Assembly: GCA_050953065.1 (NCBI GenBank)
Contig: JBMNLZ010000002.1
Span: 125,906 to 189,905, forward strand
Direction: 5' to 3'
DNA length: 64,000 bases
Origin: Bacilli bacterium
Lineage (GTDB): Bacteria; Bacillota_I; Bacilli_A; ML615J-28; CAG-698
Made by a program: the position numbers and the translations under genes. Positions 1 through 64,000 of this stretch are shown here, in pieces. Every line of letters begins with the position of its first letter. The first letter of the stretch is position 1. The notes under the pieces are model-generated. The model made no database searches. It was given only the letters and a program-made list of their open reading frames with translations, and was not told the DNA's origin.

Positions 1-1
1 T

Positions 2-385
2 TTGGGGAATCCTCCAATTAATACAATTAAAGGCTTTATTAAAAAGAATTCTTTATATGTTGAGGATAGTAAAAGTGTTGATTTAGAATTAAAGGATAAA
101 ACTGGTACTTTAATTGAAGAATTAAAAGCAGAAAATCAAGAAGTATATATTGGAATTAGACCAGAATTTTTTAAGGTTAGTAAAGATGGTAAGATAAAAG
201 GTTTAGTTGAAATTGTTGAACATATTGGTAGAGATGTAATGACGATTGTTAAAATAGTTGATACTGATCTTTCATTTAGAGCAATTATACCAAACGATAC
301 AAAAATTAAAGTTGGTGAAGAAATAAAATTTAGTTATTCTAAGTACTTTGTCTTTAATGCAAGTACAGGAGAAAGGATTAAATAA
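2..385 (+). CDS. ABC transporter ATP-binding protein, C-terminal fragment (MalK/MsmX-like regulatory domain); 5' end lies outside the window
   Basis: ORF track; C-terminal architecture resembles MalK/UgpC (GxPPxN, IGIRPE); followed directly by two permeases and a binding protein. Confidence 0.6.
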   Translation: MGNPPINTIKGFIKKNSLYVEDSKSVDLELKDKTGTLIEELKAENQEVYIGIRPEFFKVSKDGKIKGLVEIVEHIGRDVMTIVKIVDTDLSFRAIIPNDTKIKVGEEIKFSYSKYFVFNASTGERIK

Positions 386-1350
386 TGTTAGAGTATAAAA
401 AAGATGGATTAAAAGCAAGTGTTGCTTTAATGCCTACTTTACTACTAATGGCAGTCTTTACTTTCTGGCCTATCTTTAGAACTTTAGTAACTGCCTTTAT
501 GGAAGGCTATAATACTAATATGAGTTTTATAGAGTTCTTTCAAAGATTGGGTTCGTCAACTAAGCTTACTCTAAGATGGTTTAAAGATATCTTTGTAATT
601 CAAGATGGCTTGTTTTTAAAATCATTAAGGAACACTTTTGAAATGGCAATTATTTCAGTTCCAATTTCAATTATAGTTTCTTTGTTTATTGCAGTAGCAT
701 TAAATGGAATTAAAAAAGGTCAAGGAATTCTTCAAACAATTTTCTTTTTACCATATGTTACGAATTCAATTGCTTTAGGGATGGTATTCTCATTTATCTT
801 TAGTAGTAATTATGGACTAATTAATGCTTTAATTGAAGCATTTGGTGGAGAGCCTCAAGCTTGGATTTTTAGGATTACTTCAACGGGCGCTCAACCTACT
901 AGAGCATCGATTCTTTTTGTATTAATGGTCTATACAGTTTGGAATGGTCTTGCTTTTAAAATTATTGTGTTTTTATCGGGACTTCAAAGTATTGATAAAC
1001 AATATTATCAAGCTGCTCAAATTGATGGGGCATCTCGTTGGACTGTGTTTAGAAGAATTACAGTACCTCTATTATCACCAATGATACTTTATATTACGAT
1101 TACTTCTTTGATCGGTGCGTTTAAAGCGTATAATAGCGTTATCGCGATTTTTGGACATAATAAATTTGGACCATCATCTAGTCCAAATGAATTTATTACA
1201 GTAGTTGGGTTTATTTATAAATATTTGCCTTTACATAATAATACAAACTATTTAAGTGTAGTCTCAGCTGGTTCTTTAATTTTGTTTTCAATTATAATGC
1301 TTATCACTTTAATCCAATTTTATGTTGGTAAAAAGAGAGTGCATTATTAA
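385..1350 (+). CDS. ABC transporter permease (CUT1 sugar family, UgpA/MalF-like)
   Basis: Hydrophobic multi-TM ORF with a permease signature region; operon context. Confidence 0.8.
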   Translation: MLEYKKDGLKASVALMPTLLLMAVFTFWPIFRTLVTAFMEGYNTNMSFIEFFQRLGSSTKLTLRWFKDIFVIQDGLFLKSLRNTFEMAIISVPISIIVSLFIAVALNGIKKGQGILQTIFFLPYVTNSIALGMVFSFIFSSNYGLINALIEAFGGEPQAWIFRITSTGAQPTRASILFVLMVYTVWNGLAFKIIVFLSGLQSIDKQYYQAAQIDGASRWTVFRRITVPLLSPMILYITITSLIGAFKAYNSVIAIFGHNKFGPSSSPNEFITVVGFIYKYLPLHNNTNYLSVVSAGSLILFSIIMLITLIQFYVGKKRVHY

Positions 1351-1363
1351 GGGGGAATGAAAA

Positions 1364-2263
1364 ATGAACAGTAATTTATATTTAGAAGGCAAAGAATTAA
1401 GAAGATTTAAAACTAAGAGAATGATTAATCAAATATTGATTTATTTCTTCTTAGCTTTAATTGCATTGTTTGTTTTGATTCCTTTTTACTGGATGTTAGC
1501 AACTGCAGTTAAAAGTGATGCTGAGTTGGTTAAAGGCGTAACGTTTTTCCCTCAGGATTGGGCTTTTGAAAACTTTGGGAAAGTGTTTATAAGGGCACCA
1601 TATTTTGGAAGGTATTTTTTAAATACAATTATTGTTGGAACTTTAACTACAATTGGAACTTTAATAACTACAATTTTAGCAGCGTTTGCTTTTGCAAGAC
1701 TTAATTTCAAAGGTAAGAATGTTTTGTTTACAATTTTGCTTGCAACAATGATGATTCCAGGAGAGGTATTTGTTATTTCTAACTTTGTTACTATTGGAAG
1801 TTTTGGTAAAATTCCTTTCCTTAGTTGGGCAGGAAAAGAAACATTTGGAGCCTTAGTATTACCGTTTATTACAAGTGTCTTTTATATTTTCTTTTTAAGA
1901 CAAACATTTAAACAAATTCCAAATGAATTATATTTAGCAGCAAAAGTTGATGGAACTAGTGATTTTAAGTATTTATGGAAAGTTATGATTCCAATGGCGA
2001 AAGCTACTATTACAACGATTTTTATTTTAAGTATGATGGGGGCATGGAATGCTTATATTTGGCCAACTTTAGTTGCTAATAGTGAAAAGATGCGTTTAGT
2101 AACAAATGGACTAATGCAATCATTTACAGATGAATCTGGACAAACTCCAGACAACTTAAGAATGGCAGCAACAACTTTAGTTACCATCCCATTATTAATT
2201 GTTTTCATATGTTTAAGAAAGTATATTATGCGAGGAGTTTCTCGTAGTGGTATAAAAGGTTAA
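1364..2263 (+). CDS. ABC transporter permease (CUT1 sugar family, UgpE/MalG-like)
   Basis: Multi-TM ORF with a permease signature region; operon context. Confidence 0.8.
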   Translation: MNSNLYLEGKELRRFKTKRMINQILIYFFLALIALFVLIPFYWMLATAVKSDAELVKGVTFFPQDWAFENFGKVFIRAPYFGRYFLNTIIVGTLTTIGTLITTILAAFAFARLNFKGKNVLFTILLATMMIPGEVFVISNFVTIGSFGKIPFLSWAGKETFGALVLPFITSVFYIFFLRQTFKQIPNELYLAAKVDGTSDFKYLWKVMIPMAKATITTIFILSMMGAWNAYIWPTLVANSEKMRLVTNGLMQSFTDESGQTPDNLRMAATTLVTIPLLIVFICLRKYIMRGVSRSGIKG

Positions 2264-2278
2264 TGAAAGGAGAAAAAT

Positions 2279-3787
2279 ATGAAAAAACTTATTAGTGTAT
2301 TATTTATTTTAGGAATGGCTTTTATTTTAACTGCCTGTGGTGAAAAGCGAAGCAGTAAAGTTAATTTAGTTAGCATGGAAGAATTTGAAGCTCAAGAAAA
2401 TATTCAAATTACATTTAGAGTATCATTTGGTCAAGCAATTACACCATATGTTCAAGGCTTAATTGATAGTTTTAATGAAAAGTATGATAACGTTACTTGT
2501 ACAATGGAAGTAGTTGGTGGATATGATAATTTGTTAACTCAAACAAAATTAGATGTTCAAGGTAATACTGCACCAACTCTTGTAATTGGTTATCCTGACC
2601 ATATCGCAGCTTATCTATTATCAGATGGAGTTGTTCCGTTAGATGATTTTATGAATAGCGCTGAAGTTGGGTTTAGTGAAGCTGATATGGCTGATTTTAT
2701 TCCTGCGTATTTAGCAGAAAATAATAAATACGATAAAGGGGGAACTTATTATAGTTTGCCATTTAACAAATCAACAGAAGTATTAGTTTATAATAAAGCT
2801 TTCTTTGAACATTTTGAATTAGAGGCTCCTACTACTTGGCAAGAAATGGAAACTCTTACAAAAGATATTGTTGAGATTGTTAAATCAGGAGATGCTGATA
2901 ATACTTGGTCACCAGGACTTACAATGTCAACAATGAATGACTTTGTTCCATTAAACTATGACTCAGATTCTAACTTCTTTATTACAACTGCTCATCAATG
3001 GGGTGGTGTTTATACATCAAGTGCTTTAAAACTTGATGGAGGAGTTAATCTAGAAAAGGGTAAAATGGATTTTGCTGATAGCACACTTAATGCTAAAACT
3101 GTTGAAGGTTTAACATTTATGCAAAATATGGCAAGTTATACTTATGAATCAAAAGCTGCACCATTAGTAACAACACCTAAATATTGGGAAGAAGCTTATG
3201 GAAGCAATCCATTTAAACAAGGTAAATGTGTGATGACAATTGGTTCTACTGCAGGGGTTTCTCATAACCAAGGTGGAGTGGCTACTAATTTAGGCTATGC
3301 ACCAATTCCATATGATACGAATAGTGCTATTAAAACAGTTATTCAACAAGGAACAAATATTGCGATTCTTTCACAAGCAGATGATTATCAAAGAATGGCT
3401 GCATGGTTATTTGTTAAACATTGTTTAAGTTTAGAAGGAACTATTGAATTCGCAGTTGGAACTGGGTATTTCCCTGTAAGAAATTCTGCTTATAATTATA
3501 ATCCTGAAATTGCTGAAGGAGAAAATGAAATAAACGATAAAGCAAAAGTTTATTATGATTTTCTAACTACTCCAACAATTGAACAAATTGCTAAATCTAA
3601 AGTAGCTCAAGTTATTCAATCATATAAGGAATTAGGGTATGTTTATTATGTAGACCCTGCATGGAGTGGATCAGCTGATGTTAGAGTTGAAGTTGGTGTT
3701 GCAATGGAACAAATAGTAATTGATAAACTTGCAATTCAAACTGCTTTAACAGATGCTAAAAATAGAGTGCCTACACTAGATTTTTAG
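2279..3787 (+). CDS. Extracellular solute-binding lipoprotein of the ABC importer
   Basis: Signal peptide with lipobox (LTAC); about 500 aa; SD GAAAGGAG upstream; sits after the permeases. Confidence 0.7.
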   Translation: MKKLISVLFILGMAFILTACGEKRSSKVNLVSMEEFEAQENIQITFRVSFGQAITPYVQGLIDSFNEKYDNVTCTMEVVGGYDNLLTQTKLDVQGNTAPTLVIGYPDHIAAYLLSDGVVPLDDFMNSAEVGFSEADMADFIPAYLAENNKYDKGGTYYSLPFNKSTEVLVYNKAFFEHFELEAPTTWQEMETLTKDIVEIVKSGDADNTWSPGLTMSTMNDFVPLNYDSDSNFFITTAHQWGGVYTSSALKLDGGVNLEKGKMDFADSTLNAKTVEGLTFMQNMASYTYESKAAPLVTTPKYWEEAYGSNPFKQGKCVMTIGSTAGVSHNQGGVATNLGYAPIPYDTNSAIKTVIQQGTNIAILSQADDYQRMAAWLFVKHCLSLEGTIEFAVGTGYFPVRNSAYNYNPEIAEGENEINDKAKVYYDFLTTPTIEQIAKSKVAQVIQSYKELGYVYYVDPAWSGSADVRVEVGVAMEQIVIDKLAIQTALTDAKNRVPTLDF

Positions 3788-3797
3788 GTAATAAAAA

Positions 3798-5057
3798 ATG
3801 TTAAAAAAATATTTAAAAATTTTATTAATAATACTTCTTTTGGTTTTGTCTGCTTGTAAAAAAACAGAAGAACCTATAGAAGATAAACAAGACTTACAAC
3901 TAGATACTAGATATACTGATGCGTTAGAATTAACTACTAGTTTTGAAGGTAAAGAGTTTATTACTCATGGAATAGGCAAAGTATCTTTAGGGCTATGTGT
4001 TGATGGAGATACAATAACTGTAAGAAGTGGAGCATCTAATATTACTATTAGATTTTTAGGAATTAATACACCTGAATCAACAGGAAAAGTTGAACCTTGG
4101 GGGAAACCTGCTAGTGCTTTTGTCAAAGATAAACTTACCAATGCTGATGCTATTGTTTTAGAAGCAGAAGGCGAAAGGACAGATAACAATGGAAGATATT
4201 TAGCTTGGGTTTGGTATCAACCAAAAGGGCAAGATAAATATAGATTGCTTAACTTAGAAATTGTTGAAGAAGCATATTCGTTTTTTACAATGTCTTCTAC
4301 TAAATATCATGAAACTTTTATCTCAGCTCATTATAAAAATACAAATATTAAGAAAAGACTTTATGGAGAAACTGATCCAAGTTTTTCTACTTCAAAAGAA
4401 GCACTTGATACTACAATTGCATATGTTTTATCAGGTAAAGAAGAATATTTAACTGGAACAGTATTTAATTTAACTGTTCAAGTGTTAAGAACTGTTGGAG
4501 ATGATTTCTTTGTCAGAGACATTCAGGCTACCGATATTGATGGTGAAGTAGTTTATGGTGATATCTTTGTTTTTGGATTTTATGGAGTAAGTTATTATAC
4601 TTATTTACAAATTGGAGATATAGTTAATTTTGAATGTAAATTTGATATTGCTGGAAATTATGGAGACCAAATTACCGATGTTAGGAAACTAAAAATTCTT
4701 CGTAATGAAGAAGTTAATTTAGATATAATTGATTCAAGTGATATTACCAATTTAAGTGCATATAAAGGTAGAGTAATTACAGTTGATAATTTAATTTATA
4801 AAGGTTATTATCAATCTCAAAATGATAAAGCTGCTAACCCCGAACAATATACTTTAAAATTTGAATCAAATACTGGTAAAAAATTTGATGTAAGAATAGG
4901 GAACCGTCTTATCTCAAGATATGATGTAGATAGCTTAGTAGTAGATGAGGTATATGCTGTAACTGGCGGAGTAAGCTATTATGAGTTTGCTAATGATTCA
5001 TATCAATTATTATTAGGTGACAAAAACAAATCAAATGATATTGTTTTGAAAGAATAA
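3798..5057 (+). CDS. Lipoprotein with staphylococcal-nuclease (thermonuclease/SNase) domain plus a C-terminal OB-fold-like module
   Basis: Lipobox LSAC; SNase-like motifs DGDTITV, RFLGINTPE, GRYLAWVWY match the remembered SNase core DGDTVKL / RLLLVDTPE / GRGLAYIY. Confidence 0.75.
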   Translation: MLKKYLKILLIILLLVLSACKKTEEPIEDKQDLQLDTRYTDALELTTSFEGKEFITHGIGKVSLGLCVDGDTITVRSGASNITIRFLGINTPESTGKVEPWGKPASAFVKDKLTNADAIVLEAEGERTDNNGRYLAWVWYQPKGQDKYRLLNLEIVEEAYSFFTMSSTKYHETFISAHYKNTNIKKRLYGETDPSFSTSKEALDTTIAYVLSGKEEYLTGTVFNLTVQVLRTVGDDFFVRDIQATDIDGEVVYGDIFVFGFYGVSYYTYLQIGDIVNFECKFDIAGNYGDQITDVRKLKILRNEEVNLDIIDSSDITNLSAYKGRVITVDNLIYKGYYQSQNDKAANPEQYTLKFESNTGKKFDVRIGNRLISRYDVDSLVVDEVYAVTGGVSYYEFANDSYQLLLGDKNKSNDIVLKE

Positions 5058-5078
5058 AAAAGGAGGAAAATTTAAAAA

Positions 5079-7973
5079 ATGAATCTTAAAAAAATTATTA
5101 TTAGTTTTGTAGTATTGTTTTTAGGAGTAGTTTTGGTAGCATGTGATAAAGAGGTAGAAAACCTTGCTGAAACATATATCCAAAACATCAATCTTCTAAA
5201 TCCAGCAGCAATTGTTGATGATATTCAATTGCAAAAGAAAATCAGTGGCCAAGGAAGTGTTACTTGGGTATCTGATAATGAAGCGGTAGTTAAAATTGAG
5301 GAGTATGTTGATGAAACTTTAGCCGCAAGTTTCTTTAAAGGTAGTGTTACTAGACCAGCAGTTGGCGAAGAAGATGTTGTCGTAACATTAACAGTAACTT
5401 ATACATTAGATGGACAAACAGCAACTAGAGAAATTAAAATTAAAGTTTTAGCAGAACCAGCTGCTTTGTCAATTTCTGAAATTTTGTCAATGAGTGTAGG
5501 AGATGAAGTTTTAGCAGAAGGTGTTGTTGCAGCACTTACTCCTAAGGGATTCTTACTTAGTGATGAGACAGAAATGATTTATGTTTATCAAAATGCAACA
5601 CCTACAGTTTTAGTAGGTGATACAGTTAAGGTTAGTGGTAAAATTGCAGTATATCATAGCGCTAAACAAATCTCTAATCCAACTATTACTAAATTAAATA
5701 CAGAAGCAGGAACTTATACTTATCCTGAGGCTGTAAAGGTTACAGCAGATTCTTTAGCAAAGCTTTATAATAAAGACAGTAAAAACTTTAATAATCTTTA
5801 TGAAATTAAAGGCATTATTGAATTAAAAGGAACTTATAATGATATCTATATTAAGGATTTTGAAAATCCTGATATCGCAATCTATCTTCAATATAGTTAT
5901 ATTAACGCAGAAAATGCTACTTTATTTAAAGGTAAAAATGGCGCTGTAGTAAGTTTTAAAGCTTATTCAGTATGTCTTGATAATGATTATTATGATGATG
6001 TAGTAGCTTTGATGTATTTAGATCAAACTTTTGTTGAATACACTGATACTGTTGCTTACTTAACAGTTAGTGGAAGAAACATGATTGATATTGTTAATCC
6101 TCGTCAATATGAAGCAACTCTTTATCCTGCAGTAGAAGATACTACAGTTATTTGGTCAACAAGCGATGAAGAAATTGCAACAGTTGATGAAACTGGTAGA
6201 GTAACAGCACTTGCAGTAGGTGAGGTTGATATCATTGCTACAGTTGGTAATATTACTAATAAAAAAACAATTACAGTTGTAGAAGAGTTAGCAGATCCAA
6301 CTACAGTTAATATTGCAGGAGATGCAGAGATTGTTGAGTTTGGTATTGCAAACTATACATCAAGTGTAGAACCAGAAAATGCAGACCCTTCTGTAACATG
6401 GAGTGTTGATGATGAGACTATTGCAACAATAGATCAAACTGGTAAATTAATTGCTAATAAAGTTGGTAAAGTTACAGTTAAAGCAACTGCAACAGGAACT
6501 GAAGTGTTTGGAACTAAAGAAGTTAATGTTGTTGCGATGGAAATATCTGATATTTCAACTTTACTTCCAACATTAAGTGCAACTCCACAAACAGTATCTC
6601 TTAAGGGTGAAATAGTAGGTATTGCTGCTAAAGGTTGGTATTTAGCTGATAGTACTGGATATGTATACATACACCTAAATAAAACTCCAACTGGAGTTAC
6701 AGTAGGTGATACTGTAAGAATTGCAGTTAAGAAAGCTCAAATTTATTTGAATACTAATAACTATGTATATCAAATGGATGCAAGAGGCGATGGTGAAATA
6801 TATGTATATCCTATTGAAGAAGACTTTACTGAAATTCCAACAGTTGACAAAGCAATAGATACTTTTGAATATGATAATAAAACAGATGTAACAAAAGACT
6901 ATGTAGAAGCTATGGGAACTATGGAAGTATATGGCAAAAAGTGGGTTAGCGTTACTGGTAAATTAATTAAATTTGGAAGTTATAATAACCTATATTTAGA
7001 ATCAGCTACTAATAAAGTTATGATTGACTATAATACTGATGCTGAAGCTCTAGCAAGACTTGGATATTTAATAAATGAAACTATTACTTTAAAAGGTTTA
7101 GTATATGGATTTAATAAGACTAATGGTTGGAGTATTACATTCTTTAATAGAGATGGTGACTTAAAACAAGGTGACACTGTTTTAGAAGTTAAACCAACTA
7201 TTATGAAAGTTGATGAAATTAAAAATGAATTAAGAAATTACTATCCAAATCAAGTTGAAGAAAATATAACTCTTGATTTTGCATCAACTTTATATCCTGA
7301 TGCAGCGTTTACTTATTCATCAAATAAACCTGAATCATTAAGTAATGAAGGTATAGTTGTAAGAGGAACTGAAGATGTAGAAGTTACTTTAACTATGTCA
7401 GTTTATTTAGATGGAAATACAGCAGGTGATGCTGATGGAACAATTGACATTGTTATTAATGTAATAGCAGAAGGTGGTGTACCTCTTTCAACAATCTATT
7501 CAACTGGATTTGAAGCAGATGAAGGATTTGTAGCAACTTCAAGTTATCAAAATACTGATCCTAGATACCAAGGAGCAGAAGGTGCACAATGGGCTATCAT
7601 TATGGGTGCTGTTACTACTACAGGTAAAATTACAGATTTACAAAGCTTACAAATGAGATCTTATACTTCGTTACCAGATACATATGGTTCAGCTATTACG
7701 AATTTTAATATCGCTAATGCTCATAAAGTGACATTTAAAGCTAATGCTTATAATAACCCAGGAACTGCATTAAAGGTCTATTACTCAACTGATGGTGGGA
7801 CAACTTGGCTTGGCGAAGAAACATTTACAATTGTTAAAGCAGTAGGCGAATTCACATACAACTTACCAGAAGGCGGAGTTAATAATGTAAGATTTAAGCT
7901 TGAACATGCCCTTAAAGGTGTAGATAATAGATTAACAATTGATGAATTTACAGTAATTGGAATCTCATCATAA
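5079..7973 (+). CDS. Large surface lipoprotein with Ig-like (Big_2-type) domains and repeated OB-fold-like modules
   Basis: Lipobox LVAC; SD AAGGAGG; Big_2-like segments (TVIWSTSDEEIATVDETGRVTALAVGEVDI); repeated GxxVxVxG...GFxLxD...IYVY modules. Confidence 0.6.
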   Translation: MNLKKIIISFVVLFLGVVLVACDKEVENLAETYIQNINLLNPAAIVDDIQLQKKISGQGSVTWVSDNEAVVKIEEYVDETLAASFFKGSVTRPAVGEEDVVVTLTVTYTLDGQTATREIKIKVLAEPAALSISEILSMSVGDEVLAEGVVAALTPKGFLLSDETEMIYVYQNATPTVLVGDTVKVSGKIAVYHSAKQISNPTITKLNTEAGTYTYPEAVKVTADSLAKLYNKDSKNFNNLYEIKGIIELKGTYNDIYIKDFENPDIAIYLQYSYINAENATLFKGKNGAVVSFKAYSVCLDNDYYDDVVALMYLDQTFVEYTDTVAYLTVSGRNMIDIVNPRQYEATLYPAVEDTTVIWSTSDEEIATVDETGRVTALAVGEVDIIATVGNITNKKTITVVEELADPTTVNIAGDAEIVEFGIANYTSSVEPENADPSVTWSVDDETIATIDQTGKLIANKVGKVTVKATATGTEVFGTKEVNVVAMEISDISTLLPTLSATPQTVSLKGEIVGIAAKGWYLADSTGYVYIHLNKTPTGVTVGDTVRIAVKKAQIYLNTNNYVYQMDARGDGEIYVYPIEEDFTEIPTVDKAIDTFEYDNKTDVTKDYVEAMGTMEVYGKKWVSVTGKLIKFGSYNNLYLESATNKVMIDYNTDAEALARLGYLINETITLKGLVYGFNKTNGWSITFFNRDGDLKQGDTVLEVKPTIMKVDEIKNELRNYYPNQVEENITLDFASTLYPDAAFTYSSNKPESLSNEGIVVRGTEDVEVTLTMSVYLDGNTAGDADGTIDIVINVIAEGGVPLSTIYSTGFEADEGFVATSSYQNTDPRYQGAEGAQWAIIMGAVTTTGKITDLQSLQMRSYTSLPDTYGSAITNFNIANAHKVTFKANAYNNPGTALKVYYSTDGGTTWLGEETFTIVKAVGEFTYNLPEGGVNNVRFKLEHALKGVDNRLTIDEFTVIGISS

Positions 7974-7992
7974 TAAAGAAATTTAATTTTAA

Positions 7993-8034
7993 AAATACTT
8001 CTTTTAAAGAAATTTAAAAGAAGTATTTTTTATT
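7993..8034 (+). terminator. Rho-independent terminator after the lipoprotein gene
   Basis: Inverted repeat AAATACTTCTTTTAAA / TTTAAAAGAAGTATTT followed by a T-run. Confidence 0.6.
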
Positions 8035-8127
8035 TTATTAGATTAACTATAAACAAAATATTTATTTACATTAAAAAAAATGTTATAATAAAGTTAATCT
8101 TTTTATTATTATTTTAGGAGGCTTATT

Positions 8128-9252
8128 ATGGAATACCGCAAATGGAAAAAAATCCCAGTTGAAACATCTTTATTAGGATTTGGTTCAATGAGATTAAAAA
8201 CAGTTAATGATAAAATAGATGAAGAATTAGCTTTAAAATTAGTTGACTATGCATATAATAACGGAGTCAATTATTTTGATATGGCGATGCCATATTTAGA
8301 TGGTCAAAATGAAAGTTTTATGGGACGTGCTTTAAAACGATATAAAAGAGATACATTCTATATAGCTACAAAACTTTCGCTTTGGATGTTTGAGACTAAA
8401 GAAGAAATTGAACAAGTAATTGATAGGCAACTTGAAAACCTTCAAACTAGTTATATTGATTGTTATTTATTGCATGCTTTAAATAAAGAAAAGTTTGAAA
8501 AAATAAAAAGATTAGGTGTAATGGATATTGTTAGAAAATGGAAAAAAGAAGGAAAAATAAAATACATTGGTTTTTCTTTCCATGATGAATACGATATTTA
8601 TAAAGAAATTTTAAACTTTTATGATTGGGATTTTTGTCAGCTTCAACTTAACTATATGGACCAAGATACCCAACAAGGGATAAAAGGCTATTATGATGCA
8701 TTAAACAAGGGAATTCCTGTTATTGTAATGGAGCCAGTTAAAGGTGGAGATTTAGCTAAATTTAATGATAAAGTCTCTTCTATTTTTTATGATTATAATA
8801 AACAAGCAAGTCTTTCTAGTTGGGCTTTTAGATGGGTTGGAAGCTTAGTTGGCGTAAAGTTAATTTTAAGCGGGATGAATACATTAGAACAATTAAAAGA
8901 CAATTTAAAAACATTCGATAACTTTAAACCTCTTAATGAGGAAGAACAAGTATTAGTTTCTAAGGTGAAAGAGGAATTAAAGAAAATTGTTGAAGTGGGC
9001 TGTACAAGATGTGAGTATTGCTTGCCATGTCCTTATGGGGTTAATATTCCAAGAAACTTTAAAATTTTTAATAATTATGCTATGTATAAAAATGAAAATT
9101 CAGCTTTATTTAATTTTAAAGAATTAAAGAAAGAAAAAGCTGATGCATCAATTTGTGTTGCTTGTGGAGAATGCATTAGTAAATGTCCTCAAAAAATTAA
9201 TATTCCAGAAGAGTTATCTAGAATGCTTACTGAAATGAGGTTTTTAAAATGA
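8128..9252 (+). CDS. Aldo/keto reductase family oxidoreductase with C-terminal 2x[4Fe-4S] ferredoxin-like domain
   Basis: AKR-like N-terminal region; two Cys clusters (CTRCEYCLPCP and CVACGECISKCP); SD AGGAGG. Confidence 0.7.
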   Translation: MEYRKWKKIPVETSLLGFGSMRLKTVNDKIDEELALKLVDYAYNNGVNYFDMAMPYLDGQNESFMGRALKRYKRDTFYIATKLSLWMFETKEEIEQVIDRQLENLQTSYIDCYLLHALNKEKFEKIKRLGVMDIVRKWKKEGKIKYIGFSFHDEYDIYKEILNFYDWDFCQLQLNYMDQDTQQGIKGYYDALNKGIPVIVMEPVKGGDLAKFNDKVSSIFYDYNKQASLSSWAFRWVGSLVGVKLILSGMNTLEQLKDNLKTFDNFKPLNEEEQVLVSKVKEELKKIVEVGCTRCEYCLPCPYGVNIPRNFKIFNNYAMYKNENSALFNFKELKKEKADASICVACGECISKCPQKINIPEELSRMLTEMRFLK

Positions 9253-10115
9253 TTGGAAATTTAAAAACTACAATCGAGATCTTACAAAAATATAATCTTT
9301 ATACTAAGAAAAAAGTAGGTCAAAACTTTTTAATTGATGAGAATGTATTAAATAAGATTGGTGAAGCTGCTTCTTTAGATAAAGAAACAGGAGTGATTGA
9401 AATTGGTGCAGGACTTGGTAGTTTAACTGAAGTTCTAGCTTTAAAAGCTAAAAGGGTTTTAGCTTATGATATAGATTTAGATATGATAGTAGTATTAAAC
9501 GATGTTTTAAGTAAATATGATAATATTATTATTACACATGAGGACTTTTTAAAAGTTAATTTAAATGAAGCTTTAAAAGTGTTTAAAGATTGTAAAACAG
9601 TAAAGGTAGTTTCAAACCTACCTTACTATATTACAACACCAATTATCTTTAAATTATTAACTGATGATGTAGAAATTAGTGAATATTATTTTATGGTTCA
9701 AAAGGAATTAGCGCAACGTCTAACTGCTGATATCAACACAAAAGATTATAATGCTTTAAGTGTTTTAATGAGATATAAGACTGATACTTCAATTTTGTTT
9801 GATGTCTCAAGAAATGTCTTCTTACCAATGCCAAATGTTGATAGTGCATTCATTAAGATGGCGCTTGTTAAAAGAGAGTTAGGAATCGAAAATGAGGCCC
9901 ATTTTGGGGCCTACCTTCAAAAGATCTTTGCTAGTAGGAGAAAAACCTTAGTCAACAATCTAAATACAGCCTACGGCTTTAATAAAGAAAAGCTAAATAC
10001 TTTAATTGAAGAATTTGGCTATGATTTTAGAATTAGAGCTGAGAATTTAAGTTTAGAAGAAATTGTAAAACTTTATTTAGCTTTGGTTGATAAAGCAGAA
10101 GAGTTAAGAGAATAA
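9249..10115 (+). CDS. rsmA: 16S rRNA (adenine1518/1519-N6)-dimethyltransferase
   Basis: KsgA motifs (VGQNFLID, EIGAGLGSLT, NLPY); 4-nt overlap with upstream gene. Confidence 0.9.
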   Translation: MIGNLKTTIEILQKYNLYTKKKVGQNFLIDENVLNKIGEAASLDKETGVIEIGAGLGSLTEVLALKAKRVLAYDIDLDMIVVLNDVLSKYDNIIITHEDFLKVNLNEALKVFKDCKTVKVVSNLPYYITTPIIFKLLTDDVEISEYYFMVQKELAQRLTADINTKDYNALSVLMRYKTDTSILFDVSRNVFLPMPNVDSAFIKMALVKRELGIENEAHFGAYLQKIFASRRKTLVNNLNTAYGFNKEKLNTLIEEFGYDFRIRAENLSLEEIVKLYLALVDKAEELRE

Positions 10116-10118
10116 TTT

Positions 10119-10955
10119 ATGAAAAAAAAAGCATATGCTAAAATAAATTTAAGCCTAAGAGTCTTAAGAAAAAGAGAAGATAATTATCATGATTTAGAGT
10201 CTGTAATGTGTAAGATAAATTTATTTGATAAATTAACTTTTAAAAAAAATAAACTTAAAATAAATAGAATCATAAATGATATATACCCTGATAATTTAGT
10301 TTTAAAAACTGCTAATTTAATTAAAGAAAAATATAAAATAAAACAAGGTCTTGATATAAAAATCAAAAAACAAATTCCAACCCAAGCAGGGCTTGGTGGT
10401 GGGAGTAGTGATGCTGCTTGTACAATCATTGCTTTAAACAAACTATTTAAACTAAACTTAAACATTAATGAAATGATTGAAATTGCTGCTAATTTAGGTA
10501 GTGATATAGCGTATTGTTTATTTGATGAAATAGCTCTAGTAAGCGGTAAGGGTGAAAAAATAAAAGTTATAAATACTAAATTAAATCCTTACTTAGTCTT
10601 AATAAAACCTGATTTTAAATGTAGCACTAAAACAATTTTTGAAAATCATAAAATTACTGAAAGTAATAATTTAGAAGTTTTAATTAAAGCCTTTGAAGAA
10701 AACAATTTAAAAGAAGTTTGTAATAATTTATCTAATGATTTAGAAACAACTGTTAATAATTTGTTTGATAATGAAATAGCTTTAATTAAAGAGACTTTAA
10801 TTAAAGCGGGTGCACTTAATGCTTTGATGACAGGAAGTGGATCAGTTGTTTTTGGTGTTTTTGAAAACAAAAAAACAGCAAAAACATCATACTTAAAATT
10901 AAAAAAAGAAGTAAAAAATAAAAAAGTGTATTTTTGTAAAATTAAAAATAACTAA
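10119..10955 (+). CDS. ispE: 4-diphosphocytidyl-2-C-methyl-D-erythritol kinase
   Basis: GHMP kinase motif PTQAGLGGGSSDA; conserved position after rsmA as in Bacillus. Confidence 0.85.
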   Translation: MKKKAYAKINLSLRVLRKREDNYHDLESVMCKINLFDKLTFKKNKLKINRIINDIYPDNLVLKTANLIKEKYKIKQGLDIKIKKQIPTQAGLGGGSSDAACTIIALNKLFKLNLNINEMIEIAANLGSDIAYCLFDEIALVSGKGEKIKVINTKLNPYLVLIKPDFKCSTKTIFENHKITESNNLEVLIKAFEENNLKEVCNNLSNDLETTVNNLFDNEIALIKETLIKAGALNALMTGSGSVVFGVFENKKTAKTSYLKLKKEVKNKKVYFCKIKNN

Positions 10956-11047
10956 AAATAAAAAATGATTTTTAATAAAAGGGTTGAATTATTTTTACTT
11001 AATGATATAATTTAAGTATCAGTGTAAGAAAGGGTGGAGAAGTAAGG

Positions 11048-11332
11048 ATGCAAATTACAGATGTTAGAATGAGAAAAGTAGACAATGGAAGTAGATTAAA
11101 AGCTGTTGCTACGATTACTTTTGATAATGTTTTTGTTGTTCATGAATTGAGAGTTATTGAGGGAACTAATGGACTATTTGTAGCAATGCCTAACAGAAAA
11201 AACAATAAAGGTTTGTTTAAAGACATAGCTCATCCTATCGAAAAATCAATGCGTGAAGAAATTGAAAGAGTTGTACTTGATAAGTATAATTCTGGCGATC
11301 TAGAAGAAGCTTCAGCAGAAGACGAAGAATAA
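11048..11332 (+). CDS. spoVG: Septation/regulatory protein SpoVG
   Basis: Characteristic N-terminus MQITDVRMRKV...FVVHELRVIEG; acidic C-terminus. Confidence 0.9.
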   Translation: MQITDVRMRKVDNGSRLKAVATITFDNVFVVHELRVIEGTNGLFVAMPNRKNNKGLFKDIAHPIEKSMREEIERVVLDKYNSGDLEEASAEDEE

Positions 11333-11344
11333 GATTGTAATTTT

Positions 11345-11376
11345 TAAAAAAATACCATTCTTTGGTATTTTTTTTA
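11345..11376 (+). terminator. Rho-independent terminator after spoVG
   Basis: 8-bp perfect stem AAATACCA / TGGTATTT followed by a T-run. Confidence 0.6.
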
Positions 11377-11392
11377 AGAAAGAGGAAAAAGT

Positions 11393-12349
11393 ATGAATAT
11401 ATATGCTATTATACTGGCAGCCGGCAAAGGCATAAGAATGAATTCTACCCTACCAAAATGTGCTCATAAAGTAATTGGCAAACCAATGGTAGAATATGTT
11501 GTTGATGCTATAAGACATCAAGAAATTACAGAAATTTATACGGTAGTTGGATATCAAAAAGAAGTAATTGAAGAAATACTAAAAAATAAAACTAAATTTG
11601 CTTTTCAAAAAGAACAACTTGGGACTGCTAATGCTGTAAAAAGTTGTGAAGAGTTTTTAAAAGGAAAAGAAGGTGTTACTTTAATTGCGATTGGTGATAT
11701 GCCTTTTATAACTAAAGAAACTTATAAAGAATTACTTGATTTTCATATCAAAAGTAAATCTGATTTAACTGTTTTAACTACGATTCATAAAGACCCAAGT
11801 GGGTATGGAAGAATTGTTAGAAACAGTAAAGGTCAGGTTATGGCAATTGTAGAAGATAAGGATTGTGTTGGCGAACAACGAAACATTAAAGAAATAAATG
11901 CATCTGTATATGTAATAGATAATAAAAAACTTTTTATTTATTTAGAAAAGATTCAAAACGTTAATAAACAAAATGAATATTATTTAACGGATTTAGTGAG
12001 CCTATTTTATGAAGACAATCTAAAAGTTTCAACTTATATTGTAAATGATTATGATGAAATAAGTGGAATCAATGATCAAAATCAACTGGTTAAATTAGAA
12101 GCAATGCTTCAAAAAAGAATTCTAGATAAACATATAATTAATGGTGTTGATATTGTTGATATCAACAGTGTTAAAATAGGTTATGATGTAGAGATTGGCG
12201 AGAATGTTACGATTATGGAAAACGTTGAGATTTTAGGTAAAACTGTAATTGGTAATAATTCAAGCGTTGGACCTAATGCTAGTGTAATTGATTCAAATAT
12301 TTTAGAAGGTTCTAAAATATTTGATACAAAAATTATCAATAATAAATAA
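11393..12349 (+). CDS. GlmU-like sugar-phosphate nucleotidyltransferase, short form (uridyltransferase domain plus only the start of the left-handed beta-helix)
   Basis: N-terminal AIILAAGKGIRM nucleotidyltransferase motif; 318 aa versus about 450 aa expected for GlmU; sits in the glmU position between spoVG and prs. Confidence 0.65.
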   Translation: MNIYAIILAAGKGIRMNSTLPKCAHKVIGKPMVEYVVDAIRHQEITEIYTVVGYQKEVIEEILKNKTKFAFQKEQLGTANAVKSCEEFLKGKEGVTLIAIGDMPFITKETYKELLDFHIKSKSDLTVLTTIHKDPSGYGRIVRNSKGQVMAIVEDKDCVGEQRNIKEINASVYVIDNKKLFIYLEKIQNVNKQNEYYLTDLVSLFYEDNLKVSTYIVNDYDEISGINDQNQLVKLEAMLQKRILDKHIINGVDIVDINSVKIGYDVEIGENVTIMENVEILGKTVIGNNSSVGPNASVIDSNILEGSKIFDTKIINNK

Positions 12350-12379
12350 AATTTTAAATTTAAAAGAAAGAGTTGATTT

Positions 12380-12412
12380 AGATGTGTTTTTAAAAAAACA
12401 CATCTTTTTAAA
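12380..12412 (+). terminator. Rho-independent terminator after the glmU-like gene
   Basis: Stem AGATGTG / CACATCT followed by a T-run. Confidence 0.55.
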
Positions 12413-12504
12413 TGATAACGTTTTAAAATTGCATTTTTTTAATAAAAGAGTTATAATATAAATAGGTTTTTCTTTTTTATATATGAGGAGGTTTTCTATA
12501 AGTT

Positions 12505-13473
12505 ATGGCCAGTATTCGCGATGCTAAAGTTAAGTTGTTTACTTTGAATTCTAACCCAGAATTAGCACAAGAGATTGCTGATTATATGGGAATTGGATTA
12601 TCTGATTGTGTGCTTACAAGATTTGCTGATGGTGAGGTAAGTTTAAATATTGCTGAGACAGTTAGAGGTCATCATGTCTTTGTAGTTCAATCTACTTCAA
12701 AGCCAGTTAATGAGCATTATATGGAATTGTTAATTATGATTGATGCTTTAAAAAGAGCATCTGCTAAAACAATTAATGTTATTATGCCTTATTATGGTTA
12801 TTCAAGGCAAGATAGAAAGGCCTTAGCTAGACAACCAATTTCTGCTAAGTTAGTAGCAGATTTATTAGAAGTAGCAGGTGCTACAAGAATAATTTGCCTA
12901 GATTTACATGCAGCTCAAATTCAAGGATTCTTTAATATTCCGATTGATAACTTCCAAGCTTCGGCTATTATGGTTAAGTATTTTAAAGAAAAAGGAATTG
13001 AAGATATAGTGGTTGTTTCACCTGACCATGGTGGTACTACTAGAGCAAGAAGATTTGCAATTAACTTTGATGCGCCTATTGCAATTATTGATAAAAGAAG
13101 ACCAAAACCAAATGTTGCAGAAGTTATGAATATAATTGGAGATGTACAAGATAAGAATGTTATCATTGTAGATGATATCGTAGATACAGCGGGAACTATT
13201 ACAGTAGCAGCCAAAGCTTTAAAAGAAGCTGGAGCCAAAGATATTTATGTAACGTGTTCTCATCCAGTATTATCTGATCCTGCGATGGAAAGAATTAATG
13301 AATCTCCTATTACAGAACTTGTAACTACTAACTCAATTAGAATACCTAAAGCTAAATTAAGTCCAAAGATTGTCCAATTATCAATTGCTGAAATGTTAGG
13401 ACAAGGAATAATCAATATAGTTCAAGATAAACCTATTAGTGATTTATTTGTTTATAAGCCAAATAAAAAATAG
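12505..13473 (+). CDS. prs: Ribose-phosphate pyrophosphokinase (PRPP synthetase)
   Basis: PRPP-binding motif [13 protein letters not shown]; strong SD GAGGAGG. Confidence 0.95.
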
Positions 13474-13480
13474 TAAATTT

Positions 13481-13513
13481 AAACTCTCTAAAGTTAATTT
13501 AGAGAGTTTTTTT
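13481..13513 (+). terminator. Rho-independent terminator after prs
   Basis: Stem AAACTCTCTAAA / TTTAGAGAGTTT followed by a T-run. Confidence 0.7.
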
Positions 13514-13550
13514 ATTTATTTTTTAAAGAAAAACTTAATAAAGATATTGA

Positions 13551-13579
13551 TTGACTTAGAAAATGTAAAGTAGTATAAT
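13551..13579 (+). promoter_or_regulatory. rRNA operon promoter P1 (sigma-A type)
   Basis: TTGACT, 17-nt spacer, TATAAT. Confidence 0.6.
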
Positions 13580-13630
13580 GTATAAGGTTGCCTAAAAATG
13601 GGTAATTTAGTAAAAAAAGTAAAATAAATG

Positions 13631-13658
13631 TTGACAATACCCCTGAATGTGGTATAAT
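13631..13658 (+). promoter_or_regulatory. rRNA operon promoter P2 (sigma-A type)
   Basis: TTGACA, 16-nt spacer, TATAAT; about 70 nt upstream of the 16S 5' end. Confidence 0.6.
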
Positions 13659-13727
13659 GATAAATGCTCTAACAAAAAAATAAGGTCTTTGAAAACTAAA
13701 TAGAACAGGTGGAGTAAGGAATAAACT

Positions 13728-15263
<1,536 letters not shown>

Positions 15264-15463
15264 AAGGAGAAAGGTTAAACCTTTAACCAAAAATTATTTT
15301 AAATTTCTTTGATTTTTTACTCCATCATGTTCTATTTAGTTTTGAGAGACTTTGTCTTTCTAAAATATAGTTTTATTAATAGATCTTTGAAAATTGAATA
15401 GTACTTGTCGCAAGAAAGTAAGAACACTTTTTAAAAATTTTAGTGTTTAAATAAAAAGAATAA

Positions 15464-18327
<2,864 letters not shown>

Positions 18328-18364
18328 TAAAGCGATGAAGTACTATTCAATTTTGAAAGAGAAG

Positions 18365-18475
18365 TATGGTGACAACAGCAAAGTGGAAACACCTGTTCCC
18401 ATCTCGAACACAGAAGTTAAGCACTTTAACGCCGATGATAGTTGGGCTTCCCCGCAAAAGTAGGAAGTTGCCTTA
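18365..18475 (+). rRNA. rrf: 5S ribosomal RNA (ends approximate)
   Basis: Conserved CCTGTTCCCATCTCGAACACAGAAGTTAAGC and GCCGATGATAGT blocks; terminal helix pairing. Confidence 0.9.
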
Positions 18476-18572
18476 CTTCCTTTCTATTAATAAAAAAATA
18501 TATACATTTTAATATTTTTGTGTTAATATCTAATGTAGATAAAAGAGTTACAGATAATTTCACGCAAAAAAT

Positions 18573-18648
18573 GGAGGATTAGCTCAGCTGGGAGAGCATC
18601 TGCCTTACAAGCAGAGGGTCGGCGGTTCGATCCCGTCATCCTCCACCA
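18573..18648 (+). tRNA. tRNA-Val (anticodon TAC)
   Basis: Cloverleaf read by eye; anticodon loop CTTACAA; 3' CCA encoded. Confidence 0.85.
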
Positions 18649-18652
18649 TTGT

Positions 18653-18728
<76 letters not shown>

Positions 18729-18734
18729 TTCTTT

Positions 18735-18810
18735 GTCTCCGTAGCTCAGAAGGTAGAGCAACTGACTTTTAATCAGTGGGTCGGACGTTCGAATCGTCTC
18801 GGAGACACCA
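18735..18810 (+). tRNA. tRNA-Lys (anticodon TTT)
   Basis: Acceptor GTCTCCG/CGGAGAC; anticodon loop CTTTTAA; CCA encoded. Confidence 0.85.
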
Positions 18811-18833
18811 TTTCTCTACCAGATGAAAAATGC

Positions 18834-18920
18834 GCTTGAGTGGCGGAATAGGTAGACGCGCAGGACTTAAAATCCTGTGGTAGCAATACCGTGTGGGTTC
18901 AATTCCCACCTTAAGCACCA
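18834..18920 (+). tRNA. tRNA-Leu (anticodon TAA), long variable arm
   Basis: Anticodon loop CTTAAAA; class II variable arm; CCA encoded. Confidence 0.8.
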
Positions 18921-18936
18921 AAAGTTTTTAAAAGAT

Positions 18937-19012
18937 GGGTCCTTAGCTCAGCTGGGAGAGCGCCTGTTTTGCAAGCAGGAGGCCGACGGTTCGATCCCGT
19001 TAGGATCCACCA
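18937..19012 (+). tRNA. tRNA-Ala (anticodon TGC)
   Basis: Acceptor with G3:U70; anticodon loop TTTGCAA; CCA encoded. Confidence 0.85.
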
Positions 19013-19033
19013 TTTTTTTAAAGATTAGTAACT

Positions 19034-19110
19034 GGCGGTGTAGCTTAGCTGGCTAGAGCGTACGGTTCATACCCGTGAGGTCGGGGGTTCAAATCCCTCC
19101 ACCGCTACCA
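19034..19110 (+). tRNA. tRNA-Met, elongator (anticodon CAT)
   Basis: Close to the remembered Bacillus elongator tRNA-Met (GGCGGTGTAGC...GGTTCATACCCGT). Confidence 0.7.
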
Positions 19111-19115
19111 TAAGC

Positions 19116-19192
19116 GGACCCGTAGCTCAGTTGGTTAGAGCTACCGGCTCATAACCGGTCGGTCGCAGGTTCGAGTCCTGCTGGGTCCACCA
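19116..19192 (+). tRNA. tRNA-Ile2 (anticodon CAT, lysidine-type); Met not excluded
   Basis: CAT anticodon; body resembles the remembered Bacillus tRNA-Ile(LAU) (GGACC...GGCTCATAACCG...GGTTCGAGTCC). Confidence 0.6.
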
Positions 19193-19206
19193 GTTTTAAA
19201 ATGTAC

Positions 19207-19297
19207 GGAGGAATACCCAAGTCCGGCTGAAGGGATCGGTCTTGAAAACCGACAGGCGTGCGAGCGCGCGGGGGTTCGAATCCCTCTTCCTCCGCCA
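19207..19297 (+). tRNA. tRNA-Ser (anticodon TGA)
   Basis: GGAGGAATACCCAAGTCCGGCTGAAGG start; anticodon loop CTTGAAA; long variable arm. Confidence 0.85.
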
Positions 19298-19339
19298 TTT
19301 TATTAAAAATAAATTAAGTTAAATATATAAGCATAACAT

Positions 19340-19415
<76 letters not shown>

Positions 19416-19419
19416 AAAT

Positions 19420-19495
19420 GGTCCCATGGTGTAGTGGTTAACATGCCAGTCTGTCACACTGGAGATCGCGGGTTCAAGTCCCGTTGGGACCGCCA
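19420..19495 (+). tRNA. tRNA-Asp (anticodon GTC)
   Basis: Anticodon loop CTGTCAC; acceptor GGTCCCA/TGGGACC. Confidence 0.85.
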
Positions 19496-19501
19496 TTTTT
19501 T

Positions 19502-19577
19502 GGCTCAGTAGCTCAGTTGGTAGAGCGAAGGACTGAAAATCCTTGTGTCGGTGGTTCAATTCCGCCCTGAGCCACCA
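19502..19577 (+). tRNA. tRNA-Phe (anticodon GAA)
   Basis: Anticodon loop CTGAAAA; acceptor GGCTCAG/CTGAGCC; CCA encoded. Confidence 0.85.
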
Positions 19578-19591
19578 TGTGTTGGAAAAGT

Positions 19592-19627
19592 AAAGGTTTG
19601 ATAATAAAATATCAAACCTTTTTTATA
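19592..19627 (+). terminator. Rho-independent terminator ending the rRNA-tRNA operon
   Basis: Stem AAGGTTTGAT / ATCAAACCTT followed by a T-run. Confidence 0.75.
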
Positions 19628-19641
19628 AAAAAATTATTAAA

Positions 19642-19669
19642 ATAAATGTGGCTTTTAATGCACATTTAT
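19642..19669 (+). promoter_or_regulatory. Perfect 9-bp inverted repeat (ATAAATGTG-N10-CACATTTAT) beside a -10-like element; candidate operator for the HTH-methylase
   Basis: Palindrome read directly; TGATATTAT follows at 19669-19677; about 20 nt upstream of the HTH-methyltransferase start. Confidence 0.45.
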
Positions 19670-19695
19670 GATATTATCTATTTGGGTGATACAAT

Positions 19696-20736
19696 ATGAT
19701 TTTAGATATATTTGGAAATAGAGTTAGAGATTTAAGAAATTCAAAAATGCTTTCTCAAGTAGAGTTTTCTCATTTATCAGGAATAGATAGAACTCAAATT
19801 TCAAAAATAGAACAAGGAAAAATAAATGTGACGCTAGTAACGATTGAAAAAATAAGTGAAGCACTAAATGTTGAAATTAAAGATTTGATGAATATTTCAA
19901 ATGAAAAAAAGATGCGCCCCTTTGTAAAATGGGCAGGAGGTAAAACTCAAATTCTTAGTAAAATTTGTGAGTTAATGCCAAATGAATTTGAAACTTATTT
20001 TGAGCCCTTCGTAGGTGGTGGAGCGTTGTTTTTATATCTTGCTCCTGAAAAAGCATATATAAATGATTCTAATAGTGAATTGATGGGTGCTTACGAATGT
20101 CTAAAAGATCTTAATAAATATACAAAACTATTAAAAATCCTAGAGGAGCATGAAGTAAATCATAGCGAAGAATATTATTATGAAATTCGCGCTTTAGATA
20201 GAAATGATGACTTTGAAAAAATGCCAGTCTATGAAAGAGCTGCTAGAATGATTTATTTAAATAAAGCTTGTTATAATGGACTTTATAGAGTTAATTCTAA
20301 AGGCTATTTTAATGTTCCATCAGGAAGAAAAACTAATGTTAATACATACGACAGAGACAATATGTTATTATTACGAAATTACTTTTTAAATAACGACATC
20401 AATATTTTAAATACTGATTTTGAGGAAGCAGTAAAATCTGCTAAAGAAGGTGATTTTGTATACTTTGATCCTCCATATGATACGTTAGATGAAAAAGATA
20501 CTTTTACTTCTTATTCAAAAGATTCTTTTGGAAAAGAAGCCCAAACAAGGCTTGCTAGAGTTTATCAAGAATTATCTGATAAGGGAGTCAAAGTAATGTT
20601 GAGCAATCACAATACACGATATATAAATGAGTTATACAAAGAATTTAATAAGACGATTATTAAGGCCAAAAGAATGATTAATTCTAACGCAGATGGTCGT
20701 GGAGAAGTAGAAGAAATAATAATCACTAATTATTAG
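19696..20736 (+). CDS. dpnM: N6-adenine DNA methyltransferase, Dam/DpnM family (D12 class), with N-terminal XRE-type HTH domain
   Basis: N-terminal HTH (LSQVEFSHLSGIDRTQISKIEQG); then KWAGGK, FEPFVGGGALF, NGLYRVNSKG, DFVYFDPPY, MLSN motifs matching remembered DpnM. Confidence 0.8.
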   Translation: MILDIFGNRVRDLRNSKMLSQVEFSHLSGIDRTQISKIEQGKINVTLVTIEKISEALNVEIKDLMNISNEKKMRPFVKWAGGKTQILSKICELMPNEFETYFEPFVGGGALFLYLAPEKAYINDSNSELMGAYECLKDLNKYTKLLKILEEHEVNHSEEYYYEIRALDRNDDFEKMPVYERAARMIYLNKACYNGLYRVNSKGYFNVPSGRKTNVNTYDRDNMLLLRNYFLNNDINILNTDFEEAVKSAKEGDFVYFDPPYDTLDEKDTFTSYSKDSFGKEAQTRLARVYQELSDKGVKVMLSNHNTRYINELYKEFNKTIIKAKRMINSNADGRGEVEEIIITNY

Positions 20737-20746
20737 GAGTTAGTAA

Positions 20747-21568
20747 ATGAACTTAAATAGTTTAGAAAAAGATCTATACATAGATTATCCTGAGTTTAAG
20801 TTATTGCTTGGTGATTCTTTTGAAGTATTAAAAAAATTTGAAGTAAAATCTGTTGATATGGTTTTTGCTGATCCACCATATTTCTTATCTAGTGGCGGGA
20901 TATCTTGTCAAAATGGAAAGCAAGTCTTGGTTAATAAAGGTGATTGGGATATAGCAAAAACAATAGAAGAAAAAATTACATATCACCGTGAATGGATAAG
21001 GCTTTGTAGAAATGTATTAAAAGATGATGGGGCTATCTGGATTTCTGCAACTCTACATAGTGTATATGCAATAGGGGTAGCTTTAGAGATGGAAGGTTTT
21101 TCAATTATAAATAATATTATATGGCAGAAAACCAATCCTGCTCCTAATTTAGGATGTAGATGTTTTACGCACTCAACTGAAACAATTATTTGGGCAAGAA
21201 AACAACTGACTAAAAAAAAGAAAGGTAAACATTGTTTTGATTATCAGTTAATGAAAGAAGTTAATGACGGGAAACAAATGAAAGATGTTTGGGAGTTTAG
21301 TGAAGAAGAACCAATCATTTGGAAAATAAGTACTACGCCAAAAAGAGAGAAAAAAGAAGGAAGGCATCCAACTCAAAAGCCGTTAGAACTTTTAAAAAGA
21401 ATTATTCTTGCTTCTACAAAAGAAAACGATATTGTATTAGACCCTTTTAATGGTAGTGGTACAACTGGAATTGCATGTAAAATCTTGAATAGAAATTATA
21501 TAGGAATTGATAATGACGAAGAGTATTTAAATCTAACAAAGAAAAGATATGAGGTAATAAAAGGATGA
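20747..21568 (+). CDS. dpnA: DNA methyltransferase, N4/N6 family, DpnA-like (second methylase of DpnII-type systems)
   Basis: Motifs FADPPYF, WQKTNPAPN, DGKQMKDVW, HPTQKP, LDPFNGSGTTG resembling remembered DpnA. Confidence 0.75.
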   Translation: MNLNSLEKDLYIDYPEFKLLLGDSFEVLKKFEVKSVDMVFADPPYFLSSGGISCQNGKQVLVNKGDWDIAKTIEEKITYHREWIRLCRNVLKDDGAIWISATLHSVYAIGVALEMEGFSIINNIIWQKTNPAPNLGCRCFTHSTETIIWARKQLTKKKKGKHCFDYQLMKEVNDGKQMKDVWEFSEEEPIIWKISTTPKREKKEGRHPTQKPLELLKRIILASTKENDIVLDPFNGSGTTGIACKILNRNYIGIDNDEEYLNLTKKRYEVIKG

Positions 21569-22410
21569 GAAATTTTGAAGAATGGTTAAGCAAATTTAGA
21601 GAAAGTATAGCTGATTATAAATATTACGTTGATTTTGATAAAGTATATAAAGAAGTTGATGAAATAAAAGTTGAATTAAATATAATGAACAGTTTAATCG
21701 GTTCAAAAAATATTGAAACTGATTTTGAAAAGCTACTTAAAGAATATCCTAAAATTTTAAAATGTATTCCCATTTTGCTTGCAAAAAGAGAACGAGAAAT
21801 TATTGCGATAGATGAAGATGGTTCATATAATTTTAATTTTAATAAAATGAATTATTCAATAGATGAATATAAAATGTTTATGAGAAAAACTGGACTTTTT
21901 GAACTTATAGCAAATAGAATAGTTAATAATTTAGTAGATTACGTATTGGGTGTTGAATCGGGGTTAAGTTCAAACGGTAGAAAAAATCGCGGTGGACATT
22001 TAATGGAAAATATCGTTGAAGGTTATTTGAAAAAAGCTAAGTTAACATACGTTAAAGAAATGCTTTCAAAAGATATTGAAAAAACATGGGGGATAGATTT
22101 GTCTAGTATTTCTAGTGATGGTAAAGCTTTAAAAAGATTTGATTTTGTTGTAAAAACAAATGCTTGTATTTATGCTATCGAATGTAATTTTTATAGTAGT
22201 GGAGGTTCAAAATTAAATGAAACTGCACGTAGTTATAAAATGCTTGCCTTAGAGTCAAAAGATATTAAAGGATTTAAGTTTGTTTGGTTTACTGATGGGC
22301 TTGGTTGGAAAACAGCAAAAAACAATCTAAAAGAAACATTTGATGTGTTAGAAGATTTGTACTCCATTGATGATTTAGAGAAGGACATAATTTTAAAAAA
22401 ATTTAAATAA
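21565..22410 (+). CDS. dpnB: Type II restriction endonuclease, DpnII/MboI family (predicted GATC specificity)
   Basis: Colinear with remembered DpnII (NIMNSLIGSKNI, NGRKNRGG, KRFDFV, SKLNETARSYKM); 4-nt overlap with upstream methylase. Confidence 0.75.
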   Translation: MRNFEEWLSKFRESIADYKYYVDFDKVYKEVDEIKVELNIMNSLIGSKNIETDFEKLLKEYPKILKCIPILLAKREREIIAIDEDGSYNFNFNKMNYSIDEYKMFMRKTGLFELIANRIVNNLVDYVLGVESGLSSNGRKNRGGHLMENIVEGYLKKAKLTYVKEMLSKDIEKTWGIDLSSISSDGKALKRFDFVVKTNACIYAIECNFYSSGGSKLNETARSYKMLALESKDIKGFKFVWFTDGLGWKTAKNNLKETFDVLEDLYSIDDLEKDIILKKFK

Positions 22411-22456
22411 AAGTAAAAACCATTTCTTTAATAATATATATTAAAGAGGTGGTTTT

Positions 22457-23173
22457 TTGTTATATAATGGTGATTGTATAGAAGTAATGAAATCTATTGA
22501 AAGTAAGAGTGTCGATATGATCTTTGCAGATCCGCCCTACTTTCTTTCTAATGATGGTAAAAGTATTTCAAGTGGTAAGATAGTATCTGTTAATAAGGGT
22601 GAATGGGATAAAAGAAAGAATTATGAAAGTGTTGAAGTGTTCACTAAAGAATGGTTAAGTGAATGTTTTAGAATATTAAAAGATAAGTGTAGTATTTGGG
22701 TATCAGGAACACATCACAATATTTTTAATGTTAAAAGAATAATGGATGAAATAGGATTTAAAATAATAAATATAGTGATATGGAAAAAGATAGATCCGCC
22801 GCCTTTAATATATAAAAACAAATTAAGATTTTCGTATGAGTTTATTATTTGGGCTGATAAGGGTAAGGGGCATATTTTTAATTATAATGATATGTATAAA
22901 ATTGCTAATGAGGAGTTAGAAGATGTTTGGATTTTACCGTCTGTTCATATGAACGAAAAGAAATATGGCTATCATCCTACTCAAAAACCAGAATGTCTAT
23001 TAGAAAGAATTATAAAAGCATCTACGAATAAAGGTCAGTTAGTATTAGATCCTTTTATGGGAAGTGGAACAACTTGTGTGGTTGCTAAAAGATTAGGTAG
23101 AAAATTTATAGGAATAGAAAAAGAAAAAATGTTTTATTTAAATTCATGCAAAAGGATTGAAAATCAACTATAA
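22457..23173 (+). CDS. Second N4/N6-family DNA methyltransferase (DpnA paralog); probable TTG start
   Basis: N-terminus LYNGDCIEVMK; FADPPYF, HPTQKP, LDPFMGSGTT motifs; SD AAAGAGGTGG upstream. Confidence 0.7.
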   Translation: MLYNGDCIEVMKSIESKSVDMIFADPPYFLSNDGKSISSGKIVSVNKGEWDKRKNYESVEVFTKEWLSECFRILKDKCSIWVSGTHHNIFNVKRIMDEIGFKIINIVIWKKIDPPPLIYKNKLRFSYEFIIWADKGKGHIFNYNDMYKIANEELEDVWILPSVHMNEKKYGYHPTQKPECLLERIIKASTNKGQLVLDPFMGSGTTCVVAKRLGRKFIGIEKEKMFYLNSCKRIENQL

Positions 23174-23268
23174 TGGAAAAACAATATAAACCCACTTTTA
23201 TTTTTATTTAAAGTAGGTTTATTTTTTTTAATTAATGCTTAAACTATTAAGTTAAATATGGTAAAATT

Positions 23269-25668
23269 ATGAGAGTGGAGGTAGATATGAAAAAAACTTT
23301 ATTGATGATATTAGTATTATTAAGTGTAGTACTAGTTGGATGTAAAAAGGTGGAAGCAATTTTTACTATAACTTATAATTTAAATGAAGGAATATTACCT
23401 AGTGGGGCTAAAGAATCTTTTACAGAAAAAGAACTTCCTTTACAGTTAGATATACCAACTAAAGAAGGTTATATTTTTTGGGGATGGTATGAAAAAGTTG
23501 ATTTTAGTGGTGATGCGATTACTGCTTTAACTGAGGCTAAAAACTATATATTATTTGCTTTATGGGAGGAAGAAGAAGTAATTCCTGCAACATATACTAT
23601 AACTTATAATTTAAATGGTGGTAAGAATGTAAAAGCAAATAAGGATAGTTTTAAAGAAAGTGATTTACCACTTGAATTAAGAGGTGCTACTAAACAATAT
23701 TTTACATTTTTAGGATGGTATAAGACTCCTGATTTTAGCGGTGAAGTAGTTACATCTATTACTAAAGAAGGTAATGTTACACTTTATGCTAAGTGGGATA
23801 AAGGTCAAAATATAATTGATTATGATTTAGATGGTGGCGATTGGCCTTATACATATCCTTTTGAAGATAGAAGTGATATGGTAGGTGAGTTTATTACTGA
23901 TATTAATGCAGCGCTTGGTTTATCAACTTCAGCTTCATCTTTCTTTTCAACAGGAACATATGGAAAAGATGTTGCAAGTTTTTTTACAATGGAAGCTTAT
24001 AAAGATAAGTGGGGTTGGTTTAAAACTTATATTATAAATGTTGCAACAAGTCAAGGATATGCTAGTATGTCAGGTCTTAATTCAGGAGATAGTGCAATTT
24101 GGAGAAGTAATATTGATTCGTTTTTAAATAGCACTCAAAGAAGCGAATATCCAGTTAGTGCTAATTTTACAACTGAGGCTGCAGCAAATGGTTTTTGGGA
24201 TTTAATTAAAATAGGTCCTATTATTACTACAACTTATGTTGAAATTACTGAAGATATTACTTTAATTAATCCAGTTAGAAATGGCTATAATTTTTCTTGT
24301 TGGGTTGATGAAGATAACAATCCTATTACAGTAATTAAAAAAGGGACAGAAGGTTACTATAAAGTAAGGGCTGTTTGGGATGCAAGAATTTTCCCAACTG
24401 AAATTGTTATTAATAATCCTCTAACTGCATCTTTAGATAAAGGCGATACTTGGGATTTAGATATTAGCCTATTACCATTTAATGTTGAAGAAACAGACCT
24501 TAATATGGTAAGTAGTAATGAACATATTGTTAGTATTGAGGATGGTATTTTAGAAGCATATGCATATGGGGCAGTTACTATTACAATAGCATCTGTTTAT
24601 AATAGTAGTGCTACTACTACATTTAATGTTACAGTTGCTCCAGCCTTAACTGAAGGAGTTCCTGTAATCTTTAATTCATATGGAACATATCTAAATGCTG
24701 TTATTAAAAAAGGTGAAGCATTTGATTTGTCTGAAGGAATTTATGCATATGAATTAAATGCAGGCGATGTAACTAAAGATATTACAATTAAACTTAATGG
24801 CTATTCTAATCAAGTAGTTGGAAACTATAAAGTCGAATATGAAGTTTTAGTTGGTGGTGCTAAAGCAACACTTGAAAGAAATATAATCGTTAATGAATTT
24901 ATTTGGGTCGGACATCGTGGCTGTAATGATGAATGTGTAAGTAATACAATTGAGGCTTTTGAAAAAGGCATTGCAAGAGGCTATAAAGCTTTAGAATGTG
25001 ATATTAAAGTAACTAAAGATAATCAGTTTGTAATCTTCCATAATGGTTATTTAAATGATGCAACAGGAGAAAAAGTATTAACTGAACCATATCAAGCAAC
25101 AACACCAGAATCTAAAACACTAGCAGAACTACAAGCTATGACAGTTAGTCAAACAAGAACTACTCCATCAGGAACATATACTGGTCAAATTGCAAGTTTA
25201 GGAGAGTTTTTAGATTTATGTAAAACAAATGATATCATTGCTGTTATTGAAATCAAATGGACAACAGGGTTAAATACTAGTGATACTAGTAATGTTGAAA
25301 CATTAGTTGAGTTTGTTAAGAGTAAGGGATGGTATGAAAAAACTGTCTTTATGACTTCAATGAGAGCTGTATTAGATGCTATTAGAATAAAATACAGTGA
25401 TGCTACACTCCAATGGTTATGTGGTGCTCAGGCAACCTATGATTCATATAAAGATTGGGCTATTACAAATAGAATTTCTCTTGATATTGCATATGGACTT
25501 TTAACTGAAGATATAGTTACTGAATTCCATAGTAATGGTTTATTAGTAAATTCATATACTCTAAACACTACAAATATTGCTACTACTCAAATTAATTATG
25601 GAGTTGATATGATCACGACTGATTATTTATATCATAATGGTGGTGTAGTTGCTAAAAAATTCTCTTAA
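23269..25668 (+). CDS. Surface lipoprotein with Listeria-Bacteroides-type repeats and a C-terminal glycerophosphodiester phosphodiesterase (GDPD) domain
   Basis: Lipobox LVGC; repeats (TYNLNGG...GWY...LYAKW); GDPD-like HRGCNDECVSNTIEAFE...ECDIKVTKDNQFVIFHN. Confidence 0.65.
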   Translation: MRVEVDMKKTLLMILVLLSVVLVGCKKVEAIFTITYNLNEGILPSGAKESFTEKELPLQLDIPTKEGYIFWGWYEKVDFSGDAITALTEAKNYILFALWEEEEVIPATYTITYNLNGGKNVKANKDSFKESDLPLELRGATKQYFTFLGWYKTPDFSGEVVTSITKEGNVTLYAKWDKGQNIIDYDLDGGDWPYTYPFEDRSDMVGEFITDINAALGLSTSASSFFSTGTYGKDVASFFTMEAYKDKWGWFKTYIINVATSQGYASMSGLNSGDSAIWRSNIDSFLNSTQRSEYPVSANFTTEAAANGFWDLIKIGPIITTTYVEITEDITLINPVRNGYNFSCWVDEDNNPITVIKKGTEGYYKVRAVWDARIFPTEIVINNPLTASLDKGDTWDLDISLLPFNVEETDLNMVSSNEHIVSIEDGILEAYAYGAVTITIASVYNSSATTTFNVTVAPALTEGVPVIFNSYGTYLNAVIKKGEAFDLSEGIYAYELNAGDVTKDITIKLNGYSNQVVGNYKVEYEVLVGGAKATLERNIIVNEFIWVGHRGCNDECVSNTIEAFEKGIARGYKALECDIKVTKDNQFVIFHNGYLNDATGEKVLTEPYQATTPESKTLAELQAMTVSQTRTTPSGTYTGQIASLGEFLDLCKTNDIIAVIEIKWTTGLNTSDTSNVETLVEFVKSKGWYEKTVFMTSMRAVLDAIRIKYSDATLQWLCGAQATYDSYKDWAITNRISLDIAYGLLTEDIVTEFHSNGLLVNSYTLNTTNIATTQINYGVDMITTDYLYHNGGVVAKKFS

Positions 25669-25694
25669 AAAAAGTTTTTAAAAAGGAAAAAAGA

Positions 25695-26498
25695 ATGAGA
25701 AAATTAGGAATTTGTTTATCAGGTGGTGGCGGAAGAGGTGCCTATCAAATAGGTGCCTTAGTAGCCTTAAAAGAATTAGGAATATTAGATAAAGCGAGTT
25801 ATTATTCAGGAACATCAATTGGCTCGGTAAATGCTGTAATGGTTGCGACTTCATCTTTAGAAAATGCAAGAGATATTTGGTTAAATATACCAGAAGACTC
25901 TTTAAAAAAGAATGAAAATTTTTTTAAAGAATTAAGAGAAGTAGGGTATAAGTTTCCAAAAAGCGGTCTATATGAAATGGATTTATTAGAAGAGATTCTA
26001 ATAGAAAATGTTGATATCGACAAATTAAATGTAGAGGATATATTTGTAGCGATTGGATATGGTGGAGATAGTGAGAAAGGCTTTAGATTAATAAAAAACA
26101 CATATAAACACTATATAAAAAAAGAATCTAGAATTATTTATAAAAGTTTGAAAAACTTAAATCAAAAAGATGCAATTGAAGCTGTTAGAATGTCTTGTTC
26201 AATTCCAATAGTTTTTCCAAGCGTTATAAAAGATGGCAAGAAATATTATGATGGTGGAATCTATGATAATGTTCCAGTAGAACCTTTAGTAAAAGCAGGG
26301 TGTGAAGAAATCATAGTAATACATTTACATAAGATACATTTCTTTAGGCCTAAGAAATATCCTAAAGTTGTATTTCATGAAATAAAACATAAAGGACTAA
26401 TGGGAAGCATTTTAAATTTTACTAAAGAACATTCTCAAAAATTATATCAATATGGCTATGATGATGTAATGAATTATTATAATAAAAAAGAAAAATAA
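25695..26498 (+). CDS. Patatin-like phospholipase
   Basis: Oxyanion-hole glycine motif LSGGGGRGAYQIG; nucleophile elbow GTSIGS; DGG near C-terminal part. Confidence 0.8.
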   Translation: MRKLGICLSGGGGRGAYQIGALVALKELGILDKASYYSGTSIGSVNAVMVATSSLENARDIWLNIPEDSLKKNENFFKELREVGYKFPKSGLYEMDLLEEILIENVDIDKLNVEDIFVAIGYGGDSEKGFRLIKNTYKHYIKKESRIIYKSLKNLNQKDAIEAVRMSCSIPIVFPSVIKDGKKYYDGGIYDNVPVEPLVKAGCEEIIVIHLHKIHFFRPKKYPKVVFHEIKHKGLMGSILNFTKEHSQKLYQYGYDDVMNYYNKKEK

Positions 26499-26504
26499 AA
26501 GGGG

Positions 26505-26801
26505 GTGAGGAAAATGGGGGAAAATAAAGGTAAAAAAAGTTTTGAGGCAAGATTAAGATTTTATCAAGTCGTTTTAATAAATATAAGTATAGTTATAGTT
26601 TTGTTAATGTATTTTTTTGGTGGATTATTTTTAATCAAATTAGAAACATATGGTGATGTTGATTTTACAACACATTTATTAATAGCTTCTCTTGTTATAG
26701 TCTTGTTTGCAATGGTGTTAACTTTTGGAATTATAATTATAATTAACAAGACTCTTAAATCAAGTGCTGAAAACAAATCTGAAAAAGAAAGTGTTAATTA
26801 A
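26505..26801 (+). CDS. Small hypothetical membrane protein (two predicted TM helices)
   Basis: ORF track; hydrophobic segments; 7 nt after the patatin gene; no recognisable motif. Confidence 0.4.
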   Translation: MRKMGENKGKKSFEARLRFYQVVLINISIVIVLLMYFFGGLFLIKLETYGDVDFTTHLLIASLVIVLFAMVLTFGIIIIINKTLKSSAENKSEKESVN

Positions 26802-26811
26802 ATAAAGGGAA

Positions 26812-26852
26812 AAGAAAAAAAGATGAATCAAACGGTTCATCTTTTTTTAAAA
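26812..26852. terminator. Bidirectional terminator between convergent genes
   Basis: Stem AAGATGAA / TTCATCTT flanked by an A-run and a T-run. Confidence 0.6.
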
Positions 26853-26865
26853 CATTTAAATATTT

Positions 26866-27744
26866 TTACCATCCACGATTAGATGTTTTTTTCTCATCAG
26901 CTAACTCAGAAACAGCAATACCACTCATTGCTTCGCCTAAGTCTTCAGAAAGTTCTGCTAATACTTTAGGGTTGTTATAATTAGCAACAGCTTTTACAAT
27001 TGCTTCAGCTCTTTTTTTAGGATTTCCTGATTTGAAAATACCAGAACCAACAAAGACACCATCACAACCAAGTTGCATCATTAATGCAGCATCGGCTGGA
27101 GTTGCGATTCCACCAGCTGCGAAGTTTACAACAGGTAAAGTCTTATGTTCTTTCACCCATAAAGCAAGTTCATATGGAACTCTCATTTCTTTTGCTTTTT
27201 CTTTTAGTTCGCTATCACTTAATTTAGATAAGTTGTCGATATCTTCAAGCATAGTTCTCATATGAGTTACAGCTTCAACCACATCTCCTGTTCCAGCTTC
27301 ACCTTTAGTTCTAATCATTGAAGCACCTTCATTAATTCTTCTTAGGGCTTCACCTAAATTTCTAGCCCCACAAACAAATGGAACGCTAAATTTTTTCTTA
27401 TCAACATGATAAGTATTATCAGCTGGAGTTAAAACTTCACTTTCATCAACATAGTCAACTTTTAAAGCTTCTAGAATTTGAGCTTCTACGAAGTGGCCAA
27501 TTCTAACTTTAGCCATTACAGGGATTGAAACAGCTTTTTGGATTTCTTTAATCATTTTAGGATCAGACATTCTAGCGACTCCGCCTTCACGTCTAATATC
27601 AGCTGGGACTCTTTCTAAAGCCATTACAGCAACCGCACCTGCAGCTTCAGCTATTTTTGCTTGTTCTGCGTTAGTTACGTCCATAATAACTCCGCCTTTA
27701 AATGTTTCTGCTAACTTTTTATTGAATTCATTTTTTTTAGTCAT
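26866..27744 (-). CDS. pdxS: Pyridoxal 5'-phosphate synthase lyase subunit PdxS
   Basis: Highly conserved PdxS/SNZ sequence ([43 protein letters not shown]). Confidence 0.95.
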
Positions 27745-27920
27745 ATCTATATCTCCTTAAATTGATACTTAGTTTAATGTATATATATTAACATAAATAA
27801 AAAAAATATTCAAGATGATAATTGAATAATTATAAAAATAACCTTAAAGGCTTAATTAAAAAGGTTTATTAAAGTTTAAAGTTATGATACAATTTAAACA
27901 AAGGAAGGGGGGATCTCTTT

Positions 27921-30128
27921 ATGAAGAAATGCTTATTTTTATTTAGTATATGTTTATTTGTTTTAAGTGGATGTTTGTATAAAGTAGAACAACCTCCTAA
28001 AGTAGATATAGTTATTTCTTTTACTAATGAAGGAGATTCATTAGATAAAGTAACTGGAGATTTAATTTTACCAAGTGAATATAAAGAAGAAAGTATTACT
28101 TGGCAATCAAGTAATGAAAGTATTTTATCTAATGATGGAATTCTTTTAGTAGATAAAACAGAAGAAGATATTCCTATAATGATGACTGCAACTCTTTCAA
28201 GTGGTGAGAAGATAAAATTTTTATTAACAATTAAAGCTAACGTTAATGATGAAGAAGATACTGATGTTTTAGCAGTTGAAGTGAAAGCATTTTTAAATGT
28301 GCTTAATAGTATTACTGAAGTTGATTTAGGATCAAGAAACCAAATTGAACTGGCTAGAACATTATTTGATAGATTAGATAGTACTAAAAAAAGGCAAGTT
28401 TCAGGGAAGGATTATTTAAGATTAGTTACGATTGAAAGCACATATAATAGTCTTTTAGTAAATCAAGCAGCAGTAGAAGTTTGCAATATGATTTCTAGTA
28501 TTATAGATGGTTCCCTAACAAATGAACAAGCAATCTTAAATGCTAGATCTAGTTATAATAATTTAAACGATGATTTAAAAAAAGAAGTAAACAATCATGA
28601 TAGATTGCTTGCTTTAGAAGTTGAATTACAATCAAATAAAGATATTGCTTTTGTTGAAGAAAAGATACGTGAAATAGGGCCTGTTGATATGAACAGCGAA
28701 ATAAAAATCAACATTGCTTTAGCTTTTTATAATCATTTAAGTGAAACAGAAAAAGCTAAAGTTTCAAACAAAGATGTTTTGTCTAACGCAGTTAGTGCAT
28801 ATCAAAATTTGATTACGGAATTTAGAGTTGTTTTTTTAGATAGTGATGAGACTGTTTTAAAAATTGAGTCAGTTAAAACAAATCAAAGTGCAACACCTCC
28901 TGTTGTTGATAAAATAGGCTATACATTTATTGCATGGTCAAGTAATGAATATCAAAACGTTACAAAAGATGTAACAGTTAAAGCAAGTTATTCTCTTACA
29001 ACTTATGATATTGTTTATAATTTAAATGGTGGAGTATTAAGTAATTCAGTTAATAGTTATACTGTTTTAGATGAAGTAAATTTAAAAACTCCGACTAAAA
29101 CTAATCATATATTTTTAGGTTGGTATACAGAAAGTAGTTTTACTCATAAAGTAACATCTATTTCAGTTAACTCAATTGGAAATAAAACATTTTATGCTAA
29201 ATGGGTTTCTTTAACAGAAGAGTTTAATATTACATATAATTTAAATGGTGGTTATTGGGGATTTTTAAGTAAGGCTGAACTGACTAGTAGTTTTTTTAAT
29301 GATTTAAAAACATATTTAGGAGCAAGTGAAACATATAATACTTTTGTTCATGGAGTAGGTAAAACAAGTGGCTTTGCAGGGCTTTGGTATACAGATGCTA
29401 GATATAAGGATAAAATATATAAAGTAAATTCTAAACTACCAAATAGTGATCCATACTTTATTAATCATCCAACATATAATGCTAAGTGGCTGGCTTTCTT
29501 TAACTTAATTGATGAAATGGTAAAACAAGTAAATTCTACTCAAAGTTTTTGGGGAGAAGTATATGTTGGAAGACTTAGACTTAAAAACTATTTTGCTGGA
29601 GAGACATTTATTGCATCTCAGTTAGCAAGAATGCCTAATTATAATGGAACAATAGTTAATAAGATTAAGTATAACGATAATTTAACACTAAGAAGACCGT
29701 GTGGAGTTAATAAGGAATTTTTGGGTTGGAGTTTAACTAATACCTCTTCAACAAATTACCTTACTAATCTAACTAATATTTCAAGTAATGTTACACTATA
29801 TGCAATATGGAGAAATATGCAAGCAGTTGAAGTGTCTTTAGGTATTTTTGAAATAACAGCATATTGTCCTTGTAGTATTTGTTGTGGAGAATATTCTGAT
29901 GGTATTACATATTCTGGAACTGTTACTACAGCTGGAAGAACTATTGCAGTTGATCCTAGTGTGATTGCCCTTGGAACTAGTGTTATTATTAATAATCATA
30001 CTTATGTTGCAGAAGATATTGGTAGCGCAATAAAGGGAAAACGAATTGATATTTATTTTAATACTCATCAAGAAGCATTAAATTTTGGCAGAAGACAATT
30101 AGAAGTTAAAGTAATTCAATATCAATAA
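27921..30128 (+). CDS. Surface lipoprotein with Listeria-Bacteroides-type repeats and a C-terminal 3D (MltA/YuiC-like) domain
   Basis: Lipobox LSGC; YNLNGG...GWY...YAKW repeats; C-terminal 3D-like AYCPCSICCGEYSDGITYSGT...DIGSAIKGKRIDIYF. Confidence 0.6.
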   Translation: MKKCLFLFSICLFVLSGCLYKVEQPPKVDIVISFTNEGDSLDKVTGDLILPSEYKEESITWQSSNESILSNDGILLVDKTEEDIPIMMTATLSSGEKIKFLLTIKANVNDEEDTDVLAVEVKAFLNVLNSITEVDLGSRNQIELARTLFDRLDSTKKRQVSGKDYLRLVTIESTYNSLLVNQAAVEVCNMISSIIDGSLTNEQAILNARSSYNNLNDDLKKEVNNHDRLLALEVELQSNKDIAFVEEKIREIGPVDMNSEIKINIALAFYNHLSETEKAKVSNKDVLSNAVSAYQNLITEFRVVFLDSDETVLKIESVKTNQSATPPVVDKIGYTFIAWSSNEYQNVTKDVTVKASYSLTTYDIVYNLNGGVLSNSVNSYTVLDEVNLKTPTKTNHIFLGWYTESSFTHKVTSISVNSIGNKTFYAKWVSLTEEFNITYNLNGGYWGFLSKAELTSSFFNDLKTYLGASETYNTFVHGVGKTSGFAGLWYTDARYKDKIYKVNSKLPNSDPYFINHPTYNAKWLAFFNLIDEMVKQVNSTQSFWGEVYVGRLRLKNYFAGETFIASQLARMPNYNGTIVNKIKYNDNLTLRRPCGVNKEFLGWSLTNTSSTNYLTNLTNISSNVTLYAIWRNMQAVEVSLGIFEITAYCPCSICCGEYSDGITYSGTVTTAGRTIAVDPSVIALGTSVIINNHTYVAEDIGSAIKGKRIDIYFNTHQEALNFGRRQLEVKVIQYQ

Positions 30129-30155
30129 TTTGATTTATAAAGTATTAAAAAAGAT

Positions 30156-30190
30156 AAGGATTTTGTTTTAAAAACAAAGTCCTTTTTTTG
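30156..30190 (+). terminator. Rho-independent terminator after the lipoprotein gene
   Basis: Stem AAGGATTTTGTTTT / AAAACAAAGTCCTT followed by a T-run. Confidence 0.6.
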
Positions 30191-30227
30191 TTTAATCGTT
30201 TTCAAGTTAAATATTTTCATAAAGTTC

Positions 30228-30256
30228 TTAACAAAGAAAGGCTTATGTGTTATAAT
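30228..30256 (+). promoter_or_regulatory. Putative promoter of the hydrogenase operon
   Basis: TTAACA, 17-nt spacer, TATAAT (with TGT just upstream). Confidence 0.45.
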
Positions 30257-30348
30257 ACTTAATGGAAAAATCAAAATTTTAGGTAGCATAAAAGACTATT
30301 TATGATTTTTTTAAAAAAGTAAACCATAAGAAAAGGAGTGAAAAGATT

Positions 30349-30846
30349 ATGGCAGTTAAAGTCGAATTGACTGAAGCTAAAATTAATGAGTTAAAGTCAA
30401 AAATTGCTGCACACAAGAAAAAACCAGGGCCATTAATGCCTACATTGCATGATGCTCAAAAGATTTTTGGTTGTGTACCTTTAGCAGTGCAAAAAATTAT
30501 TTCAGAAGAATTAGGAGAAAGTGTTGCTAAGATTAATGGTGTTGTTACTTTCTATTCAAATTTTTCAATTGAACCAAAAGGGAAATATGTAATTTCTGTT
30601 TGTTTAGGAACAGCATGCTACGTAAGAAGCGCGCAACAAATCCTTGATGTATTTACAAAAGAATTAAATATTGCTCCAGGTGAAACAACTGAAGATGGTA
30701 AATTTACAATAGAAGCTACAAGATGTATAGGTGCTTGTGGACTAGCTCCTGTTTTTACTATTAATGGTAAAGTTTATGGTTCAGCTACACCTGATATTGC
30801 TAGAAAAGCTTTAAAAGAATGTAAAGAATGTGAAGAAAAGGAGTAG
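30349..30846 (+). CDS. hndA: [FeFe]-hydrogenase NuoE-like subunit (thioredoxin-like [2Fe-2S])
   Basis: NuoE/HndA-like Cys pattern (CLGTAC...CIGACGLAP); first gene of a four-gene hydrogenase operon. Confidence 0.8.
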   Translation: MAVKVELTEAKINELKSKIAAHKKKPGPLMPTLHDAQKIFGCVPLAVQKIISEELGESVAKINGVVTFYSNFSIEPKGKYVISVCLGTACYVRSAQQILDVFTKELNIAPGETTEDGKFTIEATRCIGACGLAPVFTINGKVYGSATPDIARKALKECKECEEKE

Positions 30847-30854
30847 TGTGAAAA

Positions 30855-31214
30855 ATGAAACTTGCAGATTTAAAAAAGATTAAAGAAGAAGGTAGTAAAA
30901 AACTTTTCTTAAAAGAAGATAAAAATTATAGAATCGTTGTTGGACTAGCAACTTGCGGGATTTCTGCTGGCGCTAATGTTGTTTATGATGAATTAAAAAA
31001 GATAATTAAAAAACAAAATCTTAACGTTGATTTAGTTTCAGTTGGTTGTATGGGTCAATGTGCATTAGAACCAATTGTAGAAGTATATGATAAAAAAGGT
31101 ACAAGAACTACATATGGTAAAGTTAAAGCACAAGATGCTATAAAAATAATTGAAAGTCATATTTTGGCAAACACAGTAGTTGAAGAATTATTGTTGTCAA
31201 AATTATTGAAATAG
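30855..31214 (+). CDS. hndB: Small thioredoxin-like [2Fe-2S] ferredoxin subunit (HndB-like)
   Basis: 119 aa; Cys motifs ATCGISAG and GCMGQCA; lies between the NuoE-like and NuoF-like genes. Confidence 0.65.
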   Translation: MKLADLKKIKEEGSKKLFLKEDKNYRIVVGLATCGISAGANVVYDELKKIIKKQNLNVDLVSVGCMGQCALEPIVEVYDKKGTRTTYGKVKAQDAIKIIESHILANTVVEELLLSKLLK

Positions 31215-31226
31215 GAGGATAGTATA

Positions 31227-32693
31227 ATGGTACAAGGAAAACAAGTAAGAATTGCTTTAAGAAATTGTGGTATTATTAATCCTATTTCTTTAGAAGAATA
31301 TGTGGCTTGTGATGGATTCTTTGCTTTAGAAAAAGTGTTGCATCATATGACGCCAGAAGAAGTATGTAAAGTAATTAAGGATTCTGGTTTAAGAGGACGT
31401 GGAGGCGGAGGGTTTCCAACTGGACTTAAATGGGAATTTGAAGCTAAAAATTCTGCCAAACAAAAATATATAATTTGTAATGCTGATGAGGGCGACCCAG
31501 GTGCATTTATGGATAGAGCTGTTTTAGAAGGCGATCCATTCTCAGTAATTGAAGCGTTAATTATTGGTGGGTATGCAACGGGCTCTACTCAAGGTTATGT
31601 TTATATTAGAGCAGAATATCCTTTAGCAGTTGAACGTCTTAATACGGCTATTAAAATTTGTTATAAGAATAACTTGTTAGGTAAAAATATTTTAGAATCA
31701 AACTTTTCATTTAATTTAGAAGCTCGTCTTGGAGCAGGAGCGTTTGTATGTGGTGAGGAGACTGCTTTAATGGCTTCTATTGAAGGTGAAAGAGGAATGG
31801 CTAGAACTAAACCACCATTTCCTGCTGAAAAGGGCTTATGGGGAATGCCAACAAGCATTAATAATGTTGAAACATTTGCAAACATTGCACCAATTATTTT
31901 AAAAGGTGCTGAATGGTTTAAGCAATATGGGACTGAAAAATCTAAAGGTACTAAAGTATTTGCTTTAGGTGGAAAAATTAATAATACTGGTCTTTTAGAA
32001 ATTCCAATGGGAACTACTTTAAGAGAAGTTATATATGACATTGGTGGTGGGATACCTGGTGGGAAAGCTTTTAAAGCTGTTCAAACAGGTGGACCTAGTG
32101 GAGGATGTTTAACTGCAAAACATCTTGACACTGGAATTGATTATGATAACTTAGTTGCACTTGGCTCAATGATGGGGTCTGGTGGAATGATTGTTATGGA
32201 TGAAGATAATTGTATGGTTGATGTTGCAAGATTTTTCTTAGATTTTACAGTTGATGAGTCATGTGGTAAATGTACTCCTTGTAGAGAAGGTACTAAGAGA
32301 ATGCTTGAAATTTTAGAAAAGATTATTGCTGGAAAAGGTGAAATGAGTGATTTAGACGAATTAGAAAGCCTAGCTCATTCAATTAAAGACTCAGCACTTT
32401 GTGGTTTAGGTCAAACTGCTCCAAACCCAGTATTATCAACTCTAAATAATTTTAGAGATGAATATATTGCTCATATCGTTGAGAAGAGATGTCCTGCTGG
32501 AGTATGTAAGGATTTAATTAAATATCATATATTAGCGGATAAATGTATTGGTTGTACAAGATGTGCTAAAGTTTGTCCAACTGGTGCTATTAAAGGCGAA
32601 TTAAAACAAGCACATGTAATTGATGTTAATAAATGCATTAAATGTGGAGCATGTAAACAAGCGTGTCCTGTTCATGCGATTGTTACTAAGTAG
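31227..32693 (+). CDS. hndC: NuoF-like NAD(P)H-binding flavoprotein subunit with FMN and Fe-S sites
   Basis: [16 protein letters not shown] motif; C-terminal 2x[4Fe-4S] ([24 protein letters not shown]). Confidence 0.85.
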
Positions 32694-32710
32694 AAGGAGG
32701 TATATAAAAC

Positions 32711-34501
32711 ATGGAAAAATTAGTCAAATTAACTATTGATGGAAGAAGTGTCGAAGTACCTAGTAATTCTACTGTAATGGAAGCAGCGGATAAACTTGGG
32801 ATTAGTATCCCACGTATCTGTTTCTTAAAAGGAATTAATGAAACATCTGCTTGTAGATTATGTGTAGTAGAAGTTGAAGGTATAAAAGCATTAAAAAGCT
32901 CTTGTACATTACAAGTAGCTGAAGGAATGAAAGTTAAAACTAATACTGAAAGAATTAGAAATGCAGTTAAGTTTAACTTAAAATTATTAGCAGCTAGTCA
33001 TAAATTTGAATGTTGGGTTTGCCCTAGAGAACATAATTGTGAACTATTAAGATTGTTAAGAATTTATGGTATTCCTAATGAAATGGGAGAAGATAATACT
33101 TTCTCTAAAAAGCATATTATTTCAAATATTAATGAAGCAATTGCAATTGATAGTTCTAAGTGCTTACTTTGTGGTAGATGTATTGCTACTTGTGATAAGT
33201 TAGCTGGAACGGGAATTCTAGATTTTAACTATCGTGGCTTTGAAGCTTTTGTTGGACCAGCCTTAAACCATCCTATGGGAGATACTGGATGTATTCTTTG
33301 TGGGAAATGTATTCAAGCATGTCCAGTTGGAGCTATTAAAGAAAAAGATGATGTTGATAGAGTAATGGAAGTATTAAAAGATCCAGAAGTTTATACAATT
33401 GCTCAAATCGCTCCAGCCGTAAGAGCAGGAGTTGGTGAGGAGTTTGGTTATCCAATGGGCACTAATGTTGAAGGTAAAATCTATCATGCCTTACATAAAT
33501 TAGGTTTTGATGATATTACAGATACTAACTTTGCGGCTGACTTAACTATTCTAGAAGAAGGAACAGAATTTATTGGTAGAGTTAAAGACTATTTAGCTGG
33601 TAAAAAAGCTGTTCTACCTATGTTTACTTCATGTTCGCCTGGTTGGATTAATTATCTTGAAACTTATTATCCTGAATTTATTCCAAACCTTTCAACATGT
33701 AAATCGCCTCAACAAATGCAAGGAGCGATAATTAAGAATTACTATGCTAAGAAGATTGGAGTTCCAAAAGAAAAGATTAGAGTAGTTTCAATCATGCCAT
33801 GTATTGCTAAGAAGAAAGAAGCGCTTCGTCCTGAAATGGAAGTAGATGGCGTTAGAGATGTTGATTATGTATTAACATCTAGAGAATTTGCTCGCTTAGT
33901 AAAACGTAATCTAATTGACTTTAATGCTTTAACTGATTTTGTTCCACAAAGTCCACTTGCTAAGTATACTGGTGCTGCAGTAATCTTTGGGGCAACTGGT
34001 GGAGTAATGGAAGCGGCTTTAAGAACTGTTAAAGAAGTTTTAGAAGAAAAAGATATGGGTAAAGTTGATATCACTGCAGTTCGTGGAATGAAGGATATCA
34101 AAGAAGCTACAGTTAAGATTGAATTAAAAGGAGCTAAAGAACCTCTAGAAGTACTTGTTGCTGTAGTTCATGGTGCTGCTAATGTTCCTGAAATGATGGA
34201 AAGAATCAAGAAGGGTAAAAAGCAATATGCCTTTATTGAATTTATGGCATGTACTGGTGGATGTATCAATGGTGGTGGTCAACCAGTAGTTTCAGCTGAA
34301 GTTCAAGATAAAGTAGATGTTAGAGCAGTTCGTGCTAAAGCATTATACAATATGGATAAACGCGCTCAAATTAGAAAGTCTCATGAAAACGAAGCAGTTA
34401 GCACATTGTATAAAGAGTTCTTAGGTGAACCTGGAAGTAATGTATCTCATAAATTACTTCATACACATTATAAAAAACAAGATAAGTTTACTAAAATTTA
34501 A
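32711..34501 (+). CDS. hndD: [FeFe]-hydrogenase catalytic subunit
   Basis: N-terminal [2Fe-2S] and Fe-S domains; H-cluster motifs TSCSPGW (variant), MPCIAKKKE, EFMACTGGCINGGGQP. Confidence 0.85.
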   Translation: MEKLVKLTIDGRSVEVPSNSTVMEAADKLGISIPRICFLKGINETSACRLCVVEVEGIKALKSSCTLQVAEGMKVKTNTERIRNAVKFNLKLLAASHKFECWVCPREHNCELLRLLRIYGIPNEMGEDNTFSKKHIISNINEAIAIDSSKCLLCGRCIATCDKLAGTGILDFNYRGFEAFVGPALNHPMGDTGCILCGKCIQACPVGAIKEKDDVDRVMEVLKDPEVYTIAQIAPAVRAGVGEEFGYPMGTNVEGKIYHALHKLGFDDITDTNFAADLTILEEGTEFIGRVKDYLAGKKAVLPMFTSCSPGWINYLETYYPEFIPNLSTCKSPQQMQGAIIKNYYAKKIGVPKEKIRVVSIMPCIAKKKEALRPEMEVDGVRDVDYVLTSREFARLVKRNLIDFNALTDFVPQSPLAKYTGAAVIFGATGGVMEAALRTVKEVLEEKDMGKVDITAVRGMKDIKEATVKIELKGAKEPLEVLVAVVHGAANVPEMMERIKKGKKQYAFIEFMACTGGCINGGGQPVVSAEVQDKVDVRAVRAKALYNMDKRAQIRKSHENEAVSTLYKEFLGEPGSNVSHKLLHTHYKKQDKFTKI

Positions 34502-34510
34502 ATGAGTTTT

Positions 34511-34543
34511 AAGATTCTAAGGAAAACCTTAGAATCTTTTTTA
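34511..34543 (+). terminator. Rho-independent terminator after the hydrogenase operon
   Basis: Stem AAGATTCTAAGG / CCTTAGAATCTT followed by a T-run. Confidence 0.7.
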
Positions 34544-34619
34544 TAAAATGATATCTATTTGCATAAGAAAGTACAAAATATTTGTACTTATAGGAGCAAA
34601 TAATATCTATAAATAATTA

Positions 34620-34650
34620 AAAGATTCTAAATAAAATTTTAGAATCTTTT
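34620..34650. terminator. Second hairpin (AAGATTCTAAA / TTTAGAATCTT), likely terminator for the convergent minus-strand regulator
   Basis: Inverted repeat read directly; shares the AAGATTCTAA arm with the hairpin at 34511. Confidence 0.45.
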
Positions 34651-34653
34651 AAT

Positions 34654-35283
34654 TTAATCTAATAATTTGATATAGTCTTTTGAATAATCAATTAAGCCTA
34701 AATCTTTTAAAAGGATTAACTCTCTTGATAAAGATGGCCTTGGAATATTTAAAAAAAGTGCTAGTTGTTCTTTTGATTTAATTTTGATTGTTTTTGATTT
34801 GGTCCTTTTACTAGTTTCAGATAAAAAGAATAAGATTTTATCTTTAATACTTTTTTGAGAAAGTATTTTAATTTTTTGTTGGAAAGCAATACTTTTATTG
34901 GACATAATAGATAAATAATTATTTAAGAATGTTTTATCGTTTTGCAAGATGTTTAATAGTTTATCTTTAGTAATCAAAGCAAGTTCAGTTGATTTAAAAG
35001 CACTAACATCTCCTAAAAAGAAAGGATTAGAATGGAAGAGTAAAAACTCTCCAAATAAATCATTTTCGTTTATTGTAATAATATTATATTCTTCTTCAAA
35101 GAATGTATAAGTATTAATTAAAACAGAACCTTTTAAAACTAAAGATAAATATTTACATTCATCTCCTTCATTAAAGATCATATCGTTTTTATTAAAAGTT
35201 TTGATTATAAAGAGATTACTATAGTCTTTTATAACATTTTCAAATAGTGGATGATTTTTCATTGTTTTTCCTTTCTGTAACAA
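34654..35283 (-). CDS. Crp/Fnr-family transcriptional regulator
   Basis: N-terminal cNMP-binding-like region; C-terminal HTH (RPSLSRELILLKDLGLI). Confidence 0.7.
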   Translation of the reverse strand: MLQKGKTMKNHPLFENVIKDYSNLFIIKTFNKNDMIFNEGDECKYLSLVLKGSVLINTYTFFEEEYNIITINENDLFGEFLLFHSNPFFLGDVSAFKSTELALITKDKLLNILQNDKTFLNNYLSIMSNKSIAFQQKIKILSQKSIKDKILFFLSETSKRTKSKTIKIKSKEQLALFLNIPRPSLSRELILLKDLGLIDYSKDYIKLLD

Positions 35284-35332
35284 ATGTTACGGCTATTTAA
35301 TTCTAACATATGTATAATGGTTTTGTAAAGAG

Positions 35333-36289
35333 GTGAAATGTATTATGAAAAAAATTATTGTAAGTTTAATGGTTATTGTCTTAGGGTTTTTCTTAGGCGC
35401 ATGTAGTAAAGAGGAAAAAGTTTATGGAGAGATTGATATCTTAGCACCATTTGGGACTCCTTTAATTGCAGTAGGAGGTTTGCTTGGAAAAGATAATATT
35501 AATATAGAAGCAGTCAATGATCCAAGTTTGTTAACAGCTGCGATGGTAACTAAAGAAAAAGATATTATCATTGCTCCAATTACTGCTGGGACTGCTAGTT
35601 ATATTAAGGGTGGGTCTGTTTATAAAATGGCTGGAATTGTTACTTTGGGGAATACTTATATTGTATCAAGAGAAAGTTCTACTTTAACAAGTGTTAATGA
35701 TTTAGAAGGGAAAACTATTACAGCTTATGGTAGAAATAATACTCCTGATATTGCTTTAAAACTTTTACTTGATAATGCTAATGTTACTGCAACAATTGAT
35801 TATCAAAACAGTGTTGGTGATGTTGTAGCGCTATTTAATGGAACTACTCCACCTGAATATATTTTAGTTGCAGAACCTTTCTTAACGCAGTTAAAGAATA
35901 AAAATACTTTAAATGTTTTAAATGTGGAAAGAGTTTTACAAGAAAAAGATGTTTTAGATAATATCTATCAAGCAGCAATCTTTGTTAATCCAGAAAGCGT
36001 TAAAGAAGATCTTAATCATGCTATTAGTTTAATTGAAGAAAACTTAAATTCTTTAAATAATAATCCAGAAAGTTATGCTGAAAGTGTTGTTGATAAACAT
36101 GCTTATTTTACTAATCTAGGAGTTGCAGTTTTAAAGAAAAGCCTACCTTCTGCAAATTTAGATTTTGTTGGAGCATTTGAAAATAAAACTGCAATTGAAA
36201 ATTACTATAATATTATAAATACCTATAACGATAAGCTATTTAATAATCAATTGCCTAATAGTGATTTTTATTATGAATATAATAAATAA
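35333..36289 (+). CDS. ABC transporter substrate-binding lipoprotein (NMT1/SsuA-like, tentative)
   Basis: Lipobox LGAC; about 300 aa; followed by an overlapping permease. Confidence 0.5.
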   Translation: MKCIMKKIIVSLMVIVLGFFLGACSKEEKVYGEIDILAPFGTPLIAVGGLLGKDNINIEAVNDPSLLTAAMVTKEKDIIIAPITAGTASYIKGGSVYKMAGIVTLGNTYIVSRESSTLTSVNDLEGKTITAYGRNNTPDIALKLLLDNANVTATIDYQNSVGDVVALFNGTTPPEYILVAEPFLTQLKNKNTLNVLNVERVLQEKDVLDNIYQAAIFVNPESVKEDLNHAISLIEENLNSLNNNPESYAESVVDKHAYFTNLGVAVLKKSLPSANLDFVGAFENKTAIENYYNIINTYNDKLFNNQLPNSDFYYEYNK

Positions 36290-37013
36290 AACATTTTATT
36301 TTATTGGAATTTTAATTATCTTTTTAGCTTGGTTTATAGGTAGTATAGTTATTCAAAATGAACTTGCTTTACCAAAGATTTCTTCAACATTTGAAAGTTT
36401 AATTAATCTATTAAAAAACAAAGAAACTTATTTAATAATTCTTAATACAATTTTTAGATTAATTATAACGATTATAATAACTTATTTAATTGCCTTTGTT
36501 TTAGTATTATTATCTAGTATTAGCATAAAAATAGAACAACTAATAAAACCACTTGTAGCGTTAATGAAGACATTGCCAGTGGCTGCGATTATTATAGTAT
36601 TACTAGTTAGTGTTGGAAGAAATAATAGTCCATATTTTATTACAGGTTTAGTTGTTTTACCTTTAATGTATGAAACTACTTTTATTGGAATTAAAAGTAT
36701 CAATAAAGGAATCACTGAAGAGATTAAAATGGATAGTAATGTTAATTGGTTAGTAGTAAGTAAAGTCTTTATTCCAATGACAATGCCATATATTCTAGCA
36801 GGGACAATCCAGTCTTTAGGATTAGGTTTAAAAGTAATGGTCATGAGTGAGTTTATTACTCAACCTAACCTTACAATTGGAGCTAAAATGTCAGAAGAAA
36901 GAGTCTATCAAAATCTAGATAATATCTTTGCTTGGACTATAATTTTGGTTGTGTTTATCTTTTTGGTTGAATACTTTTTAAAGAAAATTAAATTAAATGA
37001 GAATACTTATTAA
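36273..37013 (+). CDS. ABC transporter permease (six predicted TM segments)
   Basis: Hydrophobic ORF; start adjusted to ATG 36273 (MNIINK), overlapping the binding-protein gene by 17 nt. Confidence 0.6.
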   Translation: MNIINKTFYFIGILIIFLAWFIGSIVIQNELALPKISSTFESLINLLKNKETYLIILNTIFRLIITIIITYLIAFVLVLLSSISIKIEQLIKPLVALMKTLPVAAIIIVLLVSVGRNNSPYFITGLVVLPLMYETTFIGIKSINKGITEEIKMDSNVNWLVVSKVFIPMTMPYILAGTIQSLGLGLKVMVMSEFITQPNLTIGAKMSEERVYQNLDNIFAWTIILVVFIFLVEYFLKKIKLNENTY

Positions 37014-37148
37014 TGAAATTTAATTTTAAAAAATCTATAACTTATGTTGTAGATTTTTCTTTATATGTGTGCTAAAATGAAATAGCTTTGAAAAGCGATT
37101 TAAGGTGAAATTTAGGGCCTTAGAAAGAGAAATTAGAGGTGTTTAACG

Positions 37149-38906
37149 ATGAAAATATCTAAAACTATGTTTAAAGAATTTAGTAGATGTAATAGAGTGT
37201 ATCACTTAGATGAATTATACAAAAAACAAGGTTTTTCATCTAAATTTGATTTAGATAATGAAGAGATTTTAGAAATTCTTAATTTAATGTTTGATAGTGA
37301 AGGTGAAGACTTAATCGCTGATAATGCTAAAGTTGAAGCAATGATGGAATATTATAATGAAGTTGAAGTTTTAGCTATGGAAATGGCTAAGGAAAAGTTT
37401 AATTTAAATATTTTATATGGTGATACTTTTAAAAGCCAAGCTAAATGTTTTTTTGTAGATGAGGCTAATCATGAGTTTTATAGTTATCTAGATGGATTTT
37501 CTATAGAAAAAGATACTGTTTATGCTTTTGAAGTAAAAGCTACAACTAGTAAAAAATTTAGAGAAGAATTTAAAACTAAAGATAGCGGGAAAGAGTCTTT
37601 ATTTATTTATAATCATTTAGATGTTTTAGTTTTTAATCCTAATTTTATTCAAACTAAACATGTTGAAAAACTATTTAATAAATTAGGTGATATTGGTATG
37701 TATATTTATGACTGTGCCATAACTTATTATTATTTAAAAAATGATTTAAAATATAAAGATAAAAAGGTTAAATTTTATTTAGCAGTTTTAAATAGTGATT
37801 ATGTATATGATGGAAGTTTAATAAATAAAGAAAATAAAGACTTTAAAAAGGTCATTGACTATATCGACATAACAAGTATTTTAGAAGAATACTATCCAAC
37901 AATTTTTAAAGAAAAAGAATTGTTAGTTAACAATTTAAAATTAAAAGAAATTCCCAAATTAGTTTATGGAAAGAAGTGTGGTTTTAAAGGACAAGAATGT
38001 AAGTTTTTCCCTGTTTGTTGGGAGAAGTTAAAAGGTAGGGGAAGTATTCTAGAATACTTCAGGGTTACAGCTTCTAGCAAAATAGATTTATATGAAAAAT
38101 TAAATAATGAAGAAACGAGTCTATTAGATGTAGAAGATATCAATCTAACACCTAATCAATTAATTCAAAAAGAAGTCTTTATAAGTGGCAGTGTTCATAT
38201 GAACAAAGAAAAAATTTCTAAAGCAATTAGCCTAATTAAGCATCCGATTTATTATTTAGATTTTGAAACATTTGCTTCTCCATTACCTAGATTTATTGGC
38301 GAAAAACCATATGCTCAATCTTTATTTCAATATTCACTTCATGTAGAAAAAACTCCTTTTAAATGTGATTTTGATAAAGACCATTATGAATATTTAGTAA
38401 AAGATGCTAAAGACTACCGAAGAGAATTAATTGAAAAGCTAATTAAAGATATTGATTTAAAAAAAGGTGGAAGCGTGATAGTTTATAATGCATCGTTTGA
38501 GTCTACAAGATTAAAAGAAATGGCTTTGATTTTTCCAGAATATGAAAAAGAAATAAATAAGATAAGAGATAGTTTGTTTGATCTTCAAAATCTATTGAAA
38601 GCTAAATCATCTTTATATGAAGCACTAGGTTATGATGAAGAAGAAGCAAAAATTAATCCGTATTATCATAATGATTTAGCAGGAAGTTATTCAATTAAAA
38701 AAGTTTTACCGATTTTTTCTAATCTTACTTATTCTTCTTTAGATATTAAAAATGGAGGAGAAGCTATCATTGCTTATGCAATGCTTGCTAGGTTAGAAAA
38801 AGAAGACAGAGAAATTTTAAGAAGCAATTTAATTAAATATTGTAAGCAAGATACTTGGGCAATGGTTCTAATCTTACATAATATTATAAAGGAAATAAGA
38901 AGATGA
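37149..38906 (+). CDS. Hypothetical two-domain protein, DUF2779-like: N-terminal PD-(D/E)XK-like region plus C-terminal DEDD/RNase-H-like region (predicted nuclease)
   Basis: Motifs DGF...YAFEVKAT (D...E.K) N-terminally; YYLDFETFASP (exonuclease motif I-like) C-terminally; the DUF2779 name is from memory. Confidence 0.4.
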   Translation: MKISKTMFKEFSRCNRVYHLDELYKKQGFSSKFDLDNEEILEILNLMFDSEGEDLIADNAKVEAMMEYYNEVEVLAMEMAKEKFNLNILYGDTFKSQAKCFFVDEANHEFYSYLDGFSIEKDTVYAFEVKATTSKKFREEFKTKDSGKESLFIYNHLDVLVFNPNFIQTKHVEKLFNKLGDIGMYIYDCAITYYYLKNDLKYKDKKVKFYLAVLNSDYVYDGSLINKENKDFKKVIDYIDITSILEEYYPTIFKEKELLVNNLKLKEIPKLVYGKKCGFKGQECKFFPVCWEKLKGRGSILEYFRVTASSKIDLYEKLNNEETSLLDVEDINLTPNQLIQKEVFISGSVHMNKEKISKAISLIKHPIYYLDFETFASPLPRFIGEKPYAQSLFQYSLHVEKTPFKCDFDKDHYEYLVKDAKDYRRELIEKLIKDIDLKKGGSVIVYNASFESTRLKEMALIFPEYEKEINKIRDSLFDLQNLLKAKSSLYEALGYDEEEAKINPYYHNDLAGSYSIKKVLPIFSNLTYSSLDIKNGGEAIIAYAMLARLEKEDREILRSNLIKYCKQDTWAMVLILHNIIKEIRR

Positions 38907-39613
38907 GATTAGATAAGTTTTTATCTTTTAATAGATATGGTTCTAGAAGACATGTTAAGAAGTTGATTAGAGAAGGTGTAGTTAGTGTCAATGATAAAAT
39001 AATTAGAAATGATGATTTTATTATTGATGAGGAAAATGATGTAGTAAGAGTTTTTGAAGAAGAAGTAATTTACCAAAAAGATATCTATATTATGTTAAAC
39101 AAGCCTCAAGGAGTAATTTGTGCAACTATTGATGAGTTTAAAAAAACTGTTATAGATTTATTAGAAAATGTTAGAAAAGAAGGATTAATAATTTTAGGTA
39201 GGCTTGACAAAGATACTGAAGGATTATTAATTATTACTAATAATAAGAGCTTGCAACACGAATTACTTTCTCCTAAGCATCATGTTGCTAAAAAGTATTA
39301 TGTAGAGTTTAGTGGAACTTGGCAAGATGATTATATAAATCTTTTTAAAGAAGGGATCATAATAAGAGAAAGTAGGGGAGAATATAAAACAAAAGCATCT
39401 TTAATTGAAAAACTAGATGATAATAAAGCATATCTTACTTTATATGAAGGTAGATACCATCAAGTAAAAAAGATGTTTATTGCACTTGGTTTAAAAGTTA
39501 CTTATTTAAAAAGAGTAGAGTTTAACAATTTAAAATTAGATGAAACATTAGCTTTAGGTGAATATAGAAATTTAACAAAAGAAGAAATTGAAATATTAAA
39601 AAAAGTACTTTAA
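38903..39613 (+). CDS. rsuA: 16S rRNA pseudouridine synthase (RsuA family) with S4 domain
   Basis: S4-like N-terminus (LDKFLS...GSRR); catalytic motif ILGRLDKDTEGLLIITN; 4-nt overlap with upstream gene. Confidence 0.8.
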   Translation: MRLDKFLSFNRYGSRRHVKKLIREGVVSVNDKIIRNDDFIIDEENDVVRVFEEEVIYQKDIYIMLNKPQGVICATIDEFKKTVIDLLENVRKEGLIILGRLDKDTEGLLIITNNKSLQHELLSPKHHVAKKYYVEFSGTWQDDYINLFKEGIIIRESRGEYKTKASLIEKLDDNKAYLTLYEGRYHQVKKMFIALGLKVTYLKRVEFNNLKLDETLALGEYRNLTKEEIEILKKVL

Positions 39614-39636
39614 AAGATATTTTAAAGTACTTTTAT
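39603..39636. terminator. Bidirectional terminator between rsuA and the convergent lipoprotein gene
   Basis: Near-perfect palindrome AAGTACTTTAAAA / TTTTAAAGTACTT. Confidence 0.6.
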
Positions 39637-39639
39637 TTA

Positions 39640-41478
39640 TTATTCTATAACATAAATTATCTTACTCCAAACAACACTAAATGTTGTAAGACTATATTCG
39701 ATATAAACATCACTTACATTTGGATCATTACAAATAATGAAAGTTCCATTATCAGTAATTTTGTATCCTCTAACAACTAGTAAGTGTCCTGGTACATCAT
39801 AATTAGCTTCTACCATATTACCTCTTACAGTGGTTGAGATTGGACCAACTGTTTCTAAGTGGTGGAAAAGTTCTTCAAATGAATAAAGTCTTTTAACATA
39901 ACTTATCTCTCCAAAGGAAGACATTGTTACACAGTTATATACCCAGTTACCATAAATTTGATGTCCGTAGTCTCTTGAAAGCCCTGCAATGTATCTGTGT
40001 TCATATGTGTCCATATGAGCAAAACTATAACCTTTATATTTTAGAAGCATTGTAGCGCTTGTTGGGCTACAAATACTATTACCAATTGTTGGAACAATTT
40101 TTTGATTTAGTTTTGGAACCTCATAATCTTTAAAGCCGCTGATAATACTTTCGTCTACTTCAAAGGTATAATCTGGAATTTTTAAAGCAGCAGTAACAAA
40201 ACTTGCAACAGGGAAAGGATCAGATAAAAAGTTTCTTTTTAAAATCAGTTTATATTGGAAAGCATTAGCTGTTTTATCGTTTTGAACTTTTATTTCATCA
40301 ACTGCCATTTTAGCGATTGGTTTGTCTTGGTCAGTATAAGCATTTTGAAGATGTAATCCCCATGCTCCGTATGTTAAGTATTCACTCCAAACATCATCAA
40401 CTCTAACTCTAATTTGAAGTTCACAAGTTCCTTTGTTTTCATTCTCATCAGATGTAAGTGCTCCCCAAGAACCAATTAATTCTGAAAAGTTTAGAGTTTG
40501 GATTACTTTAGAAGTATAAGTCCCAGTTAGTGCATTGTCATCTAAAATTAATTTTTCATTGAATAATTTAACATTGTCAAATGTTCCATTGAAGTTTTCA
40601 GCAAGTCCTTTATATAAATGTCCGTTGAATTGTTCGATACCATCGGGTAGTTTTGAAATGTTTAAATTAAAAGTATGTGTCATTGTTAAATCTCCTTGAG
40701 TTTTTAGAGTTACTGTTAGATTAACTATCTTTTCTTCATCTTGCATAAAGACATAGCCTTTATTTGATAAAATCTCTTCATTGCTTGACTGCCAAGTAGC
40801 AGTTACATTATATAAAAAATTAGTTGGAAGTAAAACTGAAGAATTTAGTGTCTCAGGAAAAGAGATACTGTTTAAGGCAATTTCTAATTTTTTATCATCA
40901 TCTGGTGGTAAGACATCGATTGTAAAAGATTTAGTAATAGTAGCATTTGAAAATCTTAAAGTAGCCATTAAAGTAACTGTAGTTGGTTTTAAAACAACGC
41001 CAACAATTCCATCTTTGTTTAAAACGCCACTTGCAGTAGAAGTCCAAGTGATTCTAGCAAAGCCAATTGTTGTTGGCAGGTTTAAATTTTCGCTAGTTTC
41101 TGTTGGTAGAGCAAGTTCAAGTGCTAGTGTTTCTAAGTCGTTGTGATAATCAGGAGTATATAAGAAAACATCAAATGTTTTAGTAACGGTCTTACTCTTA
41201 TAAGATAGTGTTAAAGTGAGTGCAACTAATTGATCTTCTTCAAATGGATAAATTACTCCAGTATTATCAATTACAGTGGGGATGTTTGATTCCCAAGTAG
41301 CAGTAACGCCTTCTTCAAAAACTGTAGGTAGGGTAATGTTTTCTTTAATATCAACAATTTCTTCAGGGATTGAAACTGAGTTTATTATTTTGGTTAAATC
41401 TATTTTTTTCTTACACCCTGTTAAAAATAATAAACTAAAACCAAACAAAATTAAAAATATTTTTTTCAAAATAATCAC
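39640..41478 (-). CDS. Surface lipoprotein with Ig-like repeats and a C-terminal papain-like cysteine peptidase (C39-like) domain
   Basis: Lipobox LTGC; repeated modules (TATWQSSNEEILSNKGYV); C-terminal NSICSPTSATMLL with later His. Confidence 0.6.
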   Translation of the reverse strand: MIILKKIFLILFGFSLLFLTGCKKKIDLTKIINSVSIPEEIVDIKENITLPTVFEEGVTATWESNIPTVIDNTGVIYPFEEDQLVALTLTLSYKSKTVTKTFDVFLYTPDYHNDLETLALELALPTETSENLNLPTTIGFARITWTSTASGVLNKDGIVGVVLKPTTVTLMATLRFSNATITKSFTIDVLPPDDDKKLEIALNSISFPETLNSSVLLPTNFLYNVTATWQSSNEEILSNKGYVFMQDEEKIVNLTVTLKTQGDLTMTHTFNLNISKLPDGIEQFNGHLYKGLAENFNGTFDNVKLFNEKLILDDNALTGTYTSKVIQTLNFSELIGSWGALTSDENENKGTCELQIRVRVDDVWSEYLTYGAWGLHLQNAYTDQDKPIAKMAVDEIKVQNDKTANAFQYKLILKRNFLSDPFPVASFVTAALKIPDYTFEVDESIISGFKDYEVPKLNQKIVPTIGNSICSPTSATMLLKYKGYSFAHMDTYEHRYIAGLSRDYGHQIYGNWVYNCVTMSSFGEISYVKRLYSFEELFHHLETVGPISTTVRGNMVEANYDVPGHLLVVRGYKITDNGTFIICNDPNVSDVYIEYSLTTFSVVWSKIIYVIE

Positions 41479-41646
41479 CTCTTTTTTAATGATTATATCA
41501 TTATTTAATTAAATATAAAAGTTAATTATAGAAACTTTTATTTTATAAATTTGCTAGTTTTAAAGAAAAATGATAATTTTATTAAAAGCTTTAAAAAAGA
41601 TAAAAAAAGGGTTTAAAACGTTTTCTTTTTGTGGTATAATGCTTTT

Positions 41647-42744
41647 ATGAGCGCTTTCATTTTAGAAAAAATAGATAAGAATTTTAAAGATAGTAAGTTT
41701 ATTGATAGTAATCTTGATTGGTATGATGTCTTAAAAATGAAAGATTACGTAAAGGGACTATATTGGTTTAAAACTAATAATAGTTTTTCAAGGCTAGATG
41801 ATAATTTAGAAGTAAGAGATAATCTAAAGGTTTTATCTTTAATGCCAAGTGGAGGATATCTTGAGTTTGAAAGTGATACTGATGAGATATCTTTAGATGT
41901 TGAATTAGAGGATAGTTACTTCATGCCACATATGACTGCAATAGGTCAAGCGGGCTTTGATTTATATGCAAAGTTTGGTGAAAAGTTTATTTATTTAGCT
42001 AGTACTAAAACAAAAGAGATAAAATATCGATATAATCTTTATAAAAGTGATAAAAAAGAGTTAAGAACCTATAGAATTTATCTACCAATGTACATAAAAA
42101 TTTTAAGTTTAAGTTTAGGTTTAGGTAAGGATGGTATAATAAGAGGTACATCGGAGAATAAAGGCGCATATATTGTGTGTTATGGAACTTCTATTACTCA
42201 AGGTGGATGTGCAACAAGACCTGGTATGAATTATACAAGCATCTTAGAAAGGCATATTGATTATAGAGTTTTAAATTTTGGCTTTTCTGGGAATGCTCAT
42301 TTAGATAGTGTAATAGCTAAAGAAATTGTAAAAATTAATCCTGAAATAGTTATAATAGAGGCTATTGCAAATTGTTTAGGTAAAGATTTCTTTGAAGAAA
42401 ATTTGAAAGAATTTATAAAAATTGTTTCAAGAAAAGCCAGTGTTATTGTTACTAGTTATTTTCCAAGTTCTAGTGCTTTAATTGATATTAATAAAGATAA
42501 GTTAATTAAAGAAAGCACTAAAATTGTTAAAAAAGTTATCAAAGAAATTAATAATGAGAATGTGTATTTTTTAGATGGTTTTGAAATATTAAAAGAACTA
42601 GACTATGAAGAAACAGTAGATGGCATACATCTAACTGATTTAGGCTTTTATTTCTTAGCTATGAAGTTAAGAGACAAAATAAAAAAAATAAAACGTGAGG
42701 TGGAAAGAAAAAAATGTTTAAGCAAAAAAGATTTTTCGTATTAG
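41647..42744 (+). CDS. SGNH/GDSL-type hydrolase (esterase/acylhydrolase) with an N-terminal extra domain
   Basis: Block I GTSITQGG (Ser nucleophile) and later DGIH; track start 41629 is a TTG inside a TATAAT box, so ATG 41647 is preferred. Confidence 0.6.
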   Translation: MSAFILEKIDKNFKDSKFIDSNLDWYDVLKMKDYVKGLYWFKTNNSFSRLDDNLEVRDNLKVLSLMPSGGYLEFESDTDEISLDVELEDSYFMPHMTAIGQAGFDLYAKFGEKFIYLASTKTKEIKYRYNLYKSDKKELRTYRIYLPMYIKILSLSLGLGKDGIIRGTSENKGAYIVCYGTSITQGGCATRPGMNYTSILERHIDYRVLNFGFSGNAHLDSVIAKEIVKINPEIVIIEAIANCLGKDFFEENLKEFIKIVSRKASVIVTSYFPSSSALIDINKDKLIKESTKIVKKVIKEINNENVYFLDGFEILKELDYEETVDGIHLTDLGFYFLAMKLRDKIKKIKREVERKKCLSKKDFSY

Positions 42745-45419
42745 TATTCATGTTATTGGTGGGCTTACTATTAGTGGCTTGTGATAAGCCAGTTGCTGTT
42801 GGCCCTGGAATCAGCTTTGTTGATGGTGAAATTACTATGGAAGTTGGAGCAGAAATTAATCTAAGCTCTAGTTTAACTCTAACTGGTATTGATAATATTA
42901 GTTTGATTACTTTTACAACAACTAAACCTGGTTTAATTCAAATTAGCGGTACAACAATTAAAGCTCTTGCTGCAGGTAATGGAACAGTTACAGCTGCTCT
43001 AGCAAGTGATAGTAGTATATCAGATACTGTAATTGTTAGAATAACTGCAGGTTCAAACACTTTAAGTGCTTTAGAAGTTAGTGCAGTTGATACGTTCTTA
43101 GGAATAGGTGGAAGTGCAATGTTATCAGTTACTCCAACTCCTGCTACTGCATCAAATGCAGTTACATGGAGTAGTAGTGATAATACAGTTGCTACAGTTT
43201 CTGCAACAGGATTAGTTAATGCTGTTGGATTAGGTGCAGCTACAATTACTGCAACTTCAAGTGTTTCTAGTTCAATCACTGGTTCAATTAATATTTATGT
43301 AAATGAAGCAAGTGAACCTGGTGAAATTACAATTAATGGTAATTCATCAGTTGCTGCTGGTAGTTCTACTCAATTAATGGCAGCATTTGAAAATACTTAT
43401 TATTCTAGTGTTACTTGGACTTCAGCAAACAATGCAATTGCAACTGTTAGTGCTAGTGGCGTTGTTACTGGTGTAACTCAAGGTAGTGTAATTATTACAG
43501 CAATGGCAGGGCCTGCTAATGAATATACAAAAACTATTACAATTACAGTAACTGCTGGAACTGGTGCTCCTACAATTAATATTACTGGAAATAGTAGTGT
43601 TCAAGTAGGTGCGACTGCTCAATTAACTGCTCAAGTAAATGGTGGAGCAGGAAATGTTCTTTGGTCATCTAGCGATAATGAAAAAGCTACAGTTTCAACA
43701 ACTGGGCTTGTAACTGGTATTGAAGCTGGTCCAGTAGTAATTACTGCGACTTTAGCAACAAATCCAAGTGTTACAGCAACATTTAATATAACTGTAATTG
43801 CTGGTGGGTCTGCGACTATTTCTATTTCAGGATCTACTTCAGTTAATAAAAATTCAACAATCTCATTGACTGCTAGTGCATCTGTAAATGGTACTCCTGT
43901 AAGTGGTACTATTCAATGGAGTTCAAGTGATGTTAATATAGCAATCGTTAATAATGGTCAAGTTTATGGTGTTGAAGCAGGTACTGCAATTATTACAGCT
44001 GCTTTAGCAGATAATACAAGTGTTTACTCAACTATTAGTATTCAAGTTATTGATCCAAACTCTGGTGGTGGTGGTGGAGATGAACCTACTTCACTTGCTA
44101 TTACTGGTGTAAGTGGTGTTAACGTTGGTTCAACTCTTCAATTAGGTTATACTATTACTCCGACTCCAAGTGGAGCGGTTACTATTGAATGGGTTTCAAG
44201 CAACTCATTAATCGCAAGCGTTTCTGCTACTGGTCTTGTTACTGGTGTATCAGTAGGTACTGCTGTTATTTATGCAACTATTGAAGGAACTTCAGTTACT
44301 GGTACTGCAAATATTAGTGTAACTAATCCTCCTGCTGATCCTACTATTCAAGCATCAGCATCAAATTCAACAATCGTAGTTGGTGGATATACTCAAATTA
44401 GTGCGACAACTGATCCAGCTGGTGCGGATGTTCAATATACATCTGATAATACAAGTATAGCTACAGTTGATCAAACTGGTAAAGTTACAGGTGTTGCTGC
44501 TGGTAACGCAGTAATCACTGTTTCATTAGTAAGTAACTCTGCAATTAAAGCTACTGTTGCAATTAAGGTTGACCCTGCTCCTGCAACTTCAATTACACTT
44601 ACTTTAAGATTAGAAGATATGAGCAATAATCCTGTTGCTTATGCATTAATCGGTGGAGCTGATACTCAAGTAACAATTACTAATATCGCTCAAACAGGTT
44701 CTTCTACAAGATATGACTTTGACTGGTCAAGTAGTGCAACAAATATAGCAACAATTTCTAGTGCTGGTACAATTACTCCAGTTGCTGCTGGTAAGACAAC
44801 AATTACAGCTGAATTGAAGTCAAATCCTCAAACAAAAGGATCTGTAGAAATTCAAATTTTAGCAACACCGCCTGCAACATTAACTTTAACTGCAACTAAG
44901 ACAAGCTTTGCAGTTGGTGAAACTTCTCAAGTTAGTGTAACTGGTGGAACTGCAGCGACATTCAGTCTTCCAGAAGGCGATGAATGGAAAGCATCAATTG
45001 ATGCAAGTACTGGACTTGTTACAGCTAAAGCTCCTTCAATAGTTGTAGTTACTGCAACTTCTACAGCTGATCCATTAGTTAAGGGTACTATTACTTTAAC
45101 AATCACAGCTGCTGCTGGTGCCTTAAATGTTAAGGTATATCAAAGCAGTGCTCAAGGTGGATCTACTGGTACAAGTTTAACTGAAATTTCTAAGGCAGCT
45201 GCTGATGGCGGTGGAGCTGGATATTATCAAGTTTATGTTTATGACTCAAGTGGTGTTGCAATCAGCCGTACAGCATGTACATTCACTACTACTGATGGTA
45301 ATGTTTGTACAGTAAGTATTTATGGTTCAATTACTGCAGTAGCAATTGGTGGTCCAGTAACAATCAAAGCTGTTTATGGTAGCCAAGAAGGAACTGTAAC
45401 TATTTCAGTTGTAGCGTAA
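42714..45419 (+). CDS. Large surface lipoprotein with multiple Ig-like (Big_2) repeats
   Basis: Lipobox LVAC; about 10 tandem 80-90 aa Ser/Thr/Ala/Gly-rich modules (e.g. WSSSDNxxATVSxTGLVTGVxxG). Confidence 0.7.
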   Translation: MFKQKRFFVLVFMLLVGLLLVACDKPVAVGPGISFVDGEITMEVGAEINLSSSLTLTGIDNISLITFTTTKPGLIQISGTTIKALAAGNGTVTAALASDSSISDTVIVRITAGSNTLSALEVSAVDTFLGIGGSAMLSVTPTPATASNAVTWSSSDNTVATVSATGLVNAVGLGAATITATSSVSSSITGSINIYVNEASEPGEITINGNSSVAAGSSTQLMAAFENTYYSSVTWTSANNAIATVSASGVVTGVTQGSVIITAMAGPANEYTKTITITVTAGTGAPTINITGNSSVQVGATAQLTAQVNGGAGNVLWSSSDNEKATVSTTGLVTGIEAGPVVITATLATNPSVTATFNITVIAGGSATISISGSTSVNKNSTISLTASASVNGTPVSGTIQWSSSDVNIAIVNNGQVYGVEAGTAIITAALADNTSVYSTISIQVIDPNSGGGGGDEPTSLAITGVSGVNVGSTLQLGYTITPTPSGAVTIEWVSSNSLIASVSATGLVTGVSVGTAVIYATIEGTSVTGTANISVTNPPADPTIQASASNSTIVVGGYTQISATTDPAGADVQYTSDNTSIATVDQTGKVTGVAAGNAVITVSLVSNSAIKATVAIKVDPAPATSITLTLRLEDMSNNPVAYALIGGADTQVTITNIAQTGSSTRYDFDWSSSATNIATISSAGTITPVAAGKTTITAELKSNPQTKGSVEIQILATPPATLTLTATKTSFAVGETSQVSVTGGTAATFSLPEGDEWKASIDASTGLVTAKAPSIVVVTATSTADPLVKGTITLTITAAAGALNVKVYQSSAQGGSTGTSLTEISKAAADGGGAGYYQVYVYDSSGVAISRTACTFTTTDGNVCTVSIYGSITAVAIGGPVTIKAVYGSQEGTVTISVVA

Positions 45420-45437
45420 GCTAATTAAAAATAAATT

Positions 45438-45476
45438 TAGGTATCTATTTTAAAAAATAGATACCTATTTTTTTAT
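45438..45476 (+). terminator. Rho-independent terminator after the Big_2 lipoprotein gene
   Basis: Stem AGGTATCTATTT / AAATAGATACCT followed by a T-run. Confidence 0.75.
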
Positions 45477-45531
45477 TGAATAAAAAGATTAATGATAGTA
45501 TAATTTATAATTGGATGGAGTAATAAAAATT

Positions 45532-46398
45532 ATGGATTATTATACAATAGATTTTGAAACTGCGAACTCTTCATTAACTAGTGCTTGTAGTATTGGGATT
45601 GTTGGAGTAAAAAATGGAGTTATTAAATTAGAAGAATATTATTTAATAAATCCTGAAGAAGAGTTTTGTGAGCAAAATATTTTAATACATAATATTAAAG
45701 AAAATGATGTAAAAGATGCCCTAAAATTTAGTGAAGTTTGGAAGAAAATAAAACATTATTTTACTGAAACATATGTTTTTGCACATAATGCACATTTTGA
45801 TATCAGTGTCTTAAAAGCATGTCTTGAAAAATATAATCTTGAAAAACCAAGTTTTAATTTTGGGTGTACTGTAAGAATTGCTCAAAAACTTTGGAAAGAA
45901 GAATTGCCTAATGTTAAGCTTCAAACTATTTCAAGATATTTAAACTTAAATCACAATCACCATAATGCATTAAGTGATGCATATGTTTGTGCTGAGATTG
46001 TAATTTTGGCTGAAAGGATACATTCAGTAGCAACCCATACTGAATTATATGAAGCGCTAGGACTTTCTTTTGGAGTTTTAAATAAAGAGAAGTTTTTAAA
46101 TACTACCAGTAAATATAAAAATAAAATTAAACCAAAAGTTAATAATAAAGCATTAAAAGAAAAAGTAATTGTAATTTCTGGAAAACCTAAAAATTTAACT
46201 AGGAAATCATTGATTGAAAAATTATTAATTAATGGGGCATATATTGATAAAAACATTAATCGAAGAACTGATTATTTTGTTGAATTAGATAATTGTGTAA
46301 AAACACTAAAAGATAAAGCTTTAAGGATGAAAGAAGAAAGTCATTTAGAAATTATCGATGAAGCTAAACTTTTAAGACTATTGGAGATAGAATGTTAA
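45532..46398 (+). CDS. DnaQ-like 3'-5' exonuclease (DEDDh) fused to a C-terminal BRCT-like domain
   Basis: Exo motifs IDFETAN, FAHNAHFD, HNALSDA; C-terminal KVIVISGKPKNLTRKSL; start adjusted to ATG 45532. Confidence 0.7.
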   Translation: MDYYTIDFETANSSLTSACSIGIVGVKNGVIKLEEYYLINPEEEFCEQNILIHNIKENDVKDALKFSEVWKKIKHYFTETYVFAHNAHFDISVLKACLEKYNLEKPSFNFGCTVRIAQKLWKEELPNVKLQTISRYLNLNHNHHNALSDAYVCAEIVILAERIHSVATHTELYEALGLSFGVLNKEKFLNTTSKYKNKIKPKVNNKALKEKVIVISGKPKNLTRKSLIEKLLINGAYIDKNINRRTDYFVELDNCVKTLKDKALRMKEESHLEIIDEAKLLRLLEIEC

Positions 46399-47234
46399 GA
46401 TATGAAATAGATAGTGTGTTTTTAGGTTTAACAATAGCTGAATTTTTTGAAAAGTTTCATCTTTCAAAAAAGTTAATTTATTTATTAAAAGTAAATAAAG
46501 ATGTTTTTGTTAATTGCGAAAACAAGAATTTTGATTATTGTTTAAAACTAGGTGATATTTTAGAAATCGATGAAACAAAATATGAGTTTAATAATTGTGT
46601 TCCTTGGAAAAATTCTTTAGATATTGTTTATGAAGATGAGGATATCTTAATCGTTAATAAACCAGTTAATATGTTAGTTCATCCTGATGGGAATACTGAT
46701 TTTACTTTAAACAATATTGTTAGTTTTTATTACCAAACAATTGGTTTAGATAGAATGCCAAGACATATTCATAGACTTGATTTTCAAACTAGCGGAATTG
46801 TAGTATATGCTAAAAGTTTTTTAGTTAGTAGTAATTTATCTTGGCAGTTAGAAAATGGTTTAATAGAAAAGACGTATTTGGCTTTAGTTGAAAATTTCAA
46901 AGGAGATTATTTAGAGATTAATTCTAAGATTGCAAGAGATAGACATACTAATAATAAATATATGATTTCAAAAAAAGGTAAAGATGCAATAAGTATTGTA
47001 AAAAAGATAGAAGAAATAAATAAAAAACCTCTTTTAGAAGTAAAGATAATAACTGGAAGAACTCATCAGATTAGAGTTCACTTAGCATCAGTGGGTTCTC
47101 CCATTATAGGTGATAATATATATGGTGGTAAAATATCTAAAGAGATGTTTTTGCATCATTACAAAATATCTTTTATTCATCCTAGAAGTTTAGTAAGAGC
47201 AGAATATGTTTGTAAGAAGGAATTTAAATGTTAG
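46392..47234 (+). CDS. RluA-family pseudouridine synthase
   Basis: Catalytic motif HRLDFQTSG; C-terminal HQIRVH motif. Confidence 0.8.
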   Translation: MLRYEIDSVFLGLTIAEFFEKFHLSKKLIYLLKVNKDVFVNCENKNFDYCLKLGDILEIDETKYEFNNCVPWKNSLDIVYEDEDILIVNKPVNMLVHPDGNTDFTLNNIVSFYYQTIGLDRMPRHIHRLDFQTSGIVVYAKSFLVSSNLSWQLENGLIEKTYLALVENFKGDYLEINSKIARDRHTNNKYMISKKGKDAISIVKKIEEINKKPLLEVKIITGRTHQIRVHLASVGSPIIGDNIYGGKISKEMFLHHYKISFIHPRSLVRAEYVCKKEFKC

Positions 47235-47767
47235 ATAAAGTTTTAGAATTTCAAAGAATTAAAATAAAAGAAGTTTTAACCAAAGCTGATGTTGCAATTG
47301 ATGCAACATGTGGAAATGGTTTTGATACGCATTTTTTAGCAGACCTTGCTAAGAAAGTATATGCATTTGATATCCAAGAAGAAGCATTTAATAATACTAA
47401 AGAAAAGTTAAAGGATTATAAGAACGTATGTTTTTGTAAAACTTCACATGAGAATATTAAAGACTATGTTAAAGAAGAAATCAAAGTTTGTATGTTTAAT
47501 TTAGGGTTTTTACCAAAAGGAGATAAGAATATTACTACTAAAGCAGAAACTACTTTAATTGCCTTAAAGCAAACACTTGCTTTATTAAAAAAACAAGGTA
47601 TAATAACTTTGGTATGTTATGAAGGACATCCTGAAGGGGAAAAAGAAAGCATAGTTATTCAAAGCTTTCTTAAGACTTTAAACCAAAAAGAGTTTCAAGT
47701 TTTAAAATATGAATTCATTAATCAAGTTAATTATCCACCGTATTTATTGATTATTGAAAAAATATAG
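47228..47767 (+). CDS. Class I SAM-dependent methyltransferase (putative rRNA methylase, YtqB-like)
   Basis: SAM-binding motif IDATCGNGFDT; about 180 aa; follows the pseudouridine synthase. Confidence 0.6.
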   Translation: MLDKVLEFQRIKIKEVLTKADVAIDATCGNGFDTHFLADLAKKVYAFDIQEEAFNNTKEKLKDYKNVCFCKTSHENIKDYVKEEIKVCMFNLGFLPKGDKNITTKAETTLIALKQTLALLKKQGIITLVCYEGHPEGEKESIVIQSFLKTLNQKEFQVLKYEFINQVNYPPYLLIIEKI

Positions 47768-47782
47768 TAAGGGAGAATAAAA

Positions 47783-48985
47783 TTGGGAAATAAAAAAATA
47801 TCTTCGGTGCAATTTGTGGATGTATATTTTCCGGTAATAGATGGGGTTGTAAGAGTAGTAGACAATTATGCTAGTACTTTTACAAAAATGGGAAATGAGT
47901 GTCGTGTTGTTGCTCCTAGAATGAAAGGTTATACGGATAAAAGTATCTATGAGGTTTTAAGAGTCTCTAGTTTTAGGCTACCTGGTTTTGGATATAATAT
48001 CCCTGCACCAAATATAAAGGGGCGAAAAATAAAAAGATATCTAAAAGAACACAAGTTTGATATCTATCATTTACATTCACCTTTTACAGTTGGAAAATTT
48101 GCGATTAAAATGGCACGGAAAAATAAAGTTCCGGTTGTAGCACACTTTCATTCTAAGTATTATGATGATTTTTTAAATATTACTAAAAGTAAAGTTATTT
48201 CTAAGTTATTAGTAAAGATAATTTTAAGAACTTATAATAAAGCAGATGCTGTTTGGACTGTTAATGAAAGCTCAGCTAATACTTTAAGAGAATATGGTTT
48301 TAAAAAAGAAATTACAGTTGTTCCTAATGGGACTGAATTTGTAATACCTGAAAATATTTTAGAGTTAGAAGAAGAAGTATTAAAAAAGTATAACTTGAAA
48401 AAAGATGAGAATTTAATATTATATGTTGGCCAATTAATCTGGCAAAAAAATTTAAAGCTAATCTTTGATACTTTAAAGGTTTTAAAAGATGAAAGTTTTC
48501 CTTTTAAAATGTTAGTAGTAGGGGCTGGATATAATGAAAAAGCTATTAAGAAATACGCTAGTAATTTAGGGCTTGATGATATGGTTTTCTTTTTAGGAGG
48601 AATTACTAATAAAGAAGAATTGTCCGCAATTTATAGTGTAAGTGATTTGTTTTTCTTTCCATCACTTTATGATACGTTTTCTTTAGTGGTGCGGGAGGCT
48701 GCAGTTTTAAAGACTCCATCTCTTCTTTCAAAAGATTCAAATGCATGCGAAGGGATAACTAATAATGTAGATGGTTTTATCGAAGAAACAGATCCTAAAA
48801 AGATGGCTTTTAGAATTAAAGAAATATTAAAGGATAAAAAAACATTAATAGAAATTGGTGAAAAAGCTGCTTTAAACATACCGTTTAGATGGAATGATGT
48901 TATCAAAAGGGCAGAAAAAAACTATCAAGAAATCATTAATAAATATAAAAAAAGTAAAATAAAAAATAAAAGCAAAAAAAGTTAA
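47783..48985 (+). CDS. Glycosyltransferase family 4 (possible glycolipid synthase)
   Basis: GT-B fold size and a C-terminal E-x7-E-type region (FPSLYDTFSLVVREA); substrate not determinable. Confidence 0.6.
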   Translation: MGNKKISSVQFVDVYFPVIDGVVRVVDNYASTFTKMGNECRVVAPRMKGYTDKSIYEVLRVSSFRLPGFGYNIPAPNIKGRKIKRYLKEHKFDIYHLHSPFTVGKFAIKMARKNKVPVVAHFHSKYYDDFLNITKSKVISKLLVKIILRTYNKADAVWTVNESSANTLREYGFKKEITVVPNGTEFVIPENILELEEEVLKKYNLKKDENLILYVGQLIWQKNLKLIFDTLKVLKDESFPFKMLVVGAGYNEKAIKKYASNLGLDDMVFFLGGITNKEELSAIYSVSDLFFFPSLYDTFSLVVREAAVLKTPSLLSKDSNACEGITNNVDGFIEETDPKKMAFRIKEILKDKKTLIEIGEKAALNIPFRWNDVIKRAEKNYQEIINKYKKSKIKNKSKKS

Positions 48986-48993
48986 AATAATAC

Positions 48994-49022
48994 TTGCTTT
49001 TATTTTTTTTTGTTATATAATA
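48994..49022 (+). promoter_or_regulatory. S10 operon promoter (sigma-A type)
   Basis: TTGCTT, 17-nt spacer, TATAAT. Confidence 0.55.
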
Positions 49023-49147
49023 TACGAGGCTGTTTTTTAGGCGATGATATCCGAGGTTGCTGACACGCTCGGGAACGTTGTAGTGTGTTAGGGAATTTGG
49101 GTTTAGCCAAGCTACATTAAAAATGGATGCGAAAGGAGAAAAACAAA
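49023..49147 (+). promoter_or_regulatory. Structured 5' leader of the S10 ribosomal protein operon (candidate autoregulatory element)
   Basis: About 125-nt leader, GC-richer than surroundings, with hairpin CCGAGGTTGCTGACACGCTCGG. Confidence 0.4.
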
Positions 49148-49459
49148 ATGGCAAAACATGCTTTAAGAATTAGACTGATCTCATATGATCACCGCTTAAT
49201 TGATGAGGCGGCAAAAAAAATCGTAGAAGCGGCGAAAAGAACAGGTGCTACTGTATCTGGACCGATCCCTCTTCCAACAGAAAAGGAAGTTTTTACAGTT
49301 ATTCGTTCACCACATAAATATAAAGATAGTCGTGAACAATTTCAAAGAAAAACTCACAAAAGGCTTATTGACATTGTTAAGATGGAACCTAGTACTATTG
49401 ATACATTAGTACATTTAGAAATTCCAGCTGGTGTTGATATTAGTATAAGAAACAAATAA
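49148..49459 (+). CDS. rpsJ: 30S ribosomal protein S10
   Basis: [19 protein letters not shown]; SD AAAGGAGAA; start adjusted from track. Confidence 0.95.
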
Positions 49460-49489
49460 GAAATGAGTAAAAATAGGAGGTGAACACTC

Positions 49490-50149
49490 ATGGCCAAAGG
49501 AATCTTAGGTAAAAAAATTGGTATGACACAAATTTTTTCTGAAGAAGGTAAACTAATACCTGTTACTGTAATTGATGTTACAGGGAATGTTGTTCTTCAA
49601 AAGAAAACAGTTGAAACAGATGGTTACCAAGCTGTTCAACTAGGCTTTAGCGATAAAAGAGAAAAATTAGCTAATAAGCCTGAAATGGGACATACTTCTA
49701 AAGCTAACACTACCCCTAAGCGCTTCGTTAAAGAAATACTTGGGGCTGAGATGCAGGCTTTCGAGGTAGGTCAAGAGGTAAAAGCAAATATATTTGCAAC
49801 TGGTGAAATCGTAGATGTTACTGGAACATCAAAAGGGAAAGGGTATCAAGGAGTTATTAAAAGACATAACTTTGCAAGAGGCCCTATGGCTCATGGTTCT
49901 GGATATCACAGAGGAACTGGTGGAATGGGTTCAATTGATTCTGCTAGAATTAAGAAAGGTAGAAAAATGCCTGGAAGAATGGGTGGAGAAACTAAAACCA
50001 TTCAAAATTTAGAAGTTGTTAAAATTGATTTAGAAAAAAATGTAATGCTTATTAAAGGTAATGTACCAGGAGCTAGAAACTCTTTTGTAATTATTTCAAA
50101 TGGAGTTAAAAAAGGCACTAGTACAGTTAATCCTGAAGCATTCGCATAG
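49490..50149 (+). CDS. rplC: 50S ribosomal protein L3
   Basis: Conserved L3 sequence; operon order. Confidence 0.95.
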
Positions 50150-50162
50150 GAAGGAGACTACA

Positions 50163-50786
50163 ATGCCAAAAGTTAAGGTTTTAAACCAAAGCGGTGCAGA
50201 AGTCGGGAAAATGAATTTAAGTGATGAAGTATTCGCAATCACTCCTAATATGCAATCTGTATACGATGTTGTATATGCTCAAAGAGCAGCTATGCGTCAA
50301 GGAACACATTCTACTAAAAATAGAGTAGATGTTAGAGGTGGTGGAGCTAAACCATGGCGTCAAAAAGGAACAGGACGTGCTCGTCAAGGTTCTAATAGAG
50401 CCCCTCAATGGCGTGGTGGTGGAGTTGTATTTGGCCCTGCACCAAGAAGTTATAATGTAAAGGTAAATAAAAAAGTTGTTCAATTAGCGCTTAAATCACT
50501 TTTATCAGATAGACTTGCTAATAACAAGCTAGTAGTTGTTGATAAAATTGAGTTAGAAAGTTTTAAAACAAAAGGTTTAGTTGAAGTATTAACTGCTTTA
50601 AATGCTAGCGGAAAAATCTTAGTTATTACAGAAGAAGAAGATTTTAATTTATCACAAGCTGGTAGAAATATACCTAATGTATATGTTCAAACAAAATCAC
50701 ATTTAAGTGTTTATGATTTGATTAATGCTGATATGTATATTGCTACTCAAGATGCAGTAAGTAAGTATGAGGAGGAATTGAAATAA
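50163..50786 (+). CDS. rplD: 50S ribosomal protein L4
   Basis: Conserved L4; start set at MPKVKVLNQ with SD GGAAGGAG. Confidence 0.95.
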   Translation: MPKVKVLNQSGAEVGKMNLSDEVFAITPNMQSVYDVVYAQRAAMRQGTHSTKNRVDVRGGGAKPWRQKGTGRARQGSNRAPQWRGGGVVFGPAPRSYNVKVNKKVVQLALKSLLSDRLANNKLVVVDKIELESFKTKGLVEVLTALNASGKILVITEEEDFNLSQAGRNIPNVYVQTKSHLSVYDLINADMYIATQDAVSKYEEELK

Positions 50787-51070
50787 TGAAAAATCCATAT
50801 GATGTAATTATTCGTCCTTTAGTTACTGAAAAAACTACAAAACTAGCTGAAGCACATAAGTATACTTTTGAAGTAAAACAAGGCGTAAATAAAATTGAAG
50901 TAAAACAAGCAATTGAAGAATTATTTAAAGTTAATGTGACTAAGGTTAATATTATTAATGTAAGAAAAAAAGAACGTAAAGTTGGTAAATATGCTGGCTT
51001 TCGTGCAGCTGTTAAAAAAGCTGTTATTACCTTAGCTGAAGGTCAAACACTAGATGTGTTTGAAGTATAG
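50786..51070 (+). CDS. rplW: 50S ribosomal protein L23
   Basis: Conserved L23; operon order. Confidence 0.95.
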   Translation: MKNPYDVIIRPLVTEKTTKLAEAHKYTFEVKQGVNKIEVKQAIEELFKVNVTKVNIINVRKKERKVGKYAGFRAAVKKAVITLAEGQTLDVFEV

Positions 51071-51082
51071 GAGGTTTTAGTA

Positions 51083-51913
51083 ATGGGAATTAAAAAATAT
51101 AAACCAACGACGAATGGTCGCCGTGGTATGACAACTCTAGCAAATGAAGAAATAACATCTACAACTCCTGAGAAAAGCTTACTTGCTCCTTTATATAAAA
51201 AGGGTGGTAGAAATAATACTGGTAAAATTACTGTTCGCCATCATGGTGGTGGAAGTAAGAGAAAATATCGTATTATTGATTTCAAAAGAGATAAAGATGA
51301 TATTATCGGAAGAGTTGCAACTATTGAATATGATCCAAATAGATCTGCCAATATTGCACTAATCAATTATGCAGATGGTGAAAAACGTTATATCATTGCT
51401 CCTAAAGGAATTCAAGTTGGTCAAGAAATTATTTCTGGAGTAGATGTTGATATTAGAGTAGGAAATGCATTACCACTTGAAAAAATTCCAGTTGGTACGA
51501 CAATTCATAATATTGAAATGCATCCTGGTAAAGGTGGTCAAATAGCTAGATCTGCTGGAGCATATGCTCAAATTTTAGGCCGTGAAGGAAAATACGTACT
51601 TATACGTTTAACAAGCGGTGAAGTTAGAAAAATATTAAATACTTGTAAAGCAACGATTGGTGAAGTTGGAAATTCTGATCATGAATTAATCAATATTGGT
51701 AAAGCTGGAAGAACACGTCATATGGGAATTAGACCTACTGTACGTGGTTCTGTAATGAACCCAGTTGATCACCCACATGGTGGTGGTGAAGGTCGTACAC
51801 CGATTGGTCGTAAGGCTCCACTTACTCCTTGGGGTAAAATGGCTTTAGGATTAAAGACACGTGATAAGAATAAGAAATCAACAGATCTAATTGTACGCCG
51901 TCGTAAAGGCTAA
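51083..51913 (+). CDS. rplB: 50S ribosomal protein L2
   Basis: Conserved L2 ([24 protein letters not shown]). Confidence 0.97.
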
Positions 51914-51929
51914 GAAAGGAGAAAAATAA

Positions 51930-52202
51930 ATGGCACGTAGTTTAAAAAAAGGACCATTTTGTGATGAACATTTAATGAAAAAAGTAGAAGCTCTAGCTTC
52001 AAGTAATAAAAAAGTTATCCAAACTTGGTCACGTAGATCAACAATTTTTCCCGAATTCGTAGGTTTTACTATTGCGGTATACAATGGTAAAGAACATGTT
52101 CCTGTGTATATAACTGAAGATATGGTTGGGCATAAATTAGGTGAATTTGCTCCAACAAGAACTTTTAGAGGACACGGAAAAGATAAGAAGGCAGGTAAAT
52201 AA
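51930..52202 (+). CDS. rpsS: 30S ribosomal protein S19
   Basis: Conserved S19 ([23 protein letters not shown]). Confidence 0.97.
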
Positions 52203-52203
52203 T

Positions 52204-52554
52204 ATGGAAAATATGGCAACAGAATCAATTGCAATCGCCAAAATGGTACGTATTTCTGCTAGGAAAGTAAGGTTGGTTGTTGATTTAATTAGAGGGAAAA
52301 GTTTAGCTGAAGCATTAGCAATTTTAAAATTAACTCCAAGAGCAGCTAGCGTTCCAGTTAGTAAAGTTGTAAAATCGGCTGCAGCAAATGCAGAACATAA
52401 TGATAAATTAGATAAGAATAAATTATATATTAAAAAAATCGTTGTTGATGAAGGACCAACAATGAAAAGATTCCTTGCAAGAGCAAAAGGAAGAGCTGGT
52501 TCAATTTTTAAAAGAACAAGTCACATTACTGTAGTCCTTGCAGAGAAAGAATAA
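52204..52554 (+). CDS. rplV: 50S ribosomal protein L22
   Basis: Conserved L22; start adjusted (track start 52141 lies inside rpsS). Confidence 0.93.
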
Positions 52555-52567
52555 AGGAGGGAACTTA

Positions 52568-53218
52568 ATGGGTCAAAAAGTTAATCCAAATGGAATGCGT
52601 TTAGGTATAATTCGTACTTGGGATTCTAAGTGGTATGCAAGCAAGTTAGAAGTTCCTAGTTTATTACATGAAGATTTGAAACTTAGAGAATTTGTAAGTG
52701 AATTTTATAAGAAAGCCTATGTTTCAAAAATTGAAATAGAAAGAGCTAAACAACGTATTATGTTAACAATCTATACAGCTAAGCCTGGGATTGTTATTGG
52801 ACGTGAAGGCTCTACAAAAAAAGAATTGGTATCAATTCTAGAAAAGAAAACTGGTAAAACAGTATTCATTAATATTGTTGAAATCAAAAATCCAGACTTA
52901 GATGCAGCACTTGTTGCAAGAAATATCGCTGAACAATTAGAAAGCAGAGCATCTTTTAGACGTGTTCAAAAAATGGCAATCCAAAGAACTATGAAAGCAG
53001 GAGCTAAAGGAATTAAAACTTCTATTTCAGGACGTTTAGGTGGAGCTGAAATGGCACGTAGAGAAGGTTATAGTGAAGGGACTGTTCCTTTACATACTCT
53101 AAGAGCAGATATTGATTTTGCTATAGCTGAGGCTAATACTACTTATGGTAAATTAGGTGTAAAAGTATGGATTTGTAAAGGAGAAGTTTTACCAACTAAG
53201 AAGAAGGAGGCAAAGTAA
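52568..53218 (+). CDS. rpsC: 30S ribosomal protein S3
   Basis: [13 protein letters not shown]; SD AAGGAGGG; start adjusted. Confidence 0.97.
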
Positions 53219-53219
53219 T

Positions 53220-53645
53220 ATGTTAATGCCTAAAAGAACAAAATTTCGTAGACCTCATCGTGTTAGTTACGAAGGTAAAGCAAAAGGCGCAACAGCTTTA
53301 GAATATGGTGAATATGGCTTACAAGCAACAAAAGGCGCTTGGATTACAAGTAGACAAATCGAAGCATCGCGTATTGCTATTACTCGTTATATGAAACGTG
53401 TAGGTAATGTTTGGATAAGAATCTTCCCTCATATGGGACTTACTAAAAAACCTTTAGAAGTTCGTATGGGTGGTGGGAAAGGTGCTCCTGAGGAATTCGT
53501 TGCAGTTGTTAAAAAAGGTACTATCATGTTTGAAGTTGGTGGTGTAGATGATGCAACTGCTCGTGAAGCATTAAGATTAGCATCTCATAAATTACCAGTT
53601 ACAACTAAAATAGTTGTTAAAGAAAGTGGTGAGTTAAATGGCTAA
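53220..53645 (+). CDS. rplP: 50S ribosomal protein L16
   Basis: Conserved L16. Confidence 0.97.
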
Positions 53646-54111
53646 TACAAAAACTGAAACTAAAAAAGAAGTAACTACTAGTTCAACAGCTACTGCGAAA
53701 ACTACTACTAAAGCTACTCCAAAAGCAACTGCAAAAGCAGCTGAAAAAGCTACTCCAAAAACAGCTTCTAAAACTACAGTAAAAGCTACTCCGAAAGTAG
53801 CAGAAAAAGCAACTGCAAAAACAGCTTCTAAAACTACTGTTAAAGCTGATGCTTCAAAAGCAAGTGCTAAAAAAGAAACTAAAAAGGAAACTAAAAAAGA
53901 AGTAGTTCGCCAACCAAAAACTGCTGTAATTAGAGAAATGGATGTTGTAAGTATTGAAAAAGAAATTGCAGAATTAAAGAAAGAATTATTTAATATGCGT
54001 TTCCAAAGCGCTGTTGGAAAATTAGAAAATACAGCAGCAATTAAAAAAGCTAGAAAGCAAATTGCACGTATGAAAACTATTCTTACTGAACGTGCTGATG
54101 CGCTTAAATAG
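53638..54111 (+). CDS. rpmC: 50S ribosomal protein L29 with an about 100-aa N-terminal Lys/Ala/Thr-rich repeat extension
   Basis: C-terminal 57 aa is a typical L29; in-frame upstream low-complexity repeat; ATG overlaps the rplP stop. Confidence 0.8.
53690..53870 (+). repeat. Imperfect tandem nucleotide repeats (about 60 nt unit) encoding K/A/T-rich peptide repeats inside rpmC
   Basis: Repeated AAAGCTACTCC(A/G)AAAG...GCAACTGCAAAA...ACAGCTTCTAAAACTAC units read directly. Confidence 0.7.
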
Positions 54112-54123
54112 GAGGCTTATATT

Positions 54124-54384
54124 ATGGAAAGAAATAGACGTAAAGTATATGTTGGCAAAGTTGTTGCTGATGTAGAAGATAAAACAATTAAAGTTGAAAT
54201 AACTACTTATAAAAAGCATGCTTTATATAGCAAAAGAGTTATTTACACAAAGAAATTTACTGCTCATGATGAAGAAAATCAAGCAAAAGTAGGCGATATT
54301 GTTAAAATAATGGCTACAAGACCTCTTTCAAAAACTAAGAGATATCGTTTGATTGAAATTGTTGAAAAAGCAGTAGTTCTATAA
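54124..54384 (+). CDS. rpsQ: 30S ribosomal protein S17
   Basis: Conserved S17. Confidence 0.95.
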
Positions 54385-54397
54385 GGAGGCATAAGAT

Positions 54398-54766
54398 ATG
54401 ATACAACAAGAATCGAGATTGCGTATAGCTGATAATTCAGGGGCCAAAGAAATTTTAACAATTAAAGTTTTAGGTGGTACTAGAAGACGTTATGCTAACA
54501 TTGGAGATATTATTGTAGCTACAGTTAAATCTTCAACTCCTGGTGGAACAGTTAAAAAAGGTGAAATTGTAAAAGCAGTTATAGTAAGAACAAAAAGCGG
54601 TTTAAGAAGAAGTGATGGAAGTTATATTAAGTTTGATGATAACGCTGCTGTTATTATTAAAGAAGATAAATCTCCAAAAGGTACTCGTATTTTCGGGCCA
54701 GTTGCTCGTGAATTAAGAGATAAGGATTTTACAAAAATCATTTCTTTGGCCCCTGAAGTTCTATAA
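54398..54766 (+). CDS. rplN: 50S ribosomal protein L14
   Basis: Conserved L14 ([18 protein letters not shown]). Confidence 0.97.
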
Positions 54767-54777
54767 GGAGGTCCTAA

Positions 54778-55089
54778 ATGAAGATTAAAAAAGGTGATAC
54801 TGTTAAGATTATTAGCGGGAATCATAAAAATCAAACAGGAAAAGTATTAAAAGTATTAGTAAAAGAAAATAGGGTTGTAGTTGAAGGAATGAATGTTGCA
54901 TCTCGCCATACAAAACCATCTAACGCACACCCTAATGGTGGTATTGTTAAAAAAGAAATGCCAATGGATGTTTCTAATGTACAATTGATAGATCCATCTA
55001 CTAATAAAGCAGGGCGTGTTGGTTATAAAATAGAAAATGGTAAAAAGATTCGCGTTTTCAAAAAAACTAATACTGCACTAGATAAGTAG
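54778..55089 (+). CDS. rplX: 50S ribosomal protein L24
   Basis: Conserved L24 ([14 protein letters not shown]). Confidence 0.95.
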
Positions 55090-55104
55090 TTAGGAGGAAG
55101 AAGA

Positions 55105-55644
55105 ATGAATCGTGTCTTAGGAAATTATAAAAAAAATATACAAAAGGCTTTAATGAAACAATTCTCATATACATCTATTATGCAAGTTCCTAAACTTGAA
55201 AAAATAGTTGTTAATATGGGTGTTGGAGATGCTATTCAAAACGCTAAATTAATTGAAGCTGCGTTTGAAGATTTAAAAACAATTACTGGTCAAAAACCTG
55301 TAATCACATATGCTAAAAAATCAATCGCTGCTTTTAAATTAAGAGAAGGTGTTGCTATTGGATGTAAGGTAACTTTACGAGGTGAGAGAATGTATGAGTT
55401 CTTTGATAAACTTATATCAGTATCTTTACCACGTGTTCGTGACTTTAGAGGTTTAAGCAAAGAGTCTTTTGATGGCCGTGGCAATTATACTTTAGGGATC
55501 AAGGAACAATTAATCTTCCCAGAAATAGTTTACGACAAGGTTGTAAAGGTTAGAGGGATGGATATTGTAATTGTAACTACAGCTAAGTCTGATGAAGAAG
55601 GCAGAGCACTACTTGGTCAACTAGGTATGCCATTTAAGAAATAA
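55105..55644 (+). CDS. rplE: 50S ribosomal protein L5
   Basis: Conserved L5. Confidence 0.97.
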
Positions 55645-55655
55645 GGAGGCGACTT

Positions 55656-55841
55656 ATGGCTAAAACATCTTTAAGAATTAAAAATAAACGTAAACCTAAA
55701 TTTAAGGTTAGAGAATATACACGTTGTGAGCGCTGTGGAAGACCTCATGCTGTGTATCGTAAATTTAAACTATGCCGCTTGTGTTTTAGAGAATTAGCGC
55801 AAAAGGGACAAATCCCTGGCGTTACTAAAGCAAGTTGGTAA
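55656..55841 (+). CDS. rpsN: 30S ribosomal protein S14, type Z (zinc-binding)
   Basis: 61 aa; [20 protein letters not shown] zinc ribbon. Confidence 0.95.
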
Positions 55842-55867
55842 TAATAAATTGGAAGGAGGCCATATAA

Positions 55868-56266
55868 ATGGTAATGACTGATCCAATTGCTGATATGCTT
55901 ACACGTATTAGAAATGCTAATCAAGCAAAACAAGAAACTGTAATGATACCAGCATCAAAAATCAAGTTAGAAATTTTAAATGTTATTAAAAATGAAGGTT
56001 ACATTACTGACATTGAAAAAATCGAAGATGGTGTTCAAGGTCAATTAAAAGTAACAATGAAGTATACTGATAAAAAAGAAAGAGTAATTAAAGGAATTAC
56101 GCGTATTTCTAAACCTGGATTACGTGTTTATGCAAAAGCTGTGGAATTACCAAAAGTATTAAATGGTTTAGGCATTGCAATAGTATCAACATCAAATGGA
56201 GTTATGACTGATCGCGAAGCTCGTCAAAAGAGCTATGGCGGTGAAGTTATTGCTTACGTTTGGTAG
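55868..56266 (+). CDS. rpsH: 30S ribosomal protein S8
   Basis: Conserved S8 ([13 protein letters not shown]). Confidence 0.97.
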
Positions 56267-56279
56267 AAAAGGGGGAAAT

Positions 56280-56819
56280 ATGTCTCGTATAGGAAATAAA
56301 ATTATTCAACTTAAAAGTGGAGTTAGTGTGGATGTAAAGGATAATTTAGTATCTGTAAAGGGTCCTAAAGGTGAATTATCTTATGCAATAAATCCGGAAA
56401 TGAAAATTGAAATCGATGGTACTGAATTAAAAATAATTAGACCAAGTGATTCAATTAGACATAAAACTCTTCATGGAACAACTAGAGCATTAATTCATAA
56501 TATGGTAGAAGGTGTTTCAGAAGGATATACTAAAACACTTGAAATTACTGGTGTTGGATACAGAGCAAAAGCAAATGGTAGAGTATTAGAAGTTAACGCT
56601 GGATATTCTCATCCTGTTAATTTAAATGTTCCAGAAGGATTAAATGCAGATACTCCAAGTCCAACTGAAATAATAATTACTGGAATTGATAAACAAAAAG
56701 TTGGTCAATTTGCATCTGAAGTTAGAGCTATTCGTCTTCCTGAACCTTATAAAGGAAAAGGTATCCGTTATAAAGGTGAAGTTATTCGTCGTAAAGAAGG
56801 CAAGAAAGAAAAGAAATAG
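56280..56819 (+). CDS. rplF: 50S ribosomal protein L6
   Basis: Conserved L6 (MSRIGNKII); start adjusted. Confidence 0.95.
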
Positions 56820-56836
56820 AAAGGAGCATTATAAAA

Positions 56837-57199
56837 GTGATTATAAAAAAGTCGCGTAATGAAACAAGACAAAAACGTCATTTACGCATTCGTCAAAGTA
56901 TAATTGGGACATCTGATATTCCACGTTTAAATGTTTTCCGTTCTAACACTAATATTTATGCTCAAATAATTGATGACAGCAAAGGAGTAACATTAGTTAG
57001 TGCTTCAAGTGGTGAAAAAGAATTGAAATTAAAAAACGGTTCAAATATTGAAGCTGCCAAAGCTGTTGGCAAATTAGTCGCTGAAAGAGCAAAAGAAAAG
57101 AAAATTAAAGCTATCGTATTCGATCGTGGTGGTTATTTATATCATGGTAGAGTAAAAGCGTTAGCTGAAGCTGCTCGTGAAGCTGGCTTGAAGTTTTAG
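56837..57199 (+). CDS. rplR: 50S ribosomal protein L18 (GTG start)
   Basis: Conserved L18. Confidence 0.93.
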
Positions 57200-57211
57200 G
57201 GGGTAATATTT

Positions 57212-57745
57212 ATGATGCGTGATGCAAAAGAAAAAAGACCTAATAAAAAAGAGGCAGTTAGTGTTGTTGATAAAACGTTTGAAGAACGTGTTGTAAGCAT
57301 TAACCATGTAACAAAAGTTGTTAAAGGTGGTAGAAGATATCGTTTTAACGCTGTTGTTGTGGTTGGTGATAAAAATGGACGTGTAGGCGTAGGGACTGGT
57401 AAGGCTAATGAAGTTCCTGATGCAGTTAAAAAAGCAGTAGAAGACGCTAAAAAGAATTTGATTAAAGTAGAAATGGTTAATAGTACAATTCCTCATGCTG
57501 TAACTGGTGTTTATGGTGGTGGAAAAGTATTTTTAAAACCTGCAAAAGATGGTACGGGAGTTATCGCAGGAGGACCTGTCAGAGCCGTAGTAGAACTTGC
57601 TGGAATTTCTAATATTCTTTCAAAATCATTAGGATCAAACACTCCTATTAATATTGTTAGAGCAACAATTGAAGGCTTAAGAGAATTAAGAACAGTTGAA
57701 CAAGTTGCAGCTATTCGTGGGAAAGATGTAAAGGAGATTGTTTAA
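57212..57745 (+). CDS. rpsE: 30S ribosomal protein S5
   Basis: Conserved S5. Confidence 0.97.
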
Positions 57746-57746
57746 T

Positions 57747-57938
57747 ATGGCAAAGAAAGAAAAGTTTATTACAATCAAATTAGTTAAAAGTGGAATTGCT
57801 AGAAAACCAAATCAAACAAAGACTTTAAAAGCTTTAGGTTTAAACAAGATTAATCAACAAGTAACTAAAACTGATAATGAAGCTGTTAGAGGAATGATCG
57901 CTACAGTTAGTCATTTAGTTGAAGTTGTTGAGAACTAG
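57747..57938 (+). CDS. rpmD: 50S ribosomal protein L30
   Basis: [15 protein letters not shown]; start adjusted. Confidence 0.93.
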
Positions 57939-57948
57939 GAGGTTTAGC

Positions 57949-58389
57949 ATGAAATTACATGAATTAAAACCTGTTGAAGGTGCTCGTCATAGTAAAAAAC
58001 GTGTTGGTCGTGGGACTGGTTCTGGGCATGGAAAAACAAGTGGACGTGGCCATAAAGGACAAAACGCAAGAAGTGGCGGCGGAGTAAGAATTGCTTTTGA
58101 GGGTGGACAAACACCATTATTCAAAAGATTACCAAAAAGAGGCTTTACGAATATTAATCGTAAAGAATATGCAATCATTAATGTAGAAGAATTAAATTGT
58201 TTTAAAGACGGTAGTGAAGTTTCAATTAATGATTTTGTAAAACAAGGCTTAATTAATAAAAGATATGATGGTATCAAAGTTTTAGGAAATGGTAAGTTAA
58301 ACGTTAAGTTAACTGTTAAGGCTAATAAATTTTCTAAATCAGCTGAAAAGATTATTACAGATGCTGGTGGAAAAACAGAGGTGATTTAA
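57949..58389 (+). CDS. rplO: 50S ribosomal protein L15
   Basis: MKLHELKP...; SD AGGAGG; start adjusted. Confidence 0.95.
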
Positions 58390-59702
58390 TGGCTGCTTTT
58401 AAAAACTCGAAATTTTGGGGTAAGGTTAAGGCTTTTTTCAAAAATAAGATAACAATAATGTTATTATTTACTGCATTGTTTTTGCTTATTTATAGATTAG
58501 GAGTTTTCATCCAACTACCATTTATAGATAGAGATTTTTATACAGATATATCTTCTTCAATGTTTGGATTTTTAGATGTATTTAGTGGTGGAGCACTATC
58601 TAATTTTTCAATTTTAGCATTAGGTATTAGCCCATATATTACTTCATCTATTATTATTCAACTTTTAAAAATGGATATTATTCCAGTTTTAAAGGAATGG
58701 GATGAAGAAGGTGAAACAGGAAAACAAAAATTAAATCAATTAACTAAATATTTAGCACTTGGTTTGGCTTTTGTTCAATCACTAACTTTAACTGTTGGAA
58801 TTTCAGTTACATATGAAAATACATTATTCATCGCTGGTACTGATGTTACACCATTCTTATTCGTGTATTTAGCAATTGTTGCAACTGCAGGTACTGCATT
58901 TGTTTTATGGCTTGCTGAAAAAATCACTCAAAAAGGAATTGGTAATGGTACTAGTATGATTATCGTAGCTGGTATTTTAGCATCTTATCCTGAAATGTTT
59001 AGTGAATTAATTAAGAAATATTTAATTCAAGGCGGAGGAAAGGCTAGCAATATTATTACTTTCTTTGTAGTATTAATTCTATTTATAGCAATCATCGTTG
59101 GTGTTGTTTATATGGAAGCAGCACAAAGAAAAGTTCCAATTCAATATGCAAACAGACCAGCAACTTCTGCTTTTAGAGGAAAACATGATTCAAATATTCC
59201 AATTAAATTAAATTCGGCATCTGTAATTCCAGTTATCTTTGCTGGTACTTTAATGAGTATTCCAACAACGATAGTTAACTTTATGGATGAAACTAATACA
59301 ACATATTGGATTAAAGAAATCTTCAGTTATACAAAACCAATTGGCTTTGTATTATATATCATTTTAATTTTTGTGTTTTCATTCTTTTATTCATTCTTAC
59401 AAATGGATCCAGATAGAATGTCTGAAAACCTACAAAAACAAAATGCTTATATTCCAGGGATTAGACCAGGAGCTGAAACTGCATCTTATATTTCAAGATT
59501 AATTTTTAAGATTACAATGTTAGGTGCAACATATCTTGCAATTATTGCAGCGATTCCAATTGTTATGAGTTTAATATTTGATCTACCACCATCATTCCAA
59601 ATTGGTGGAACAAGTTTAATCATTGTTGTAGGTGTAGCTACTGAAACTGTTAAACAATTAAAAACTGAAAAACAAGAAAAGCAATATCGCGGATTTATAT
59701 AA
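58389..59702 (+). CDS. secY: Preprotein translocase subunit SecY
   Basis: 10-TM protein with SecY conserved regions; operon position. Confidence 0.97.
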   Translation: MAAFKNSKFWGKVKAFFKNKITIMLLFTALFLLIYRLGVFIQLPFIDRDFYTDISSSMFGFLDVFSGGALSNFSILALGISPYITSSIIIQLLKMDIIPVLKEWDEEGETGKQKLNQLTKYLALGLAFVQSLTLTVGISVTYENTLFIAGTDVTPFLFVYLAIVATAGTAFVLWLAEKITQKGIGNGTSMIIVAGILASYPEMFSELIKKYLIQGGGKASNIITFFVVLILFIAIIVGVVYMEAAQRKVPIQYANRPATSAFRGKHDSNIPIKLNSASVIPVIFAGTLMSIPTTIVNFMDETNTTYWIKEIFSYTKPIGFVLYIILIFVFSFFYSFLQMDPDRMSENLQKQNAYIPGIRPGAETASYISRLIFKITMLGATYLAIIAAIPIVMSLIFDLPPSFQIGGTSLIIVVGVATETVKQLKTEKQEKQYRGFI

Positions 59703-59715
59703 GAGGGTGAATATT

Positions 59716-60366
59716 GTGCGTTTGTTATTAATGGGAGCTCCTGGCGCAGGCAAGGGAACTCAAGCTGCTGTATTAAAAGATGCGTATAATATTCCCCACA
59801 TTTCTACCGGTGATATGTTTAGAGAAGCAATTAAACTTGATTCTTTGCTAGGGAAGAAAGTCAAAGCTTATATGGACAAGGGTGAATTAGTACCAGATAT
59901 GGTTACAGTTGAAGTAATGGAAGAGCGTCTAATGAAAGATGACTGTAAGAATGGTTTTTTACTAGATGGCTATCCTAGAACTTTACAACAAGGTTATGAA
60001 TTAGACAAACTACTTAAAAAACTTAATATTAAATTAGATAAAGTACTGTACTTTAAAGTAGAGGAAGATTTATTAATTAAAAGAATTTTAGGTAGAAGAG
60101 TTTGTACGAAGTGTGGCGCTGGCTACAATGTCGTTTCTTTAAAACCACAAGTTGATGGAGTATGCGATGTTTGTGGCGGTGAACTAGTTTCAAGAAAAGA
60201 TGATACTTATGAAACAATTAAAAATAGAATCTTAGTTTATAAAAATCAAACTAAGCCTTTGTTTAAGTATTATGCTAAACAAGGAATTCTTGTAGAGTTA
60301 GATGGTTCTAAAGATTATCAGGATACATTTCTTGAAATTAAAGAAATTCTTGGAGGAATTGAATGA
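59716..60366 (+). CDS. adk: Adenylate kinase (zinc-lid type)
   Basis: P-loop GAPGAGKGTQ; lid CTKCGAGYN...CDVCGGEL; probable GTG start; TGA stop. Confidence 0.95.
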   Translation: MRLLLMGAPGAGKGTQAAVLKDAYNIPHISTGDMFREAIKLDSLLGKKVKAYMDKGELVPDMVTVEVMEERLMKDDCKNGFLLDGYPRTLQQGYELDKLLKKLNIKLDKVLYFKVEEDLLIKRILGRRVCTKCGAGYNVVSLKPQVDGVCDVCGGELVSRKDDTYETIKNRILVYKNQTKPLFKYYAKQGILVELDGSKDYQDTFLEIKEILGGIE

Positions 60367-61133
60367 TCACAATTAAAAGTGAACGCGAAATTCAATTAAT
60401 GAAAAAGGCTGGCCAAATTGTAGCTTTAGCTTTAAAAGAAGTAGAAAAAGCAATTAAGCCTGGTGTCAGTACTTATGAATTAGACAAGTTAGTTGAAAGA
60501 ATAATTTTGGAAAATGATGCTACGCCTTCATTTAAGGGGTATGGTGGATTTCCTGGGTCTATTTGCGCGTCAGTTAATAATGTTGTGGTTCACGGTATTC
60601 CTAGTAAAAAAATGATTTTAAAAGAGGGTGACATTATTGCTATTGATGTAGGTGCTTGTTATCAAGGCTATCATGGCGATAGTGCAGTAACGTTTGCTGT
60701 TGGTAAGATTAGTGAGGCTCGTCAAAGATTAATTAATGTAACCAAAGAGGCGTTATATGAAGGACTCAAATTTGCTCAACCCAATAATCGTTTATCAGAT
60801 GTTTCTCACGCTATTGAAAAGTATGTTTTAGAAAACAATTTTAATGTTGTTAAAGAATTTACTGGACATGGTATCGGGAAAGCATTGCATGAGGATCCTT
60901 ACATTCCAAATTTCGGAGAACCAGGACAAGGTCCGTTATTAAAAGAAGGAATGGCTTTAGCCATTGAACCAATGGTTAATGCAGGGACTTCCAAAGTAAA
61001 GATATTACAAGATAATTGGACTACTGTAACACTAGATAAATCAGATAGTGCACATTTTGAACATACAGTAGTGATAACTAAAACAGGTCATATGATCTTA
61101 ACAAAGTTAGAAGGGAGTGAATTTGATGTCTAA
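60363..61133 (+). CDS. map: Methionine aminopeptidase type I
   Basis: Conserved MetAP-I sequence; operon position. Confidence 0.95.
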
Positions 61134-61344
61134 AGAAGACGTTATTGAATTAAAAGGTACAGTTACAGATGCCTTGCCTAATGCAATTTTTAAAGTTACA
61201 TTAGAAAATGGGCATCAAATAGTGGCACACGTTTCTGGTAAAATACGTATGCATTACATAAATATTCTACCAGGTGATAAAGTAACTGTAGAACTGTCAC
61301 CATATGATGTAACACGTGGCCGTATTACTTATAGACATAAGTAG
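61126..61344 (+). CDS. infA: Translation initiation factor IF-1
   Basis: [13 protein letters not shown]...; start adjusted. Confidence 0.95.
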
Positions 61345-61367
61345 TTTTTAAGGAGGAAACAAAGAAT

Positions 61368-61481
61368 ATGAAAGTTAGACCATCGGTAAAACCGATTTGT
61401 GATCAATGTAAAATTATAAACCGTAAAGGTAAAGTTATGGTAATTTGTCAAAATCCAAAACATAAACAAAAACAAGGATAA
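61368..61481 (+). CDS. rpmJ: 50S ribosomal protein L36 (absent from the ORF track)
   Basis: [37 protein letters not shown]; SD AGGAGG; conserved infA-rpmJ-rpsM position. Confidence 0.95.
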
Positions 61482-61496
61482 TTAGGAGGAAAATAA

Positions 61497-61862
61497 ATGG
61501 CACGTATTGCTGGTGTTGATATTCCGCGTGATAAAAGAGTAGTTATTTCATTAACTTATATTTTTGGTATTGGAAAAACAACATCTATTAAAATATTAGA
61601 AAAAGCAGGCGTTGATCAAAACAAACGCGTGAAGGATTTAAGTGAAGAAGAAATGGCGAATATTCGTCGTGAAATTGGTCTTTTAAAGGTTGAAGGAGAT
61701 TTACGACGTGACGTTTCTTTAAATATTAAAAGATTAATGGAAATTGGATGCTATAGTGGTATTCGTCATCGTCGTGGAATGCCTGTTAGAGGACAAAACA
61801 CAAGATGTAATGCTAGAACTCGTAAGGGTAAAGCTAAAACTGTAGCTAATAAAAGGAAGTAG
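61497..61862 (+). CDS. rpsM: 30S ribosomal protein S13
   Basis: [15 protein letters not shown]. Confidence 0.97.
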
Positions 61863-61873
61863 GTGAGTAGATA

Positions 61874-62263
61874 ATGGCCGTTAAGAAAGTTCGTGCTAAA
61901 CGTAAAGTTAAAAAGAATATTCCGAATGGGATAGCTCATATTCACTCAACCTTTAATAATACAATTGTTACTATTACTGATGTTGATGGTAATGCAGTAA
62001 CATGGTCAAGTGCTGGTTCTTTAGGATTTAAGGGTAGTAAAAAATCTACTCCATTTGCTGCACAAATGGCATCTGAAGCTTGTGCAAAAGCTGCACTAGA
62101 TAGCGGAATGATGAAAGTTGAAGTAACTGTAAGAGGACCTGGTCCTGGTCGTGAGGCTGCTATTAGATCACTTCAAATTGCTGGATTAGAAATTACATCA
62201 ATCAAAGATGTAACTCCAATTCCACACAATGGTTGTAGACCACCGAAAAGACCTCGTGGTTAA
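61874..62263 (+). CDS. rpsK: 30S ribosomal protein S11
   Basis: Conserved S11. Confidence 0.97.
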
Positions 62264-62286
62264 TTGAAAAATAAGGAGGGTAACGA

Positions 62287-63435
62287 TTGAGAAAGTTTGA
62301 ATTTATTAAACCCAAAATTTCAGCTGAAATAAATGAAGCAGGAGATTATGGTAGATTTGTTATTGAACCATTAGAAAGAGGTTATGGAATTACTTTAGGT
62401 AATTCTTTAAGAAGAGTTATGTTATCTTCGATGCCTGGTGTTGCAATTTATGCAATGGCTCTTGAAGGAGTTGAGCATGAATTTATGGCTTTACCTGGGA
62501 TTTTAGAAGATGTAACTGAAATTATTTTAAACCTTAAAAATGTAGTTTTAACAATCTCAGAGGATATACTTTTCAAAGCAATCCCTAATGCAACAGAAGA
62601 AGTATATCGTCTAGAATTAAATGAAGTTGGCCCAAAGACTGTTACTGCAAAAGATTTTATTTGTAGTAGCGAGTTAACAATTGTTAATCCAGACTTAGTT
62701 ATTGCTAATTTAGAAACAGGCGCTACTTTAAAAGGAGAATTCTTTGCTAGAAGAAGCGTTGGTTATATTAGTGCAGAGACTAATAAGTCTTTAAATAAAG
62801 ATAAATCTGGAAATAAAATAATTGGCAGAATTGCAATTGATTCAATTTGTACTCCAGTTACTAAAGTACAATATGAAGTTGAAAAAGTACGACATGAAGA
62901 TAGTGTTGACTGTGATAGATTAGTTATCAGAGTATGGACAAATAATGCTATCAAAGCTCAAGATGCTATGTCGCTTGCTTCTAAGTTTTTGATTGATCAC
63001 TATTCAGTAATTTCAGAATTAAACGAAGCAATTAATGAAGATGAATATATTTATGAAAAAGCTGAAAAAGTATCTAATAAAAAATTAGAAAAACGTATTG
63101 AAGAGTTGGATTTATCAGTTCGTTCATACAACTGTTTAAAACGCGCAAACATCAATACAGTTGGAGAGTTAACTCTTAAGACTGAAGAAGAAATGATGAG
63201 AGTACGTAATTTAGGTAGAAAATCATTAAAAGAAGTAGTTCAAAAATTAAGAGAAATTGGACTTGATTTAAAGAGAACTTATGATTCTGATTATGATGAT
63301 GAAGACGTGGAAGAAGAAGATTATGATCTTTCTAAAACAATTCTTGATTTACCTAAACCAGGAGAAGACTCAAAAACAAAAGAAGATCAAGATGATGATG
63401 AAGATATTCTTGATTTAGATAAACAAGAAAAATAA
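62287..63435 (+). CDS. rpoA: DNA-directed RNA polymerase alpha subunit with an about 60-aa acidic C-terminal tail (probable TTG start)
   Basis: Conserved alpha NTD and CTD; extra D/E-rich C-terminus; 382 aa. Confidence 0.93.
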   Translation: MRKFEFIKPKISAEINEAGDYGRFVIEPLERGYGITLGNSLRRVMLSSMPGVAIYAMALEGVEHEFMALPGILEDVTEIILNLKNVVLTISEDILFKAIPNATEEVYRLELNEVGPKTVTAKDFICSSELTIVNPDLVIANLETGATLKGEFFARRSVGYISAETNKSLNKDKSGNKIIGRIAIDSICTPVTKVQYEVEKVRHEDSVDCDRLVIRVWTNNAIKAQDAMSLASKFLIDHYSVISELNEAINEDEYIYEKAEKVSNKKLEKRIEELDLSVRSYNCLKRANINTVGELTLKTEEEMMRVRNLGRKSLKEVVQKLREIGLDLKRTYDSDYDDEDVEEEDYDLSKTILDLPKPGEDSKTKEDQDDDEDILDLDKQEK

Positions 63436-63447
63436 GAGGAGGATATT

Positions 63448-63813
63448 ATGTCAAGAGGATATCGTAAATTAGGTCGTAATAGAGCTCAAAGAAAAGCCTT
63501 ATTAAGAGACCTAGTAACAGACTTAATTATAAATGACCGTATTGAAACTACTCTTCAAAAAGCTAAAGAACTACAAAAACTAGCTGATAAAATGGTAACA
63601 TTAGGTAAAGCTAACACTTTAGCTTCACGCCGTCAAGCAGCTCAAATGATAAGATTTGAATTAGTTAATGAAGAAGGACAATATGCAATTCAAAAATTGT
63701 TTTCTGAAATTGCTCCTCGCTATACTGAACGAAAAGGCGGTTATACTAGAGTATTAAAATTAGGCCCACGTCGTGGTGACTCTGCGATGATGGCAATTAT
63801 TGAATTTGTATAA
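63448..63813 (+). CDS. rplQ: 50S ribosomal protein L17
   Basis: Conserved L17. Confidence 0.97.
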
Positions 63814-63845
63814 AACCTCAGAAATGAGGTTTTTTCTTTTTTTAA
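63812..63845 (+). terminator. Rho-independent terminator ending the alpha operon
   Basis: Stem AAAACCTCA / TGAGGTTTT followed by a T-run. Confidence 0.8.
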
Positions 63846-63920
63846 AAATATATGTATATGTATAAATATATTGTAAAAAACATCAAAAAATGATAGAATA
63901 AATAAGTAAATAGGTGTGCT

Positions 63921-64000
63921 ATGAAGAGATTAGATTTTTTAATAATATTCTTAATAGTTTTAATTTGTGTTTCTTTATATATAATATATTTTAATTATCA
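63921..64000 (+). CDS. 5' fragment of a hypothetical membrane protein (runs off the window)
   Basis: ATG followed by a hydrophobic open frame (MKRLDFLIIFLIVLICVSLYIIYFNY); no stop before the window end. Confidence 0.3.
   Translation, partial: MKRLDFLIIFLIVLICVSLYIIYFNY

Follow-up and report, generated by a model that had tools for sequence, protein, structure and literature searches.

Organization of the DUF2779 locus

The window, i.e., the whole 64,000-nt stretch that was analyzed, encodes a DUF2779-family protein followed on the same strand by an RsuA-family pseudouridine synthase (Table 1). Both open reading frames were present as the sequence-only reading had placed them, and the 4-nt overlap it described was recovered: the DUF2779 gene ends in ...AGA AGA TGA, and the downstream start codon lies within the resulting ATGA. 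NCBI holds an identical protein under the name 'DUF2779 domain-containing protein [Bacilli bacterium]'. The ATG start of the DUF2779 gene is supported, since the N-termini (MKISKT...) of 33 homologues coincide in the alignment. Genes annotated from 34654 to 47767 encode, besides RsuA, a Crp-like regulator, ABC transporter components, a C39-like peptidase, an SGNH lipase, a surface protein, an exonuclease-BRCT (Exo-BRCT) protein and a RluD-like protein; no cas or defence gene is annotated in this interval.

Table 1. Features of the DUF2779 locus, with positions in the window
Feature	Coordinates	Strand	Details
DUF2779-family gene, predicted two-domain nuclease	37149..38906	+	ORF, 585 aa, ATG start; stop TGA 38904-38906
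Shine-Dalgarno-like GAGGTG	37136..37141	+	7 nt 5' of DUF2779 gene ATG; read from sequence
N-terminal domain, RecB/Cas4-like PD-(D/E)XK nuclease (predicted)	37149..38033	+	about aa 1-295
Predicted catalytic codons	D115 37491-37493, E128 37530-37532, K130 37536-37538	+	
Putative [4Fe-4S] Cys codons	C14 37188-37190, C277 37977-37979, C284 37998-38000, C290 38016-38018	+	
Linker, mostly helical	38034..38243	+	about aa 296-365; without family assignment
C-terminal domain, DEDDy-type 3'-5' exonuclease fold (predicted); DUF2779 domain proper	38244..38903	+	about aa 366-585
ExoI codons	D371 38259-38261, E373 38265-38267	+	
ExoII-like N447-x-x-F-E451	E451 38499-38501	+	
ExoIII Y564-x3-D568	38838-38840, 38850-38852	+	
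DUF2779/rsuA junction	38889..38906	+	AAGGA 38889-38893, 9 nt, rsuA ATG 38903-38905 overlapping stop TGA 38904-38906
RsuA-family pseudouridine synthase gene (S4 + PseudoU_synth_2)	38903..39613	+	236 aa; Pfam and NCBIfam
Exonuclease-BRCT ORF	45511/45532..46398		Pfam and NCBIfam: RNase_T/DnaQ-type exonuclease; BRCT match weak, below cutoff

Scanning of 36800-39800 returned 13 promoter-like sites against a shuffle mean of 19.1, i.e., fewer than in the shuffles, with none called in the intergenic region 37014-37148, and no terminator was found in the same interval. An extended -10-like TGcTAAAAT is visible by eye at 37070-37078; it was not called by the scan, and we do not claim it as a promoter. 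With Rfam, neither the window nor 10 related loci showed an RNA element in the vicinity of the DUF2779 gene, and therefore no T-box or riboswitch leader.

The name rsuA, proposed earlier for the downstream gene, was upheld in part. RsuA is the best NCBIfam match, yet its 173 bits fall below the 275-bit cutoff; 'rsuA-family' is the safe name, because only the general subfamily model TIGR00093 passed. The idea that coupling to rsuA gives a functional clue fails, as the pairing is not conserved, an outcome named beforehand as counting against it: no RsuA homologue lies 6 kb or less from the DUF2779 gene in any of the 80 other species (37–47% identity). The pair is confined to relatives with 83% and 70% identity, in which the 4-nt overlap is kept (loci L081–L083 and L084, respectively). 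At six of the nearest outgroup loci, a convergent C39-peptidase gene comes directly after the DUF2779 gene, and in the window the same convergent gene comes after rsuA; the simplest reading is thus an insertion of rsuA in this lineage. ATGA overlaps join 4 of the 50 same-strand neighbour pairs in the window and are therefore routine. The arrangement probably gives co-expression of the two genes, and we infer their co-transcription and translational coupling; read from the compared loci, the overlap appears to be recent, lineage-specific compact operon packing that implies no shared function.

Two predicted nuclease domains in one chain

AF2 modeling of the 585-aa protein (pLDDT 87.5, pTM 0.83) predicted two domains joined by a linker with helices at 300-304, 314-319, 335-346 and 353-360 (DSSP). 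The N-terminal half has a PD-(D/E)XK core fold of the RecB/Cas4 type, in agreement with the sequence-only reading, and its catalytic D...(D/E)-x-K residues lie on adjacent strands: D115 sits immediately before strand 116-120, and strand 123-133 contains E128 and K130. The 'LDGF' (D115) and 'FEVKAT' (E128, K130) motifs form invariant alignment columns, the three residues being unchanged in all 120 close homologues and largely retained in representatives at 50% identity (D in 91/94, E in 78/93, K in 77/92). Without exception, the structural neighbours of this domain are DNA nucleases. Profile searches were less informative: Pfam PF01930 (Cas_Cas4) and PF12705 (PDDEXK_1) gave no match at E <= 1 for the window protein and 33 close homologues, and a few distant relatives come near the PF01930 threshold (P0264 at 22.3 bits versus 22.7; P0242 and P0268 weaker). 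Searches of PDB sequences with the protein (phmmer) and with the 33-sequence profile (hmmsearch) yielded nothing significant. The best match, a de novo TIM barrel at E 0.031, was rejected as spurious; the profile also aligned Cas4 8d3l over the three-Cys block, a short stretch, at E 0.11.

Four cysteines are present and invariant in close homologues: C14, close to the N-terminus, and a group of three that follows the core, spaced as C277-x6-C284-x5-C290. One N-terminal and three C-terminal cysteines hold the [4Fe-4S] cluster in Cas4, AddB, Exo5 and Dna2. The four cysteines of the window protein are thus, from their positions in the sequence, a putative [4Fe-4S] site. The spacing differs from the C-x2-C-x5-C of Cas4 (SSO0001, PDB 4IC1; type I-C, 8D3L), and relative to Cas4 and RecB-like Fe-S nucleases (AddB, AdnAB, Exo5, MGME1, RecE) the protein carries large insertions at about aa 20-95 and 134-182. 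Unlike these enzymes, it has no cas1/cas2 adjacency, and its fusion partner is a second nuclease rather than a helicase or Cas1.

The C-terminal half has an RNase H-like (DnaQ-like) exonuclease fold of the DEDDy type, which extends the earlier suggestion of a DEDD motif in 'YYLDFETF' (D371, E373), likewise found as invariant alignment columns. D371-F-E373, N447-A-S-F-E451 and Y564-C-K-Q-D568, corresponding to ExoI, ExoII and ExoIII, are all invariant in close homologues, and in representatives the motif residues are at least 98% conserved, except N447 (120/135). The sole departure is the ExoII acid, which is Glu throughout the DUF2779 family and Asp in DEDDy/DEDDh exonucleases (family-B/-A polymerase proofreading domains, ExoI, Pol III epsilon, MrfB 8UN9). 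DNA polymerase proofreading domains are the strongest structural matches, but the window protein is not attached to a polymerase. Pfam RNase_T and DNA_pol_A_exo1 gave nothing above threshold on the protein. Two-metal 3'-5' exonuclease activity is predicted for this half from its motifs.

The DFET motif also occurs, as noted previously, in the exonuclease-BRCT protein of the window, as 'IDFETAN', but it is no evidence of close kinship. This candidate link was dropped, as no relationship emerged when the family profile was compared with the Exo-BRCT protein by hhalign.

Family membership, distribution and gene neighbourhood

Assignment to DUF2779 proved secure: Pfam PF11074 matched with 132.5 bits (cutoff 23.3; E 1.4e-38) over the full profile (1-126 of 126) at aa 368-515, and 33 of 33 aligned homologues matched too. 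The protein has the family architecture, i.e., a DUF83/Cas4-like PD-(D/E)XK domain N-terminal to an RNase H-like domain. All 16 active-site positions tested show no, or almost no, variation across 120 close homologues, and they are mostly conserved in the 159 alignment rows of representatives at 50% identity; judging from these alignments, both active sites of the family are under selection. By sequence and model, the window protein is an ordinary DUF2779 member, predicted to carry two different metal-dependent nucleases in one chain.

The two-nuclease architecture itself is already published, and the independent descriptions agree. DUF2779 was assigned to the clade of 3'-5' exonucleases and described as occurring together with DUF83/PD-(D/E)XK (Majorek 2014), and a Cas4-like and DEDD(y) fusion was described in MMSYN1_0389, quasi-essential in JCVI-syn3.0 (mSphere, 2026); a paper on Cas4 phylogenomics (PMC5704561) is silent on such a fusion. 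MMSYN1_0389 and the UU173 family (NF045869) share Pfam PF11074, the same Cas4-like and DEDD plan and Tyr at ExoIII, and the D186/E210/K212 triad of MMSYN1_0389 is equivalent to D115/E128/K130. MMSYN1_0389 retains only two of the cysteines, whereas the window protein and its clade retain four. With 585 aa, the window protein is shorter than the 650-position UU173 profile, to which it aligns partially (positions 222-644), scoring 76.6 bits against a curated cutoff of 225; by these scores it appears related to the UU173 mycoplasma/ureaplasma subfamily but lies outside its membership.

Other enzymes combine comparable parts. COG2251 (PF13482 RNase_H_2 + DUF83; Majorek 2014) also joins a PD-(D/E)XK nuclease to an RNase H-like exonuclease within a single protein, and 14 of the 33 close homologues gave weak PF13482 matches (best E 1e-05); it is, however, a different Pfam family, often with tandem AAA domains, which the window protein lacks. 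Unlike the end-resection machines AddAB, AdnAB and RecBCD, the protein described here is a single chain with no helicase motor, and its second head is of the DEDD type instead of another RecB-like domain.

The family comprises 6,863 representative clusters at 50% identity (E <= 0.001). It is essentially absent from phages, with no match among 50,697 phage records and one in IMG/VR; the window protein itself had no match in PHROGs and matched no PADLOC-DB v2 family at E <= 1.

The neighbours of DUF2779 vary by clade and include a cysS/mrnC block, an ABC exporter, pdp (pyrimidine-nucleoside phosphorylase), RecX and a C39 peptidase. The setting in 27 of 80 species is a gltX - lipoprotein - DUF2779 - cysS - mrnC - ATPase - rlmB - sigma cluster, a housekeeping context. 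RecX is encoded downstream in 5 loci, which leans towards a DNA role. The pdp gene is nearby in 12 of 83 loci and directly upstream in 7 (gap 0-14 nt), this adjacency being restricted to one subclade. Plasmid-borne members neighbour helicase, ATPase, PLD or WYL genes. Neither cas1/cas2 nor a CRISPR array adjoins the gene, the recurrent neighbour clusters of the 83 loci include no cas-gene cluster, and a search for a single partner gene conserved across the family found none. The gene neighbourhood, rsuA included, offers no consistent functional clue.

Proposed function and its alternatives

We hypothesize, with slightly better than even confidence, that the DUF2779 protein is a two-nuclease housekeeping enzyme acting on DNA ends or single-stranded DNA, the rsuA overlap being incidental. 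The Fe-S nuclease head would cut or degrade from the 5' side, like Cas4, RecE, MGME1 and AddB, and the DEDDy head would strip nucleotides from 3' ends, like proofreading domains, ExoI and MrfB, so that a single enzyme with no helicase of its own could process both strands of a DNA end, by blunting, trimming or destroying them. A housekeeping role in DNA repair, recombination or DNA-fragment clearance is suggested because the gene holds a core-genome place in Acholeplasma-like Bacilli and mutants of mycoplasma homologues show growth defects: an M. bovis DUF2779 transposon mutant was growth-deficient in cell culture, in a screen that also recovered RecD, HolA and DnaB mutants. There would be room for such an enzyme, as bacteria of this kind appear to lack some canonical end-processing nucleases; mollicutes lack RecJ, for which they 'may use an alternative exonuclease', and they possess RecD2 but no RecBC (Rocha 2005). 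Fe-S binding, polarity and the choice between DNA and RNA as substrate are predictions for every member of the family. Two features speak against this main reading, namely the Cys spacing that departs from canonical Cas4 and the Glu, not Asp, as ExoII acid.

The neighbours speak against a DNA substrate, as they frequently serve RNA metabolism or translation (rsuA in the window; mrnC, rlmB, cysS and gltX elsewhere). DEDD enzymes also include many RNases, and some PD-(D/E)XK enzymes cut RNA. The protein could accordingly process RNA in connection with RsuA, the DEDDy head trimming 3' ends like RNase T or RNase D and the PD-(D/E)XK head cutting or trimming 5' ends, so as to mature rRNA or tRNA or to turn RNA over, with co-translation with a 16S pseudouridine synthase reflecting shared ribosome biogenesis. 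We regard this as quite unlikely: RsuA is missing from the neighbourhood in all 80 other species, 4-nt overlaps are common in the window, and the gltX...sigH genes form a housekeeping block of ancestral origin and mixed functions, with gaps of 26-136 nt to the neighbours. The structural matches of both halves, to DNA nucleases and to polymerase proofreading domains, argue in the same direction, and to our knowledge the Fe-S PD-(D/E)XK nucleases (Cas4, AddB, Exo5, Dna2) all act on DNA.

A second alternative is a role in defence against phages or plasmids, in which the protein would degrade invading DNA as a 'solo-Cas4' type of nuclease; a heading of the 2026 mSphere paper ('immunity connections') suggests this for MMSYN1_0389. 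The lack of PADLOC matches and of annotated cas or defence genes around the locus, the stable core-genome position among housekeeping neighbours across 27 species and the near-absence of the family from phages leave it a slim prospect. The protein might instead be a cytoplasmic salvage nuclease that fully degrades DNA or RNA fragments from both ends and so supplies nucleotides for reuse in bacteria whose de novo synthesis is limited. The immediately upstream pdp gene in seven loci and the predicted dual polarity, fitting complete degradation, are consistent with this, as is the M. bovis screen, which also hit the nanoRNase NrnA and GdpP and whose authors emphasize nucleotide recycling. We nevertheless judge it improbable, given that pdp adjacency is limited to one subclade and that an Fe-S cluster with a proofreading-like exonuclease would be unusual among bulk salvage enzymes. 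Mycoplasma salvage nucleases, moreover, typically carry a signal peptide or membrane anchor, which the window protein appears to lack.

A bolder form of the DNA-end reading, which we consider unlikely if conceivable, is that DUF2779 proteins are helicase-independent DNA-end nucleases of Mollicutes-like bacteria that replace RecJ/AddAB-type resection by pairing a 5'-acting Fe-S head with a 3'-acting DEDDy head. If true, end processing would account for the quasi-essentiality of the homologue in JCVI-syn3.0, and the Acholeplasma-like clade would preserve an ancestral Fe-S form later simplified in mycoplasmas. The window alone adds little beyond a well-behaved, confidently modelled representative with the full four-Cys signature. 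One of the quasi-essential genes still awaiting a function in the synthetic minimal cell belongs to the family, and learning what DUF2779 does would supply a missing entry both in the inventory of minimal life and in the DNA (or RNA) metabolism of wall-less bacteria.

Predicted nuclease architecture of the DUF2779 protein

Residues 368-515 of the protein match PF11074 (DUF2779) in Pfam with 132.5 bits (cutoff 23.3), and NCBI lists an identical protein, 'MAG: DUF2779 domain-containing protein [Bacilli bacterium]'. The NCBIfam 'UU173 family' of mycoplasmas and ureaplasmas gave a partial match below its cutoff (76.6 bits, cutoff 225), and PADLOC and PHROGs returned no match to the protein. Most relatives came from Acholeplasmataceae-like genomes. 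Weak RNase_H_2 Pfam matches occurred in 14/33 close homologues, and some distant family members of about 500 residues lie near the Cas_Cas4 Pfam threshold (e.g., P0264, 22.3 bits vs. 22.7).

An AlphaFold2 model, based on an alignment of 33 homologues (38-83% identity), was confident, with a mean pLDDT of 87.5 and a pTM of 0.83. Fold matches of the N-terminal half were RecE (9.8), Cas4 SSO0001 (9.5) and the AdnAB nuclease (9.1); Foldseek likewise placed RecE, MGME1, SSO0001, EXO5 and Cas4-Cas1 as neighbours, with weak E-values of at least 6.5e-3. Sequence-only comparison with the PDB gave no significant match, and the non-significant ones fall on the expected motifs: the three-cysteine block aligns with Cas4 8d3l, and YCKQDTWA with YCaQDvwA, the ExoIII motif of Pol gamma.

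D115, E128 and K130 are invariant across the 33-homologue alignment. In the model, D115 directly precedes strand 116-120, and E128 and K130 lie inside strand 123-133, a predicted placement that is canonical for PD-(D/E)XK nucleases. Four cysteines are also invariant, C14 and C277-x6-C284-x5-C290. In Cas4 and AddB, the [4Fe-4S] cluster is held by one cysteine before the core and three after it; the usual spacing is C-x2-C-x5-C, whereas here it is C-x6-C-x5-C. The modelled C-terminal half is likewise canonical: ExoI D371 and E373 on strand 367-376, ExoII N447-x-x-F-E451 at the start of helix 448-461 with Glu replacing Asp, and ExoIII Y564-x3-D568, of the DEDDy type, in the last helix. From secondary-structure placement alone, we infer that the predicted catalytic and cysteine residues would cluster in space.

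Among 120 close homologues every tested site was invariant, bar one substitution at Y185. The sites stay highly conserved in 159 rows of a 50%-identity representative library, both in the C-terminal head (D371, 138/139; E373, 137/139; E451, 133/135; Y564, 132/132; D568, 130/132) and in the N-terminal one (D115, 91/94; E128, 78/93; K130, 77/92; C14, 75/81; C277, 118/132; C284, 123/129; C290, 122/130). Given this conservation and placement, both heads seem capable of catalysis and appear to be kept by purifying selection. The motifs cited in the sequence-only reading (LDGF, FEVKAT and YYLDFETF, with IDFETAN in the separate exonuclease-BRCT ORF) are all present, and the model, its fold neighbours and the conserved catalytic residues bear out the proposed two-domain nuclease architecture.

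The junction with rsuA

Features of the window and of three related plasmid loci
Feature	Coordinates	Strand	Remarks
rRNA operon and tRNA cluster	13728..19574	+	complete 16S-23S-5S operon, then 11 tRNA genes
DUF2779 gene	37149..38906	+	585-aa ORF
rsuA-family gene	38903..39613	+	236-aa ORF
C39-like peptidase gene	39640..41478	-	612 aa; atrophied bacterial Ig domains and Peptidase_C39-like domain; predicted surface/secreted
Repeat-protein gene	42714..45419	+	901 aa, Ala/Thr/Ser-rich; signal-peptide-like N-terminus; predicted surface/secreted
Exonuclease-BRCT gene	45511/45532..46398	+	DnaQ/RNase_T-type DEDD exonuclease, weak BRCT tail; best NCBIfam match PRK06195, below cutoff
RluD/RluA-family synthase gene	46392..47234	+	7-nt overlap with preceding gene
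L088, Planktothrix agardhii plasmid p2	1-5867		operon-like cassette
L086, Aliarcobacter butzleri p63	4329-7758		operon-like cassette
L085, Helicobacter plasmid	3046-7065		operon-like cassette

The two ORFs and their overlap are as first described. Read from the sequence, GAGGTG lies 7 nt before the ATG of the DUF2779 gene, AAGGA lies 9 nt 5' of the rsuA ATG, and at the junction, AGATGA, the TGA stop overlaps that ATG. The downstream product combines S4 and PseudoU_synth_2 domains and is nearest RsuA (Pfam, NCBIfam); only a general subfamily model was passed, so 'rsuA-family' is the safe label. Four-nucleotide overlaps are routine in the window: 15 of 50 same-strand neighbouring ORF pairs overlap, four of them in exactly this form. 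Co-transcription and translational coupling are plausible and carry no functional information. Window G+C is about 30%, rising locally to 44-48% because of the rRNA operon and tRNA cluster.

A synteny scan with one genome per species gave 80 DUF2779 loci (37-47% identity). In none of the 80 did tblastn find a homologue of the window RsuA within 6 kb of the DUF2779 gene. The search itself worked, since other window neighbours (ABC permease, binding protein, Crp-like regulator, C39-like peptidase, SGNH lipase, exonuclease-BRCT and RluD-like) were matched in subsets of the loci. The pair occurs with the same 4-nt overlap in an 83% identical relative (three contigs) and also in a 70% relative, whose downstream ORF, though truncated, shares 67% identity with the window RsuA. 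Conservation of the pairing across relatives thus failed, and with it the significance attached to the coupling. Among the nearest outgroup loci, six (L001-L003, L014, L016, L018) have a convergent C39-like peptidase gene directly after DUF2779, at gaps of 23-42 nt; in the window the same gene comes after rsuA. Most parsimoniously, the window's own lineage acquired rsuA here by insertion. Unlike this pair, the window's second exonuclease-pseudouridine synthase pair (exonuclease-BRCT and RluD/RluA-family) recurs, in L012, L014, L016 and L018.

Wider neighbourhood and competing explanations

Clustering of flanking ORFs from 83 loci yielded no universal partner gene. A housekeeping block in the order gltX, GLUG-motif lipoprotein, DUF2779, cysS, mini-RNase III, P-type ATPase, SpoU-type (rlmB-like) rRNA methyltransferase and sigma factor was found in 27 loci, all Acholeplasmataceae-type (L011, L013, L017, L019-L021, L025, L027-L029, L031, L034, L037, L039-L046, L048, L050, L057, L058, L070, L075). 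Compared with the B. subtilis cluster, gltX-cysE-cysS-mrnC-rlmB-yacP-sigH, the DUF2779 gene sits in roughly the cysE slot. In some subclades an ABC exporter lies directly upstream, and in five loci (L035, L049, L071, L074, L079) a RecX gene follows DUF2779 after 261-308 nt. Rfam elements were absent from the gene's surroundings both in the window and in ten related loci. Eight contigs titled as 'uncultured Muribaculaceae' or 'Bacteroidales' MAGs (L002, L054, L059, L065, L069, L074, L078, L079) carry Acholeplasma/Bacilli-like DUF2779 genes; their gene content, low in G+C and of Bacilli type, points to mis-binned or mislabelled assemblies.

Viruses almost entirely lack the family: it was in none of 50,697 phage records and in one IMG/VR contig. 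Twenty-nine plasmids carry distant relatives of about 490 residues that share about 30% identity across the C-terminal 55-63%; some of these sit in cassettes resembling defence loci (DEAD helicase, ATPase, DUF2779, PLD; PD-(D/E)XK, DUF2779, WYL) or in toxin-antitoxin neighbourhoods. Partners in L085, L086 and L088 are a DEAD/DEAH helicase with an ATP-binding protein and a PLD-family nuclease, a PD-(D/E)XK nuclease with a WYL protein, or a large AAA ATPase. These cassettes look like uncharacterised defence or DNA-processing modules, so that accessory members may exist in the family at large; in the window's clade the gene behaves as part of the core genome. A defence function for the window protein is improbable, its context being shown by computation as core-genome, non-viral and non-defence. 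Just as improbable is nucleotide salvage, although in seven loci (L026, L032, L038, L061, L065, L066, L067) the DUF2779 start lies 0-14 nt after the end of a pyrimidine-nucleoside phosphorylase gene. RNA maturation linked to RsuA is unlikely given the 80 loci lacking the homologue.

Published work and a possible role at DNA ends

Computation shows one chain with two intact predicted nuclease active sites of known types, and we hold this architecture with high confidence. Although correct, the inference is not new. Majorek et al. (2014) assigned PF11074, within the RNase H-like superfamily, to the 3'-5' exonuclease clade and reported that it co-occurs with DUF83/PD-(D/E)XK. A 2026 mSphere paper described MMSYN1_0389, a quasi-essential DUF2779 protein of JCVI-syn3.0, as a fusion of Cas4-like and DEDD nucleases with Tyr in the 'h' position, and concluded that its product must act beyond immunity. 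The same paper found that MMSYN1_0389 has kept only two of the four Cas4 cysteines; all four persist in the window protein's clade and in most family members. A DUF2779 transposon mutant of M. bovis was growth-deficient in cell culture. The fusion is not covered in a Cas4 phylogenomics paper (PMC5704561), and no biochemical study of the family was found in the literature searched. The gene is ordinary and already annotated, and the locus makes the function of this quasi-essential family no more tractable. What is new is modest: a confident model of an Acholeplasma-like member, the four retained cysteines, the Glu-for-Asp ExoII variant, and the negative outcome on rsuA and any conserved partner gene.

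A housekeeping role at DNA ends is a tentative proposal, somewhat short of an even chance; architecture and role taken together we rate slightly above one. By analogy with its structural neighbours, the putative Fe-S Cas4/RecB-like head may target 5' strands or single-stranded DNA, and the DEDDy head would strip 3' nucleotides. Jointly, and probably with a separate helicase as helper, the two could cut back or digest both strands at DNA ends, gaps or flaps. Rocha (2005) described mollicutes as lacking RecJ ('may use an alternative exonuclease') and as having RecD2 but no RecBC, which would leave room for such a DNA-end enzyme.
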